DNA from: Marsupella aquatica | Lineage: Eukaryota; Plantae; Marchantiophyta | Assembly: GCA_973895155.1 (NCBI GenBank) | Contig: OZ316891.1 | Coordinates: 25,915,899 to 25,979,898, forward strand | Direction of reading: 5' to 3' | DNA: 64,000 nt | Shown here: one piece after another, positions 1 to 64,000 of the stretch | Layout: each line of letters begins with the position of its first letter | Position numbering within the stretch: the stretch's first letter is position 1 | Made by a program: the position numbers and the translations under genes | The notes under the pieces: generated by a model | The model's input: the letters and a program-made list of their open reading frames with translations, nothing else | Told to the model about the DNA's origin: nothing | The model's database searches: none

Positions 1-44
1 TGTCGCATTTGTAGTTTATGGAAAATGGCAAATCCGATAAGGTA

Positions 45-3000
45 TCAGAATGTTGTGCTATCCATAACCGGTGAGTAAGTTTCATCGTAATGAATTCTCG
101 GTTGTTGGGTAAATCCTTTTCCTACCAGACGTGCTTTATAGCGTACAACTTGGCCTTTATCATTTCTTTTGCGGACAAATGTCCACTTGTAGCCAATTAG
201 GTGTACGTCTTGCGGTGTTGGCTCGACTGGGCCAAAAGTGTGTCTGCTTAGTAGGGAATCTAATTCTCCATTGATAGCTTTTTGCCATTCAGGCCAATCT
301 GGTCTGTTTTGGCATTCTAAGATGGATATTGGTTCGGGTGTATCGTCAGTGATATGTGTTGCCACCATTAATGCAAAAGCATCATCTATTGAAGTAGTAT
401 TTCTATCCCACATCACACTTGTGTGTGCGTAGTGGATAGAGATCTCTTCATGGGATGTAGATTCGGTATGATCGACATCAGGTGAAGGCGGTATAGATGA
501 ACCACGCCTTTGTGGTTGTTTATCTTTTGATCCCAAGGGTCTACCTCGTTTTGCACGAGGTTGGGATGTACTTGCTGGCTCACTTGATAATTCGATGCGA
601 GCAGATGCTCTCGCAGCTGGAATATGTGAGCGGGTAAGTTGTGATGTGTCAACGAAAGCATCAGGAAGTTCTTCCACAATCTTGTGGAGTTGCAGAATTC
701 TTTGAACTTCTTTCTCCCCTTGATTCGTTCTAAGGTCTTGCCAAAATGGCGAGTGTCTTTCCCACTCCAAAGGTGGTTGTGGGTGTTCAGGGGTTATTAA
801 TGGTGGGTAAATGTGTTCATCAAAATGGCAATCTAGAAATCTGGCTTTAAAAACGTCGCCAGTTGTAGGTTCTATATATCGGATTATGGACGGTGAGTCG
901 AATCCGATGTATATCCCCAACTGTCGTTGGGGTCCCATCTTGGTTCGTTTGGGTGGGGTAATGGGGACCATTACTTGGCATCCAAATGAACGAAGGTGGG
1001 ATAAGTCAGGTTTTATACCATTAGCAATTTGGTATGGGCTATAGGTATTAAAAGCTGATGGGCGGTATTGAATTAATGCATTAGCCTGTAATATGGCGTG
1101 TCCCCATGCTGAGACGGGGAGTTTCGACTGCATTAATAGTGGGCGTGCAATTAACTGAAGGCATTTAATGACCGCTTCAGCTAGTCCGTTCTGAAAATGC
1201 ACGTGAGGTACAGGATATTGTACGTCAATGCCAAGTGATGTGCAGAAGTCATCAAATGTTTCGGATGTGAATTCCCCTGCATTGTCCACCCTTAGTGTCT
1301 TAATGGGGTGATCTGGGAATTGTGCTTTCACGCGCAGGATTTGTGCCAAGATACGAGGCATAACCATGTTCCTCGTTGAAAGCAGTGTCACATTTGACCA
1401 CTTAGTTGATGCATCGATTAATACCATAAAGTAGCGGAATGGTCCGCTCTATGGGTTAATTGGCCCACAAACATCGGCATGGATTATTTCCAAGAATTTG
1501 GGTATGTTGGTTGGCAATTTTGATGCCGTGGGCCTTGTTATTAATTTTCCGCGCGAACATGCAGTGCATGGGGTGCTAGCTGGAATGTGGCGTGTATTGA
1601 TTGGAATGCCACTTGAATTCTTAATTATTTTGGTTAGCATTGATTGGCCGGGGTTGTCGAGGCGTGCATGCCAGAGCGCATGCAATTCACTTGTGTTGGC
1701 ATTGTTATGCAGGCATTCTATATGAGTTACATAAAACCCACAAGGATACGAGAAAATGGTTTCTTTAATGATTTTCCCCGTAGGGGTATTTTCAACCAAG
1801 TGGATGACCTCTTGGTCTCTTGTATCGCCTGTTTGGACGTGTAGTCCATTAATTTGCTCGTATATCTCTGAAACTGAGGAGATTACGAGTTGCGTTCGGG
1901 GAGAAAATGGCAGATTCTATGTGAATCGCTGTACCCTGCGGTAGTCTAATGGAAGTTGGGCCGAAGCCTTCTTCTATTTGGCTAGGGCCATTTATAGTGG
2001 TCAGGGATCTACGTGAGGGTGTAATCTTGTGGAAAAGGTGTCTATCCCTGAGGATAGTATGCGTGGTCGCACTGTCGATAATACATGTGCTTGGACTATT
2101 TAAATCTGGTGTAGTGGAGCTACTTGCCACTAAGTGTGCCTCGGGTTGGACAGGTAGGTTTGAAAAGTCTTGGAATGGGTCACTAGACTCCATAAACGCC
2201 CCATGGGTTTCACGGGTTGGTGCCCTAGAGGTTTGTCCATTCTGGATGGACCGTTGATATAGTTCTCTAAGGTGTTGCGGGATTCTACAGTTTCTCACTA
2301 GGTGGTTTGTCATGCCACATTCATGGCATTTCGGTCGTTCCCGTTGTTGTCGGGATTGTGACCAATCGTTTTCACGGTTGTTGTTATATGTTCTACCACT
2401 GCCCCGTCCACCACGTCCACCACGTCCTCCTCGTCCTTCGCGTCCTCCACGTCCTTCTCGTCCACCACATCCTCCATGTCCTCTAAAGGTCCGTTGGGAG
2501 TTATATTGTGGACGTTGGTTATAGAAACTCCCCCTATTGTGGGTGTTTCTTCGGTTGCCATTCTTAGTGCGCTTAATGCCTTACCTCGATGTGGGGGATT
2601 CAACATTTTCTATGTTATGGGTTTCATTCTGTTGTCCTGAGGGCAGTGTGCCCGCAGGTCATTTTCTAGAGTTTACGAAAAGAAGTTCTTGGTTTCTTTC
2701 GGTGACTAGGAGGTGGGCTATGAGCTCAGAGTATTGCCCGAACTTCATGTTTCGATACTGTGTTGATAGCCACACATTCGATGAATGAAATGTCGACAAG
2801 GTCTTCTCTAGCAGATCCTTGTCTGTGACCAGCTCGACACATAGTGCGAGGGTTGAGGTTATTCTAAAGAGTTTGCTATTGTAGGCTGAAATAGAGGTAA
2901 AGTCCTAGACTCGTAGGTTTAGCCAGTCTTGCCTGGCTTTAGGCAGTTCGACCAGTTTTTGGTGGTCGAATCGGGTTTGGAGCGCTGTCCAAAGTTCACG

Positions 3001-3255
3001 GGGGGTTGAGAGGTGCATGTATTGTCTTTGTAAGAATCTATGGATATGACGTCTAAGGAATACGAGAGCCTTAGATTTGTTGGCTTTAGTTAACGGGTCT
3101 GGTTGGGGTTCGCCAGCTAGTATAGGTTGAGCCATCCCTATAGCTGGGAGTAAGGTTAGCGAGGTTAGGTTTTCTTTTAGGTTCATGGACCATTCTAGGT
3201 AGTTGCCGCCATCTATTTCTAGGGCAGGGAAGGTGAGTTTCTCAAGGTTGGCCAT
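45..3255 (-). pseudogene. Disrupted copia gag-pol polyprotein (gag 3255-2310, protease ~2313-1849, GAG-pre-integrase/integrase/RT 1799-45)
   Basis: One polyprotein split over several ORFs by stops (e.g. 2905, 1449, 45) and frameshifts. GGR-rich repeat and zinc-knuckle region near 2280-2480. Confidence 0.88.
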
Positions 3256-4633
3256 CTCTAAGGTCCTGGCGTGCTGCGGTGGTGTGCGTGTTTATATATA
3301 ATGTATATAGTCAAAAGACAATGCACATTTGCCGCATGCAATGATGGAGAAGGGGTTTGCACTTATTAAGTTGGTTTTCTGTGTGAATGTATAACTGCAA
3401 GGTTTTCTTTGTAATTGCTATTTCCTTTGTTAAATTGTGCAGTAATGGAGTTGTGTAGTTTGTGCAGTTATGGGTGATTCTTTACTCGTGACCTGGTTAA
3501 GTGCACATTATGCTTTGGAACTGGAATCTTTTTGACGGAGTTTGCAATTAACGAGGGTTTTGCAGTTATGTGCGGTTATGGAGCGTGCACTTAGCGGTTG
3601 TGATCTTTTTTCGACGTTTTGTCGATGTTTTGGGCCTTCAGGTTGCGCTTTCTCCCTCGTTTGCCGCTCCTCTCGACCTTCTGATCTCGTTTTGCAGTCG
3701 TGGCCTTCCGTCCTTATCGGGATCCTCTCCAATTCACGCCTTCTCCCCTCGGAACACGTGAATGCTTCTTTAATCTTTCTTTCCTTCAATTTTCGTAACC
3801 CTTCTCAAGTGTCTTTGATTGATTCTTTGATGCTGCCTCGGTGCTGCTTGCACTGTTGTTCAGGGTTGCAAACGACGCGGCTCCTATGAGATTGTTCGAA
3901 TCTCAAAATGAATGGCTTACTGCGTCAGAATTGCAGAAAAGGCAAGCACCGCCTATCAAGTCATAGTTGGGAGGATCTCTGAAGCTGCTGAACGATTCTC
4001 TTCGAATTCCTTGGCAAATTTCTCTGTGAATTCCACCTCTGCCTTATGTGCTTCCGACTCTTGCTGACATCTTATTCAGGAGCGCCGAGACCTCTCCTAT
4101 GTTGCATTGTCGCGAGCCTTCGTCGTTGATTTTCGAGAGAGGTCGTCTTGGTACCTCTCCGCTGCAGCATGAAATTGAGTCTAGAAAGATTGCATTTTAG
4201 GGAACGTCGATGCTGTTGTGTATCCAAGCTCCTCCTTCGCAAGTCGTTTGCCCTCGCTGTCTTCTCGTGATGTTCTTAGCCCATCGGGGATTTCTCAGGC
4301 TGCGTCAATTACTTCTCAGTTTCTATTTCGACTTCAGGCTTCCTCTCCTCTGATCGGTAATTTACTCAATGCATGAGTTGATTGTTGGCAGATTGCTGCT
4401 CGTTGTCTGCTCTGCTTGTCCAGTTCTCATGCCTTCTATTTGATCCGCGGTGTCATTTGGTTTTTGAGTCTGGTGTGCTTCTCATTCTGTTTGTAATCAT
4501 GGGTCACGAGGGTTCCCCTTTGTTTCTCTTGTCAAATTTCTCCACATTGTATTCATTTTCTTTGAGGGAAACTGGGGTTCGGTTTTGTAAAAAAAATTCT
4601 ACTCTCCCCTTTCGTGCTCGGCTAGTCTTAGGC

Positions 4634-4647
4634 TCGTGCTGATAACG
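4634..4647 (-). other. Primer binding site of the Bianca-like element (CGTTATCAGCACGA)
   Basis: Plus strand TCGTGCTGATAACG abuts the LTR. It resembles the anticodon arm of tRNA-Ile, consistent with half-tRNA priming as recalled for this lineage. Confidence 0.75.
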
Positions 4648-4784
4648 TGTGAGAATAGAATGGAATGAACATGTGTATAGTCGGGAATAGGAGTACATAT
4701 AGTGGGACCAGGGTGACCGGCTGGTCCGGTCGTCCGGTCAAAGGTAGAGTCTAACAACTCCCTACTAATGTCTTTGTACACTCA
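4648..4784 (-). repeat. Short 5' LTR (~135 bp) of the Bianca-like element
   Basis: TG...CA ends immediately outside the PBS. Outer boundary is uncertain (4780 or 4784) because the partner LTR lies outside the window. Confidence 0.6.
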
Positions 4785-5344
4785 TCGCTCCCTGGAAAAG
4801 TTGTGATCATATTGGCTCCAACATGCTGACACAAATGTGCACTCCTCACTCCCAGCCTCATGGAACCTAGTACTTTAAGAGCCAACTCTTAAATAGCAGC
4901 CCTCAACATTGGGCCCTTAGCGCTTGCAAAACTATTGGGAAAAAGTAAAGCTGCTGTCCTGCAACGTGTCAAGTGCACAAAGGCTGTCTTGTCCCTTAGT
5001 TGTCTTTACCCCCTGAGCTTGTGCAAGGCACACTTTGTTTTATTTTGAAGTTTGAGGTGGGTAGCTCAAGGGCAGCCATGTTTCCAGCCCTTTCCCTTGG
5101 AACTCCAAAATTTGTGCCGTTAGGCTGGTACAGGAGGGGTTTCAAGGATGCAACTCTCTTCACTTATATGTTAGCATGAGTCAGATTCAGGGCCACATTC
5201 TTTAGGGCCGCTCACATGCAAGTTGGCTCTAAGACTTGCATGTAACCGGCCCTTTAAATTTGCAGCCCTTAAATCTCCCTGAACTGCCGGGAACGAGCCG
5301 TGGAGGGATGGACCAGGCCAATCCACGGTGCTGCTATGTATAAG

Positions 5345-5372
5345 GTAATCACGGTCTTGTCGACCGTTACCG
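5345..5372 (+). repeat. Left bipartite terminal inverted repeat
   Basis: GTAATCACGG (5345-5354), 11-nt spacer, GTTACCG (5366-5372). Confidence 0.7.
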
Positions 5373-5963
5373 GGGAGTAATAGGCACGACGCGGTTCTGA
5401 CACAGGCACGACCGGCTGGAAACCCCAATTTAAGGAATACTGAAGTATTAGATTAATTCCAATTTTATCTAAATATTATTAGTTAATGAATGATCAACCT
5501 CTTTAACATTTGGTGGGATAGTAAAAAACTTCAAATGTTTTGTTGCAAGATCTTTATAACAATGCATCACTAAATGACATCAAGTACCTCTTGATCCATG
5601 CACAAATCCTTAATTAAACTGTCATTCATTATTTGTTTTAATTGTCTATTTAATTACTATAGGGTTGAATACAAAAAAGATTGACACGCACCAGGGTGCG
5701 TGACCTACAATCATAGTAAGTACCACCCTTTAATTAGTTAGTTTCTTTACAACAATTAATAGGATTGTTGTATATTACAATGTCTACTGGACATTCATTT
5801 GAATGTCAATAATATCATGCCTTAATATCACCAAACTAAGGCCCCACTAACTAATATTATATCTTAAATAAACTAACCAACTTGTCTAAACTTGAGTTCT
5901 CTGGCTACTACTATTCTGAGTTGCCTTTTAAACTGTATGCTAAACTACATGCTTCATTACTGT

Positions 5964-8900
5964 CTAGGATTTGTCACTTGCTATGCATGTCAAGAGATAG
6001 TCTCTTGCCTTGGCAGCAACATTCTTTGGAATTCCTACTAGCCCTGTCACTGGTCCTTTGCGTGCTTTGAAACACCACAAGGCAGAGGAAACATCTATTG
6101 TCTCAGCTTCCTTGTATATTGGAGTTGGATCACGTTCCCATTTCTTATCCCAAGAATCTGCCCACCGCTCCCTTGGCTGCCAGTCTGATTGACCACGTTG
6201 CTTCTTTGCCATAAATGATCTAAACCACTCAACGCCACATACATGAGTAAGAAGGTTTTGTTCATTCACTGGTCCTTCTACCACATCTGTAACAACTAAC
6301 CCCATATGGACGGGATAAACATCCAGGTCTGAGTCGTCCAACCGTACCAACAAATAATAGCCCTTCACAACATCAACCCTAGGGTTAAAACTCTCAGGAG
6401 GTTTATCTTTTGCTGGTCCCACATAATCCACTGTTGCCTCCAACTCACATGCCACATTTCGATATTCTGGTGGAACGTGCTCTCTCCATATTGATAAAGG
6501 CCAAAACCCGTATTCCAAGTTGTGTGCACCTTCAGGTTCATATTGCACCTGCTCACCCTCTAGAGTATCTACAATGTCATTCCAATAATTGATGAGAGTT
6601 GTCCAACGTCGCTTTGGTTCTTCCTCTTTTGTTCGCTTTAGAATAAACTCAAAGAATGACACATGCTTCTTCAACCCTGTCAGCACTTCAGGAAGCATTT
6701 TCAACTCCATCATTGGTAGCCGTTTGGGCACCCCAATTGGGATGTGAGGACTTTTGTCATCTTTCCATGACCACATTTCAATACCTTCCTTGGGTAACCA
6801 TCCCTGATCAGTTGACTTCATTTTGTATTGGAAGCATGGCATACTATCATGACGAACATAGAACCTAAACAACCTGGGTTTTAAATGCCCCACCAATGCC
6901 TCAGGGCCCTTCAACATGAATGGAGCTAAGTAGTTTTTGAAATCTGGGACCTTCTGTAGAAAATGTGGGACTGCATTGGGTGTCCTTGCTCTCATGAACA
7001 AGGACATTAACTCAGGCAATGAGTATGTGGGGTTATGCATCATAGACTCTGAAAAATGCCCAAACATACCGTCAACGTCCTCATGAGTATGCCCAACCAC
7101 CATAAAACCAAGATGAACCTCTTCAAACACCTCCCTTGCTGTCAACAATGACAAATAAGCCATCATATATCTGTTCTTGTTGTCTGAGGCACAATTATCC
7201 AGTTGTAACTTCAATACTCGTGGAAGGGGCCTGAACTTTGGTGCCTCAAGTGCTGCATCACAATGTAACAATCTCAGAATGCTTTTAAATAAAACCCTAG
7301 TCAGACCCTAAACCCAATTTAGGGTTTAAACCCTATTAATGAAACCTTGGCTAGGAGGAGCAACAACTACACAAAGTAGAGTGTCAGTGTGTGTGAGCTT
7401 ATATTATTAAATAATAATAAATTAAAGGATTGTGAGTAAAGTACCTAGGCTTGAGATGTAGGCAATGTCATCCTCAAATGCTCTAAGGACACTTGCCTCC
7501 AAGATATCTTTTCTCCCAAAAAGGAGGTCTTTAAAAAGACTTGTCGAGTCTGGCCCCTCCACAAGTGATTTGATCATTGGATTTGGGTTTTCCAACATCC
7601 TTAGTATTGAATCAATTGACCTAATAGTGATGTTGACATCACCTGGCCACACTCCAACATGATATTGGGCTATGGCCTTGGGACCATGACCATGAGTAAG
7701 GATACCAGTGACAGTAATTGGGAACTTTTGGGCACCATCCACATGCTTAGGATTGAAGGGCATTCTTGGGAGAGTTGTCTTTGAATGATCCATCTTATCA
7801 TGAATAAGGCATAACACTTCCTTGGAACGATGGATGGACTCATATCTCCAGGTATGATAACACATTCTTTGCTGTGTGTGGTCTTGGTGATGTTCCTCCT
7901 CGTCACGCCTTAGGCCCTCTAACTCTTCCTTAGCTCCTGTAAGGTTTGCTTTCCGTTGAAGCAACTCACTACAAGTTGTACACTTTGAAAAGTTGTTGCC
8001 CTTTTTGTGACGTGAGAACTCCCTGAAATACATCTGATGTAGATGACTCAAGGTGGGTTGGGAAATTGGAGGAAGACCAGCCTCCTTGTTGACAACATTA
8101 ACCCTGTTTCTAATATTCTCCCAAATAAGATTCGTTGGCAATTCCCTCAAAACCATCCTTGTATTATCTGCCATGGTTCTCAACTTGGCTGGATGATGAT
8201 CAGCTGCCTCCTCAATAATCTCTTTCATTGACATGAATGCTTGAGATACTTTCTCGGACATACGCCTTTTTCCAACATTACCATGGGTACCTATGTTCAT
8301 TCCAGCCATCACAGTCTTCTTCAAGGCATAAAATTGAGTCTTTCCTCTTGAATGAATGATTCTCCATGCCTCCAAGCACAATACTTTGCCCTCCACTGCT
8401 AGAATCCTTTCTCTAGTACCCAAGTGTATTGTATTTTTAATAGCCTTGATTTCCTCCTCCTTGCGCTCCGCAAACGATTTTGACCACCACTTTTGCCTAA
8501 TTGCCATAGCCAAGTTGCGGTCCAAATATTGGCAACAATGTTCACTACAACAGTCCTTAGTGTTTATCAACAACACATCTTGACGTGCCAAAGATGTGTC
8601 TCTTCTAGATGTCTGGGAAGATGGACTCTTTCTTTTCCTACTTTTATGGACGTAGGACCGCTTGCCACTTGTTGGAGATGTGTTCCCTCCCACAGCTTGC
8701 CTGATGTTGTGGAAAGACAACAAGTTGCCATCCTTGGCAATGAGTTGGTCCATCGACCAAGCTTTTAAGCAATCTCTATGCTTCAGATGATCTATGATAG
8801 CTCCCTCTACAAAATCATTGATCAGAATTCCCACATGTGTATTCCCAAGGGTGACATCCCCAAGCTTCACTATAGGATCTAGAACATGTATAGTTGCCAC

Positions 8901-9353
8901 TGCAAAAATCAACTTGTTCTCATCCACCACCTTTATAGGCATGCCCATCCACAAGGCCTTTGGTAAAACTACTTCCACACCAGACCGACTCTCAGTATGG
9001 TTGTTCCCATCAGAATTTTGATTGACTGGATCTTGATCATCACCAACATTGCCAAACACATCCTCCGATTCCATGGGAGCTCGAAAAAGCTGATTCCTTT
9101 CCCATACAAGGTAACCCCCAATCATGTCCTTCAAAAGTTTGCCATCTTCGCATAGAATGGCCTCGTCAAAAACTTCCTCCAATAGAAGAAGAACTCTGTC
9201 CGCCCCAAGAGGAACATTGTGACAAACCCTGGAAGGATCAAGACTTATCACGCGACCTTTTCCAACCTGTTTCTCACGTATGCCTATAATAACTTGTTCG
9301 CCTTCCCTGATCCAGACTGTCGATGTCACCATAATAATTATGATCCTGCACAT
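5964..9353 (-). CDS. Spliced Sola-like (DUF7869-type) DDD transposase with two N-terminal Tnp1/En-Spm-like domains
   Basis: ORFs 9353-7422 and 7271-5964. Motifs CCxxxCC, FSKCTTC, LIHDKMDHSKTTLP (D1), LQLDNCASDNKN (D2), FMVVGHTHEDVD (D3). N-terminal VGKGRVISLDP..CHNVPLG-type domain occurs twice. GT donor at 7444; splicing between 7444 and ~7275 is not resolved. Confidence 0.8.
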
Positions 9354-9385
9354 CAGAGAATATCACTGTAAGCGTACAGTCCTGT

Positions 9386-10036
9386 CACGTCCGTCAACTT
9401 CACTGCACTGTCCTGTCACGTCGGTCAACAAGCAGAATGTAGTCAATGCACTGAACTGCACGCGACTGGTCGCGTGACCCTAGAGGTACCACACATACCG
9501 GCAATGACTACAATCGATTACGATCAATCATTTCACATCCACTCAGAAAAAATGAGTGGACAGTACCAGTTTACCAATGAGTGGACACTGGACAGTCAGT
9601 AACTACTGAGGACTGTAAGCAATAAGCGCCAGTAAAACGTCCGTGAACTGCATTGTCCTGTCACGACCGTCAACAAGTAAGCAGAATGAAGTCAATGCAC
9701 TGTCCTGTACGCAACTAGTCGCGTGACCTTAGTCAGAGGGTGTAGGGATAATAGGGTCTACAACATAGAAGCTAGAAGCCTAGGCCCAAACTCTAGCTCG
9801 TACTTGGTACTTCAGAAGTAAGAACGATTGCGCGTGAGACAGTAAGATACAATTACGGATCTGAAGGCATCACACATAGTTACCGGCAACAGATTATGCA
9901 TGGTCAGTCAATCATTTCAAGTGAATGAGAATGACTACAATCGATTACGAACAATCATTTCAATTCCACTCAGAAAAAATGAGTGGACAGTACCAGTTTA
10001 CCAATGAGTGGACACCGGACAGTCAGTAACTACTGA
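9386..10036. repeat. Interleaved direct repeats upstream of the transposase
   Basis: ~95-bp pair (~9386-9483 and ~9637-9732), each ending in the ACGC-N6-CGCGTGA palindrome. ~107-bp pair (~9503-9609 and ~9930-10036) containing the hairpin CCACTCA-GAAAAAA-TGAGTGG. Confidence 0.85.
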
Positions 10037-10352
10037 CCCTCATAAGCAATCTCAGTACTTCACTAGCAATCAGTATTCCCGGGGCGGTCGCCAAACGTGA
10101 AATTAAATGCAAAAATTGGAGGGCAACTGAACTTCCTGCCAATTCTAATACGCGCCAGTCAAATGTGCACTCTCTTCTAGAAACCACTATGTATAGTGAC
10201 TAGTGGAGACTAAACAGTATAAAGCATTGAGATGATCCCTACTGCTCATTCCCCCACGAATTCCACTTTCTGGCTACTGGATAATCTATTCGCACATCAG
10301 CTCTCTCATTTCCAATTCTTAGTCTCGGTCCGCATCCCTTGTTTGAAGGGCG

Positions 10353-10897
10353 ATGACTACTCCGCTGAGCTCGAAGAATGAGGATTTTCCGACGGATGAT
10401 TCAGAAGATTTGACGTATCGAATTCATGGTACTCCTTACAGAACGTGTCAGCGATGTAATATAATGTTTACGGTGACTAAATCGGGTCAAATGTTTTGTG
10501 AGAGACGCCATTGTTCGCCACATTTGTCGATGGAAGATCAGATGGAGAGCAATCCGACAGAGATGACAACAAAGATGGCACCAGGGGAGAAGTTAAAGGG
10601 CAAAGCCCTCGTCGAATCCGTTTCGGGGGGGGGGAGAAGTTGAAGGACAAAGCATGCGTCGAATACATTTCGGGTGAAGCAGCAGCAGACGCTAACACAG
10701 TCAAGAAGGAGGCCAAGAAAGTGGACGCTCCGAAGAAAAGGCAATTAGAGATGAACGAAGATTCTGATTTGTATTACAGAAAGAGCAAGCCGAGAAAATC
10801 TATGGACGTTAGGACTTGGGCAAAGGAAGAATTCCTGGATTCAAGGGAATCCACACCAGACATCGATGAGTGGATGACTTCATCTTGGAATGACTGA
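10353..10897 (+). CDS. Small Cys-rich (CxxC...CxxxxC) hypothetical cargo protein, frameshifted at a G10 run
   Basis: ORF 10353 ends GEKLKGKALVESVSG. The overlapping frame continues GEKLKDKACVEYISG, an internal repeat, across the G run at 10625-10634. Confidence 0.55.
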
Positions 10898-11144
10898 CTC
10901 GATCGAAGTCTACAATATTTTGAGTATTCAAAGATTAGATCTACAGATTCAAGAGTAGTTCAAGTTAGAACTTGTTATAGATACTGTGTAGCTTAATTTC
11001 GTCCCGTGGAAAATAGTGTTTGAAAGACCAGGTCAGTTAAATTCCTGGATAGTGCTAGTGGATATGGATTCCACATCCGAAGTCCTTCGGGATCGATGTA
11101 ACCATTTTAGCAATCAAGGAAAAATCTTCCACGAGATTCCTTTG

Positions 11145-12901
11145 GCCTCTAAAACATTAACGCGACCAGGCGAAGACGTTGGTTTTAAATTAGATTGCTG
11201 GCCAATTCTCTGGGCTGTCGACTACAATAAACAATATAAAAAAGACCTGAGATAAATTGGTTCACGCAACTGTACGCGTGATGAAGTACATGTGTAACCA
11301 AAAAAAGAGGTCATCCAACTAACAAGTTGAGATCAGTCAAATCTAAGAAATAAAGCGCGATTACGTTTAAGAGTGCAAAGCTTTCGATGACCTCTAAAAC
11401 ATTAACGCGACTGGGCGCGTCATGATACAAAGACGTTGGTTTTAGAATAGATTTTTGGCCAATTTGCTAGGCTTTCGACTACAATAAACAATACATAAAA
11501 AACCTGAGATAAATTGGTTCACGCGACTTTGCGCGTGATGAACTACATGTGTAACCAAAAAAACAGGTCATCCAACTAACAAGTTGAGATTAGTCAGATC
11601 TCAAAAATAAAGCGCGATTACGTTTAAGAGGGCAGACCTTTCGATGACCTCTAAAACATTAACGCGACCGGGTGCGTCATGATACAAGACGTTGGTTATA
11701 GAATAGATTTCTGGCCAATTTGCTAGGCTTTCGACTACAATAAACAATAATAAAAAACCTGAGATAAATTGGTTCACGCGACTTTGCGCGTGATGAACTA
11801 CATGTGTAACCAAAAAAACAGGTCATCCAACTAACAAGTTGAGATTAGTCAGATCTCAGAAATAAAGCGCGATTACGTTTAAGAGGGCAGAGATTTCGAT
11901 GACCTCTAAAACATTAACGCGACCGGGCGCGTGATGATACGAAGACGTTGGTCTTAGAATAGATTGCTGGCCAATTTTCTAGGCTGTCGACTACAATAAT
12001 CAATACATAAATTGGTTCACGCGACTGTGCGCGTGATGAACTACATGTGTAACCAAAAAAACAGGTCATCCAACTAACAAGTTGAGATCATTTAGATCTC
12101 AGAAATAAAGCACGATTACGTTTAAGAGGGCAGAGCTTTCGATGACCTCTAAAACATTAACGCGACCAGGCGCGTGATGATACGAAGACGTTAGTTTTAG
12201 AATAGATTGCTGGCCAATTTTCTAGGCTGTCGACTACAATAATCAATACATAAATTGGTTCACGCGACTGTGCGCGTGATGAACTACATGTGTAACCGAA
12301 AAAACAGGTCATCCAACTAACAAGTTGAGATCATTCAGATCTCAGAAATAAAGCACGATTACGTTTAAGAGGGCAGAGCTTTCGATGACCTCTAAAACAT
12401 TAACGCGACCGGGCGCGTGATGATACGAAGACGTTGGTTTTAGAATAGATTGCTGGATAATTTGCTAGGCTGTCGACTACAATAATCAATATAACCAGAG
12501 ATAAATTGGTTCACGTGACTGTGCGCGTGATGAACTACATGTGTAACCAAAAAAATAGGTCATCCAACTAACAAGTTGAGATCAGTCAGATCTCAGAAAT
12601 AAAGCGCGATTACGTTTAAGAGGGCAGAGCTTTCGATGACCTCTAAAACATTAACGCGACCGGGCGCGTGATGATACGAGACGTTGGTTTTAGAATAGAT
12701 TTTTGGCCAATTTTCTAGGCTGTCGACAACAATATAAAAAATACCTGAGATAAATTGGTTCACGCAACTGTGCGCGTGATGAACTACATGTGTAACTGAA
12801 AAATCAGGTCATCCTCCTAACTAGTTGAGATCAGTTGGATCTGAGAAATGGACCTCGATTACGTTTCATTTTGCTACGCCGTCGACTACAATAAACAATA
12901 C
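11145..12901. repeat. Tandem array 1: about 7 units of 243-257 bp
   Basis: Unit starts at ~11145, 11389, 11646, 11901, 12144, 12387 and 12638. Most units carry two palindromes, AACGCG-N6-CGCGT and TCACGCG-N6-CGCGTGA. Confidence 0.95.
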
Positions 12902-13679
12902 CAAAATGTACGGACAACTATAATTGAACGCCATACAATTTTAGACTAGAGAATTCATTCGGATCCTCTACTAGTACTTCTGATACATTGCTTCTATATT
13001 GGACTTGAAAAACGGATTGATCAAAATCGGAGTGTGGAATTGGACCATAACTTCATTGACTCAATTCATGCATTGAATGCGTGATTTAAGGCAACTATTC
13101 TCCTCATTTATTGCGGAATTAATGCTGATTGATACTTACAAGCTATTCAGTTGCGTGTGGACTCAGCGATGTTGGCGGCAACCCTTCGATGTTGGCGGAA
13201 ACCCTCCTCCCAGCAAAGCCTCTTCCTTCCAGCGTAGCCTCCTCCTTGTCCCAGCAAACTAATCCTCCTCCTTCGAACTCCAATTTCCTTGAGTATCGTG
13301 ACCGAATCCCACCACCAGAGAATGAAACCTTGTTGATCGTATCGAGATCAAAATCCTTGACCAGACAGTGATTTCAGACTAGCCGCACTTTGTTGGTCCG
13401 CTAGAATGCTTCGATGAATGAGGCAGACTGGAGGTTCTAAATCTTTTGTCGTCCCGCTTGATTGGATGTGCCCTCCCCAAGAATGGGATACAATAAGAAC
13501 TGCGCCAGCGTTGCTTGAATGAGCTCCGCCTCCGCCTGGAATAGTCGAATGATCCAATCTGCTCCACCTCAAATGTGCCTTGGATCAGCCTCCGCTGAGA
13601 GCCCAGCTAGTATCCTGGTCAGGAGAAACTGAAAATGAAGAATGATTCGTGAGCAATGAGATCAGTCTATTGACTCCAT

Positions 13680-14095
13680 GAGGGATGTGTTCATCTTGAC
13701 TCGATTTTGATTTTGAAAATTGGTTCAGTCTCCAGTCATGAGAATCATTGTACAAAATTTGGCATGATAGCTTCTTGAGTTTTGAATTGAGTTGCTATTC
13801 AACGCGCGAATAATCATACGGATCCGGTGTTCTCCACTTCCAAAATGGATTGATTTTGAATATCGGTTCTCCCCGACCATGAGAATCGTTTGACGTTGTT
13901 TAGAGTTTGGGTTTGAATTGGCAAGATAGAGAGTGGAGTATGGATCCGGATCTGACGGTCTCCACTACCAAAATGGAATGATTTTGAAGTTCGCCTCACT
14001 CCGATCGTGAGAAACTTGTCGTTCGTTCAGATTTTGGATTTGAATTGGCAGATATAGTGAAGATACGGATCCGGATCCGGGGGTCTCCACTAACA
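13680..14095. repeat. Degenerate ~125-bp tandem repeat, about 3 copies
   Basis: Recurring TTTGAATTG...TA(C/T)GGATCCGG...TCTCCACT..CAAAATGGA.TGATTTTGAA. Confidence 0.7.
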
Positions 14096-15562
14096 ATCTA
14101 TCGCAGTCGCATAATTACCGGTTTAAATTTCAAATTGGCGATCAAATAGAAATCTCCTTTACCGGAATCCTTTTGATTTTCCGTACTAATCTTTTTTTCA
14201 CGATTGCATAGTTTGTTGAGTCGTTGGTGGAGTGTACGGAGATCATCTGGAACCTTCTTGTCGCTAGGCTGTTATTAGGGTTATGCTAAAATGATACCCT
14301 AATTAGTCGTTCCTTAGTGTCGGCGCCCACGGTCTCGAGTTCACTGTTCATTGTTGTTGATTCTCGCTCCTAGACTTTTGCGCGCCTGCTCTCGTCGCTC
14401 TCGCTCTCACTCTCGTCGCTCTCGCTCTCGCTCCTGCCTTGGATTTCATTTTTGTCGTTGCAGCTCGTTCGTCGTGGTCAGGTGCTGGTCGGCGCGTTGC
14501 AGCTCTTAGTAGTTGTCGATCGTTTCGGTCAGGAGCTCGTTGGCTCGTTGCAGCTCGCATTTACAGCTCGTATTCACTTCTAGTTTGCTCGAAGGGATTC
14601 TTAGGAGCTCGTTGGGTTCGTTGCAGCTAGTTTGTTGGGAGTGTTCGTATCAGCTCGTGTCAGCCAATTTTAAGCTCATATCAGCTCGATCAACGTGTTT
14701 CAGCAGCTTGAACTACTTTTTGGCAGCTTGTTTCAGCTCCTTTCATTCATCATTCAGGTTTGTTTCAGCTCTTTCAATCTTCAGGTTTAGTGCGCTTTTA
14801 TTCATGCTCAGTTTGTCTATCGACAGCTTTGATTGTACTTCAGGAATAGTCTTTTTAACTCGACATAATGAGTTCCATAGCATTAAGCACATGTTATTCA
14901 ATTGGCAGCAACGAAGCTCTATATAGAAGCTGTGTTGTTGTTGCTTAGCATATTTACTTTCTGGAATGCCGCAGCAAGGTCTTCAAGTGCTTGGACGTCA
15001 ATCTCTCAAACGATTACAACACTTTTTCAGAATTCAGGTGCAATTTCTACATTTTCTGCTAGTGTTGATTGTTGTTTGCTAAAATTTCTGTTGATTGTTA
15101 AGCTGAGTTTGTCTGTAAACTCAAATATGTCTGAATCATACAAACTCACTAATTAAAATACAACCTGAATTGTATTAAGTAAGTCATTACAAACCTGCAC
15201 GCTGTGAAATTTAATCATATAAACTCTCATGTTATGTGAATCTCATTACACTGAATCATTTAATTGACGAATACAACCAGTAGACTGCTAAATTGAATCA
15301 TCTTAGCTTAATCATTCTCTAAACTGAATTCCATGCAATCTGAAAACTTCTGATATATAATAGTTTCACAATGACAGAGCTCAAACATCTGAGTTATTGT
15401 AAAGTTCACAAATGAATACTAGTGTGCTTGAATCCATTCAATAAATGCATCATTGCACTTTTCTAGTTCAAAACCTCATGCTTACTCGGATTTCCCTGTC
15501 CGTATGGGTCAGTAATCACAGTTGTATCACTGTATTATCCTAGTGTCCAAAAGTGGTTTGAG

Positions 15563-16840
15563 CTGTTGACGCGACCAGTCGCGTGAGAAGATTGTGAGGT
15601 TCCATTTTAGGGTCAATTGACGCGACCAGTCGCGTCTGAGGGAGCTCTCTCATTGACTGGTTCCGTTAGAGGAGGTATGGTTCCATTTAGGACCAGTCGC
15701 GTGTGAAGGAGACATGATAGATTATTGAGTGCGTTTAGGGTTTAGGGTTTAGGTTCAGTTGACGCGACCAGTCGCGTGTGAGGTAGCTCTCTCATTGACT
15801 TGTTCTATTATAGGTATGGTTCCATTTAGGATCAGTTGACGCGACCAGTCGCGTGTGAGAAGGAGAGGATAGATTATTGAGCGCGTATCATATCCAAATC
15901 TCCACAAGGGCGGTTCAGTGGATATAGTTGTTTAGGTTTAGTTGACGCGACCAGTCGTGTCTGAGGTAGGTCTCATTGACTAGTTCTGTTAGAGGTATGG
16001 TTCCATTTAGGATCAGTTGACGCGACCAGTCGCGTGTGAGAAGGAGGATAGATTATTGAGCGAGTACCATATCCAAATCTCCACAAGGGCGGTTCAGTTG
16101 ATATAGTTGTTTAGGTTCAGTTGACGCGACCAGTCGCGTGTGAGGTAGCTCTCTCATTGACTGGTTCTGTTAGAGGAGGTATGGTTCCATTTAGGATCAG
16201 TTGCCGCGACCAGTCGCGTGTGAGAAGGAAACAGGATAGATTATTGAGCGCGTATCATATCCAAATCTCCACAAGGGCGGTTCAGTGGATATAGTTGTTT
16301 AGGTTTAGTTGACGCGACCAGTCGTGTCTGAGGTAGGTCTCATTGACTGGTTCTGTTAGAGGTATGGTTCCATTTAGGATCAGTTGACGCGACCAGTCGC
16401 GTGTGAGAAGGAGGATAGATTATTGAGCGAGTACCATATCCAAATCTCCACAAGGAAGGTTCAGTTGATATAGTTGTTTAGGTTCAGTTGACGCAACCAG
16501 TCGCGTGTGAGGTAGCTCTCTCATTGACTGGTTCTGTTAGAGGAGGTAAGGTTCCATTTAGGATCAGTTGACGCGACTAGTCGCGTGTGAGAAGGAAACA
16601 GGATAGATTATTGAGCGCGTATCATATCCAAATCTCCACAAGGGCGGTTCAGTGGATATAGTTGTTTAGGTTTAGTTGACGCGACCAATCGCATCTAAGG
16701 TAGTTCTGTTAGAGGTATGGTTCCATTTAGGATCAGTTGACGCGACCAGTCGCGTCTGATATAGCTCTCTCATTGACTGGTTCACGTGACCCAAAAAATC
16801 ACAATCTCCAAAAGAATTGTTCAGTAGACGCGACCAGTCC
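15563..16840. repeat. Tandem array 2: about 15 copies of AGTTGACGCGACCAGTCGCGTG with alternating spacers and a 367-bp higher-order period
   Basis: Core at ~15568, 15619, 15761, 15838, 15944, 16019, 16123, 16203, 16311, 16386, 16490, 16570, 16678, 16739 and 16827. Spacing 75/104/80/108 repeats (15944 to 16311 to 16678). Confidence 0.95.
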
Positions 16841-16847
16841 ATTTGGC

Positions 16848-17399
16848 ATGGGGGAACCTGGTCTGGAGAGCTTCAGATATCTATGCCCAATATTTGACGT
16901 TTTGGACAGAAGCCAAGATGGTCTACTGGCGGGATATTCTGTATTTATTGAAACACTACTACCTGGACTTCCAGATTTCATTGTCGCGGAATTGATATGG
17001 CCTCGCATCAAGGAGTCCTTGAATTCCTCGGCTAATGCAGGAAATTTCTCAATAAAGGAATTGGATGAGTTTGTAGGACTATCTTCGGTATGTCGCAGAT
17101 GGCGCCACCTTGTTGGGAATACCTATCTTCTGGGTGTAATCAAGTTGACTTTATTAGATTTGGCTTCCCCAGGAAATCCTAGTAAACCAATCCGAAATGA
17201 GTCTCTCTCATCGACAGTTCAAAGTTTCTTCCAGAAATACCCAAGAATTAAATTCATGGGGTCAATGTCCAGAGATCTAAGGGAACTCTTCACGAAGACT
17301 TACGATGCTCTTCACCCTCTTGAAAAATGGAAATTTACAGTCAGATGCCACAAAGTTGGATACCTTGAGGGTGACATCTACGCTTTTAAGGAATTCTAG
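16848..17399 (+). CDS. F-box-like cargo protein 1
   Basis: LLPGLPDFIVAELIWP...LSSVCRRWRHLV resembles a plant F-box motif with an insertion. First ATG is at 16848; the upstream TTG start lies inside the array. Confidence 0.7.
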   Translation: MGEPGLESFRYLCPIFDVLDRSQDGLLAGYSVFIETLLPGLPDFIVAELIWPRIKESLNSSANAGNFSIKELDEFVGLSSVCRRWRHLVGNTYLLGVIKLTLLDLASPGNPSKPIRNESLSSTVQSFFQKYPRIKFMGSMSRDLRELFTKTYDALHPLEKWKFTVRCHKVGYLEGDIYAFKEF

Positions 17400-17463
17400 T
17401 TAACTTACGTGACCAAGCGCGTCGTATGTATTCTAACAATGTTTTGTATATGATAAAAGTAGG

Positions 17464-18030
17464 ATGAGCCAACTTTTGAATGAGGCTCGAGATTTCCTTT
17501 CATCTCATGAAAGGAAACAAAAAACAATATGGGATACGCTGGATGAAACCTCCTCTAGTCTCATTGGAGGAATACCAGATGTTTTGGTCATTTCAAACAT
17601 TTGGCCAATACTCTACAAACACTTTATTTCAATTGAAGAAGTGCCTGGATATCGACACCCCGAGATTGATTTGGTTATGGATAGGGTCCGAGATCTTATT
17701 CGGCTTGGAGCTTGTAGCAAGAAGTGGAACTTTTTAGTTACAAATACAAGGTTATGGGCTATCCTCAAACAAGCAAACCGGATTGTTGATGTCGCAAATG
17801 ATGCTCTTTACGACATACCCAAAACTGACGAGTTGGAGTTTGACTCAGTCTGTCGAGTTATTCGACAGGATATTTCTATGCTTCCAGAAATATCTGTTCT
17901 TGGGACTACTACTTCTGACGAAATTGCATTGTTTACCAACAAATATAATAATTTAGATGAGGAAGAACGAGATGTCCTAATCGAAAGGTTTGGTAGATTT
18001 TCTCAGAATCTCGGTGGTCCCAGTTCTTAA
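17464..18030 (+). CDS. F-box-like cargo protein 2
   Basis: LIGGIPDVLVISNIWP...LGACSKKWNFLV. Paralogous to its neighbours, with a shared C-terminal LDEEER-like motif. Confidence 0.7.
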   Translation: MSQLLNEARDFLSSHERKQKTIWDTLDETSSSLIGGIPDVLVISNIWPILYKHFISIEEVPGYRHPEIDLVMDRVRDLIRLGACSKKWNFLVTNTRLWAILKQANRIVDVANDALYDIPKTDELEFDSVCRVIRQDISMLPEISVLGTTTSDEIALFTNKYNNLDEEERDVLIERFGRFSQNLGGPSS

Positions 18031-18082
18031 TTGATAGGTTCTTGTTCTTAATCTTTTCCATATTATGTTGTAGTCCTTTGAC

Positions 18083-18595
18083 ATGAATCGAAAATCTCAT
18101 CGTCAAATGATGATGGAGCGCATTGCACGTGCAAAGGTTATGAACCGAAATATGATATGGAGTCAAGCTGAAGACCTGATACCCGGTCTTCCGGACGATA
18201 TTGTCAAGAAATATATTTGGCCATTAGTCAAAGAGTTTTTCCACTGTCTTGGGAATTTGTCGGATAATGCGATTAAAAATCGCGTCATGGACTTGATCGC
18301 CATTCGGACAGTCAGTAAGAAGTGGTGCCACATAGTTACTTATAGTAGTACTTGGGCGACGGTCACCTTGGTAGCTTACGACTTCACTGATAGACCACGA
18401 TATGAATTGCTTCGAAGGTATTTGACTTCACGGAATGTAGCATTCAGATTTACAGAATCCATCAGAACTTTCCCGCCGCTGGACATTCTGGGTGGATTTG
18501 TAGGATCTGAACTTGACACGTTTAGGAACCTTTGGTTTTGGTTAGATGAAGATGAGCGAAAGGATTGGGTCAGGGAAAACGTTCCTAAAATGTAA
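18083..18595 (+). CDS. F-box-like cargo protein 3
   Basis: LIPGLPDDIVKKYIWP...IRTVSKKWCHIV...LDEDER. Confidence 0.72.
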   Translation: MNRKSHRQMMMERIARAKVMNRNMIWSQAEDLIPGLPDDIVKKYIWPLVKEFFHCLGNLSDNAIKNRVMDLIAIRTVSKKWCHIVTYSSTWATVTLVAYDFTDRPRYELLRRYLTSRNVAFRFTESIRTFPPLDILGGFVGSELDTFRNLWFWLDEDERKDWVRENVPKM

Positions 18596-18670
18596 TTCGG
18601 CACGACGCGACCATGCGCGTGTTAGTATTTTATAATAAATGTTTAACTTTCAATATTTGTCTATTTCAGA

Positions 18671-21600
18671 ATGGATCATACCGGAACTTCAAAGCGGAAA
18701 AGAGACTCGTCTAAACCTGCTTCTCAAAAGAAAGCCAAGACAAGAACGACTCCCGCGGAGACATCCATACTTGCATATCGAGGAAAGTCAATCAGAGAGA
18801 GAACAACGGAGACAAAGAGTATCCATCTCTTTGATTCAACTGAGATATCCAATCTTGGAATAGTCGTTCACAATAGGGCTGTTCGTCTTGTGGTGGCAAA
18901 AAATGATAAAGCTACAGTTTTGGAGAGATCACAAATTCTTGGGTGTTTGTTTGAGAAGAGCATGAAAGTGAAAGAGTGTACAGAGGGATTGGTTCTGCTA
19001 GTCAGCGACGACCAGCAGGATGACAAAATAAGCATTTGTTTGGATCGAACGCAATATGTAACCTTCAATCAGTCCAGAATCGATGATCTTCTAGGTGCAA
19101 GGCACGCTTTGGAAAAGGTTACTAGTGTGGGATACCCTTCCGATCCAGAGGGATCAATGGGAGATTTGATTTGTCAATACATTATTGACGTACTTGAGTT
19201 CCAAAGAGTTCCTTTCAACCAGGGATTTCGCTTGGGAAAGGCCCCCCCAGTGACCAAGGTTGAAGTATACTCGGCGGAGAATCTTCCGAAAGTCATTACC
19301 TCAGCGAATGTCGGGGCTCTGTTCGATTCTTTCCTCAAAGAATATAGTGTTGTGAATATATTTAACAGCAAGTCATTTTTTGTTGAGACATCACGTTGTC
19401 ATCTTGCACCGGACCACATCAAGTGCCGAGAGTGGAATCAGGATTACACAGATAGGCTAAAGAATTCACTCCTCTCTCATTCGGCTATAAAGTTCGAAAA
19501 GCGATGCTGCTTTTTAGTCCATATGAAGTGGGTTCAGTCGGAGGTCGACAGAGATCCCGACTACAATGGGACACCCTATGATTCGGCGCCAACGGAGAAG
19601 GACATTATGACCAGTCATTTTTGGATACTCGGAGGCCAGCACACAATAATGGCGTACAAGTTGCTGAGGATGGACGACAAAGTCAGCCAAGTTGTTCGGG
19701 ACGCATGCGGTACAGTAGAAGCTGTAATGTTTTGGGCAACTCTCAACAACGACAATAATGTTCATTTGATGGGACTATCGAAGGCTCTGAACCACTGTCA
19801 TCAAACATCAATGGAAGAAGGACAGTTTCTCACCATTGTACGTCAGTGTCGTAATATCTGGAACTCATTCGGGCGGCCTGGATCACATTATCGTCATCCA
19901 AATGGGAAGGTATATAAATAACCCTCTTCCCTAAACCCTAAACATTATCTTTTAAATGTTTTCTCACGCAAATGGTCGCGTCAATCTTAGAATATTCATG
20001 TTTCCATTGTTTTTCAGGTATTTATGAGAGCTACGAGTTTTGTTTGCCCATGGGCTCAAATGGGGAAGAACGAAATGATGAAATTTGGAGAATTGGCTCC
20101 ATTTCTCTTTACAATGGAGGACGAAACATTCAAGAAGTGGATGGAGGTCTACAAACTATCAAGGACAGGAGAGCTTGTAATTTACAACGGAATTTTACAG
20201 AGAGACGCCGTCAAAATTGCGGATAATCCCTGTGCTTATCATCTCCTTAAGAAGACGTTCCGTTCTTGTCAAGGGTGCTTGGACTCGGTTCTTGGAAAGG
20301 CAGCGGAATATATGTTGAGCGGAAGACTATCTATACTCAAAAACCGAAGTATCAAAGTGAAATCTGGGAAGGCGAGGAAGTCCTCTGAGGCTCCGGTGTT
20401 GTCAACGACCAGCATGAGTTTGGAGCAATTCTGTATAAAGAAGAAGACGAAAGTTGAGTTTGAGATTTTATTATTGAGTAAACTCAACGGGGATACATCC
20501 ACCCGGACGGAGCTGAAAAGTCTGACAGATTCAGCGCGGAAATTGCGGGTCAACGGAATGATTGATCGCTTTAAGCTCGACAAGATGGTGCTGAAGCAGT
20601 TGAGAGATGCGTTGAGTGGTTATCTGAAGAAGTGCTTAAATGTAAATATTAGTAATGATAATTCGTTGAAGGAGATCGACCCGATATTCTACAGGTTGGT
20701 GGAAGGAATACAAAAATCAGTTGATAGTCAAGGAAACCAACTAGTGCGGCCGGTCGGTGAGAGGCTGAAATTGCGATCCCTGCAGGATATACAAAATGCT
20801 GGGTTTGCAGACTGTATCATACGTGAAGACAAGAACCTTGCGAGCTTGATTTATTTTGATCCCTCATCAATGGGAGATTTGCGTCCGCCAAATTGCTCAT
20901 TCTATGAGGGGTTATTTCGTGCTACTAGCAAGATAGGGGCAAAACCACACCATGTGGTTATTATTGTAGCCTCTCCCGTTGAGTCTTATTTAATCAAACG
21001 GGAATTAGGGAAGTACACACACTATGTTGCTGTCGATAGCCATTATATTCAGAAGCGGCCAAAGGAGAAGAAGCTTATTGTAACCTACGCTTTTCACAGC
21101 TTGGCCTTCAGCACAATGGGCGATCCACAAGCCCTCGAGTTCCAGTTGGTCTCCAAATATCGGATTGATAAGATAGCCAATTTTGAAGAGAGCGGCGAGT
21201 TCACGACACCTTCCCCAGAAAAGATACTTCCATTCTTTGAAAGTATTGTTAGTCAATTCGTCCAATGTGGGGAATGGGCTATATGCTTCGGCGAGGGAAC
21301 GAACTTGATCCAGTGCCTAATGGTAAGTTTTGAGATTTATATTTTGGGGTTTCGATTTTAAGATTATTTGGATTTTCATATTCTCAATTAATATTGTGAA
21401 CTAATTTTGGCTTGTTTTACAGGATGCTGGATCCAATGTAAAATATTACTGCCCTGTGGCAACGCATAAGGAGTTGTCTTATTTCTTGCAACACACCACG
21501 GCGACAATTGATACAATGCTGTCATTGATTGACCCAATACGGGCTAGTATAGAAAAATGTATAGATAAATTAATGAAGTACCGTCCATCTGTAACTGCTC

Positions 21601-23387
21601 TCAGGGCTGATGTCTTGGATGTCCTCCACGAACAACATATCCCAGATAATATTTGTAATCAATTATTGCAAGAGTATGCCCTCTTTGAAGATTCCAATCG
21701 ATTGTACATTCGACCAACGGAGTACCCTCGTGGGCCATTCCAAGGTAGGTTACTTTTGAACCCTCTTACTTTTTCTTGGGTCACGCGAACATGCGCGTGG
21801 ACATTCTCAACATTTCTTTCTAATCTAAAAATCTGATTTTCTTCAGATCAAGTCGAACACGGCTCCAATGTTGAGGATGCAGGGAGCAATGGTGATGCGG
21901 ATGGTAAGGGGGAAGGAGACGTGGAAGGTGACGTGGATGGGGATGTCAATGACCAAGATCCAGAGTGGATGACCGATACCCAGAATGACGTCGGATATTC
22001 CGACAAAAGCGAGGAAGAGAGTGACGGAGAGGAGATGAAGGACGCTGAGGACGCTGAGGACTCTGATGAAGAGGCCACACAGGAGCCTCATCATGAGGCG
22101 GACCAAGAGGAGGCGGCCCGGCAGGAGGACGCCCGGCAGGAGGCGGCCCGGCAGGAGGCGGCCCAGCAAGAGGAGCTTCAAAAGAAAGAGGCGGCCCGGC
22201 AAGAGGCGGCCCGGAAGGAGGACGCCCGGCAGGAGGAGGCCCGACAGGAGGAGGCCCGACAGGAGGCTGCCCGGAAGGAGGAAGCCCGGCAGGAGGAGGA
22301 GGCCTGGCAAGAGGAGGCCCGACAAGAGGAGGCCCGACAAGAGGCGGCCCGGCAAGAGGAGCTTCAAAAGAAGGAGGCTAAGAAGAAAAAGGCGGCAGCT
22401 AGAAAAGCAACTGCCGCAAAGAAGAAGGAAAAAGCCGACGCTGAGAAAGCCCAGGCGGAAAAAGCCCAAGCTGAAAAAGACGAGGCGGAGAAAGCCGAGG
22501 CTGAGAAAGCCCAGGCTGAGAAAGCCAAGGCTGAGAAAACCCAGGCTGAAAAAGACCAGGCGAAGAAAGCCCAGGCTGAGAAAGCCCAGGCCAAGAAAGC
22601 CGAGGCCGAGAAAGCGGAGGCGAAGAAAGCGGAGGCGGAGAAAGCGGAGGCTGAGAAAGCCCAGGCTGAGAAAGCCCAGGCTGAGAAAGCCGTGGCTAAG
22701 AAAGCCCAGGCTGAGAAAGCCCTTTTAGTGACCGAGGAAAATAGGGCCGAGGCGGAGAGTGCCGAGGCGGAGAGGCTGCTGGCCGAGAGGATGGCGGACC
22801 AGAGCGAACAGACCGCAAGACCGGAGAGGGAGGAGGCGGAGGAGGCGCAAAAGGTTGATTCCGCAAGACTGGAGAGAGAAGATACCGCAAGACTGGAGAG
22901 GGTGGAGGCGGAGAAGGTACAGGCAGCGAGGAGGGAGGCCGAGAGGGCCAAGGATCTTTCGCTTATTCCTGAAGCACAACGTCTACCGAAAATAAAGCTG
23001 AATTTGAAGAAGCCTTCTTCACCCTCGGTTGCAGTTAAGAAGAAAATATTAGACTATTTTCTTCGGCCGGAGTTTGAGTTTAACGATCCACCCTTAAGAA
23101 CGGTCTCGTTGGATGATTGGAATAAATATTCATCGGAGCAGCTCCGAGTCCAGGCTGTCTTGGCTTTGCAATATTGGAAGGGTCTTTTGATTACCGAGGA
23201 GAAGACTTCCACTGCATCCAGAATGGAGACAATCATCAATAATGTCCGATTTTCCGAGAATCGAGTGCAAGACCTGGGAATATCTCTGGCACCAGACTCG
23301 GCTCAAGTCGTTAAGAGACTAACAGCTGAGTTGACACGACCGGGTTTGTGGTCTCGACCCCGATATACTACAGAGGTCACTCGTGCG
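18671..23387 (+). CDS. Large four-exon cargo protein: ParB/Srx-like domain, degenerate N6/N4 DNA-methyltransferase-like domain, acidic tract and pentapeptide helical repeats; native C-terminus now inverted at 23443-23690
   Basis: Phase-compatible GT-AG introns at 19910-20017, 21323-21422 and 21745-21846 join four ORFs. ParB-like motifs CREWNQDYTDRLKNSL and FWILGGQHTIMA. MTase-like motifs LIYFDPSS and EKILPFFESIVSQFVQCGEWAICFGEGT. Confidence 0.72.
22105..22722 (+). repeat. Coding 15-bp minisatellite encoding (Q/K)EAAR/QEEAR then KA(Q/E)AE pentapeptides
   Basis: GGCCCGGCAGGAGGA-type and AAAGCCCAGGCTGAG-type units in frame within exon 4. Confidence 0.9.
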
Positions 23388-23423
23388 CTCGGGGGGGTCA
23401 CTATATGGAGGGTCATACATCGC
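23388..23423 (-). mobile_element. 36-bp terminal fragment of a CTCGGG-type MITE in reverse orientation
   Basis: Perfect reverse complement of 23983-24018. Confidence 0.9.
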
Positions 23424-23442
23424 TATGATAGAAACTTTAAGC

Positions 23443-23690
23443 TTATAGCTTGCGGATGACCTTTGGATTGGGTGGATCCGGCCTTTTCGCAGCTGATCTC
23501 TTGGGTGCCTCCTTCGCAACAACATCCTTCAGCCCTCCTCGAGCCCGCAGTGATCGCTCCAACGGACCAGTTTGCGAAGGTTGTAGCGATGAGGCGGGAA
23601 GACCTTCGAATGGTTGTGGCATTTGATTTAAATATTCAACAATCTGGGAATCCAATTCCAAAATATCCGGGGCCACAATTTCCGCGCGAG
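23443..23690 (-). other. Inverted native 3' end of the large ParB-like gene
   Basis: The minus strand begins CTCGCGCG, matching CTCGTGCG at 23380-23387 at 7/8 positions. It reads in frame ...EVTRA-EIVAPDILELDSQ...PKVIRKL*. Confidence 0.8.
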
Positions 23691-24018
23691 CTCGGGGGGG
23701 TCACTTCCACGGAAGTGACACATCACGTGCGACGAAGTATAGGCCCATTTAAATGGGTGTGGCAGAAGACTTCCAAAGTTTGGTGGAAGAACACATAGGG
23801 CATGTTTTATTGATTGGTCGACTTTAAAGAACACATAGGCCTATTTAATTGCAAAAAATACTTTCTATAAAGTTTTTAGGGGTTTTTTAATAAAAAATGA
23901 CAAAATTTTAAGAAAGAAAGGGCTTTGCAAAAAATTATTTTTCACTTTAAAGTTAGGGGGGTCAAACCCTAAAACGTCGCACGCGATGTATGACCCTCCA
24001 TATAGTGACCCCCCCGAG
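23691..24018 (+). mobile_element. ~330-bp MITE with CTCGGGGGGGTCACT TIRs; family makes 8-bp TSDs
   Basis: TIRs CTCGGGGGGGTCACT...AGTGACCCCCCCGAG. Related copies at 38741 and 42783. Confidence 0.88.
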
Positions 24019-24033
24019 TTTCGAATGGTACAG

Positions 24034-25293
24034 GTTGAAGTCTTAACAGAGCAGATGGAGACGGCAATCTTAGCAGACATTGACCATCAGCTGACCTATA
24101 GCCATGGATGTCAGAAGCGCTTGGCGTTCTTTTGTCTTGTCAAGTTGGGTTTGAGAGGAGGAGGGGAAATATGGAACTTGCATCGCAATGATCTGAAAAC
24201 CTGTCTGGACAAAGCAGGCAGGGAGTATGTCATGTAAGTATCCTTTTGAATCACTAACTTAACAAGTTTTTTCTTTCTGTGATCCCTGACTGCTCATATT
24301 ATGTGGTTTTCGTGTTCAGGTTTGAAGAGAGGGAGAGCAAAAACAACTCGTACACACTTCAGAAGTACCAAGAGGAGTAGTTTCGCAATGTCTTCCATAG
24401 TTACGATGAAGACTTCTTGATGACGGTGAAGCAGTACAAGCGGCATTTGCCACCTGAAGCAGAGACCGAGAAGCCTGACTTGTTCATGCAGGCTGTCACA
24501 AATCCAGCAGGGATTGTTTGGTACAACAAATGTCACAAGGTCGGGAGAGATACAGCTGGTAAGTGGCTAAAAAATATGGCTCTACTAGTAGGATTGACAC
24601 CTGAAGTATTCACCAATCGCAGTGGGAGAGATACTCTCATCACCCGAATGGCTGCTCGTGGAGTTCCTGATGAAGTTGGTATGCTAATCAGTGGACACCA
24701 TTCCACTGGGGGCTATTTGAGGTATGATCGAACACAGAGATTGAAGATGGAAGCAACTACATTAGTGTCTAGCAATCCTGCTCTGGATTACGAGAAAGCC
24801 TTGTCACATGTATCAAAGAAATTTGTTGCAGAGGAGCTGGTCGGATCTTGTTCTGGTTTGAAGCCGCTTGTAAGCAGGGTGAGCGAGAACTCTAATCTGC
24901 CGATGGCCATTACGAATCTCTTGCAGGTAAGTCGATGCAGTACTTTCTGATTTCTTGTGACTTGTTTACTGTAATCTCATTTTACTTATTCCTGCTATGA
25001 ATTGGCAGGTCCGAGAGGAACAACATATGGAGGAGAAAGGTCCTACAAATAGTTCGGATGGTTCAAACAGCAAGAGGTCGAGATGGGAGAGAAATTATGA
25101 CAACTTTGACTGGGAGAATGCAATTCTGACCAAGGATCCAGAGCTGTTTAAGAGAATGTCATCGCTACCGAAGTCACCACGTTCAGTAGGAAGTAATATG
25201 TCAGGGAATGCTTTCCATAATTGTAGTGTGACCATCAAGTTTGTTCATCCGAACAATGAGGAAGACAAGGAGAATAGTGTAGGTCCAAGCTAA
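24034..25293 (+). pseudogene. Crypton-type (DUF3504-like) tyrosine recombinase, 5'-truncated, with an in-frame stop
   Basis: Exons 24034-24233, 24320-24926 and 25009-25293 joined by phase-compatible GT-AG introns. Motifs LGLRGGGE (R), ESKNN (K), FTNRSGR (HxxR position), ISGHHS (H), YLRYDR (Y). TAG at 24378-24380. Confidence 0.85.
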
Positions 25294-25919
25294 TGGTGTA
25301 GATAGTGATAAGTCTCCATTGTTGAGACAGAGTTCTCATGTAGTCAGGCTAGTTATACAATTGCTTATACAGAATTATCCAGTAACTGTTCTACTGATTA
25401 TACATTTATCATGAACCTGAAGTATTCTTTTGTCACGTCATTTGGATTGATCAGTATTTTGGTCACCTTTCAATAAAACGGAATGATTTTTGTACATGAA
25501 ACTGTTTGAGTCTTTTGTGACCAAATTGTGTATACACTTTCCGTCTGGATTGTCACAAGAAATCACTATCAGCCATGACACAGAAATAAAACCTGCCAAG
25601 AAACACAAGCCGAGTGTCGCCCCCACTGGAAACCAGAACAGACGATGCTCCTATTGAGAAAACAGAAAAGGAGAAAAAGGATTGGAATAGCCATGATCAA
25701 GAGTAAACTGGCAACTGAGAAATGTATGTTCTCCGTTGAAAAATATGCCTTGTCCATCCACTCCTTATCCCTTTTCCATCCACTCCTTACAGGACTCCGT
25801 AAGGGCATTATGAATTTCCGTCAAAGCATTACAGGGTTTTGTAAAGGAATTATGGATTTTTGTTGTGTCAGGATGGAATATTATGGTAATGGGCATAATG
25901 GACGGAAAGTTTCACCCAA

Positions 25920-25948
25920 CGGTAACCGCACCACCAACCCGTGATTAC
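25920..25948 (-). repeat. Right bipartite terminal inverted repeat
   Basis: CGGTAAC (25920-25926), 12-nt spacer, CCGTGATTAC (25939-25948). Confidence 0.7.
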
Positions 25949-28166
25949 GTGTCAGCTGGGCAAGGTTTAGTCGCTCGATTTTGTGATTATTAGCAGGGAT
26001 AGGACCTCGAGGGGCTTAGCATCTTTTTATACCGCGAGTGATCCAGACCTAGTTAAAATACACCTACTTTAGAACAAGAATATTCTGTATTTTTGTGTGT
26101 TGTAACATCCTATATTATTTCCTATTCTTTAAAAAACTGTAGTTGTTAAAACAATATGAATATAGTTGTTTTAGATCACTCTTGTTCCAAGTTTTTGGAA
26201 ATTGACCTTTGAGGATAGTACCTCCTACCATAGACATGCAAACTATATAGTAAGTTGTCTACTAATATTCCTAAAATGTTTTTCTCATAATTTTAACCCA
26301 AACCAATAAACTACGGCAGCCCAAGGGACTACCAACTCTACTATCAATCTATCACGTGGCAAAAGTCACCCAAGGACCACCATCTCGACTATCCATCTAG
26401 CACATAGCAAAAAGCTACCCAAGGAGCAGCATCACAAGTATCAATCCTTTTATTTGTATCTTAATATTTGCCTTTGACCAAAATAGAAAGTTTGACTGTC
26501 TATCTCTTCAACCCAGACCATCATCTCGACCACTCTGGTTTTCCATCACCTTGACCATGCCTGTTGATAACGGCCCCTTTCATTTCAGAGAACATAAGTT
26601 TTTTGGTTTCTTGCATGAGAGATTTACACTATTTGCTTCAAAGTATCATGAAACAACTTGGATATATTTGTTAAATCAAACTGTCTCGATCCCTCGATGA
26701 GGTCTATATGGGAAGGATACATTATCCTTTAACTCTTTCTCGTTGAGTCATCTCCTACAAAAGGGGCAGGAGATTTATGAAACATTTACTCGTCCCCTTC
26801 CCTTTCATATACGAATCTTCTCCATGGTGAAATCCAGTCTGTATGGTTTCCAATGTGATGAAACAACTTGGAACTATTAAATGAATCAATTTGCCTGGAT
26901 TGGGATTCTTCTCCTCCCCGTTCTACCCAGGCCTTCCAGCATCACCATTTAGTTTTTTAAGTCTGTTAGTTTGGATGAATAATCCTTTCCCTCACTGTCC
27001 GTTCCTTTGCATATGACTATGAGCCAGAGGAACAAACTAATATCATCTCACCTGCACTAGCTGCTCTAGGTTCGATAGTCTCAGCTAGTTGGTCAGTTGG
27101 TCCGCACTATGCAGATTGAGACTTCAGAGAAAAGAATACAAGTCTAGAGGGGGCCTTTGCATGAGACTATACATAGCATGCAGATGGTCTCACAAAGTGT
27201 CATGTGAAAATATATGTAGTACCATTCATTCCAGAAGTAGCCCTTCACAATGAGCGCTTTCATGTAAAGGTGAAATGAGACCTTTGTCAGAAAATCAACG
27301 TTGAAGGATCCTTTGTGTCAAGAGCAGTCTGTGCATTTTTTTGGATCACCTTTGAGTCCAGTAATGTTTTAATTGACAGGTGAATTTTCATTTCAAATTG
27401 ACTCTTGTGAAGATTCCTTATCCCACCTTGAAATACTCCTTTGTTTTGGTGTAGGGGTTTGGAAAAATAATAATAGTCAATCAAATCGCCACATTAAGTT
27501 CAATGAAATCGTCTTGTCAGGTATAGATGAAAAATGCATGAGAAATATTGCATGGCCCTCCCTAAGGTCAGGAAGTACTATCTTACAATCTTAGATCTTA
27601 ACAAGCAGACTTGAGAGACTCTGGAATTCGATTCCGACTCACGACTAATTTCAGTCTGGAGGAGAGCAACATTTGTGGACTGCACAAAGATCCTTGAACA
27701 TTTCATTCATTGCTACAAATTTGTAAGCATAATTGATATTTACTATTCCAAGGCAAGACTGATAGATGTTGCAAGCAGAATACAAAGTGAGGCTCGTGAG
27801 ACTTTACGCATCATCTGAAGAGCCAGCCCCAATTGCACGAGACGTTTGTTGCCGTGGCATGACATGCCATTGAGTACCTGCACTTTCCGGACTGTTTTTC
27901 AATCTGGGTCGAACCCCAATCTAGCTTCACATTATGTAGACTGTTAACCTGAAATCTGTGGGTAAACTCCATTCGCTTGCTCCAATTGAATTATAAATTC
28001 ACTAGCCTTCTGTTGCAAGACTTCCATCACAGTAAGGCTTCCTTCACAGTAACGGTTCTATTCAAGAGTCCTAAAATCCTTAGCACTTTGACGTGCTGTC
28101 AATATATAGCTAATTTTTACCCCACAAATCAATTCTGAAGAATCCTAGTCCGTGAGTGGGGAGTGT

Positions 28167-31100
28167 TCACAGCTGTCGATTCCTCTTCTCGTTAACCTTT
28201 CGCAGCTCTTGAGAATTGTCAAAACATTCTGTAAATCCAAAGTGGGGCCTTCTTTCATACCATGTGGCCTCTTCTGCGTGCGTATCCCAGTGTTCCCCAC
28301 TGCTGCTCTTCCCATACTTATGTACCCAACCCGTGCCATTATGGCCCTCACCCCATGTCCTGTTCCATTTCTCCCCATTGATTCCCTCCCACCATGTCTC
28401 CCCTTGCTTTACCCCATGACCTTCATGGTCAAAGTGCTCATCCCATTTATCACCCCACTTTGTCCAGCTATCACCGAACTCTTTCCTCTCGGCCCACTTG
28501 TCGGTGTACTTCATAGCACTGCCTTGACCATCAAACCTTTCACCCCATCTGCAAGAATAGCGCACTGAAGTGAGAACAAAACGACTCGACAGCAGCTGAG
28601 GCATTGAAATTATAGATCTAAACAAGAGCTCGTTAGGAAGGATTCATGAGTTTTTATTACCTCTCACGCCATGTGTGAGCATGACCTGGCTCCAAAAGTG
28701 TATCCGAATCTATTCGACTCCATTTGTCTGCCCATTTCTCGGTGTAGCCAAGTGCATCATAATGTTCAAACCACTTTTCCCGCCACTCTCCACCTGATGC
28801 ATCCTTCCCCCACTTGTCTGCTGTCTTCTCCATATGTTGCAATCCATTTGAAGCATCCTGTATTGAGAGCAAAATTAGACCATGAACAAGCTCCTCAAAA
28901 CACGGTGCACGCGCACACCGCGGGTCTGATTCAATGGAACAACAGATGAAATTCGATAGAGAACTCTATATTGATTGTTACCTTACAGACTTGAGAAAAC
29001 TACTTCCTATTTGCTTCGAATTTATGAAAGCAATTGGGAACCTGAGTCATACCTGCCACATAGATTCTTTCCAGAATTCATGCCAAACTCTACCAAAAGA
29101 ATCACGGCCAGACTTCTCAGCACCAAGTTCCTTGTAGTCAAAAGCATCAGATGCTTCCCAAAACTTCTCTTGCCATTCCGTCCCTTCATCCGCACTTACT
29201 CCTCTAATAAGTGTCCATTTGCAAACAACTCCGTTCTCCCTCTCCTCCACACCAGTTTCCTGCCACCATCTAGATCCATCCTCATGAACACCACTGGACA
29301 CGCTTTCAGCACTGTGCAGTTCTTGATTGACTGCGCTGGCTGTTTCAGTGTCGATTCTAGGCATTCTTACACTTGGTTGTACCTCGGTGACCGATTCTAT
29401 ATCTGCAATTTTCTCTTTGTCCACTTCAAGAAGAGATTGAAGAGGAGGAAGTGATGGCATTGCCCTGTTCTGGAACATGATGGGTAAGTCAATTGTTTCC
29501 TCCATTGCTTCAGTTTCAAAGGGTAAGGATAGACTATTTGGGGTCCTGTCTTTCTCCAAAACACTAGGCGTGGGCTTTGGGTCAGGGCCAGCAGACTTCA
29601 GTGGTTGTGGTCCTGCACTTTCAGGAGGAACCCATGACCAGAACTCAGGTCCAGGCGTGCCTTGAAAACCTGATCGTACTGACGAAGGTGAGTCACTTTC
29701 AGCTGGACAAAAACCGAGTAGCGCAATTGTCAATTGAGAATCCCAATTTCTGATAATTCAGATATAGTCAGTACACATGCTCCTGCTTCCTCCAAGTTTG
29801 CTGATAAGTCTGGCGTAACTTCTATCACTTACGACGTCTGTAGAATTTACTCTAGGCCATTTCAATAAATGTGACCCAAACTTCTAAGGAAACCGTTGTC
29901 TTTCATAAGCCTTCATCCCATTAGAGCTTCTTTCGGGAAGAGTAATTTGCCAAATCCTCGTCCTGAATGCTCAACGTATTGCTACAAATAACCCTCTGTC
30001 CGTGGGGTTCCTAAACAGGAAAATCCCCAAGGTGCATAATATAACCAGCCAAATTGCAATTGGCCACAATAATCGTCAGCCCAAAGCATATAAGAGTGAC
30101 CGTGCCTGGACATATTGCGCAGTGGGGCAAGTTCCACTAGTCCAAATGACGGTCGCAAGCACAGGTATCCAAATTCAAACTAATATTTCACCTTTTCGTA
30201 CAGAAAATAGGCCAGGGCTGCCCTTTAAACCGAAGGAAAGCAAAATTGACAGGGATTCGAAATTAAAACGAAGATTTCGTGTTGGCCTTCATCCTTGTCA
30301 TCTCTAAGATAGTTTCCGTAGTAGCCAAAATACGAAAACATATCCCACTGAGAACTGAAGTAGAGCGTATCTAAACATCTCAGAGCTAGGGGATCCCCAA
30401 GTATTGGAATTTCTTTCTCTATGGCGATCGAGGATTACTACAACTAACCTCTCTATGGTCTGCATTCAAATTGGACAATTTCCGAGAAATGAGAACCTGA
30501 TCTGCATGTTTTTAAGGGTAAGATAGTCAACCTAGTTTTGCGTTAAATACGCTCTGTAGAACACCCCTCTATCTAAACCGAACTATTAGACCTTTTTCTC
30601 AACCAATCAAACTTCTATGTCTTAAGACACAGAAATGTAAAAGTGGTATGTACCTTCTCGAGGCCTGCTCAATTGCTGAGGTCGTACTTCAACAACCGAC
30701 GTGGGAATCCATTTGGAAGCAGTAGTAGATGGTGGTGCAGAGGTGCCATTCGATGCTGGAGTTGACTTCTGCTGTTGGGGGACAGCGTTAGGATGTTCGG
30801 AGAGAAGAGCATTGACTGCTGCAAGAGCAGCAGCAGCTCGGTCCACAACCTGCATCCGCTGTACCCTGTCCCTCTCCTCTGTTGGTACCTGCAACATAGA
30901 CTGGAAATCCTTCTCCCTCCGTGCCCAATCCTCTGGGTCATCTTCCACACTCTTCCCCTGCTTGGCACGCTCCCACATCTTGAGAAACGATGCGCCTCCA
31001 TCCTCCTCCTTAACTTTCTCATCCTCTGCTTGTGAAGGATTGGACAAACTCGAGGCTCTAACTTTAACCCCCCCGGAGAACCTCAGAAGTACGGACGAAG

Positions 31101-31215
31101 AAGTCAGCCGAACTCTCCTGCTCACAACAGAACTCGAAGATAAGAGCCCCACATTCGTCACCCTCGCAATCCTAATGCCCCCGGCTTGAAGGAGGGGGCT
31201 CCATGAAAGAGCCAT
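28167..31215 (-). CDS. LESV: Protein LIKE EARLY STARVATION (plastid starch-binding, Trp-rich), four exons
   Basis: Exons ~31215-30654, 29702-29053, ~28860-28661 and ~28548-28167. Transit-peptide-like N-terminus. Motifs GPEFWSW, DGSRWW.ETG, EKTADKWG, KYTDKWAER, GVKQGETWWEG, GWVHKYGKSSSGEHWDTH. Confidence 0.9.
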
Positions 31216-32934
31216 GAGCTCAAATCTTCAGGGTGTTCACTAATCCCCCAATACCTGCGAATGAAATGTTGGGGTTCAAATGTCAACAACAATGTCAGGA
31301 AAAAACCAATGGCTGGCTGGCTAGCTAATTCTTATAGTCCAATAGCAGGCAGAGTGCGGAATACATCGAGGGGAGGGTCGTTAGAAGTGCTAAAAGGCAT
31401 GGCTAAACCGAGAACGTTTACTTATGCTACAAAACTACTTGCTGTCACGAAATCGATAGTACTAAGAGGCAAAGGGCAAACCCCAATGTAATCCTACATA
31501 TGATTCATATGGTATCAAGCGATAGGCAATAGTTTGGAGAGAATGAATAAATCAATCAACAAAAGAACATGAGACCTTACTGTTCTAATTCCCCCCCCCA
31601 CCCCCCGAATTTCGAAGTTCCGACAACGTAGTTTTCTGCTTTTAGCTTCCCCAACAAATCTCGTTTCAAATTGCATGACAATTGGCCACGGACGAGGGGG
31701 CCGACCCGAACATGGAAAAGAAGAGAAGGGATGATCAAGAACATCGACAAGCAATCCACACACATGAGCAGAAATTGAAATATTTCATTTCAATACACGA
31801 TCCCACATTGCCACGCCTTCACCACCGTATGCGGGAGCTAACCTGCCGTGACCCGCGAATGGACCAATTCCCCCTTTCGTCCCACTGCAGATTCCCGACC
31901 AAGTCCTTCTATCAATTTCAGGGGACAGGTCAGGTCCTATTTTTGTGCACCTTCCATATCAGGAACAAGGTCTCATGCCACTTCCAAACAGGCGGAACAA
32001 TCATTAACCGTGAGCAAACACCATCATCCTCCATTTAGAAGTGGGTTCCGTTCATGCTGCTCTGTACCAGCCAATTCCTCCAAACAAATCGAGCTCACGA
32101 TTCACACAAAGGGCCTCTGGTACTCTGAATCCCAAAGGGTACAACAGCACTCCGGCAAAAGCAGATTGCAAGCTCCAAGTCATGTTCCTCCTCCTGCTCT
32201 CGACCCTGACCATGCAGCCCACAAATCCAGCTCCCTCCCTGCTTCCCCTCCGCACCAAGCAACCCCCCAGAGGTAGAATCACTCCGTGGGGGCTGGTGGC
32301 TCAGCAAAACAACCGTAACTGCCAGAATCTGGAGCACCCCTATGAGTGAGTGACTCCTTTTTGGGGTGGAAATGTGGAATGTTTTCTTCGTCCTCGATCG
32401 AACCGTAAAGGCCTTTGAGAATCGGGATCAGGCTGTACAGCAGTGATGTAGAGTCAGAGTTGGATGCCATTGAAGAGGTGGTGAGCGCGCAGGGGTGACA
32501 GATGAAAGGTTGCATGGAGAGTAGCAGAGGGAATTCATGTCGGAAGCTCTGGTGGACAGGCTTTGGAGAGTTGTTGTGGGGCGCCGCCTCCAAAGGGAAA
32601 CCACAAACCCACAAACCACAAACAGCCAACGGAGAGTTTTGCTTTTAATAAATGTGGGATGGAGGTCAGGACTTTGGAGCCATCACTTGTCTTTGGTAGG
32701 GCCAAGGTTTGTTTGTCTTGGTATCTATAGCTAAGGGGCAAGTGAGGGTTGTAGACTTCTACAGTAGAGTGAAGACTCAAGAAAGTGACTATAGGGCCGT
32801 GCCAAACTTTATGTGGATGAAAGAAGAATGAAATATTATGTATGTCAAAATGATGATCATGTAACCATAGATTTTGTCAGCATTTTTATTAGCATTTAAA
32901 CAATAGGCATTCAGACTAGTCTCTACACAAATTC

Positions 32935-33385
32935 ATGTTTGTGACCCTACTATGCTATTTATTTCAGTTGTTGCTTGTGACCCTCCTATGATATTTGATT
33001 TCAGCTGTTGCTTGTGACCCTCAAATGCTATTTATTTCAGTTCTTGCTTGTGACCCTCGTATGCTTTTTATTTCAGTTCTTGCTTGTGACCCTCCTATTC
33101 TATATCTTTTCAGTTGTTGCCGTGTAAGGCTTGAGAGTTCTTTTTTGTATTGGGATCTCTAGACAAATTCCTATGTGTGATCCTCCCATGAGATTAACTA
33201 CGGTTGTTTTGATATCCCTGAACAATTTCCTCTATTTGATCCTCCTATGAGACTTATTATGGTAGTTTTGAGATCTCTAAACCACTTCCTCTATATGGTC
33301 CTCCTACAAGATTTACTATGGTTATTTGGGATCTCTAGACACATTTCTCTTTGTAAGACTCCTTTGAGATTTACTATGGAACTCT
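32935..33385. repeat. Tandem repeats: about 5 x 39 bp, then about 4 x 60 bp degenerate
   Basis: GCTTGTGACCCTCCTATGCTATTTATTTCAGTTGTT units, followed by GATCTCTAGAC...CCTCCTATGAGATTTACTATGG-like units. Confidence 0.85.
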
Positions 33386-33614
33386 ACTAGGCTTCTCAGT
33401 TTGTTGGCGAGTGGTGCTCTAGTTCTTTTGTCATTGTTGGAAACTTTTGGGCTCTATGGCTCGTTGGAAGTTCTCAGTTTTACTGCGTTTTAGCTATTTG
33501 ACCTTTTTCAGTTTTTCCCTTGTTTACTCCCTTTTATTGGGTCTTCTGTCTTTGAGGTACTTTTATCTTGTCTCTTGGTTTGATAATTTTTGTTCTTTGG
33601 CAATGTGATATATT

Positions 33615-36600
33615 TGTTAAGCATAGACGACATTCGCAACTGCAAGCCCATGAACCATTCAACGCACAAGAGTCGACACGGAGAGATACGTGGTTCACCT
33701 CCACATGAGGCTACGTCCACGGGAACACACAAGAGCTTTACTCCACTCTAGGCCGATCGGCCATACCAAACATCCACAGCACAAGCTCTCCCTATCTCTC
33801 AACTAGCTCCGTAACAATGAGCCTAAGTTCCACCAGGGTCTGGCATCAGCCCTGGCTTAATACACGCCCTGCCGTGCTGCCGCGACGAGCAGCCGGCCGT
33901 GCCCACACCGTGCCATGTCGTGCCCATGCCATGTCGTGCCTTGTCTTGCCGTGCCGTGCCCACGATGATCTGGATTCATTAAAGGACACATCTCTACTGA
34001 CAATTAACTTACAGGTTACTGGATCCCATAACCTATAACCCTTCACACCTTTCTGATAGCCAAGGAAAATGCATTTCTTCAACTTGGACTCCAACTTGGA
34101 TTGAAGCTGGGAAGGTGTAAGCACATAAGCATCACATCCAAAAATCCTGAGATGTGAGTAATCTGCTGAACGTCCGTACCTCATTTCAAATGGCGTCTTG
34201 AATCCAATAGAACTGGATGGAGAAAAATTTACCAAATAAGCTGCAGTGTCGACAGCTTCAGCCCAAAACTCGTGGTAAGCATGATTCACTCAACATATTC
34301 CTCGAGCGGTCCAATAGTGTTCGGTTGAGTCTCCCAAAAATACCATTCTGTTGAGGAGTATAAATTGTTGTGAGATGATGGGTAATACCCTGCTCCTTAC
34401 AATACGTTCCAAATTCCCCGGAACTGTATTCACCACCGTTATCTGATCAAAAATATCTCACCTTATTACCAGTCTGATTCTCTACTTGGGCTTTCTACTC
34501 CTTAAAAGTGGCAAAAACATCAGACTTATTGTGTATAAAGTATATCCACACATACCTTGAGTAATCGTCTATGAACGTGACATAGTATAACCATCCAGAA
34601 TGTGAGGGAGTAGGGGCTGGACCCCACACATCACTATGTACATACTCAAGTACCTCCTTGCTGGTGTGAGTTCCAACTCCGAAGGGTTTCTTGTGTTGCT
34701 TCCCTAGCACACAGTGCTCACAAAATTCCAACTTAGAAGATTGCAAATTAGAAAGTAATCCTTTCTTCTGAAGAATAACCAAACCTTTTTCACTCATGTG
34801 GCCCAAACGGAAGTGCCACAGCCGGGTCGTCTCCTCATGAGATAAGGTTACATTGGCTTCATCATAAACTACACTGCCCTCCAAAATGTATAGATTGCAA
34901 TATCTCTTTCCCTTCAATACAACTTTAGTACCAGTTGAAACCTGAAGGACACCATTAGCAGAACTCCACTGATGGCCATTTGCTTCTAAAACTCCAAGTG
35001 AAATGAGATTTTTCATCATGCTGGGAATATGTCTTCACATTCCTCAACGTTCTCACAGCATCATCAAACATCTGAAATCTAACAGATCCAAGTCCAACTA
35101 CTTGACATGGGATTCCATTTCCCATCAACACTGACCCGTTGGAAACCGTGTAGGAACTGAAAAAATCTCTCCTAGAGCAAATGTGAAAAGTACATGCACT
35201 ATCTAGAATCCAGTCATCACTACCTGGATTTGACACTACGTTGAGAGCATAACCTTGACAACCTTGACATCATAATATGTCATCATCATCGATTAAATAT
35301 ACCTCATGCGAGCTCGATGCCGCGTTAGCAGATGCAGTAGGGACCTTTACTCGACAATCCCTTTTCATGTGGCCAGACTTGCCACAATTCCAACATGCAA
35401 GAGGCTTCCTCTCTTGTGATTTCCCTTTGGATTTAGATCTCCCCCGTGATGTAAATCTAAACCTGTTCTGCCTGTTCGTGCGTTGCGCTGGTCTTCCCTG
35501 TTCACGTTTAGCGTAGTGCCAGAAGAAGATGCTGTCTATGATTGACCCAGCTTCTTCTGAGCATCATCAGATAGTAAAAAGCTCACCACCTCATTATACA
35601 AAATGGACTTCAGATCTCATACAAGAGCACCTATTTCAAGCCCTGATATGACGACGGTAAGGAGCTTAGCAGAAGCAAGGCCTTATCCTCATCTTCAACT
35701 CCTTTTCCCAGGTTTGACAGATCCACCGCTAGACTGTCAAACTCATCCAAGTGATCCTGCATCTTGCTCCCTTCCTTGAGCCTGAGGCTCATCAAGAGAG
35801 ACTTCTTGTACAGCCGGTCTGACGCATCTTCTCGATAGTACTTCTCTCTTAGAGCCTTGAACAGTGACGTGCAATCCACATAATCATCCAGCTGCTTGAT
35901 GATGTGCGGCTTGAGATATAGCATTATTGCATTGACAGTAATCACCCGAGCAATCACCTGCTCCTGTCTCCACTGTCTCACAAAAATCTCCTCCTCTCCA
36001 TCATATTGCTCTTGCGAAGAGAGCAGATGAGCTAAGCCCATGGCCCGTAGAACACCCAGGTTCACTTGCTTCTCCCATAGCAAATAATCAATACGACCAT
36101 CATACTTCTCCACCTCAAACTTCACTCCCCCAAATCTAGCCATCTCCCTCTTCTTCTCCACTACCGATAGCTCTGGTAGTAGTACAGCTTCCTCCATTGC
36201 ACGTTGCACCGGTGATCGTACCGGTGACACTAGTTCCTCCTCAAATGGTAACAGCTCCTCCTCAGACTCACCTTCTGATCGTCGCGATCCTGAAGCTCCA
36301 CTGACGTCAATTCTTCCAGTATCCTCCGAGTCACTCATATGAAACAATCACAAAAAAACATCTTTTTTTGAAACTTCTCATAAAACTCAAAACTCAACAC
36401 CGCCGCGTAGCCCATAAAGCTAGGAGTCCAATACTTAATTGCCGTAGTTTTAAACAAGAAAAGTGAATGCTGCTGACGGAAAAAGTTGCCAAATTGCACC
36501 GGCACAGTCTGCAGCCCCAGCTCAGTAAAAAAATTTCCGCCGCGTCGCCTTCACTCCGCGTCAAGTGCCAATCCTGGGCTCAAAATGACCACCTCGCCGC

Positions 36601-38611
36601 GATCAAACCAATGAGCCACAGCGCTTCACGTTTCTTCCACTAAGTCGGATGTAACGAAGAGAAACCCGGTTCAGATGGGAAAAAGCTCCATAGCTTGTGA
36701 AAAAACCTGAATGCCTTTGTCACTCGTCACGTCTCACTCGGTAGCAACTTGGCAGCAATCCAGCTACCGAAATGACCAGCTCACTTCAACCTTCAACTTG
36801 AGCTATAATGTGCAATCCCTCCCGCACCGCACAGCTCACACCATTGAAAAATGCAAACTCTGGTCTCTCCCCCGACATACCGTCAAACACGAATAAACCC
36901 TGAACGACGCAAACTTTGATTCCTCCGCACCACTGATACCAATAAGCAAGTTCTAACCACCGTTAGAAAACCCTCTCACTAACCTATCCGCTCAGCCACA
37001 CACATTTGAGTTTCATGCCACGAAACTTTGAATGTACCATCGACAATGAACGCTGGAAAAAACTTATCATGAAAAAACCTCGTCACCTCCCAGGTATGCT
37101 CTGATACCACTTGTTGAGCATAGATGACATTCGCAACGGCAAGCCCATGAACCATCCAACACACAATAGTCGACACAGAGAGATACGTGGTTCACCTCCA
37201 CATGAGGCTACGTCCACGGGAACACATAAGAGCATTACTGCACTCTAGGCTGACCGGCCATACCAAGCATCCACAACACAAGCTCTCCCTATCTCTCAAC
37301 TAGCTTCGTAACAATGAGCCTAAGTTCCACCAGGGTTTGGCATCAGCCTTGGCTATATGCACAACAGCACTACCGCTAACATTAGCTAAGTCCTAACCCG
37401 AGTTAGACTAACTGTGGTTAGCTCATGAGTCACAAGACTAGAGTAATATCTAACAGGGGGAGATGGTCGACGGGGCCGGGAGGGGGTACAGGGCGTGTAT
37501 GTATACACACCTTGTATGTGTATACACACACAATGGACGGTCCCCTATAAACCAAAATTTGTGCTTAAAAAAAAATTGCTCGGGTTACACACCTTGCGCT
37601 GCCGTTTCAAACGAGAAAACTATGAGTTACCGATGGGATATGTTGCCAAATCACACCGACGCCGTCTGCAACTCTAGCATTGTATAAGCTTCCACCACGT
37701 TCCCTTCACACCGCGTCAAGTGCCAATCCCGGGCTCAAAACGACCGCCTCACCGTGATCAAACTGTTGAGCGCCGTAGCACTTTGCGTTTCTTCCACTGA
37801 GTCGGACGTCACGAAGAGAAACCCGGTTTAGATGAAAACAAGCTCCATAGCTTGTGAAAAAACCTGAACTCCCCCTTCTCTCGTCACGACGCACTCGGTA
37901 AGAACTCGACAGCAAATCAACTACTGAAACGACCAGCTCGCTTCAACCTTCAACTTGAGCTACAACATGTGACACCTCCCGCACCGCACAGCTCACACCG
38001 TTGAAAATGCAAACTCTGGTCTCTCCCCCAAAAAACCGTCAAACACGAATAAACCCTGAACGACGCAAACTTTAAATCCTTCACACCACGGATACCGATC
38101 AGCGAGTTCTAACCACCGTTAGAAAGCCCTCTGACTAACCTATCCGCTCAGCCACACACATTCAAGTTTCATGCGACGAAACTCCAAATGTACCACCAAA
38201 AATGAACGTTGGAAAAAACCTGTCATGAAAAAATCTCGTCACCTCCCAGGCATGCTCTGATACCACTTGTTGAGCATAGACAACATTTGCAACTGCAAGC
38301 CCATGAACCATCCAATGCACAAGAGTCGACACAGAGAGATACGTGGTTCACCTCCACATGAGGCTACATCCACGGGAACACACAAGAGCTTTACTGCACT
38401 CTAGGCCGACCGGCCATACCAAGCATCCACAGCACAAGCTCTCCCTATCTCTCAACTAGCTCCGTAACAATGAGCCTAAGTTCCACCAAGGTATGGTATC
38501 AGCCCTGGCTTGATACACAACAGCACTACCGCTAACATTAGCTAAGTCCTAACCCGAGTTAGCCTAATTGTGGTTAGCTCATGAGTCACAAGACTAGAGC
38601 AATATCTAACA
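33615..38611 (-). mobile_element. Ty1/copia (Tork/Tnt1-like) retrotransposon with three LTRs and RT/RNaseH deleted
   Basis: LTRs at 38268-38611, 37112-37455 (both 344 bp) and truncated 33615-~33865. tRNA-iMet PBS (TGGTATCAGAGC) next to the two full LTRs. Flanks ATATT/ATATC form a 4/5 TSD. Confidence 0.92.
33966..36347 (-). pseudogene. Degenerate copia gag-protease-integrase
   Basis: FEVEKYDGR..YLLW (gag), CWNCGKSGH zinc knuckle, WILDSACTFH (protease), LWHFRLGHMS...CEHC...HSDVWGP (integrase), with stops and frameshifts. Confidence 0.9.
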
Positions 38612-38740
38612 ATATCTGGACAAATATCTCTTTACCACCCTCCTATGTGGTTTACCCTGCTTGTCACCTTGGAGCTTTACCAGGCTTTTCAGTTTACTTA
38701 TCACTTGGGTCCTTTCTGATTATCTAACGGAAATTGGAAT

Positions 38741-39018
38741 CTCGGGGGTCTCATAGTATGGGGGCCCCATCACTTGCGACGTTTTTAGGCTTTAGACCCC
38801 CTAAAATGTAGGATTTGTAATTTTTTTCCCTATAATGTTGGAATATTCTAAAATTTGATTAACTAAAGACCCTAATGGACTAATAAGTCTCATCATTTGA
38901 TTTAAAAGACCCTATTATTCTTCTGACAAAATTCATAAGTCTTCTCTTAGAACCAACAAAATGACCCTATCATTCGTCGCACTTGATGTGCCATTTTTGT
39001 GTAAATGAAACCCCCAAG
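38741..39018 (-). mobile_element. Older copy of the CTCGGG-type MITE with 8-bp TSD
   Basis: Ends CTCGGGGGTCTCA...TGAAACCCCCAAG. Flanks ATTGGAAT and ACTGGAAT. Confidence 0.8.
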
Positions 39019-40769
39019 ACTGGAATCTATCTTTGGCATAATCTAGTTAATGCCTGGGAAACAATATGTAGGTAGTTTTCAGTTGCTCTAGACTATTGTA
39101 GGAGACGCTTGAAATTAATCCATAATGTCACTGTAAAGGCTACTAAAAACTAAAAATCTTTCACACAATTGGATGAAAAAAGTTTACACCCTGTCCTGGT
39201 GGCCAAAAGCAAGCAAATTTTCTGTAAGGAATGGTCCTCACTTATTTTCTGTCCACCTATCACTCACAAATAAGTGTAATTTTTTTATTGCGTTCAGTGA
39301 AAGACTTATAAATATTTGAGGAAGAGCATTAGGGCTATTTACATCAAATTTTGAAAATTATAAGGAAAGACAAGGTTCTTAAAACTAATGAGGGAATGTT
39401 CCTAGAATATTGAAAAATTAAGGGGTAGGAAGGAGTGGATTTAAGGGTGCTTAGTACCCACACCTCAAGTAGTATGATACCTTTCTTGGAATCAACAAGG
39501 CCCCTATTTAAGATGTAAAAGATAAGGCTTTAAAACACCCCAACAAATCTACAAAGAAGGTCAACTGGTGGCCCATTCACTTCCTTGGAAGCTACAACTA
39601 TCATGATTTTCTTGACACATTGATCTCAAACGTCAGATCTTCCTAGGTTTAAGGAGGCCATAAATTTGGCAATTAACACAATTGGCCAAATAAGTTTTTG
39701 GCAAATATAGTCACACCTTATGATTGAGTTTTTCTTTGTGTGTACAGGAGTAGCAGCCAACCAATATTTCAGGTGAGAATTGGGGGAAAACTTGGCAAAA
39801 AAGGCTCCATAGGGTGTGCCTGCCATGCCTGTCAAAATATTGTGGATAAAGCATGATTGTAGGCCTGCTCAGAGGTGCTTTTCTAGAGAAATTAAATTTT
39901 GGGGGGACAATGCCTTGTTGAGAAAACATCTACCAGAGTCATATAATAGTCCATGCTGCCACAATGGAGGGAAACACTTGGTTATCTTGTCTTACTAGAA
40001 GTGCTTGTTACATAATTTTATGTTAATCTGGTCTATCCTATGCTTTTACTTTGTAATTTGTTCAATTTAATAACTTCTTCCAACCTCTTTAATTTTTTCA
40101 ATTCCTTAGTTTCCATTAAATTTTATTAGATATGCTAGAACTCCTATTAATACTTCTATTGCAATACCTTATCTTATTCCTTTAATCTCAATTATGATTT
40201 ATTTATGTTATCAACTCTCCAAACTTAACCAGGCAACCTACTAGGACACAATCCAACAATGCAATGTACCTTGTATGTCTATTGTTTAAAAAAATTCTAT
40301 GGTTTATATGTCAATAGGTGTCAATAAAACAAGGCCCCTACCCCTCAGGGGCCTCAATCCAAGGGTTGTCCCATATCACGGTGCGAAGATTTGGGAAATA
40401 CACACATTAAAATTTAAGTCAAGAAAGTTTTTTTTAGGAATTGTTTTACCCTTAACTCAATGAAATATTCCAAATTTGATTTGAAAACTCTATGATTCTT
40501 ATAATTCTTAAAATTAGATTAAAATAACCCTAATGTTCTTCAACAAAATTTAAAAGTCTTCAACTAAGCCCAATAAAAAATCCTACACTTATTTGTGCCT
40601 GATGGGTTGGAAGAAAATAAATAAAGACCCCTACCCTACCTAAATAGACAGCCTCTCAAAAAGGGAACCTAAACTTAGAAAGGTACAAAGTTAACTTACT
40701 TCCCTTTACTGGAAGAAAATGCAATACACTCGCTATACCAAATAAAACACAATACACTTTTGAATAGTA

Positions 40770-40868
40770 TAATGTCCTAGTTAGAGGCATTATGAGATAT
40801 AATGCCCTCCAAAACGAGGGTGGCTGTCCAAGTTTTGAGGGCACATAATGCCAGTAACTAGGACATTA
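40770..40868. repeat. ~100-bp fold-back hairpin
   Basis: Nested pairs TAATGTCCTAGTTA/TAACTAGGACATTA, GGCATTATG/CATAATGCC and TGCCCTC(C)AAAAC/GTTTTGAGGGCA. Confidence 0.8.
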
Positions 40869-40986
40869 ATGTGCAAAACAACTTGAGTGATTTTTGGGTA
40901 ACAAATAGAAAAACCAAGCAAAAGGGCCTGCAATTGGCCAAAGGCATGAAAGAAGTTAAAAACAAATCTTGTGATTTTGATACAAG

Positions 40987-41169
40987 TTATTATGTTATTT
41001 TATTTGGTAACACTATATTTGGGTTTTACCTTTCCTATTTTTGTGATACTTCACATAATACCCTCCTCAAAAAAAATGAATCTTTATTATGTTATTTTAT
41101 TTGGTAACATTATATTTGGGTTTTACCTTTCCTATTTTTGTGATATTTCACATAATGCCCTCCTCAAAA
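40987..41169. repeat. 97-bp tandem duplication
   Basis: TTATTATGTTATTTTATTTGGTAACA...CCCTCCTCAAAA at 40987 and 41084. Confidence 0.85.
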
Positions 41170-42782
41170 GAAGAGAGTCCGTATGGGAAATTTATAGCAC
41201 TCAAAAATACAAATAGAAAAATCACAAAAGTCTTTACCAGTGAAAGAAAAATACATTAACTTAGAGTGTACTTTACGGGTATAATAGTTTCTAGGTGAAA
41301 TAGAAGTACACCAACTTGAATTATGCATCTTCCTGACTTCCATTGTATGCCTGGGTCTCTCTATTCAAATGATATCTATTGATGTAAAACCTATAATTAT
41401 TTTAAACAATGAACATAACATAATAACATGGATGGATTTTATTATGTCACTGTTGATGGTGTATATTAGTGGGGTGCCAACGAGGGTCTATTGTCTTGAG
41501 AGGGTCTGTGTACAATAGACTACTAGGGGATAAGTGGTAAGTGTGCATATTATACAATATATTAATAAGTCAATAAATAAATAAAATAATGTATTTCTTA
41601 TGAAGGTCCTACAAGTCCTACTGGCCTTACTTTATTACATAGAAAGAATATATATGAAAGTAACATGGGTGGGAGGTTTATGATCATGTGGAGAATTAAG
41701 CGAATGTAGATTTCTTTAGCTAGGTTTTAGGGTTTAGGTTTAGGCTTATTTTTTTATTTTCATTTTCTACTCATTATTTATGTTTTCCTATCCTTTAGTG
41801 TTGGAGGGATGGGGTGGAGTTATCTTTTCCTTTTAGGGTTGGGTCAAATTCATGGTGCCAAAGAGAATCCTTACTCTCCCGCCCTTGCATTCTTTTTTAA
41901 GATGCACAGTTGACTTATCTTTTTCCATTTGTGCGCGCACACAAATTGTAGTGGCAAGGTGACTCAACCTTCCATAATGCTTCATTTTAGCCCTCATTTA
42001 AACTCTACTGCTCTGACTTTGTTTGTATTTTATTTTCTTTGCAGGCCCAACACACTCTTGGGTTGCATGGAGTTTAAATTCATTTTTGCTCCAATAGATT
42101 TCATTTGCCTTCCCTGTAGATTAACTTTCTTTGCAACCTATATATTGGCACCACACGCTGTTTGGCCCACAACATAATGTTTCTTGTCGACCAAAGCATT
42201 TCACATTGACATTACCTTGCATGCACCCGATTTAGGTGGTTTGTTGTCCTCATTCATGAAGGAGAGTGGGAGGGGTGGGAGTGGGATAGATAGAAGGACT
42301 GTGGGGAAAGGGAAATAAAAAGAAGACCCATAGTCTTGGGCCTCTCTACCTTGCCTTGCCCTCTCCCACTGCCCCTGTCACATAGGAGGGGGAGGAGAGA
42401 AGCAACAGGGAGGGAGAGGAGGAAAAACTAAGTGTTGGAAGATCCTGCTTGGGCCCCATAGGTGCCATTGCCTTTCTTGCACACCCGTGCACTTCCCCAA
42501 GCCCTTGTCATCCCAAACAATATCACTATGCCAAACACCAACGTCAACCAAAACAACACTTGTGCAATTATAACATGACTACATGATAGCTGAATTAAAT
42601 AACAACACTTCTGCAACAATCAAGTGGCTGCAAAGACAACCCAATTGAGATGACAATATTGATCTGATGACAATTGACTGATCACAACACAACTGCAGTG
42701 ACAACACAACATAGTCACGTGCAATATCAATTATGCAATCATTGGCACCCGCATTGGTATAGGGTGAAGTTTGACATAGTGT

Positions 42783-43057
42783 CTCGGGGTTTCACTTCCA
42801 CAAAAATGACACATCACATGTGACATATTGAGGATATGGTTGTTTTATTTGTTCTAAGGTCTGGAAGACTAATAAGAACAATAGGGTCCGTCTTTTAAAT
42901 CCAAGTTTGAGACTTAATTATAACCGGGCTTATGAGAACAGTACTGACTTTTTAATTAAAATAAACTTTATAAGGGTTAAATAATAATTATTTTCTTGCA
43001 GTTTAGGGGGTCAGAGACCTTAGAACGTTGCAGGTGATGGGGAGGCCTCCATATAGG
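42783..43057 (+). mobile_element. Decayed CTCGGG-type MITE copy with eroded right end
   Basis: CTCGGGGTTTCACTTCCAC...ACATCAC start and TTAGGGGGTCA...CCTCCATATAG end are collinear with 23691-24018. Confidence 0.7.
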
Positions 43058-43318
43058 AATCAAAAGTTCACCTTCCTTCTGAGACTCTTTTCTTTCTCAA
43101 TGATTTTCCACACAATATCTTTTGTACAAAGGCATCTTACACATCACATTTTGCGTCTAAACATCTTTTCTCAAACAACATCTTTCATGCTTGCAACTAC
43201 TTCTGTTTTGCTTACATGTTTTACGCAATTAGAAAGAGTTGCAGAAGCATTTGTAACATAGCAAAACTCATGGCACGCAAGTCTACCAAGCTAACAATGT
43301 CTAAGTCCTTCTTACCTT

Positions 43319-43732
43319 AACCAACTGTCTTTGGTCAGTAATTGGCCAGGGATTAGCCTATAATCCAGAGGTCCTAGGTTCAATCCTCCCTCCACAAGGA
43401 GGAGCTGTGGAGGGGTGGGAGTCTTGGTTCGTCTTACCTGAACCAACTGGCTTTGGTCAGTAATTGGCCAGGGATTAGCCTATAACCCAGGGGTCCCAGG
43501 TTCAAATCTCCCTCCACATGGAGGAGCTGTGGAGGGGTGGGAGTCTTGGTTCCTCCTCAACCCCTAGCTAGTCCGCTTTAATTGGGGCTCTGGTTCAACC
43601 CCTCTCTCCCTCCTCCTGGTCTGGGTCACTATGGAATCCCTAGGTATGACCCCCTTGACCCCCTTTTGGGCTACCCTTGAGAGCCGTTTATCCTATGTTG
43701 GATGGGCCAGCTTTCGGTTTCAATGCAAAAAG
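43319..43732 (+). mobile_element. tRNA-derived SINE with duplicated 122-bp head
   Basis: A-box-like TGGTCAGTAATTGG and B-box-like GGTTCAATCC/GGTTCAAATC. A-rich tail. 16-bp TSD AAGTCCTTCTTACCTT / AAGCCCTTCTTGCCTT. Confidence 0.78.
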
Positions 43733-44253
43733 AAGCCCTTCTTGCCTTCACGTTGTGCAATCCTATATTGTCAAACCAACTATCCATGATTGATGTTGTG
43801 CAATCCTATATTGCCAAACCAATCTATCCATGATTGATGTCGTCTCTACCGGCCATGAAGGACGATCTCGTCCTTCACACTCTCGAGTTTTGGTTTTGCT
43901 GTAAAAAATTCACCCTTGGAACGAACCTCTAGCCGAGCGAGCCAATGCCAATGACGTAAGATTATGCACCAGTCCTTCACTGAAATGGGAGACATGGCTT
44001 GTAGCACATCTTGAACTCGAATGACGCGAGTCCACTCGCAAATGACTTGCACTGGAAATCGATCGTGGCTTGCCATCCCTTGGCGGACTTCCAATTCATT
44101 TGACTTTCCTGGGAAGAATTATGGGTCTATAGCTTCTGCCCATAGTTGTGGCGAAGCAATTACTACTATATATACCTCTATGGAACCTCACTCTCTATCC
44201 AAATCTTTGCTGTCAAGCGCGTTTCTTGATATTAATTCTTTCCATTTCTTGCC

Positions 44254-44808
44254 ATGAATTCTCGTAGAAAGAATCCGATGGTGACGACCGTGGTTGCGGT
44301 AGCTCTACTAAGCGCTGCAGGCTTGTTAGCCATCGGCAATTGTACTCCAACAACAGTTTCATTCACTTCCTTCTTGCATGACAATCTCCTGACTTTATCA
44401 AAAAGCAGCGCCGATGTTGTGGCACTACCCCAGGTCTTGGCACCCGCGAATAGCTTCTATGGAGCGCTGGTCGTCTTCGACGATTCGATGACCACGTCTC
44501 CAGATCCAAGCTCTCAGGAAATTGGGAGAGGCCGTGGGCTGTACCTGTTTGATGCGAAAGACACGGCCGGTCCTGCCATAGAGTTCGTGTGGACGGCAGT
44601 GTTCAACGCAGCCAGCACGTATGGCAACGGAAGCACATTGAGCTTCCAAGGATTTGAAAGAACCACCGACTCGACGAGGGAGATAAGTATTGTAGGGGGC
44701 ACTGGTAAGTTCCGCAATGCTCGAGGGTGGGCTGTTATCACCACCCACAGCCTTGTCGGAGCCGCTGCAATCCTGAACATCACCATTACTATTACTATAG
44801 GTTCCTAG
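44254..44808 (+). CDS. Dirigent protein (secreted, intronless)
   Basis: Signal peptide. Motifs FLHD, YGALVVFDDSMT, IGRGRGLY, GSTLSFQG, REISIVGGTGKFRNARGWA. TATATA upstream at ~44167. Confidence 0.93.
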   Translation: MNSRRKNPMVTTVVAVALLSAAGLLAIGNCTPTTVSFTSFLHDNLLTLSKSSADVVALPQVLAPANSFYGALVVFDDSMTTSPDPSSQEIGRGRGLYLFDAKDTAGPAIEFVWTAVFNAASTYGNGSTLSFQGFERTTDSTREISIVGGTGKFRNARGWAVITTHSLVGAAAILNITITITIGS

Positions 44809-46148
44809 ACGAGATGATCAGAAATAAAAACAGCTAGGGCGGTAGATTCGAGCATTACTGCTAAGGCAGCCAGGTATTTGGACTGTGTAGACGAGATGAT
44901 CAGAAATAAAAACAGCTAGCCAGGGCAGTAGATTCAGAGCATTGCTCCGAAGGCAGCCAGGTCCCAGGACCTTCGTTGCTCAGTAGTTTGTCTTTTAATC
45001 TGCTAGGGAGAGCTAGCTGCACGTGCGGATGCATTTTCAAGAGATGAGGAAGGTACAGATATTGGACGCTAGCCTCTGAACTTCTGAAGGCTCAACCTCT
45101 ACTGTAGAAGACGAGCTAGAGTAGATGGCCTTTCAATTTGTTGTGTGTCGGATGGATATGACAATGATTTCCGAAGCTTTTACTCGCCTGTATATCCATT
45201 GCAACAGCGTCTCGGCCCCAAAATTGTATGTGAACTTGGAACCGTAAAGGACTGTCACTTTGTCTTAATTTATTCTTGCCTAATTTCTTTCCTTCCTAGA
45301 TCAGTGCCTTGACTTTAGGTTGTTTGCCTCATAGATTTAGTGTTATGTCAAAAAATACTCATTGTGTTACGTAGATTTAGCTGATTCACTTTGTCCCGTG
45401 ACCTCTATTTATGCACCACGGACGCGCGCTTGTATCTTTCTCTTCATTAATTAATTCCACTCGATCAACAGATTTCTGAACATTCTCGAGGTTGGTTGTC
45501 GGTGACTTTTCACCCGAGCGCTCAGCGAAGATTGTGTAGTAGGCCTCGCTTAGTCGCTTGTATCTTTCCCTTGATGAATATATATTCCTGGCTGGATGGA
45601 TGTCCACGCATGCTACTAAGTCGACTTGAATTGGAAGTCGTGGCTTGCCATTTGCCATTATTTTACTGGCGGACTTTATATCAGTACTATCATCGTCTGA
45701 CGTGATTGACTTTATGGGGAACAAGGGTGACACACCTCTTCTGGCGCCTTCCCTGCGAGCCCAGAATTTTCGTTTGTAATCTAGATCACCTGTAGCTAGC
45801 TAGAGCGACACTCCAAGGAACAGAAGCGCAAGACATTTTGTTGCTGGGAAAAAAATCCTGTGGAGAACATTGCATGTTCTGATATTAACTGTTTTAGAAA
45901 ATCCGAACAGAACGCAAAGCACTGTAGAGTCCTTTTTCCTGTCAGGAATCTATCCAAATGAAAGATCCTAGGACTCAAAGTCCCCTGCCATTCAATTGGG
46001 AGAACAGCCTCTACGTAGTGCTATACCTGTACATACGAGGCGCCCATCCCGCCAGACCAACTTTCAAAAATCTTTGCTGCCAATTCATCAAACGAGGTTC
46101 AGATTCCAGCTGGCCCGTTGTTTGATCACTCCATTCAGATTGCAATAG

Positions 46149-46460
46149 ATGCGCTTAATTACGAAGTATGCGATGGTGACGGTGGTTGCGGTGACCCTTC
46201 TTGCAGCTGGCTTTGTAGCCATCGGCATTAATTGTGCTCCGACAACAGTTTCATGGGCAGTTTCATTCACATGCTTCTTGCGGGACACCGCCATATCCAC
46301 CAGCGCCGATACTTAGCTTCTACTCACGCTGACTGGACCCCCGGATATATTGCTTCTATGGATTGTTGATCGTCGTCGATGTATCGATTACCACGTCTCC
46401 GATCCAAACTGTCTAGAAATTGGCAGAGGCCGTGGGGTGTACCTGTATGATGCAAAAGGT
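46149..46460 (+). pseudogene. Truncated, frameshifted dirigent paralog
   Basis: Collinear DNA similarity to 44254-44560 (ATGGTGACG..GTGGTTGCGGT, CCATCGGCA, ACAGTTTCA, GAAATTGG.AGAGGCCGTGGG.TGTACCTGT.TGATGC) with no intact ORF. Confidence 0.8.
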
Positions 46461-47855
46461 AACGCTAAACTGGTTGACTATGCAGCACGCATGATGCAAG
46501 TATGACACTGAAATCTCAGTGAATGATAATCTAACGATTTCATCATAACATTTCAACTACTTTAAACACGACCATCACCACTGCTAACGACCCACACCCA
46601 GATGTTCAGACTTGGACTTGTGAGACGACTACCAGACCAGACTACCAGACCCACCTTTCAGCACAGTATGAATAGGTGTCAACTACGAATGTTCAAGTTC
46701 AATCTGAGAAAATTAAGGCTGGTAGAAGCGGAGTCTAGAGATTAAAAGGACCGTGATCACTGCTCCCCAGCAGAACCCTCGACTTAATGAGCTTTCTGTA
46801 ATGTGTCACCGCCTCTGAAATACGAAGTACTTCATGATCTGAGTTACTTCTGTAGCTCTATGATAATTTAACGATTACAAAGCCCACAATCAGGAACATG
46901 AATGAAACTTTTCGGTTGTACGAATCGTACATCTCTTATATCGCCTGTGTCCACGTCAGGCTGGGAGCTCGATCAGCAACTTCTTCATCCTAGGAAGGAA
47001 TGCCCTGCTGGTAATCACACATCAAAATGTGGCTGCATTCATTGATTGAAAGAAAAAGCTGCATTCATTGATTGAAAGAAAAAACCTAGGGTTATCATAG
47101 TATGCAGGGGTGTCGTACATAGTATATGCCATATTTTGATGTGCAGTTACCGAGACATTCTAGCAACGTACATTTGAATTGGAAGCTGCCCCTGGAGCTT
47201 CGATCGATCTCACCACTGTAGAGATTCACATTGAAGTTAACAGAGCATTTGCACGGACCTAAAGCACTTTAACTTCCAAGCACGATGGAATACCACGGTC
47301 GACGACAGCGACATCAGAAAATATTTCTTGACAAGAAAAATAGGAATCATGGAGGGACGGGGAATAATTATTAGTAGGTGCCGCATGATCTTCCTACAAT
47401 AAGGTTTAGTGCATTGACATACGCTCCAGTTTCTTCCCACTACTATAATTAACTATGTACGAATGAGCCCCTTCATTTGAATCATGGCTAAATTCTGCAC
47501 GTTTTTTGTCTGAGTGACCATCTTTCGCTATGTAGTTCGTTGATGCTTATCCCCGATGGGTTCCTATTATAATTTCTTGCTCCCAGGAATCATTCGGGAA
47601 TTAAAAGACTGCTTACTCTGGCAATCACAGTAGTTGTAGAAAAGATCCTCTCTGCAAATTCTCGTCGTCACGGCTAATGGCCATAAACTGGATGCCACTG
47701 GCACGCATCCGGGAGGTGACGATCACGGATGTGAGGATTTGTGGAATCGTCTAACAAAGTCTGAAATCGTATGCAAAGAGGCGTTCCAAAAGACCTGTCT
47801 CGATCGATAGAGTGATTGAACCGTTCTTAGATGTCGATGGACATCATTAGATTCA

Positions 47856-50759
47856 CTATTGTACATATCGTTGCTTCAATCTCCACTCAGTCCTTCCCCG
47901 CACTATTTCTGCACCTGCACTCTGGAGTCTTAGCAAATGGGTATACTTAAGGGCCCGGCATGAACCGTGTCAGCCTCTCGAGTGTTCGGCTTGAGTGCTG
48001 CTGCATCTAAGAACAATACAAAGCACTAGGAGAGTACCGCGTCGGGGCTTGTTAGTGATTGCACAATGTCTGAAGCGCTGCACTCCCTCTTGTACTCCAA
48101 TACCATGTCTGTCAACTCGTGCGCAACGGAGAGTGATTGAGGACCACTCTGCTCAACAAAATTCATCCGATAGCATCGTCAATCAGTGGTCGCCCGAGTC
48201 TAGTTAAAGCTTACAACTCGAGTCAAAGGGCCGTAGGACTTGCTCGCTAGTTTGAAGGTGAAGAAGAATTAATTGATTTGCAACATTTAGAACTTGATCA
48301 GTTTCAGAAGTATCCCAAATCAACAGTTCTCACTATTGCATCATTCGGAGTAGCGACAGCCAATGCAATTGCCCAGAACTCACCGAAGAAGTCAGAATTT
48401 AGATAAGAAGCTCACCTCACGTGCCCACCCAATATATTTCACGTTGTTGGCATGCCGATTCATGTCCATGTCATTGATGCGTGGCTGTAGCAAATAGGTA
48501 ACAATTCAATATTGATTTACAAAAGCAGAACGCATATAATGAAAATTATTTTGACAGAATCTGTCACAGAGAGAAGTTTCCATTTAGTTACAGTAGCCTG
48601 TGATGCAACAAAATTTTAAATCACTGCTCAATTTTAACAGGATTATACATCAAACTGATAGAGAATTTATTAGAGAACGACTCCTGAATTATGCAATCTC
48701 TGCGTACCACGAGGTCGGACCGTATGTTATCTGCATTATCGCCCAATTTTCTCATCCTGTGCTGGGAGGATTCGTCCTTGATTGTCCACCGATCCAGAGG
48801 TAGGGCGAGATCTCACTTCGCACGTCGTCAGGCATCCTTGACAAGCGGCGGATATCTTGATTCATGGTAACCAATGTGCTGCGAGTACCACAGGCAAATT
48901 GTTTTTAAAACAACCTCAGACCAATTCCTCTTCATCACAAGAACTTTCTGCAGATTTAACTTGTGCATAAAACCTCGTAATCAAACCATACATCTGGATA
49001 GTCCGACAGTACTCTACAGTGGGGAAATAGTAAAAATCTTTCAGTGTCAAAGGTCACCAGTCTGTGAAACATTGGATTCGACCCGGGACAGGTAAACTCG
49101 GCCGAACAATTGTTTTGGACGCGCCAGGCTTCTTGTAATATTATTACTGTAGACGTGGGAAACCGGATCTGTGACGCGAGTCACTGACAGAGCAGAACCG
49201 ACGTAGTCCCGTACGAAGTTGTGACTATTCGAACGGATTGAACAATATTAAAAAAAAAAGCTGAGTGATCAACCTCGTTGCACGAGCAAATATCTCTCCA
49301 GTGTTTCAGTCAGTCGCCAGCCAGTCCTGTCTCATCCTTCACCAGCAACCCAAGTATCAATCTCCACTTTGTCTCCCCTGTAAACACGACCGGTATCTCG
49401 AATGGATCAGAGATTACCACAGAGGATTGAAATTTAGTCAAGCAACACACTCGAAACCCAAAAACCTTGAACTCCGTCACACCTGGAGGGAATACAATAA
49501 TGAAGGTGGAAGTTCAAATTACCAAATCGGGTAACGCTCCACTTGCATTTGCATCCTGGTGACAACCCAGATGAGATGGTGCCTCATCATTGCGTGAGTG
49601 GTGCCCAAACCATCTCCACAGAAATCGGTCATCCCAACGTGATTAAGGGCACATTCCTGAAAACATAGTAAACATTGACGCTTAAAAATTTAATCCACTC
49701 ATTGCGCCAAGAACCTGAAATTGTGGAAATCTTTGATTCTCCCTGTACCTTGCACTTCCAAGAGCTTTACGTCAATCTGTATTGTCGTGAGAGTAGCTCC
49801 ACCTTGCGGGATTTAAGGGAGCGTTCTCTCTTTGTTTATAGTGTTTACTGACGCTCCTTCTGTTACGGCTGTTGATTTTGTGACGGCAGTTAATTTAGTA
49901 CTTTCATTGTTTCTTGCCAGCGCTGCCTCTTGGCTTCAGAATCTGTATTTACTTTGGGCTCCCCACTTGGGCCCTCATTCTTCTTAGATCAATCAATCAA
50001 CTACTCAAAAGTTTATAGAAAGAGGGTGGTAGACGGAATGGGACCGTAGTATCACTCACCGGAGTTGAATAGCAGTAAGGGAGTACTCATTCATGAGCTA
50101 ATTCTTGCGCGTGCCAATTTTGTTCTTATTAGAGGCCCTCCAAAGAAATCATGCGATTTTGGCGACACCATACCGTTTCCATAATGCGAAGCCAAAGGAG
50201 ATCGAAATTATGGCTAACCTGAAAAAGATTGGACAGTGTTTCGATTGTTGCTGTCTGATCGAATCCAACTTCGTAGGAGCGAATGATAAACATCTGTCGG
50301 TACAAAAAGTCATTTTATACCAGCTTGCCCTCGCCAATCCTCTCCAACTGTGCCTTGCCTTCCTTTTCGTCCTTCTCACGCTTGTCCATCTCCGAAATCG
50401 CTGCTGCCAAAGCGGCTTTAGCCTGGTTCTGAAACGCGGGGGATGACTCGAAGTGGAGGTTCGACGGCAAGTCTAAAGTAACCTTTGTCCCGTTCACTTT
50501 ATAGGGGACAGATCCTTTCACACTGACCAACTCCCTGGCCACTACTCGGACAGCTACTTCAGATTTGCTGGCATGGCACTGCAACTTCAGTCCCCTGAGT
50601 GGCCCCCGGGCTATATATCACCAAGTCCAGAGCCTCACCGTGTGAGAAAGCGTACGAAGAAGTTGTACGTAGCTTCGTTGACGTGACCTCCGATGATCCT
50701 GGACATGGTCGGACCGATGTAGATGCCAGAGCAGCAGAAGCTACTCTTGTGGCTTCCAT
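47856..50759 (-). pseudogene. Acyl-ACP thioesterase (FatB-like) pseudogene, multi-exon
   Basis: Exons encode GKLV*NDFLYRQMFIIRSYEVGFDQTATIETL, ECALNHVG..GDGLG..LIWVVTRMQ, GDKVEIDTWV, RRLSRMPDDVRSEI, DMDMNRHANNVKYIGW, LEYKREC and HLLRLQ..EIVRGRTEWR. Premature TAA at 50315-50317 plus further stops and frameshifts. Confidence 0.88.
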
Positions 50760-52551
50760 CTCACTAAAACTTAATGGGCCTTGAAGACCGTCTTCAACCA
50801 CCGAGAGGTCCCTTGTTTGCGAGCTTGTCGGACGAGGATTGCAGATTAAACCACTCTTTAAGTGCTTGAACCACAATTGTTAACTAGTACCTAGAATTGA
50901 GCTTTTCAAGACACGTTAGTATTTTGATCTGTAGAACAGTGCATACGAGTGTCGCTTCAATTCAGCTATGGCAAAAGCAGATTCTGTTTAGAGCTAAGAT
51001 CCTAACGAAAAGGCCGATGTCAGGCCAAATTTTGTAAAAACAGCTGCCTCCTGGGTGATAATTGTGATCAAAGCCCAAACACAGTTCGATCTTCGTCAAT
51101 TCCGAACGTGCAGGCGCCAATGGAAATGCAGAGATGGAGAGAGGCACTCCTTCAATAAACAAATGCCGCACATCGGTCTCAAGGTCTCGATCTAGGGCGG
51201 GTTGGGTGGATGGGAATGTAATTTGTCAACCCAATTAATCGACCCGCAAACCGTTCGTCAGCAATGAGGGACTAGCTACATTGAGGAGGACTGAGGGAGG
51301 ACCTCAGAGTGCGGTTGGAGGTAGCCTCTGACTGCCAACATTAGAAGAGCTCGAGAGCAGCTTATGCTGTAGAGCTACGCCAAATAAAGGCAGTGGGGAA
51401 GAAAAACTGAGGGCTTGCAGGCATCGCCGGCCACCGAACAGGAGTCAGTGCTGGAGTGTCGAGCTTCACTACGGAATCCGCGGGCACAATTCAAAGATAA
51501 GAAAGAACGAGCAAAGCGAATCGGTGGTTTGGCAGCATCAGAAGCCTCGACAATAATTCCATTCTCCTCTAGCTTGGCCATCCTGGACTGTACACAGATG
51601 TCCTCTACTCTCTTCCTCTACTCTAGAATCTTCCGCTCTCCGCCTCTTGTCAAGCTCGATTATAGATCGTATAACTGCAGTCCATTTATAGTTTTATGGC
51701 CCTGTTCAACTTCGACCAAATGAATGTTCTTTGAAGTATGATGAACCATAAAAGCTTGAATAGAAAACAGTTTTTTTTTTTTGCCTGGGAAAAACCAATT
51801 GAATAATAGAAACAATCTTGAATGGAAACTTGAAGTGGGATGTCCGATTGTTCAATTTTGGGTCCTGCCAACATAGACTTTGCAAAATGCTCGGACGATT
51901 TGACGATTTTTGGGCCGGTCTGCATGATTGACTGCGTACAGACGCTAGCTCAAAGAAATATCGATCGACCAAGTTATGACATGAATTGCACCATAAACGT
52001 TCCCATTCCATGCCGGAGCTTCGAATCCTCAGTTCCCAACGAATGCTCACATTCAAGCTCCACTAGGGGGTTTCAAACCTCCAAATTGTATGGATCTTTA
52101 CTGAGTTAATGTGGCTGACCGAAAAAGTTATGGGGCTCCTTTTTGCCATAAAGACTGGTCATAGTTATGGACTACTTTTGGCCATGAAGACTAATCATAT
52201 TGTAAGACCATAACATCTACTGGCTATTGAAAAGAAAGAAAACGTTTACGTAACCCTATGTAAATGTGATGGCAATTTATTTATGGTCACAAGCCAGCAC
52301 GAGGAATCCCACCCTAAACCCTTTCTATGACAGAAATACTTTAACTTATTCAAAATTAAAGAAATTTAGAGTTATCCTATCTAGAAAGTAATATTTATAT
52401 TGTTATGGTAAGGTGTATTTGAATTAAAGAAAGTGTTTACTTGCCTTTGGTGAGAGATAAAGCTAGTGAAATGAGGGATAGATTCTGATCAATGGGGTAT
52501 TTGGATAGGTGAGAACTAAAAAAAATGGCTCAATTTTTCCAGCCTGACTTA

Positions 52552-54899
52552 GAGCATCTCCACCTGTTACTGGGTTGGTGGGCAACCAGTAAGGTTTAAT
52601 GCGATGTTGACCAAACCCAATAAGGTTTAACAAAAAAGGCAACCCCAATGGGTTACTCTAACGCTATTCATTTCTGACCATGATGGTTTATTTGGTTAGT
52701 GAATCTATATATGAGCTACTATATAGCATGTTCATTCTGGGAAATGTCTCAGTTTTTTTTGTCTTGTAGTGATATGTAATTCATTTAATTTATTTTATGA
52801 TAAAAAAGTAGATACATGTAAAATGTATGCCAATAAATTAATATATGTTAATTAAGAGTGAGTGACATAACACACAACACCATAACTAAACATGTCCATA
52901 AGATCACATTATGACAAGGAAAGTACAAAGTTACTAAAGAGTTGTGCATATACAGTATAACTTCACTTGCTTCTAGGTAATGACATTCAACTCCATTAAA
53001 ACCATAAAATTTGTAAAGTAATCCATGAGGGGGAACTAAGCACACCAGATGTGCATATAGTTCAAATTCATTTCTCTCACTCTCATGATAGAGAAAAAAG
53101 AGAATTCACTAAGGAGTGATTGAAAAGGAAGGATTAAACCTTGATGAGGGGAGCCAAATACATTCAAAATACTCTAAGCTCACTAAAATTAAGAGGGGTC
53201 CAAAAATTAATTCAAAATGAAATTAGTACAAATGATTCACCTTGTTAAGGCAAATTAAAATTAAAATATGAATGAGACAAAATCTGAAAGGTGGATTCAC
53301 CACATAGCATCCTCATGATATAGTGCATTGATAGAATTAAGGATTCATTCTTGGGTTCTCCAAGATCCAATGATTAGCATCCAAGGGTATATATATATAT
53401 AATAAGGGATCCCGCCTTTTTTCATCCTTGGTCACCATACAAAAAAGCTTCTGGGCGGTAAAGATCCACAGCCGTTGGATTTGATTAGCTGTTTTTTTTC
53501 ACCATTGATGAGAAAAATGTACACCCCTATCACGTATTTGCTTCCCGCTGCCCCGTAATGCCCCCAGCCAATCCCTATGGGCATGCCCTTCCTTGCATAG
53601 TGCAAAGCATTGGCATAGGGCTTATATATATATGTTAGGAGATACTAAAAAATGCAATAACCTTCTTTCAGGAGTTTTTGACCCTCTCCGTCTTCAGGCT
53701 AACCATGTTGAGCGTATGCACACTTTCATCCTTTCTAGCATCCTCACCGAGGCACCTGAAATGGACAGAACTCGAATTCTTTCTTCTGGAGGGAAAGGTG
53801 CTGGAGGGTGGCTTCAGGCCAATCTGACCATCCCTCATCTATGGATGTCTTCAGATGAGTTCTCCACCGCCATTCGTCTCCGTCTTGGGCTATCTCACCT
53901 TCTTCTTGTTGGCCTACCCACTTCTTGCACATGTGGGAAGCTTTGTGATGCCACATGGGTCCATCTTCTTTGGTGCAATTTGGGAGGCGAAACCATAGTT
54001 GTTCATGATGCTGTGAGAGATGCTATTGCTCAGGTTCTCTCTGGGTCTTTGGTACACGTGCGACGGGAGGTGATGCTCGAGCTACCTGGTCCTCCCCCAC
54101 AGTGCTTGCGGGTTGATTTGACCATGGTCCGTGATCGATGGTCAACGTACTTTGGCGGATGTTGTGGTGGCAAACCCTTTGCATCAGGACCTCATTGAGA
54201 TAGTGACGACAATGGTAGGGTCAGCGGCATCCCGGGCGGCCTCAACAAAGGAGGCAAAATATGCTGCTCGAGCTTCATCTGATACCTTTCTCCCCCTAGC
54301 TGTTGAGATCTTTGGACGTCTTCATCATCAATTTGATGGCCTTCTTTGACAGGCTACTTGTGATATTCACGGATGAATGAACCCCCACTATCCATCTTGA
54401 CCACACACTTTTGTCAGCACATTTCAGTGGCCTTACAGCATGCCCAAGCTCGAGCCATTTATCGTCGATCCCTCACAGTATGTGGGCACCACTGTGCCCC
54501 CGCAGACGCTAGCCTGCCTAGAGGACATTCATGTCCCACTTGTTGATTTGGTTAGGACATTGGATGTCACCCATTAGCTCTTGTCACATATTCCAATGTA
54601 GACACTAGTCATTGAGTTTGCTGTCATGTAGTGTTTGACACTTTTTTTTTTTTTGGTTGGGTTTACACTTGCTTTTCTTTTCTTTAGTTAGGTGTTTGTA
54701 CTCTTTGGAACTCTTTCTCTTTCCTTTCCTTTCATTATACTTTGTTTTTCCCTAATTTATAAATTCTGATGCGCATTTTCTCTATTGGGCTTGCTTTTTG
54801 ACATATCATCTGCGTATAGAGCAACCTAAAAAAAAAGAACCTTTTATGCTATACTTCATGTATACAATAAGGAAATAGCGTACAGCATTGGAGATGCTC
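52552..54899. mobile_element. PIF/Harbinger (Tourist-like) non-autonomous element with a nested insertion
   Basis: TIR GAGCATCTCCA...TGGAGATGCTC with TTA TSDs at 52549-52551 and 54900-54902. Confidence 0.82.
53640..54660 (+). mobile_element. 5'-truncated non-LTR retrotransposon C-terminus (zinc knuckle and restriction-like endonuclease; CRE-like)
   Basis: AGGWL...FSTAIRLRLGL...CTCG...HLLWC..GG...HDAVRD...RVD / ADVVVANP...KEAKY...FLPLAVEIFG across a frameshift. Boundaries approximate. Confidence 0.75.
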
Positions 54900-56368
54900 T
54901 TAGTGAAGTTGTACTTAAAAAATACAGTGCCCCACATGTTTTTGTTATTTAGGCATTTTGGTGGCCTCTCCACTTTGGGAAAAGAAGTCTATTCCTTTGA
55001 GAGATAAAGCTCTGGCCACATTGGCTCCTCTGATCCACACGTTTCTCATTTCTTTTGGGCCTTTGGGTGGCCTTTGCACTCTTCCTCCATTTGATGAATA
55101 AACTTATGGCCACCTTTTGGACTTTGCCTGATTTTTTAGTTTTATTGTCAGTTTATTTACTTATTCCACCCCTTAGCTGTGAATGAGATGATGACCTTGT
55201 CATTTAATCATTGCACCGCTCAGCCGTGAATGTGACGATGACCTTTCAAAGTAGATTATTGTTCTTTTAATCTGCCCTCGATCTGGCCACCTTTGAGATT
55301 GATTCTTATTAAATTTGCATTCTATATTTTTTTAAATTTTGGATGACAACTTTTCATCGTGCAGGTTATTCTTTTAATCTACCCCTGCACTGCTCTTCGA
55401 TTCTCGTAGGTCTGCTCTATTTTAGAGAACATACTACAAACTCAACACACTGAGATCTCAACCTCTGACCACATCTGAGCCATTGTGAGTTGTTAGCACT
55501 AGGCTACAACTGAGATCTTTTTGGCAGGCTGAGGGGTTTTCCTCTTTAATTAAATAGACACAAAGCCATTATAGACACAAAGCCATTATAGACACAAAGT
55601 GCTTGACTGGACTCACAGAATTTATTACACACAAACCCAAATATCTTTGTGAAATAAGAACACCAGGTTTTGCTCATTTACAAGAACTTGATTTTACGTT
55701 ATTCTGAGATCAACACGATGGATATTTGGTCAGAGTGCTTTGCTCTTGTTTTTTTAGACTATTCTGAGTGTGTGCATGTTTACAAGCCTTCAAAACGACC
55801 TTTGTTTGTTTTGAAGGACAGTTATGGCAGAGAAGTTTAAATTCTCAAGCATGTAGAGTTCAAAGTTGCAAATGACAATCACCCTCCCAACCGGCTACAT
55901 TGCAAACCCTAAGCCACTAGACTACTGCTTTTACAGGAAAGAGTTACAAATGTTTTCATAACATTGATCCCATACTTCTGTAAAGAACTTAATTAATTCC
56001 TCTCGACAATACAGTTTCATTTCACTACATTAATTGGGTCTATGTGTCTTGTACAATACATTGACTCATGAGAATCTTAACTTGAGTAAGGCCATCTTTG
56101 AGTCAGTGTCAGTAATATTGTACTGGATATACATAGACGCCCACCAAATGTAGAGGAAATGAAGTGTGGCCTTCGAACAACATGGAAGAGTGATGGATTC
56201 AGACCCATTCAAGGAGATCTATAAGCTAGGGCTTGACAAGTTTTTAATAAATGGCAAAGAATACACCCTGGCTAGTAATTGGTGTCCTTTGTTCTAGAAA
56301 TCTATGTGTCCTCTTTGATCTTTATCCACTGGTATCCATATTGGATGTTTTCTAAAATATTTATCTAG

Positions 56369-59300
56369 GATCCAAGACTGTTGTTGGAAATCATGGATGT
56401 GTTTGAAAGCCCCCGAGATGTTTTCTTTGACATGACTGAATCCTCCTTTGGACCTAGTGAACTCGGGGTTCCATTGCTCAGAGAAACTGAGGTTGGTTTC
56501 AGTCTTGCTTATGTCCCTATCCAAAACAAGTCATTGATTTACTTGTCTGCCCAATTGAAATGACACAGATCAAAGCTACAAAGAGCTTGAAATTGAACTA
56601 AATAAATGTACATTCATCTATGATTTGATCTCTTCAGTCAACGATGATTGTTCCATTTTTTGTCTCCACTTTCAATGCTTAGAAATTACTTGGGCATGCA
56701 GGACAAAAACACTTTGGAGCAACTGAAACTGATGCTTAAGGAGCCCACACCAAAGTTACTAGAGACACACCAACTGTTACCCCTGTTAGAGAAACTCAAG
56801 ATTTTGTCTCGGAAACATCAAGCCCGAGTTTTGATAGGCCATGATGGGATAACCACAGTGATAAATCATTTAAAAAACTCAAAAGCTATCACAAAAGTTG
56901 TTGCAGAGGGGTCCAACGTGATACTCAATATGTGCTATGAGAAGGACAATGTTTGCCAAGTTTTAGAGTGTGGTGGTGCTTCTTTGCTGGTCGAGCTCAC
57001 TTACCATCCACAACTAAAGTTCCAAAACTCTACAAGCAGTATAAACTTACATATACTTCACCTCAAATTCTGAACAATGTAGTTGTGAAGACTTCTAGTG
57101 CCTCCATCCAGGCTTAATCAAAATTTGTTGTTGTACTTGTAGACCTTTCTCTTCAGTTTATAATCTGAGTAATAACTCCTTGAAGTTGTAGAGTTTGCCA
57201 AATGAATGTATATGAGCTCCTCAGTAATGAATATATATACTCTAATCCAATGTCACATCTACATGTACTAGGAGAAACTGAAATAAATTTAATTTAAATA
57301 AGGTTATGAAGGAGAATGCCCCCATTGAAGTTTCAAAAATTGGGTATAATAACTTGGCATAGCTGAATCCATGTCCTATAATGAAATCCAACATTCTATT
57401 AAGTCTTTCTTTCCAAATACATCATAGTGACTAACATAAATTCAAAAGTGCATCTTAAAGGCTTCTCAGTTACATTTCATGATTCTGGGTCCACTGTGAT
57501 ATAGGTTGAGTTTCTTGCATCAAGTGATGAAGAACTTCAGGCTAATGCAGCTGGTGCACTCCAAAGTATATGCTATCAACCAGAAGGGCGACATGTTGTT
57601 CGAAATCTAGGAGCAATCCCACTACTTGTGAAACTTCTTGATGTTCAATCTGTTCATGTAAGCTTTCCAGTATTTTTTTTCTATTTTCCAGCACTTAATA
57701 ATCCACGAGAGCTTTATTTGTTTGCGGTGATACAATGTTATGCAAGCGTGGTTACTAGACAGCTGCTATATGTAGTTAATACCAAATGTTGCAAAGATTT
57801 GAATACTAACATAGACATTCTTTATTCTATCTGTGAAATCAATGCCACTCACACTGTTTGTTGTACAATTATTATTTATTAATTGTGGGGCAAGTTGATA
57901 ATATCAGACAATTAGGAAAATGCTAGATACAACCCTGGGTAAGAGCAAACACTGTAAACAAGCTAGTGTAAACACACACTAAAAAACCAAAAGAAGTTAT
58001 ATACATAATACGACAAATTGTTAGAGAGAAATATGGGAGGAAATGTGTATTGAAATGGATAAGTGTTTTGTCAGAGGATCCAGTAAATTAACCATGATCA
58101 AGAGTATTTTTGTATCCAAAGTATGGTGTGAAAGAGTTATGATTTGTGTCAATCTTGTACTGCTAGTGGGTTGTAAACTAATTCTAACATATTATTTGGC
58201 TTACAAACACAACATTATAAATTTGCTAGTGAGAATGCATATTTGAATGCTCAGGTGAAGGCTAGGGCAGTAGGAGCTTTGCATAATATAAGCTCAGATG
58301 TTGATGCAATTCGAATCATCCGTCGAAAAGGTGGTACTACATCACTAGTGACAATGCTACAAGGTAGCCACCCACTGGTATGTGGCTCTGCAGCTGGGGC
58401 CCTGCAAAATATTTCAAGGGAGGTTGCAAGCAGAACATTGATTCGTGAGAGTAAAGCACTACCTTTGTTGGTCGGCTTGTTGGCAAATGCAGAAGTACAA
58501 GTCAGAGTGAGTATCTTGTTACACCACTGGCATAAGATGATATATATTCCACATGAATAAATCAAAATCCTATGTCAGGCTCGAAAGAAATAACTGAGTT
58601 TGAAGTGAGTTTTTGGGGGTGGTTTGGGGAATGATTGGGAAGCAAGCTACAGAAGACCTTCATTGGAAGCTTAATTATAAGGTCTACACAGGAATTTAGT
58701 TTATTTGATTCTACCATGACTTTTACAATAACACATGGAACTAGGCCATAACCTTCACCTAGAAAATCTAATATCTCCACATAATTAAATTTCACATAAT
58801 TGTTTTATCATCCAATTTTGTCCATACCCAGATCTTAAGATAAACATTCCAATTTTGTCCGTACTTAGATCTAAAGTTAAACCATAAAGCTTATAATATT
58901 CCTACATTCTAGCTGTCAGTGTGATTCGTTGTGATTATACCTTAATCAGAGGAAGGCTAATTCGTGAAGTTCATAAATTGTTGACTTCATTCACGATTGT
59001 CATTTCCAATCACCTTTGGGTGCCTGTGCAGCTACAAAATTGTAGGCACTTAATGGTATCCAGCATATTAATTTTAAAGCATAGGGAGTAAAATAAGGTG
59101 TTTACAATACAAAATTAGAGAATACCATCTCATTTTACTTAGGCCAAGATGGCATAAGGTGTCCTAAAAAGCACACTAAGTAACTAACAGGAAGTTAACC
59201 CTGAGGTTAACCCCAGGGCTGAACTAATCACCAAACTTGTCTTTTCCCTGTTATAGTTCTTGGACTGCCTCTTTTCTGGAGAAGTCCTTTTCCTACTAGT

Positions 59301-59615
59301 GGTTTTTTGTTATTAAAACTCTGAATTGCATGGTTATATAAATTTGAAGTGATTCTTTTGTCTTAACAGGTATGTGCAGTTGGAGCATTGCTGAATGTGT
59401 TGGGCCCAGAAATGAATAGAAGTGGTCGCATAAGTGCAACAACAGAACAGAAAAGGCGTGCCTTTATACAAACTATCACATCTATGCTTGTGGCTAGCCT
59501 TGTCTATGACACCTGTTATTCTCCACCTTTACCCCCAAAGAGCCCCCAAACAAATCAACTTGAGAAGGGTGAAGGTAGAACACACCAACACACTAACTTT
59601 CAGAATTTGTTTTAG
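56369..59615 (+). CDS. Armadillo-repeat protein, multi-exon; 5' exons unresolved
   Basis: GT-AG exons 56369-~56488, 56702-~56989, 57505-57657, 58255-58500 and 59370-59615 encode ARM repeats: QANAAGALQSI, GAIPLLVKLL, RAVGALHNIS, SAAGALQNIS, CAVGALLNV. Confidence 0.85.
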
Positions 59616-61257
59616 GCTAACCAATGTCCAAAAAGGCCGGTAGTGTACAATAACAAGTCACTTTGTGTTGCTACAATTAAACTAGCTTTTGCAATCCCCA
59701 TCTCAACTTACAGTACCATGTAAGAAACAATGAACATTGTAACCACTTGACTGGAGGTATTGTATAATGCAACCAACAGGAATTTTGTTAGCGAGGAGAG
59801 TGTTTAGGGTTTAGTGTTTTTCTATGACTTCTGAGCAAGTTTGCTAGCAAAATGAGGAGTCCCAAATGTATGTTATCAACCAGGTTGTTTGGTAGCGAGA
59901 TACGTGGATATAGAAAAATTAAAGGCCATGCATGTGAGGAAAAGTTTTGCTCATGCAAAAATCTGTTTACTGTTTCCTGGCACGCTACAATGACCCCTGT
60001 AGGGGCTTGGCAGTTTGCTCAAGTGATTGAGGGTGACTTGTGACTAGCAAGTCTCAAATTCAATCCTTTACCAGACACTTTTGTTCCATTTAAGCTTTGG
60101 TGTGACAATGGGTTCTGCTTTTGCATACCTCACGAGTTCTACTCCATACACTCTACTGAAACTGCAAAACATGCCCACTAATGAGGGTGGCTTTACAAGA
60201 CTTTGGTGACACTTTCCATTTTTTTTTTCTCTCGCCAATATGTGACATGGCCACCCATTGGGAGAAGGTGCTGCTGTTCACTTTACAAAATAAATGTTGG
60301 AGACATTTTCAACCTAACCCACTGCTGAACCTACATGGAATAGAGTGGGGCCCAATTTTTGCTTATGTTTTTGTCCCAGATTTTAGACCACCGCCAATCC
60401 GCCATTGGAGGTTTCTTGTTCTGGCCCATTCGTCCATTCTTATTTTGAGTCATTTGCCTCAAAAGTGAACCCACGTGTCCTCCATAAGATGTGCTGTTGT
60501 CAGAGCTAGAAAGACTCTAGGGAAAGGATACCGTGACAATCAGGTGGAGTGGGTCCTCAACCTGGCTTTAAATATCAAATTACTCTAGCACCGAGCACCA
60601 CTTGATGCAGTCAGCTTTACAAGATCTTGGGGGGGGGGGGGGGGCTATAAAAGTATTCCAAAAAGGGTTTTACCCCCTACAATGTATTTAGTATGTGAAG
60701 GGCCCTCCAATTTGCTTTGGTGAAAAAAGCGCTCACAAGTCACCCAGGCTTGTAAAGTCACCCTCCGGGAAGCAGGGGCTTTACACCCTGATGGAAGCCT
60801 GGGGCCAGACAGGTGTGGCCTAGTGAAACGATTCCAAGTTGACAACAATGCAGATTGAAGTGAAAAACAAGTACTTTGGGAGGAGTTTCCCATCTGTTCC
60901 CCACGGTGTAACTCGTCCCCTTGTCCAATTGCAATGATTACAGTAGCACTTGAAGACATCGCACAACATGGCCCTTTTGTGCATGGTGCAAGTGGTTTGC
61001 ACCCATGAGTCATGAGTGGCAGGTTAGAACTGGTTTATTGAAGGGATGCACTTGAATGGTGTAAAAGGAAATTTGTTTTCACTCTTTGTCCACAACTTTC
61101 ACATTTTTCCACATCCAGAATTGTTAACTGTATAATAGCAAGGGAAAACACAGTATTGTGTTCTTTTGCACGATATAGGGTACAACTCATTTGCTCCAAG
61201 CACAAATGCTTCAATCATAGCTGAAAAACAAATTTATTTCCTCTTGAAAGTGCATAT

Positions 61258-61717
61258 TGTTATGAGTCATCTAGCCCCAGACTAGACTAGAGTCACTATA
61301 CCATGGTTATACCTTAACCATACCTGTACACACATATATATAAAGCAGAACCGTGACTCCTAATCGGTATCTGGTTCATTCTCGATTCATTCTCTCTTAA
61401 CACGTTTGTAAGAAACCGTCGGCTCCGGACTAGACAGCAATGCGGAAACATGAGAGAGACTCACTCAATCAGACGCTACACCAACAAGACACCCCGAGTG
61501 GAGAAACTCCTGAAGGCTCCATAGCAAATGAGAATACATGTGAAGAATGAGGGAGAGAGTGCTCTCCCTCCAGCCTATACCCCCAAGGGGGCCAAGATGA
61601 GTGGGCCTAAATAAGCGGATCTTATCCAAATATAATCTAGGGTTAAAATTAACCCTAGTAAGGCCAAGCTAACTATGTCGGGAACTAGAGTCAATTCCTA
61701 ACAACGTTATCAGCACG
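61258..61717 (+). mobile_element. Bianca-type 5' LTR (61258-61402) and PBS, interrupted by a solo LTR
   Basis: TGTTA...TAACA 145-bp LTR. The PBS CGTTATCAGCACGA is restored when 61407-61708 is removed. Confidence 0.72.
61407..61703. mobile_element. Solo LTR (297 bp)
   Basis: TG...CA ends with a perfect 5-bp TSD ACGTT at 61402-61406 and 61704-61708. Confidence 0.85.
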
Positions 61718-64000
61718 ACTCTCGGAGGCTGAGCACTTGAACTTTTTTTAGGGATTCGACAAGTGACAAAAATTAGACACTTGAGGGAATCCCAAGACAA
61801 AATCCCTTCAAGAAAACCTTCATTTGAGAGTCCATGTCAACCTGGCGTTGGAAATGGATGGAGTATCCTCTGTGAGAAACTGACTCCCAAGAAATTAGAA
61901 GAAACAAAATCAGAAGGAGATGCTGATCAGACAAAGAGTCGAACCCCTGGATTGACCCTTATGGGATCATTAATAAAAGATTTAGAGGAATTGATTCTGA
62001 AATGCAAGATTGAAAGTACGCAGCATGATTTATGGAAGGAGGAGAAGAAACACTGCAGCGCAAAGTCCATAGAGAAACCAGGATAAAGCTTGGGCTGGAG
62101 TCAATCAATCCAATCAAAGAGACCTGATTGATTAGAGGTAGACTGAGCATAATTAACAAAATTTCAATCAAGGTGAGATCTGAAAAGACACCACACCCTA
62201 TAGAGAACGAATGTTGCATTAGGGCTCAACAACCGGAGGGTGAAAAGGACTGAAGGAAATTTGAGGGATGGAAACCTCATGAGAAGACAACACAGTGATC
62301 ACCGACGCAGCCGCGAAGCCATGCAAAAGGGGGAGAATCGATGCACAAGCCCAAAATGGCAAAATTTGGACCAGGCTTTTCGAGAAACCATCGACAAAAC
62401 TTGATAAGTGCAAAACCCCCATACTTGCAACTCATTATAAAGAGTATTTTTACTTACAAAAGAATCAGATCACTTAAAGCATCTTTTTCAAAGCTTTTAA
62501 ATCACTTTAAGATACATGTGTAATCCTTAACATAAACCTAAATCACAAGCTTACACTCTCATTTTACAAATGTGAATACTGTGCCTTTACACAACACATT
62601 GAATACATATAACATGGTTATTACACCATTAATATCACTTTCGGACACCATAGGGGGAGGAAAGCACATTGTACCCACAACTATCTCCCACCTCCTAATG
62701 TCATTTTGGTTCATTCACCTTCTAGTACCATTTGAACTTATACACCTTCTAATATCATTTGACCTCATATGATCCAAACGGACTCAGATAAGAGACTTTC
62801 CATGACTAACAAAGGTAAAGGTAGAGATGATTTGATAATGGGCAAAGCCCCTAATCTCATCTATACATGAGTTAATGAGGGAGTTAATATGGGCAAAGCC
62901 CGTAATCTAACCCCGACCTACATTCTCTTGATCAGTGGGCATTCCTATCGAACCTTACCTATAGATGAGTTCCAAATTTCAGAGATATTCCTCACACTCA
63001 CAATTTTAAGAGAAAATAACATGCATTTTATGCAGATCAATGGGAATAAACTTCATTCTCTCTAACTTATCTACTCAAAAACTTAAACCAAACTCATGCA
63101 CTACAATGAAAAGTACCTTTGTACTTGGCCATACTTGGCTATACCAGGAGTTTGCCACTCCATGACACTCTTGTCAAAATAACACAAAACATTGCAGACG
63201 TGCAAGGCAGAAGTGCCCATTTTAAGACAAATCATGCACACCCCTTGGTGATGCCATTTTAAGCAAATTTATACCCACCTACTGGTGATGTACAATACAC
63301 ATCCTTTGGTGATGCACAATACACAAGAGAAAACTTTTTTTTTTCTCATTTATATATTCTCTCACAAGGCACACCCTGTTCTACAAGAGAAAACAACTTT
63401 TCAATATACATGATTTCTCCATGTGCCCACTGCACATGCATCCATAGTTAAATCCCTCAAACTCAACTTGAGAAGGAAATAGTACATACCTCAACCTCAT
63501 GTTGAGGGGGAGATAACATCATTCAAACCATACATATCCAACATAAGATAAAATCTATGTAATATACACAAATCACATAAAAATACCCAATTATATTCTC
63601 CTACAAGGAGTAGAAGTTCTTACTTCTATCACGCACTTGACATTTGATAACACAAACCTATGACCACAAGATGTAGCAACATACTATCATACGGCTTTCA
63701 TCTTTGAGGGGAACAACACAATGTGATTTTTCAGCTACTAACCTAAGCTCCTCATTATGTTGGACATGAACTTGATTTGTTTGTTGCCAGGCTTCATCTA
63801 AGATATTGCAAACTTCTGGAGACAATTGAAATTCCTGTTGCATCTTAATACCTTTGACGACCCTACATACCATGCGATTGACTTACAACACATGATATCT
63901 ACTGATTGATGACTCCACCTACTGCTAATGCATTTTCCTTTATTGCCAAGAGGATCGACGGGCTGTAATCTTTTTCCTTTAGGGTCATATACTTTTTTCT

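What the first reader, a model, noticed from the sequence alone, without database searches (positions are those of the whole stretch)
5345..25948. Candidate new class of giant plant transposon combining transposase, tyrosine recombinase, ParB-like protein and palindrome arrays
Seen: matched bipartite inverted ends 20.6 kb apart, a DDD transposase at the left end, a DUF3504-type tyrosine recombinase at the right end, five cargo genes, and one palindrome repeated throughout. Established: transposase plus site-specific recombinase is the logic of Tn3-family elements and ciliate Tec elements, and ParB plus repeated palindromes is the logic of plasmid partition. Inference: this is one cargo-carrying mobile unit, possibly replicative or with an extrachromosomal stage. 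I know of no described land-plant family with this combination, but I could not search the literature.
Basis: partly seen in the sequence, partly recalled or inferred. Interest (0 to 1): 0.93.

Follow-up and report, generated by a model that had tools for sequence, protein, structure and literature searches.

The report
Cargo-laden plant transposon, broken recombinase arm
This stretch holds an intact transposase, four or five passenger genes and dozens of copies of one short palindrome, joined at a small inserted element to half of a recombinase gene; it is likely a large, recently multiplied plant transposon with a damaged or swapped right arm, not a working transposase-plus-recombinase machine.

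Summary
The parts are real; the single-unit reading is not supported. Confirmed: cognate ends at 5345/25948, with the right end also marked by a contig fork; no target duplication; an open DUF7869 (Sola-like) transposase; three F-box-like genes; a likely ParB-like gene; 33 palindromes. Left of it, contig depth is about 18-20 times the flank; right of it, about 4 times. The DUF3504-related recombinase starts at the insertion edge, lacks its N-terminal half and has a stop codon. All 33 palindromes lie left of the insertion. Related transposases elsewhere carry their own, different repeated palindromes (5 of 49 loci; shuffles 0 of 49), so the arrays go with this transposase clade and need not be plasmid-type partition sites. 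No replicase or ParA was found. Best reading: a young, cargo-carrying Sola-like family whose copy here ends in a rarer, truncated recombinase arm. Depth over the transposase and left end could not be measured, so transposase-cargo linkage is inferred. My ten literature searches showed no such plant family.

The parts
5345..5374 (+). Left end, bipartite (10 nt + 7 nt blocks), no target duplication
   Evidence: Sequence; match statistics and duplication scan. Homology boundary not tested.
5964..9332 (-). Open DUF7869 DDD/E transposase gene, about 1040-1060 aa, one intron near 7250-7445 (acceptor uncertain)
   Evidence: Pfam E 8e-37; 14 longer relatives, 28-48% identity; HDKMD, LQLDNC and GHTHEDVD motifs conserved; 5 in-frame GT-AG options; CpG o/e 0.31-0.32
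9402..10050 (.). Duplicated units upstream of the transposase with palindromes at 9460 and 9709
10347..10897 (+). Two short overlapping ORFs (98 and 131 aa), unidentified
   Evidence: no Pfam hit
11171..12866 (.). Tandem array 1: 6.8 copies of about 243-257 nt, two palindromes per unit
15555..16760 (.). Tandem array 2: 179/188/367-nt periods, 15 palindromes at 1 mismatch or fewer
   Evidence: contigs on both sides at about 18-20 times flank depth in X2
16848..18595 (+). Three paralogous single-exon F-box-like genes (183, 188, 170 aa)
   Evidence: Pfam F-box E 0.002-0.02, under the cut-off; 21-26% identical, shared G-x-PD and IWP motifs
18671..23387 (+). Long four-exon gene (1469 codons to the insertion): likely ParB/sulfiredoxin-like domain in exon 1, unidentified middle, charged 15-nt repeats; 3' end cut by the insertion
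   Evidence: Open frame with three GT-AG introns; atlas hits DUF3723 cluster 0.95 and ParB_N cluster 0.93; PHROG ParB-like E 0.49, its one relative E 0.099; fold inconclusive
23388..24018 (.). Miniature inverted-repeat element, 631 bp, 36-nt perfect terminal repeats; inner 23691-24018 is a very high-copy shorter form; no target duplication here; likely deletion scar
   Evidence: bin depth 8625 against flank 24.7 in X2, heterogeneous loose ends at 23691/23694 and 24015
24019..25293 (+). 5'-truncated DUF3504-related tyrosine recombinase, three exons, premature TAG at 24378
   Evidence: 167 relatives, best 64% identical; 11 of 38 scanned hit DUF3504, 7 above the cut-off; homology starts at 24022 and profile columns 1-177 of 488 are absent from the window; about 4 times flank depth
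25919..25948 (-). Right end, cognate to the left end; homology between copies stops here
   Evidence: Flank contigs of X1 and X2 start at 25920; bin depth 67.9 against 63 expected if 4 copies stop at 25948 and 99 if they ran on

Best explanation
This is likely a damaged or chimeric copy of a large Sola-like cut-and-paste transposon: an open DUF7869 transposase gene, palindrome arrays, three F-box-like genes and a likely ParB-like gene are joined at a miniature inserted element to a rarer right arm whose tyrosine recombinase lacks its N-terminal half. Shown: the parts, the junction, the truncation, the depth step, the right boundary. Inferred: (1) the transposase and the cargo block are one family of roughly 19 near-identical copies; (2) the transposase moves the element through its short bipartite ends; (3) the interrupted palindrome is a binding site for an element-encoded protein, most likely the transposase, serving its control or protection from silencing, not plasmid-like partition; (4) right arms vary within the family, and a deletion at the miniature element removed the end of the ParB-like gene and the start of the recombinase, so the recombinase does nothing at this locus.
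For: Depth step at the insertion: four cargo-block contigs in X2 at 434-492 against a 6.9-kb zero-difference flank contig at 24.7 (17.6-19.9 times), recombinase arm 4.0 times; median core/arm ratio 8.0 in X2, 8.3 in X3 (another organism label), 34 in X1. All tblastn hits of long recombinase relatives to the recombinase start at 24022 or later, and nothing in the 64 kb matches their N-terminal part. 0 of 164 fetched proteins (150 recombinase and 14 transposase relatives) match the ParB-like or F-box-like exons. The insertion has no target duplication, as a deletion scar would. Palindromes lie 128 and 377 nt upstream of the transposase start, one 2-mismatch copy lies downstream (5686), others lie in introns of the ParB-like gene, and none in the recombinase arm. 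Related DUF7869 loci carry their own repeated palindromes, on both sides of the transposase in L028 (10 copies) and L006 (6 copies): 5 of 49 distinct loci, shuffles 0 of 49, distant flanks 1 of 18. Precedent for a shared transposase arm with entirely different 3' arms in Sola2 elements (PMC3627910, passages).
Against: No 4-bp target duplication, which Sola elements make (PMC10741241, passages). Depth over the transposase and left end was not measured. CpG o/e differs sharply between transposase exons (0.31-0.32) and cargo exons (0.72-1.04), which may mean separate histories. With the insertion left out, the ParB-like frame runs in frame into the recombinase, so a real fusion is possible. 44 of 49 related loci show no repeated palindrome. 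Contig depth is a rough measure (the tool warns that summed depth is no copy number), X1 and X2 may be the source sample, and arms under 82% identity would be missed. Assignment to Sola rests on a recalled motif likeness; Sola2 motifs do not match.
Confidence: 0.5

Rival explanations
1. The two ends belong to a recombinase-mobilised (Crypton/Starship-like) element of about 4 copies. The transposase and cargo family inserted just inside its left end, and a deletion at the miniature element erased the other junction.
For: No target duplication at the ends, which fits tyrosine recombinase elements (PMC3212892 and PMC13465315, passages). The right end has the depth of the recombinase arm, not of the cargo block. 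The first 80 nt at the left end are GC- and CpG-rich, unlike the AT-rich DNA that follows. The recombinase keeps R-K-R-H-Y at the catalytic positions.
Against: Described Cryptons lack terminal inverted repeats and have 4-6-bp direct repeats; no such repeat is here. I saw no second candidate end between 5425 and 5963 by eye. It needs an insertion within 600 bp of the end.
Confidence: 0.2
2. One reading: the intact family encodes transposase, recombinase and a ParB-like protein together and uses them jointly (Tn3- or Tec-like resolution, or a circular stage). This locus is a deleted copy, and most copies carry a recombinase arm too diverged to be laid.
For: Cognate ends enclose both enzymes, each transcribed toward its end. 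Many diverged recombinase subfamilies exist at 50-71% identity, so a majority arm could fall under the 82% limit. The frame is open across the insertion. Precedents: Tec1/Tec2 and MarCry-1_FO (PMC3212892, passages).
Against: Depth step of 8- to 34-fold. Cargo is 95-98% identical to the majority contigs while no majority recombinase arm is seen. No ParA, replicase or helicase. No fetched recombinase relative is fused to the ParB-like protein. No palindromes in the arm.
Confidence: 0.15
3. Three separate things: an old transposase copy, an independent palindrome-rich cargo element of about 19 copies whose own mobilising gene lay in the deleted part, and a recombinase remnant.
For: Three CpG compartments with breaks near 9330 and 24019: 0.31, 0.72-1.41, 0.52. 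The repeats begin within about 50 nt of the transposase start codon.
Against: A degenerate palindrome lies downstream of the transposase; related transposases have the same palindrome architecture; the transposase frame is open.
Confidence: 0.13

Closest known systems
Sola superfamily (Sola1 of Physcomitrella; Sola2 chimeras of dictyostelids)
   Same: DDD-type transposase, short imperfect ends, occurrence in non-flowering plants, sizes up to over 15 kb (PMC10741241 and PMC9033089, passages); a shared transposase arm with different 3' arms (PMC3627910, passages)
   Different: No 4-bp duplication here; motifs differ from the Sola2 alignment; F-box-like, ParB-like and recombinase cargo and internal palindrome arrays were not seen in what I read
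CryptonA / Glomhopper (DUF3504 tyrosine recombinase elements)
   Same: Recombinase related to DUF3504, catalytic residues kept, no target duplication
   Different: Described from animals and Glomeromycota as simple elements without inverted ends (PMC3212892 and PMC13465315, passages); here truncated, inside inverted ends, in a plant; the closest relatives form a clade with no Pfam hit (7 of 7 scanned)
MarCry-1_FO and Euplotes Tec1/Tec2
   Same: DDE/D transposase and tyrosine recombinase within one pair of ends
   Different: Other transposase and recombinase families; MarCry has TA duplications and four copies over 97% identical; here the two arms differ in copy number and the recombinase is broken
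VANDAL transposons with VANC (Arabidopsis)
   Same: DNA transposon with extra genes and family-specific motifs in tandem repeats (PMC5735166, abstract)
   Different: Mutator-like (recalled); no VANC homologue was tested or seen; anti-silencing here is only inferred from CpG retention
Starships (fungi)
   Same: Large cargo elements with a tyrosine recombinase; DUF3723, the atlas neighbour of the ParB-like domain, is a Starship accessory gene (recalled)
   Different: The captain is DUF3435, here DUF3504-related and broken; a DDD transposase is present

Membership tests
Sola | DDD catalytic transposase | tested here: met
   Three acidic motifs conserved in relatives, Pfam DUF7869; that DUF7869 equals Sola1 is recalled, not tested
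Sola | 4-bp target site duplication | tested here: not met
   None at 25 symmetric end shifts; one locus only
Sola | Terminal inverted repeats of 11-1124 bp | tested here: inconclusive
   10 nt perfect plus a 7-nt block; which enzyme owns them is open
Sola | Phylogenetic placement with reference Sola transposases | not testable with these tools
Sola2 | DFAENY / FSDG / FFATSHGK motifs | tested here: not met
   Compared by eye with supplement S10 of PMC3627910, part 1 of 2,
CryptonA | DUF3504-type tyrosine recombinase with catalytic residues | tested here: met
   Through relatives; the window's own pieces have no DUF3504 hit, PHROG integrase E 5e-4
CryptonA | Complete recombinase gene | tested here: not met
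   N-terminal half absent, premature stop
CryptonA | No inverted ends; 4-6-bp direct repeats where described | tested here: not met
   Inverted ends present, no such direct repeat
Tn3/Tec-like transposase + resolvase element | Both enzymes intact and linked in most copies | tested here: not met
   Truncation and depth step; arms under 82% identity would be missed
Tn3/Tec-like transposase + resolvase element | Internal resolution site, cointegrates or circles | not testable with these tools
   Needs the genome, raw reads or PCR
ParABS partition system | ParB-fold protein | tested here: inconclusive
   Atlas 0.93-0.95, PHROG E 0.49 and 0.099, no Pfam or NCBIfam hit, model pLDDT 33.6
ParABS partition system | ParA ATPase and a replicon in the unit | tested here: not met
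   None among 15 ORFs scanned; the deleted part is unknown
ParABS partition system | ParB binds the palindrome | not testable with these tools
   Needs a binding assay
Starship | DUF3435 captain as first gene | tested here: not met
   No DUF3435 hit in 38 relatives scanned or in the window ORFs

The most novel reading that the evidence does not exclude
Land plants host an undescribed family of giant (over 20 kb) elements in which a Sola-like transposase, a DUF3504 tyrosine recombinase, a ParB-like protein and an F-box trio travel between one pair of ends and insert without target duplication through a recombinase-made circle, while each family marks its own DNA with a private palindrome that an element protein binds to escape methylation: a plant counterpart of fungal Starships.
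Probability: 0.18. Interest if true: 0.88.

Novelty: new variant of a known kind. Interest (0 to 1): 0.58.

Why it matters
Even on the cautious reading this is a recently multiplied DNA transposon family of at least 14-18 kb with unusual cargo, which I did not find described (searches; subscription journals and Repbase entries are not covered). Two points are directly testable. First, transposases of this clade come with family-specific interrupted palindromes, which suggests a fast-evolving protein-DNA code like VANC and its targets; if it controls methylation it would be a second plant anti-silencing system. Second, a clade of DUF3504-related recombinases with intact catalytic motifs exists around this plant, whereas the two DUF3504 papers I read in passages cover animals, fungi and stramenopiles. 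If intact copies do join both enzymes, plants would have a Starship-like cargo carrier.

Tried and rejected
No whole genome is held, so copies, gene order and empty sites could not be read. Read depth over the left half was not obtained. Source names of the transposase relatives were not obtained. No RNA holder was listed. A ParB-recombinase fusion was considered because the frame is open across the insertion and set aside because the recombinase's N-terminal half is missing. Longer relatives of the ParB-like exon: none among 2985 candidates (weak); near-length: 1 of 57. Single-sequence folds failed (pLDDT 33.6 and 38.4); the wide fold search gave best Z 5.5, uninformative. A recalled likeness of 20750-21450 to an adenine/cytosine methyltransferase found no support. 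PDB sequence searches found nothing under E 1.3. No relatives in viral contigs, prokaryote genomes or phages; no Rfam match. 0 of 80 related transposase loci hold ParB-like, F-box-like or recombinase hits. This is weak: they are 27-47% identical, only 22 have 7 kb or more upstream, and the flank was capped at 10 kb, while in the window the ParB-like gene lies 11 kb from the matched exon. Ends of those loci could not be defined, and their whole contigs are not held. A primer-binding-site scan did not place the left flank in an LTR, so no empty site could be rebuilt. Earlier findings of the scan: none. Supplements S5 and S6 of PMC3627910 were opened by mistake and were not relevant.
Full report
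Scope. No whole genome is held for this window, so copy structure was judged from public contigs laid on 14500-28500, protein relatives, and 80 related loci. The second laying, on the left half, was not obtained. The host is a plant by its neighbours (Copia elements and a dirigent gene); I did not determine the taxon.

Ends. Both ends read GTAATCACGG and carry GTTACCG a further 11-12 nt in. By itself this is weak: each of ten shuffled windows gave 0-3 bipartite inverted pairs of 10+8 nt, the real window has two unrelated ones, and the true pair has only 10+7. The right end has independent support. Zero-difference flank contigs of runs X1 and X2 both start at 25920, which for 31-letter words places a fork after 25949 (inference). 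The depth of that bin in X2 (67.9) fits four copies stopping there (63) better than running on (99). X1 and X2 share an organism and study label and may be the source sample. Given this right end, an exact 10+7 partner is expected 1.6e-5 times in the window, and it is found at 5345, about 620 nt beyond the transposase stop. The ends are therefore cognate. No direct repeat of 3 nt or more flanks them at any of 25 symmetric shifts. The left boundary itself is untested.

Transposase. 9332 to 5964 on the minus strand, two open exons, five possible in-frame GT-AG splices giving 1038-1062 codons, Pfam DUF7869 E 8e-37. Fourteen longer relatives were found, the closest 1055-1074 aa and 35-39% identical, with HDKMD, LQLDNC and GHTHED motifs. 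These differ from the Sola2 alignment (PMC3627910 supplement S10, part 1 of 2). Likeness to Sola1 is recalled and was not tested, because the defining paper is not held. Sola elements have DDD transposases, 4-bp duplications, sizes of mostly 2-9 kb but sometimes over 15 kb, and occur in Physcomitrella (PMC10741241 and PMC9033089, passages).

Cargo. Three paralogous ORFs at 16848-18595 have weak F-box hits below the cut-off. A long gene starts at 18671 and stays open through three GT-AG introns to 23387. Its first exon is likely ParB/sulfiredoxin-like: atlas neighbours are a DUF3723 cluster (0.95; 78% of members) and a ParB_N cluster (0.93; 35% of members); PHROG ParB-like gives E 0.49, and 0.099 for its one relative. 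Pfam, NCBIfam and folding gave nothing. No ParA, polymerase, Rep, helicase or capsid appeared among the 15 ORFs scanned.

23388-24018 is a 631-bp element with 36-nt perfect terminal repeats. Its inner part from 23691 is a very abundant miniature element with heterogeneous flanks, and it has no target duplication here. Left of it, four X2 contigs lie at depth 434-492 against 24.7 for the flank (17.6-19.9 times) and differ from the window by 2-5%; one X1 contig gives 19.4 times. Right of it the depth is 4 times the flank. The median summed depth of cargo over recombinase arm is 8.0 in X2, 8.3 in X3 and 34 in X1. The tool warns that summed depth is not copy number, and arms under 82% identity are invisible, so these are rough figures; the step itself appears in all three runs with good cover. 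The fourth run, X5, covers 24 of 30 bins thinly and was left out of the ratios.

Recombinase. The exon at 24381-24926 has 167 relatives, the best 64% identical. Of 38 scanned, 11 hit DUF3504 (7 above the cut-off); the 7 closest scanned have no Pfam hit. The catalytic positions read R-K-R-H-Y. All hits of the long relatives to the recombinase begin at 24022 or later, and profile columns 1-177 of 488 match nowhere in the window (16 relatives). The gene also has a TAG at 24378, where other copies differ. Against my reading, the long gene's frame runs into the recombinase when the insertion is left out (1837 codons, one stop). That has a one-in-three chance, none of 164 fetched proteins joins the two, and two contigs that start aligning at 24019 have 75 and 108 unplaced letters before it with no second piece listed (that table is cut). 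I read the junction as a deletion scar.

Palindromes. ACGCG-N6-CGCGT occurs 21 times exactly and 33 times with at most one mismatch; all 33 lie in 9460-21783 and none elsewhere in 64 kb. At two mismatches, further copies appear at 5686 and 25937 inside and at 129 and 44024 outside. They sit upstream of the transposase, in two tandem arrays, between cargo genes and in introns. The 80 related transposase loci reduce to 53 distinct ones, of which 49 had enough flank. Five have three or more copies of some perfect-armed palindrome, against 0 of 49 after shuffling (three shuffles each) and 1 of 18 distant flanks. L028 has 10 copies, including an upstream tandem array, and L006 has 6, on both sides of and within DUF7869 genes. 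Each family's sequence differs. The other 44 show none; of 10 loci inspected, none had an ORF over 219 aa. The palindromes thus go with this transposase clade. Which protein binds them is not shown; L001, L002, L006 and L028 are too short to show cargo.

Composition. CpG observed/expected is 0.31-0.32 in the transposase exons, 0.72-1.04 in cargo ORFs and exons, 1.09-1.41 in the arrays, 0.52 in the recombinase and 0.53-0.55 in flanking DNA. This fits either sequence-specific protection from methylation, as VANC gives VANDAL elements through tandem motifs (PMC5735166, abstract), or separate origins of the three parts. I cannot separate these.

Mechanism. Most likely (0.5): a young Sola-like cut-and-paste family with cargo, whose copy here ends in a minority right arm cut by a deletion. 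Sola2 elements with one transposase arm and unrelated 3' arms are a precedent (PMC3627910, passages; supplement S11). The missing duplication is the main objection and keeps alive an outer recombinase element that owns the ends (0.2). Three separate elements (0.13) rests on the CpG breaks.

Literature. Ten searches were run and seen as listings only; none listed a land-plant element with this combination. The DUF3504 + transposon + plant search gave two papers, read in passages, on animals, fungi and stramenopiles. Passages of PMC5751038, PMC4738411, PMC4455052, PMC10288648 and PMC5753468 were also read and added no match. Repbase entries, subscription journals and the supplements of bioRxiv preprints were not visible and may describe such elements.

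Verdict. A real and unusual locus, best filed as a new variant of a known kind. The claim of a new class needs intact copies, which this locus is not. Interest 0.58; the most novel reading has probability 0.18 and would deserve 0.88.

Noticed in passing
L028:51-2940 and L006:560-4500: Largely open DUF7869 transposase genes, each with its own interrupted palindrome repeated upstream, within and downstream; L028 has a 47-nt tandem array of it. L001, L002 and L044 also have repeated palindromes.
   Followed up: partly
window 23691-24018; weaker relatives near 38910-39018 and from 42786: Very high-copy miniature inverted-repeat family with CTC+G-run ends, nested here in a longer form with the same ends; superfamily not determined.
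   Followed up: partly
P0015-P0069: A diverse clade of DUF3504-related tyrosine recombinases, many with intact catalytic motifs, that mostly escapes Pfam; hosts not named by the tool.
   Followed up: partly
window 20750-21450: The middle of the long cargo gene looks by eye like a degenerate DNA amino-methyltransferase (recalled motifs); four searches gave no support.
   Followed up: partly
window 13000-15500: No ORF of 140 aa or more; the majority contigs have 10-20-nt insertions relative to the window near 14920-15110, so intact copies may encode another gene here. Three spaced repeats at 13820-14100.
   Followed up: no
window 36447-38611: Two tandem 1-kb copies (87% identical), each with a tRNA-Met-type primer site, upstream of a decayed Copia element: a tandem LTR.
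   Followed up: no
window 45-3291 (-): Copia gag-pol immediately left of the element; no primer site found, so its 5' LTR was not located.
   Followed up: partly
window 28167-31227 (-): Single-copy host gene with a tryptophan-rich C-terminal region; recalled likeness to the starch proteins ESV1/LESV, no Pfam hit.
   Followed up: no
L053:7319-18410 and L009:1-14187: Long inverted repeats (about 900 nt at 75%, and 108 nt at 100%) bracket decayed transposase relatives 11-14 kb apart; they may be element ends or nested insertions.
   Followed up: no

Follow-up and report, generated by a model that had tools for sequence, protein, structure and literature searches.

A clustered palindrome and a ParB-like gene in a transposon-like element of Marsupella aquatica

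Organization of the motif-bearing element

The window, which is the whole 64 kb stretch of Marsupella aquatica DNA analyzed here, contains a DUF7869 DDE-type transposase gene, a small ORF, two tandem arrays, three F-box-like ORFs, and a spliced ParB-like gene (Table 1). DUF7869 is a domain that we take to be Sola-like. Exon 2 of the transposase gene matched PF25273 in Pfam (E 8e-37), and a scan of viral contigs using the transposase found nothing. The small ORF had no Pfam match over the scanned part. Telomere-type boxes were also recurrent in the non-coding parts of the element.

Table 1. Coordinates of the genes, palindrome sites, and neighboring elements
Feature	Positions	Strand	Description
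Decayed palindrome	5686..5701		Lies 263 bases beyond the transposase stop; mutations in both inner CpGs
DUF7869 DDE-type transposase gene	5964..9332	-	Two exons; one predicted intron, ~7446-7300; CpG o/e 0.30-0.32
Sites 9460 and 9709	9460..9724		Within duplicated unit just upstream of transposase start
Small ORF	10353..10897	+	CxxC-containing N-terminus; frameshift in G run near 10630
Array 1	11171..12866		13 sites; 6.8 units with a period of ~243, each carrying two site types
Array 2	15560..16840		14 sites; units with a period of ~180-188 carrying two sites each, higher-order period 367
Three tandem F-box-like ORFs	16848-17399, 17464-18030, 18083-18595	+	Sub-cut-off Pfam matches, E 0.002-0.02
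Single site	17407..17422		Gap between F-box 1 and F-box 2
Single site	18605..18620		Ahead of ParB-like gene
Spliced ParB-like gene	18671..23387	+	Predicted GT-AG introns 19910-20017, 21323-21422, 21745-21845
Intron 1 site of ParB-like gene	19966..19981
Intron 3 site of ParB-like gene	21783..21798
Piece inverted relative to other copies	23388..23690	-	Bracketed by 8-base duplication, 23380-23387 and 23683-23690
High-copy MITE	23691..24018		CTC...GAG ends; no palindrome
Low-depth separate element	24019..25948	+	Broken tyrosine recombinase gene, 3ʹ part; no palindrome

The right half of the motif-bearing unit was multi-copy, as judged from the contig depth measured to the right of 16700. The motif is shared by the half carrying the transposase gene and the half with the ParB-like gene, with no visible junction between them, from which we infer that the two form one element. 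Within the inverted piece at the right border are 36 bases that match the right end of the MITE exactly, along with an open frame; the inversion of this piece was indicated by an opposite-strand joint (23379/23690) in run X4 and by loose ends in run X1. A relative of the MITE at 38741-39018 carried an 8-base target duplication. When positions 4700-17000 were scanned for a left end resembling the MITE ends, only background scores were obtained. The broken tyrosine recombinase gene had the phrog_1 integrase (E 5e-4) as its sole match, and the end of its element at 25948 matched an imperfect inverted repeat at 5345. The contig depth of this stretch was much lower in three of four runs, the fourth being too shallow, and the lower depth together with zero motifs excluded the recombinase from the motif-bearing unit. 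The original prediction had listed the recombinase among the candidate binders, a role that does not suit a gene in a separate, low-depth, motif-free element that is cut by the MITE.

Sequence and distribution of the palindrome

Thirty-four palindrome sites were found between 5686 and 21798, and none elsewhere in the 64-kb window. Exact matches to ACGCG-N6-CGCGT numbered 21, all within 9460-21798, while 12 sites had one mismatch and one had two; a threshold of at most one mismatch recovered 33 of the 34, leaving out only the site at 5686, which has two mismatches. In 100 dinucleotide shuffles, the exact palindrome occurred with a mean of 0.00 and a maximum of 0. Upon scoring with a weight matrix, the 34 sites reached 17-31 bits and the next-best position in the window reached 8.1. 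With one class left out of training at a time, the nine independent classes scored 10.9-27.7 bits, compared to a background maximum of 3.5-4.9, and the decayed site at 5686, likewise excluded from training, scored 18.6 bits against a background maximum of 4.5. The earlier observation of roughly 35 copies is confirmed, with 34 counted here. The 13 sites expected in array 1 were counted, whereas array 2, given about 15 before, has 14 full sites and, besides these, half-sites at 15698 and 16828; single sites had been placed correctly at 9460, 9709, 17407, and 18605, but those put at 5685, 19964, and 21781 were wrong by 1-2 bases (5686, 19966, and 21783).

Exact half-site pairs occurred only at a spacer of 6, with 0 exact matches at spacers of 0-5 and 7-11, which bears out the conserved 6-nt spacing proposed before. 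The spacer had also been described as freely varying; on the contrary, its first base was A in 33/34 sites and its second base was C in 32/34. The spacer is constrained and belongs to the site, and the consensus is approximately ACGCGAC-NN-G(T/G)CGCGT. The sites trace to about nine independent origins, every one of them non-coding. The outer ACG and CGT were invariant in 9/9 classes, and the flanks diverged beyond a few bases. Arrays 1 and 2 have the motif in common and otherwise gave no self-BLAST match to each other. In the gene-dense part (16850-23690), four single sites were present versus 0.09 expected (P ~2e-6), and all four fell within the 7.7% non-coding share (P ~3e-5). The palindrome marks arrays, gaps, and introns, but not all of them: no copy lies in intron 2 of the ParB-like gene, in the intron of the transposase gene, or between F-box 2 and F-box 3. 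Two single sites lie in pieces that were tandemly duplicated elsewhere, namely a 41-base piece with site 18605 in contigs of run X1 (joint 18621 to 18581) and a 34-base piece with site 19966 in contigs of run X4 (joint 19992 to 19959).

Lone half-sites were barely enriched (13 in 18.4 kb vs 18 in 45.7 kb), and no more so than two of four control pentamers. A weight-matrix scan found no full palindrome near the host genes of the window. An as-1/ocs-type site was ruled out, TGACG being present on both flanks in 0/34 sites. We found no homologous locus with flanks in which the motif and the protein could be followed for joint change.

Considering mutation, 13 of the 14 core mismatches were CpG transitions, indicating episodes of methylation at the sites. 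The CpG-rich core had been described as largely resisting decay, but within the arrays its CpGs mutated like their neighbors (transitions at 8/192 in the motif vs 5/138 in other CpGs; Fisher p=1.0). The CpG o/e was 0.7-1.4 in most motif-bearing parts versus 0.30-0.32 in the site-free transposase exons, and that of F-box 1 was 0.56. After masking of the motifs, low CpG levels (o/e 0.27-0.52) were left in array 2 and its left flank, which disfavors simple local protection. The CpG footprint is mixed.

The ParB-like protein and other explanations of the sites

Exon 1 of the ParB-like gene is predicted to end in a ParB/Srx-fold domain. Structure prediction covered this N-domain, and the model had a pLDDT of 80.6, compared to 33.6 for exon 1 folded from the single sequence. 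The best Foldseek match of the model was Caulobacter ParB 7bm8 (E 5e-4), and structure alignment with Myxococcus ParB 7bnk gave a Z of 10.0 and an rmsd of 2.3 over 95 residues; the model was nearer to ParB/Noc CTPases (Z 8.7-10) than to sulfiredoxin (Z 5.4-6.6). Its ESM Atlas neighbors were DUF3723 (0.95) and ParB_N (0.91). In ParB CTPases, GxxRxxA forms the CTP-binding arginine patch, and here the corresponding column read GGQHT in 7/7 rows of the alignment (A4), not GxxRxxA. With phmmer, the ParB-like protein had 25 matches at E<=0.001, of which 21 were aligned, and WIxGGQHT and LSxxLN were kept in the close relatives. A search for longer homologs of exon 1 found none. The ParB alignment gave two loci in a metagenome scan; one (L001) matched a bacterial contig in the wrong frame and was rejected, and the other (L002) was 1.2 kb with a 20-residue match. 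No ParA-like ORF was detected by Pfam among the 19 ORFs scanned.

Exon 2 may contain a degenerate amino-methyltransferase-like part, which we treat as a lead only. Its ESM Atlas score to PF01555 clusters was 0.88, and searches for methyltransferases by Pfam, PHROG, PDB sequence, and phage tblastn were negative or at chance. When a profile of 2-3 sequences was compared by hhalign with 18 bacterial methyltransferase domains (24 domains were extracted from 29 loci, and 6 were dropped as longer than 300 residues), the score was 18.1 versus a shuffled maximum of 19.6. The catalytic motif is absent from this part, so shielding or recruitment would be likelier than writing of 4mC or 6mA. Exon 4 contains acidic repeats as well as repeats of 5 residues.

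On balance, we consider it probable that the ParB-like protein encoded by the element docks at the palindromes, which would be specific to this family, and that it likely does so for anti-silencing or self-regulation. The protein would recognize the palindrome and thereby identify and regulate the element's own copies, with a dimer contacting both half-sites through a putative domain that follows the ParB fold, in the way that bacterial ParB contacts parS. Local tandem duplication would make the sites denser, giving two arrays unrelated save for the motif, and the process is also visible at single sites of sister copies. The bound protein may sustain transcription of the element or reduce its methylation in a VANC-like manner, rather than segregating it. 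The original prediction, in which an element-encoded protein binds the site as a dimer, fits the fixed spacing, the non-coding placement, the several origins, and the predicted ParB N-domain fold, while its arguments from decay resistance, a free spacer, and the recombinase fail. A bolder form of this model, in which a bacterial-type ParB clamp loads on parS-like palindromes and spreads along the element while a catalytically dead methyltransferase fold shields CpGs against methylation by the host, as a second anti-silencing system unrelated to VANC, seems unlikely to us.

Other binders, or none, have to be weighed against the same sites. An N-terminal repeated domain of the transposase might bind them, and they would then signal self-activation or synapsis in the manner of TnpA; we regard this as unlikely. 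Its gene is flanked by sites on both sides (5686; 9460 and 9709), and PF26133, which presumably resembles TnpA-type domains, accompanies DUF7869 in five of the 13 full-length relatives. A 2026 preprint reports self-activation by plant transposases and TnpA through clustered motifs, but the TnpA motifs described in its available part lack palindromic structure and gather mostly at the element ends (10.64898/2026.08.24.746577). In the Marsupella element, 27 of the 34 sites are in internal arrays, none is near the right end (23388-23423), and the MITE sharing that right end has zero sites. There is little chance, in our estimate, that the ParB-like protein binds for DNA mechanics instead of regulation, that is, to tether or compact copies after excision, to pair ends, or to carry copies through division. 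Clustered 16-base palindromes are the form that parS takes, and the predicted fold is closest to true ParB/Noc CTPases, with sulfiredoxin behind; yet the arginine patch is altered, no ParA-like ORF turned up in the Pfam scan of 19 ORFs, and placement in introns and at gene starts suits regulation better.

We think it very unlikely that a host transcription factor reads the CGCG-box/ACG-type half-sites and that the element borrows host activation. Each half-site contains a CGCG box, the 20-base span resembles the ocs/as-1 layout, and the telomere-type boxes would agree with borrowed host signals, but the flanks lack paired TGACG, lone half-sites are barely enriched, and the host genes of the window have no full site nearby. 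Passive spread of one CpG-rich palindrome by tandem and dispersed duplication, with no binder at all, would account for the tandem arrays that hold 27 of the 34 sites, for an inner asymmetry that five independent classes share, strand included, and for a core that mutates like other CpGs. This appears highly improbable, since the flanks of the nine classes differ while the outer ACG/CGT is invariant, and the four sites in the gene-dense part all avoid exons.

Comparison with known systems

The algal work proposes that ParB-like transposon proteins bind their own arrays, and in its available parts gives neither a site sequence nor an assay (bioRxiv 10.1101/2025.02.11.637652; PMC12477816). The Marsupella window supplies a base-resolved site, a foldable partner, natural mutant sites, and a plant host that methylates CG. 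If both binding and anti-silencing are true, this would be a second plant transposon self-protection system, of bacterial origin, and ParB clamps would act on eukaryotic chromatin.

With bacterial ParB/parS and Noc/NBS (7bnk, 6sdk, 7bm8, and 7ol9), the ParB-like protein shares the modeled N-terminal fold (Z 9-10), but sequence identity is 10-16%, the arginine patch is replaced, and ParA was not found. The DUF3723 cargo of fungal Starships, which are likewise large mobile elements, belongs to the nearest ESM Atlas clusters (0.95); going by the accessible text on Starships (bioRxiv 10.1101/2021.12.13.472469), a DUF3435 recombinase comes first in the same element, whereas here no Pfam match to DUF3723 or DUF3435 was obtained, and the tyrosine recombinase lies at the far end, has a separate depth, and matches phrog_1 only. 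In VANDAL elements of Arabidopsis, as far as the available account goes, a family-specific motif is amplified by tandem duplication and is found in introns, between genes, and elsewhere outside coding sequence (PMC5735166). The proposed analogy with VANC motif arrays holds for this layout; however, VANC motifs are 8-9 bases long and non-palindromic, and neither a Mutator-like transposase, as in the Mu-like VANDALs, nor the DUF1985 and DUF287 of VANC was matched by Pfam.

Two of the closest known systems come from algae. Sola1-1_Ec32 of Ectocarpus is, like this element, about 20 kb with the ParB-like gene on the strand opposite to the transposase (PMC12477816), and a comparable amino-methyltransferase-like part may follow the ParB domain here. 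An N4/N6 methyltransferase is predicted there, while the Marsupella candidate part has no catalytic motif, and palindrome arrays are not mentioned in the available text. For its 4-base duplication and 282-base TIRs, no counterpart could be identified in the Marsupella element; TIRs with a 4-base target duplication are ascribed to the Sola superfamily in the accessible part of PMC10741241, and the only target-type duplication seen here was 8 bases, at the MITE-type end.

PAG3 of the Bostrychia Plavaka elements has a ParB-like N-terminal domain with adjacent inverted-repeat arrays, and its binding to them is a proposal in the portion of the red-algal work at hand (Petroll et al. 2025; bioRxiv 10.1101/2025.02.11.637652). 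Each is a DDE transposon of 17-19 kb that carries accessory genes and inverted-repeat tandem arrays and encodes a ParB-like N-terminal domain. The transposase is of the Plavaka type there and DUF7869 here, and the Marsupella element has no Pfam match to 2OG-oxygenase or SET and instead carries F-box-like cargo and single sites in introns and gaps, in a plant host. Our literature search, in which subscription journals were mostly outside the coverage, found no land-plant report of such a transposon or its domains. A DDE-type transposase and a ParB-like gene, in what is probably one element, with inverted-repeat arrays nearby, make up a ParB-accessory transposon; judging from the available parts of the algal reports, this design has already been published for red- and brown-algal transposons, and Marsupella extends it to a land plant.

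Palindromic sites in the window

According to the original prediction, a palindrome (ACGCG-N6-CGCGT) marks arrays, intergenic gaps and introns. We found 21 exact copies in the window, all within 9460-21798, compared to none in 100 dinucleotide shuffles, and exact half-site pairs with spacers of 0-5 or 7-11 were absent from the window. The feature is thus genuine, with a spacing of 6 exclusively among exact pairs. Together with 12 copies carrying one mismatch and a two-mismatch site at 5686, there are 34 sites, seven of them single sites outside both tandem arrays. A weight matrix scored the 34 sites at 17-31 bits and the rest of the window at no more than 8.1 bits. As tandem copies are not independent, the sites were collapsed to nine classes; each class, when left out of training, scored 10.9-27.7 bits, compared to a background maximum below 5. 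In the gene-dense region 16850-23690, four single sites were observed versus 0.09 expected, and all four lie in the non-coding DNA, although this makes up only 7.7% of the region. The proposed distribution held only in part, as no site was present in intron 2 of the ParB-like gene, the transposase intron or one of the F-box gaps.

Two further expectations did not stand. The spacer, described as varying, begins with A in 33 of 34 sites and has C as its second base in 32 of 34, indicating that it belongs to the site, whose consensus is about ACGCGAC-NN-G(T/G)CGCGT. The CpG core was also expected to have resisted decay. All but one of its 14 mismatches were CpG transitions (C>T or G>A), and within the arrays such transitions were as frequent in the core (8 of 192 positions) as at other CpGs (5 of 138; p = 1.0). 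CpG preservation is instead regional and mixed: observed/expected CpG was 0.7-1.4 across most motif-bearing parts, 0.30-0.32 in the exons of the strongly depleted transposase gene, 0.56 in F-box 1, and down to 0.27-0.52 in array 2 and its left flank with motifs masked. The drop in the transposase gene forms a sharp step near the start codon, in contrast to most of the element.

Extent of the motif-bearing element

The transposase gene is followed by array 1, a 2.7-kb stretch in which no convincing open reading frame (ORF) was found, array 2, three F-box-like ORFs and the four-exon ParB-like gene. Exon 1 of the DUF7869 transposase carries HDKMD, and exon 2 carries LQLDNC and GHTHEDVD (eight aligned relatives, 29-39% identity). 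The F-box-like ORFs might send a host protein to degradation. Introns and other non-coding stretches of the element repeatedly contain plant telomere-type boxes (TTTAGGG/CCCTAAA; 7310-7335, 15733-15753, 19929-19942), as does the MITE, a short high-copy element at 23691-24018 (box at 23965-23973). Together with dirigent-like genes and Copia elements, the TTTAGGG boxes point to a plant host.

Features of the window
Feature	Position	Strand	Remarks
Copia-type LTR retrotransposon remnant	45-4757		Integrase and RT Pfam matches
DUF7869 protein gene	9332-5964	minus	Two exons
Array 1	11171-12866		13 sites
Array 2	15560-16840		14 sites
F-box-like ORFs	16848-18595		Three, diverged, tandem; transposon cargo
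ParB-like gene	from 18671	plus	Four exons
Tryptophan-rich host gene	28100-31300	minus	Spliced; two exons without Pfam match
Copia-type LTR retrotransposon remnant	33600-38600
Dirigent-like genes	44236-46460		Two, similar; first: Pfam E 1e-30

Contigs of four public sequencing runs (X1, X2, X4 and X5) were placed on 16700-27500; X5 was too shallow for use. Summed depth, which is not copy number, was about 4,000-22,000 (X1), 1,200-3,800 (X2) and 6,600-33,000 (X4) across 16.7-23.5 kb, just 130-980 across 24.3-25.7 kb, and 15-80 in the flank past 26.1 kb (X1, X2 and X4). The contrast shows two units, and the right half of the motif-bearing element is multi-copy. Loose contig ends showed that, in other copies, the F-box part leads into array 2. 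As no left end was found (4700-17000 was searched for a MITE-like end) and depth covers only the region right of 16700, we infer from the sites on both sides of the transposase that it and the ParB half are one element, which is likely.

Among the joints listed (15 of 103 and 12 of 51), only two back-jumps were located neither in the array nor in the low-complexity exon or the MITE, and both duplicate a short piece with a whole site (18581-18621 in X1; 19959-19992 in X4). Further, a 303-base piece (23388-23690) is inverted in this copy relative to others, and an 8-base duplication marks either break. Across 23380-24018, one breakpoint carries 36 bases copied from the right end of the MITE and the other the whole MITE, as reversed-ends or sister-chromatid transposition would be expected to leave. 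Two older MITE relatives lie at 38741-39018, which retains a near-perfect 8-base target duplication, and at 42783-43070.

The broken tyrosine recombinase gene (phrog_1, E 5e-4) is interrupted by the MITE at 24018. Its placement within the motif-bearing unit was rejected, since its depth is in the hundreds rather than thousands and its stretch has no palindrome; the best reading is an independent low-copy element inside which the motif-bearing element is nested. Imperfect inverted ends (GTAATCACGG) at 5345-5380 and 25910-25948, with no clear target duplication, are likely the ends of this plant tyrosine recombinase element. It ends near 25948, where the end word is an inverted match to 5345, and an X1 contig break supports this right end.

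The ParB-like protein as candidate binder

The final 225 residues encoded by exon 1 of the ParB-like gene, used as a phmmer query, gave 25 matches at E<=0.001, 21 of which were aligned (P0019, P0032, P0036 and P0038 were left out). The domain model built on this alignment (pLDDT 80.6) predicts a ParB fold: the best Foldseek matches were ParB and Noc (7bm8, E 5e-4), and VIA-align gave Z 10.0 (rmsd 2.3, 95 residues) against Myxococcus ParB, compared to 5.4-6.6 against sulfiredoxins. ESM Atlas neighbors of the domain included DUF3723 (0.95) and ParB_N (0.91) clusters. CTP binding by ParB uses an arginine patch; GGQHT stands in its place here, and therefore CTP-clamp behavior cannot be assumed. 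The C-terminal half of exon 2 resembles N6_N4_Mtase clusters (likeness 0.88), which is only a lead. DPPY is the catalytic motif of amino-methyltransferases, and three aligned sequences have DPSS, DCSV and DSTL at its position. Profiles of exon 2 (2-3 sequences) did not score above shuffles against 18 bacterial domains, and the sole short local match fell on a PTxKP-like motif.

The sites, their non-coding placement and the predicted ParB fold lend partial support to the original reading of the palindrome as a binding site, shorn of its free spacer and decay resistance. We lean toward a model in which the ParB-like protein encoded by the element would dock on the palindrome as a dimer, and high site density would let the protein locate and regulate copies of the family, probably to counter silencing by the host. 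The binding itself, the geometry of the dimer and an effect on methylation are the inferred parts of this model. A bolder reading, in which a ParB clamp would serve as a plant anti-silencing shield, is unlikely. The transposase, encoded between sites, could bind them instead, which we consider unlikely. Less probable still, and about equally so, are binding by a host factor and a role of the ParB-like protein in DNA mechanics, while passive spread of the palindromes is very improbable.

Comparison with known systems

Identification of the motif-bearing element as a VANDAL, a Starship or a complete ParABS system was rejected. The two site-holding duplications parallel the motif gain reported for VANC, the VANDAL anti-silencing protein, whose motifs reportedly build up by such short tandem duplications (PMC5735166). 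No land-plant report of such a ParB and array transposon was found in the literature searched. Red-algal Plavaka elements (17-19 kb) are described with PAG3, which has a ParB-like N-terminus, and with tandem inverted-repeat arrays adjoining its gene, for which self-binding was proposed (Petroll et al.); the 21.5-kb Ectocarpus Sola1 family is described as carrying a ParB-methyltransferase gene on the other strand from the transposase. Compared by layout alone, the motif-bearing element resembles both. As far as these sources go, the ParB and array design is a kind known from algae, where self-binding is a proposal, and the land-plant case is a variant of it.

Follow-up and report, generated by a model that had tools for sequence, protein, structure and literature searches.

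A ParB-like gene with a degenerate methyltransferase-like domain, probably cargo of a multi-copy DNA transposon in Marsupella aquatica

Two arrangements that bear on the gene reported here are already known from algal transposons: ParB plus methyltransferase accessory genes (Ectocarpus Sola1-1) and ParB genes beside inverted-repeat arrays (red-algal Plavaka). In Ectocarpus, the giant DNA transposon Sola1-1_Ec32 (about 20 kb) carries an accessory gene for a ParB-like and N4C/N6A methyltransferase protein of 1,104 aa on the strand opposite to its transposase, which is best matched by that of the moss element Sola1-1_PPa, and an action of the protein on its own element was proposed, according to the sections of the paper devoted to this element (PMC12477816). 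In Bostrychia, the relevant part of a preprint describes PAG3, a ParB domain on a 2OG oxygenase, and PAG2, a separate N6A methylase with a SET domain, in elements that have a Plavaka/EnSpm transposase and inverted-repeat tandem arrays, and self-binding was proposed there earlier (bioRxiv 10.1101/2025.02.11.637652). In Arabidopsis, the passages of PMC5735166 on VANDAL transposons report that VANC, whose function was proven by experiment, causes a local loss of CG methylation, and that VANC21 binds motifs of 8-9 bp, which are non-palindromic and lie both in the tandem repeats and in the introns and intergenic regions of the element that encodes it.

Giant eukaryotic elements also include the fungal Starships, tyrosine-recombinase elements with conserved DUF3723 cargo in the part of the preprint concerned (bioRxiv 10.1101/2021.12.13.472469). 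Bacterial-type beta-class amino-methyltransferases likewise occur in eukaryotes as MpDN4MT1a/b of Marchantia and N4CMT of bdelloids, which are active host genes with an intact SPPY in the portions of the two sources that cover them (bioRxiv 10.1101/2021.02.12.428880, PMC10406627); ParB is unmentioned in that portion of the Marchantia paper. Phage fusions of ParB with N6_N4_Mtase (for example L108, L114, L122 and L125) have the same predicted domain order as the plant protein described below, but they lack introns, are about 400 aa long, have an intact GxxR, keep [DS]PP[YW] in 8 of the 9 long ones and show no significant similarity to it. Green-algal cases were reportedly described by Iyer et al. 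in 2011.

Here, we analysed a stretch of 64,000 nucleotides from M. aquatica (the window) that holds a ParB-like gene, of which we found no land-plant description among the literature titles and abstract openings bearing on novelty, and which is likely a land-plant version of the self-marking accessory genes known from algal transposons. Going by the sections cited above, it shares with the Ectocarpus gene the setting, here a probable one, in a giant DNA transposon, the strand opposite to the transposase, the predicted order of ParB-like and amino-methyltransferase domains and the proposed action on its own element. It differs in its land-plant-type host, in its length with an acidic and repeat tail, in the F-box-like cargo and palindrome arrays next to it and in the erosion of Box II and motif IV, the algal protein being described as a predicted methyltransferase; the two are likened by description, not by sequence. 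With the red-algal elements it has in common, on the evidence of the same preprint part, a ParB-like cargo gene beside arrays of inverted repeats. What is new is a palindrome that is confined to the element, its isolated copies in non-coding gaps and a contrast in CpG content.

A four-exon gene and its related copies

The frame of the ParB-like gene, from its ATG at 18671, is open across all four exons (Table 1). The gene model holds, although it had been given too short: the earlier note had let the gene end at 21744, which is the donor site of exon 3. It had rightly reported three frame-compatible introns of about 100 bp, which have GT-AG borders. These introns and their splicing are predicted from sequence, and two features of the homologs support them: P0001 and P0002 begin where exon 2 starts, and P0001 continues into the intron with an identical "MVS" read-through. 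In variant contigs over 20650-21500, for which 40 of 79 variants were listed, 5 of the 5 listed indels lie inside intron 2. The repeats of exon 4 form two blocks of 5-residue units, and its frame stays open past the TGA as far as 23798. Ahead of the ATG, 18592-18669 is a possible additional intron.

Table 1. Positions of the main features in the window
Feature	Positions	Strand	Remarks
DUF7869 DDE-type transposase gene	5967-9353	-	1,065 aa open; one predicted 192-nt intron (7253-7444); PF25273, E 8e-37
Two isolated palindromes (9460, 9709)	9460-9724		upstream of the transposase gene
Tandem array 1	11171-12866		~250-nt units, 6.8 copies, 13 palindromes
Tandem array 2	15555-16760		179/188-nt units, 12 palindromes
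Three tandem, mutually homologous F-box-like ORFs	16848-17399, 17464-18030, 18083-18595	+	E 0.002-0.02, below the Pfam cut-off
Isolated palindrome	17407-17422		between F-box-like ORFs 1 and 2
Isolated palindrome	18605-18620		66 nt upstream of the ATG
ParB-like gene, whole	18671-23459	+	four exons, 1,492 codons/aa, three GT-AG introns (predicted)
Exon 1 (aa 1-413)	18671-19909	+	basic NLS-like N-terminus, then unknown region, then ParB-like domain (~aa 240-380)
ILGGQHT, ParB Box II-like motif	19625-19645	+	Thr replaces the GxxR arginine; P0003 identical
Intron 1 (predicted)	19910-20017	+	108 nt, phase 0; telobox-like repeat at 19933, palindrome at 19966
Exon 2 (aa 414-848)	20018-21322	+	conserved helical (predicted) middle region, followed by the greater part of the methyltransferase-like domain
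LIYFDPSS, degenerate motif IV-like site (aa 690-697)	20846-20869	+	DCSV in P0001, DSTL in P0002
CFGEGT, degenerate motif I-like (SAM-binding) site	21284-21301	+	without the D of DxFxGxG
Intron 2 (predicted)	21323-21422	+	100 nt, phase 0
Exon 3 (aa 849-955)	21423-21744	+	AGSN at its start
Intron 3 (predicted)	21745-21846	+	102 nt, phase 1; palindrome at 21783
Exon 4	21847-23459	+	acidic stretch, EEARQ and AEKAQ 15-nt repeats, C-terminal part; TGA 23457-23459
Right-hand break	23388-24018		high-copy MITE-like element (23691-24018) and inverted 36-bp copy of its end (23388-23423)

Searches for homologs of near length returned three proteins (P0001-P0003; 47-54% identity), which keep the frame and lack PP[YFW] (P0001 and P0002) or the Box II arginine (P0003). 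A search with exon 1 among longer proteins gave 0 of 2,985 candidates, and no relative was found in the viral, phage and metagenome collections searched. None of the 35 listed coding variants creates a stop and no coding indel occurs among the 40 of 79 variants listed. With 15 synonymous and 20 non-synonymous changes among these coding variants (pN/pS ~0.56, p 0.07), the signal of purifying selection between copies is weak.

Domain leads and eroded motifs

The reading of the earlier note as a ParB-like domain joined to an amino-methyltransferase-like domain stands as a pair of leads: family clusters in the ESM Atlas, hhalign registers that fall on the named motifs and the published algal Sola1 fusion speak for it, and none of the tests reached significance. 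For the ParB-like region, ILGGQHTIMA was found in place (aa 319-328), the upstream spacing is R-x8-RLKNSL (R253, R262) and not x7 as had been stated, and the Atlas gave a ParB_N cluster at 0.91 (the family being carried by 35% of its members). The best Atlas match was DUF3723 (0.95), and the Pfam model of this family did not match the protein. We know of no methyltransferase-like domain in fungal DUF3723 proteins. Pfam ParBc_2 (E 0.089) and PHROG ParB (E 0.37) were not significant, and an hhalign comparison with 19 phage ParB domains reached 14.0, within the shuffle range (maximum 18.4), its best register placing GQHT on the GHGR of phage ParB. The AlphaFold model of aa 215-413 from a single sequence was too poor for use (mean pLDDT 37.7): fold searches with this low-confidence model listed no ParB, Foldseek with the low-pLDDT models gave no match at E<=0.001, and the best VIA-align hits of such a model were unrelated small folds (Z 5.4). 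Taking these leads together with the precedent, we consider a ParB-like fold of the exon-1 domain likely. Aligned to phage ParB, aa 414-650 reached 22.7 with two input sequences and 20.9 with three, with 1 of 60 shuffles scoring above this; we dropped this apparent match because it leaves no GxxR in register. This middle region is predicted to be helical in the low-confidence three-sequence model, and profile and fold searches identified no helix-turn-helix in the protein.

For the methyltransferase-like region, the motifs listed by the earlier note were all located, namely LIYFDPSS, the later long stretch EKILPFFESIVSQFVQCGEWAICFGEGT (aa 814-841, confirmed in the sequence) and AGSN. The 10 best family-bearing Atlas matches were all N6_N4_Mtase clusters (0.88, under the tool's 0.9 line, with scores that are not calibrated for protein parts). 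Against a beta-methyltransferase alignment, hhalign gave 21.2, in the motif X/I register, and 1 of 60 shuffles exceeded this; the unrelated ParB region reached 19.2 against the same family, and another 12 fusion C-termini, taken as a separate set, scored 16.7 in another register. Global alignment gave 4.0 versus up to 8.6 in shuffles, hmmsearch with the beta-methyltransferase profile found nothing, NCBIfam gave no match and PDB sequence searches no meaningful one; the three-sequence AlphaFold model of exon 2 (mean pLDDT 38.0, below 50 in the methyltransferase part) was too poor for use. A methyltransferase-derived fold remains, on leads and precedent, reasonably probable.

The motifs themselves are eroded. 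The catalytic [DNS]PP[YFW] is replaced in all three sequences compared, each time differently, it is not restored by any of the 40 variants listed out of 79, and related copies carry P695S at LIYFDPSS; the motif I-like site reads AICFGEGT in the window and SVCFSEGK in P0001, one residue short and missing its Asp. In the structures of N4CMT and CcrM, the target base is touched by two motif IV residues, the Pro and the aromatic one, as the structural part of PMC10406627 states, and the Box II arginine, absent from the window sequence and from P0003, is required for NTP binding in the ParB/Srx fold in the portion of PMC12704722 concerned. If the domain calls hold, both active sites would be eroded (GxxR to GQHT; DPPY to DPSS, DCSV or DSTL), and the earlier suggestion of a catalytically dead protein fits the sequence and its homologs, in which the proposed check turned up no intact DPPY (P0001, P0002) and no intact FxGxG (P0001).

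A multi-copy element with its own palindrome

At least 15 kb long, the multi-copy element around the gene also contains three F-box-like ORFs, two tandem arrays and a transposase gene on the opposite strand, which is transcribed away from the ParB-like gene. The transposase has a C-x2-C motif as well as HDKMD, QLDNC and GHTHEDVD, which we take to be its DDE site; the label Sola1 for this element is our assumption from its motifs and the Ectocarpus precedent. In run X1, the summed contig depth, which is not a copy number, was about 3,000-67,000 over 9000-24215 compared with 31-76 over 25484-28000, and a corresponding step was seen in runs X2 and X3, with many variant contigs in all three; relative to the neighbouring host region, the excess is some hundredfold for X1 and tens-fold for the other two runs. 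The part of the element covered by these data is 9000-24215, and depth drops steeply past the right-hand break. A comparison of 3301-7000 with 22901-28000 revealed neither terminal inverted repeats nor a target-site duplication, the right end of the window copy being broken by the MITE-like element. A tyrosine-recombinase fragment (24019-24950) was rejected as the mobilising gene: it has far lower depth, no N-terminus and one in-frame stop. From these leads and the precedent, transposase and cargo probably make up one element. The spliced frame of the "spliced plant gene" of the earlier note is retained as a prediction, and the gene is more probably transposon cargo than a host gene, given the transposase and the multi-copy depth.

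The CGCG palindromes of the earlier note proved real and far above chance: ACGCG-N6-CGCGT occurs 33 times in 5601-24015 and not once in the other 45,585 bases of the window, compared with a mean of 0.1 and a maximum of 2 in 200 dinucleotide shuffles, and the spacer length of 6 is specific. The 16-bp palindrome has two 7-bp arms (ACGCGAC-CA-GTCGCGT), and the candidate site sequence, a putative binding site, is ACGCGACCAGTCGCGT. In the gene-dense part (16846-23690), 4 of 4 isolated copies lie in non-coding gaps, which make up 7.3% of it (p ~3e-5, computed after the pattern was seen), two of them in the introns of the ParB-like gene. The CpG observed/expected ratio is 0.31-0.32 in the transposase exons versus 0.72-1.41 over 9354-23690, and at codon positions 3-to-1 it is 0.26 (transposase) versus 0.78; this contrast could reflect age or origin, because ratios of 0.75-0.9 are seen in unrelated parts of the window too.

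This layout of palindrome and CpG resembles the VANDAL/VANC anti-silencing system, for which, in the passages cited above, a short motif in tandem repeats, introns and intergenic spacers is described; here too the motif is gathered in non-coding regions and tandem repeats, and the corresponding function is putative. There is no sign of homology to VANC, the likeness being one of motif layout, not of direct sequence comparison. Palindromic 16-bp sites in cis, a trait of canonical ParB, are likewise present as putative sites, and a role of the ParB-like protein as palindrome reader would fit the motif placement.

A possible self-marking cargo protein and its alternatives

We tentatively propose that the gene is accessory cargo, carried by a giant DNA transposon whose transposase is of the DUF7869 type, and that its product, a ParB-like domain joined to a dead beta-class methyltransferase-like domain, would bind the element's own palindromes and help to shield the motif-bearing part from silencing by host CG methylation. 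It may be that the protein contacts the two arms as a dimer, by means of its helical middle region; the arrays and the lone copies in introns and intergenic DNA would serve as loading points, and the protein would shield CG sites or bring in host factors, as VANC does for VANDAL. It would be a binder and not a writer of 4mC or 6mA. We regard as rather unlikely a more specific version, in which a phage-type ParB-methyltransferase was turned into a dead, parS-style clamp that marks the palindromes, those in the gene's introns included, and keeps them free of CG methylation, with the F-box-like trio as a second arm directed at host silencing factors.

The binder could also be another protein. The transposase or a host factor such as CAMTA, whose CGCG box presumably matches each half-site, might bind the palindromes, leaving the ParB-like protein some other job, for instance as a scaffold or condensate via its long acidic and repeat tail. 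We find this doubtful. Motif copies do flank the transposase as well (9460, 9709 and a two-mismatch copy at 5686), three isolated copies sit upstream of ATGs like promoter elements (17407, 18605, 9460), and no DNA-binding domain was identified in the ParB-like protein; yet transposase sites would be expected near the termini whereas the arrays sit well inside the element and the introns of the ParB-like gene hold single copies, the fixed 6-base spacer points to a dimeric binder, and ParB genes beside inverted-repeat arrays recur in red-algal elements.

At least one of the two domain calls may be wrong, the motifs resembling the known ones by chance in a transposon protein that is peculiar to the lineage and folds differently. 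This would agree with the absence of any significant HMM, profile or fold match and with an uncalibrated methyltransferase score below 0.9, but we think it unlikely, two separate regions having each given the predicted family in the published N-to-C order, with best local alignments on the predicted motifs. An active methyltransferase with an altered motif, writing 4mC or 6mA on the element as proposed in Ectocarpus, might account for CpG retention if it placed an N4 mark on CG sites. All 3 sequences retain the Asp of motif IV, and conservation in the domain is similar to that in the remainder of exon 2 (33-55% in stretches of 40 aa, compared with P0001). The divergent loss of PP[YFW], the P695S copies, the base-contacting role of the missing residues and the shortened motif I make this quite improbable. 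The locus might instead be a single-copy host gene that arose by domestication, or else DNA of phage or bacterial origin in which introns were read by mistake. The open 1,492-codon frame and plant-like introns would suit such a reading, but the excess depth in all three runs with its variant contigs, the adjoining transposase and arrays, the intron boundaries common to homologs and the empty viral, phage and metagenome searches leave it very little room.

The self-marking cargo proposal can be approached directly: the element offers a precise candidate site, a near-intact gene and a CpG footprint, and the idea is therefore open to a simple binding assay. If it is not true, the locus adds one further cargo gene of known architecture. 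If the dead-clamp version were true, it would be an anti-silencing system independent of VANC, and a lineage of ParB-like cargo may reach algal transposons and the DUF3723 genes of fungal Starships. If the proposal is true, it would provide a sequence-specific tool for guarding DNA from methylation and represent a second kind of plant transposon anti-silencing besides VANC.

ParB-like gene within a repeated element

The earlier note had proposed a spliced gene in which a ParB-like domain is fused to a degenerate methyltransferase-like domain. Its motifs and introns are present in the sequence, but the gene end that it placed at 21744 is merely the third splice donor, exon 4 running from 21847 to 23459, so that this observation was confirmed in part and also extended. 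Once joined, the four exons can be read through without a stop for 1,492 codons; GT-AG splicing is predicted for the three introns (108, 100 and 102 nt). Exon 2 has two homologs, at 54% and 49% identity, and both begin at the exon-2 boundary; one of them (P0001) ends with the same intron read-through as exon 2 of the ParB-like gene. One exon-1 homolog is 47% identical overall and 50-70% identical across aa 201-400. All five indels listed over 20650-21500 in contigs from four public sequencing runs fall inside intron 2. Exon 4 contains an acidic stretch and two blocks of 15-nt repeats. Since the frame stays open beyond the TGA (23457-23459) until 23798 and since exon 4 includes an inverted 36-bp copy of the MITE-like element's end (23388-23423), the 3' end of the gene is probably damaged in the window copy.

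Features of the window
Feature	Position	Strand	Evidence
ParB-like gene, exon 1	18671-19909	plus
ParB-like gene, exon 2	20018-21322	plus
ParB-like gene, exon 3	21423-21744	plus
ParB-like gene, exon 4	21847-23459	plus
DUF7869 protein gene	5967-9353	minus	E 8e-37
MITE-like family	23691-24018
MITE-like relative	38733-39018
MITE-like relative	42786-43056
Tyrosine-recombinase fragment, spliced	24019-24950		PHROG integrase, E 5e-4
Copia-like LTR retrotransposon remnant	48-4700	minus	ORF translations and repeats, by eye
Copia-like LTR retrotransposon remnant	33600-38500	minus	ORF translations and repeats, by eye

Very probably the gene belongs to the cargo of a transposon. In public run X1 the summed depth of contigs, which was measured from 9000 rightward and is not a copy number, was about 3,000-67,000 over 9000-24215 versus 31-76 over 25484-28000. 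The step recurred in runs X2 and X3 and was absent in X5 (small word share), and thousands of variant contigs matched the element region; depth contrast and variant contigs together fit a repeat family. The DUF7869 gene, in which one intron is predicted, has an open frame of 1,065 aa, and its product carries C-x2-C, HDKMD, QLDNC and GHTHEDVD, which we take to be Sola/CMC-type DDE transposase motifs. Two tandem arrays and three homologous F-box-like ORFs separate it from the ParB-like gene. We infer that transposase and cargo form one element because of the depth over 9000-9633 and the motifs common to both; searches around the element found neither terminal inverted repeats nor a target-site duplication.

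The three tandem F-box-like ORFs (16848-18595; 21-26% identical to the first) have an insertion within the F-box motif and could possibly be decoys or degraders of host factors. A possible 78-nt GT-AG intron (18592-18669) contains the palindrome at 18605. Its removal would bring F-box-like ORF3 into one frame with the ATG at 18671 and yield a protein with F-box, ParB-like and methyltransferase-like parts; the stretch could just as well be a promoter, with an intron in the 5' UTR. Short minus-strand ORF pieces in 12900-15200, five of which were compared with Pfam and gave no match, may make up one or two more cargo genes with introns, and a small plus-strand ORF region (10347-10897) has an acidic and basic product with no Pfam match. 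The MITE-like family is of very high copy, with imperfect 44-bp terminal repeats starting CTCGGGGG, and the tyrosine-recombinase fragment, presumably Crypton-like, is low-copy by depth, lacks the N-terminus and has one in-frame stop.

Domain calls and active sites

Both domain calls are likely, mainly because two regions independently return the predicted families in the ESM Atlas, in an order already published for an Ectocarpus transposon (PMC12477816). For aa 643-848, the ten best matches that carry a family were all N6_N4_Mtase, at scores (0.87-0.88) that the tool rates as a lead only. For aa 215-413, the list is headed by fungal DUF3723 (0.95); eukaryotic clusters without a family name also reach 0.95, and rank 26 of 30 is a ParB_N cluster (0.91; family in 35% of members). 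Fungal DUF3723 is described in one preprint as a conserved Starship cargo gene (bioRxiv 10.1101/2021.12.13.472469); a literature search for DUF3723 together with ParB found no paper.

The interpretation given in the earlier note is supported in part. The profile matches were not significant. The ILGGQHT region stayed below threshold (Pfam ParBc_2, E 0.089; PHROG ParB family, E 0.37) and, when compared with 19 phage ParB domains, stood opposite IIAGHGR at a score inside the shuffle range. Using a beta-class alignment of YhdJ relatives (33 non-redundant sequences, less one partial sequence and any whose length was not within 220-360 aa), the best local match placed TTPSPEKIL...WAICFGEG opposite HPTQKPEAL...IVLDPFAGS at a score of 21.2, which 1 of 60 shuffles exceeded, an unrelated region reaching 19.2. 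Hmmsearch with a beta-class methyltransferase profile found nothing, global alignment to these enzymes scored no higher than shuffles, and the register was a different one with a second family set. Structure models of the ParB-like and exon-2 parts were too poor in quality to judge the fold.

If the registers are right, both active sites have apparently been lost, making the protein a doubly dead version. The Box II arginine position is Thr in both available sequences; replacing this Arg in ParB-fold proteins is reported to have abolished NTP binding (PMC12704722). Motif I of the methyltransferase-like domain lacks its Asp, and motif IV, which reads DPSS in the window gene, was also degenerate when the exon-2 homologs were checked for an intact DPPY (DCSV, DSTL). 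Related copies from X2 and X3 show the variant P695S. Of 79 differences, 40 were listed, and no change among these brings PP[YFW] back. The 35 listed coding differences comprise 15 synonymous and 20 non-synonymous changes and no stops (expected synonymous share 30%; pN/pS about 0.56, p 0.07), which is weak evidence of constraint on the gene.

Palindromes and a possible anti-silencing role

Allowing one mismatch at most, there are 33 copies of ACGCG-N6-CGCGT within 5601-24015 and none in the remaining 45,585 window bases (mean 0.1 across 200 shuffles); half-site spacers other than 6 gave at most 7 matches inside the element. Because the majority of copies are array duplicates, the isolated palindromes weigh most: the four in 16846-23690 (17407, 18605, 19966 and 21783) all lie in non-coding gaps, which make up 7.3% of that span, and two of them sit in introns 1 and 3 of the ParB-like gene. 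Two of the six gaps carry no palindrome. CpG o/e was 0.31-0.32 in the motif-free transposase exons versus 0.72-1.41 in the motif-bearing part, and codon position 3-to-1 CpG numbered 14 (53.8 expected) versus 42 (54.1 expected), a contrast that is no more than suggestive, because 0.75-0.9 is also reached elsewhere in the window. The CpG step is sharp and close to the transposase start codon, where the strongly depleted coding region (0.31) adjoins CpG-rich cargo. Telobox-like AAACCCTA/TAGGGTTT motifs occur at 7292-7335 in the transposase intron, at 15736-15750 in array 2 and at 19933, inside the first intron of the ParB-like gene.

We tentatively favour, at somewhat less than even confidence, a reading in which the ParB-like protein would bind these palindromes without catalysis and, once bound, would protect the regulatory part of the element against CG-methylation silencing. 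The analogy is with VANC, whose target motifs are reported from the introns, the tandem repeats and the intergenic stretches of VANDAL elements (PMC5735166); the palindromes likewise lie in introns, intergenic DNA and tandem arrays of the element. It is somewhat less probable that the palindromes are bound by the transposase or by a host CGCG-box factor. With the Atlas matches on one side and the profile scores on the other, an error in one or both domain calls appears unlikely; an active methyltransferase domain, given motifs I and IV as aligned, is more doubtful still, and a host gene, set against the depth step, would be very surprising. Within the favoured non-catalytic binding, a parS-style clamp by which the dead ParB-methyltransferase would mark its own palindromes, as anti-silencing independent of VANC and with F-box-like helpers, is a rather speculative version.

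In red-algal Plavaka elements, one preprint describes a ParB-oxygenase gene that adjoins inverted-repeat arrays and proposes self-binding (bioRxiv 10.1101/2025.02.11.637652), and a review mentions eukaryotic adenine methyltransferases linked to ParB, with inactive ones on DIRS elements (PMC4738411). What is new here is a land-plant-type, apparently doubly dead version of this known architecture, and the near-intact element supplies a defined candidate target site for the ParB-like protein.
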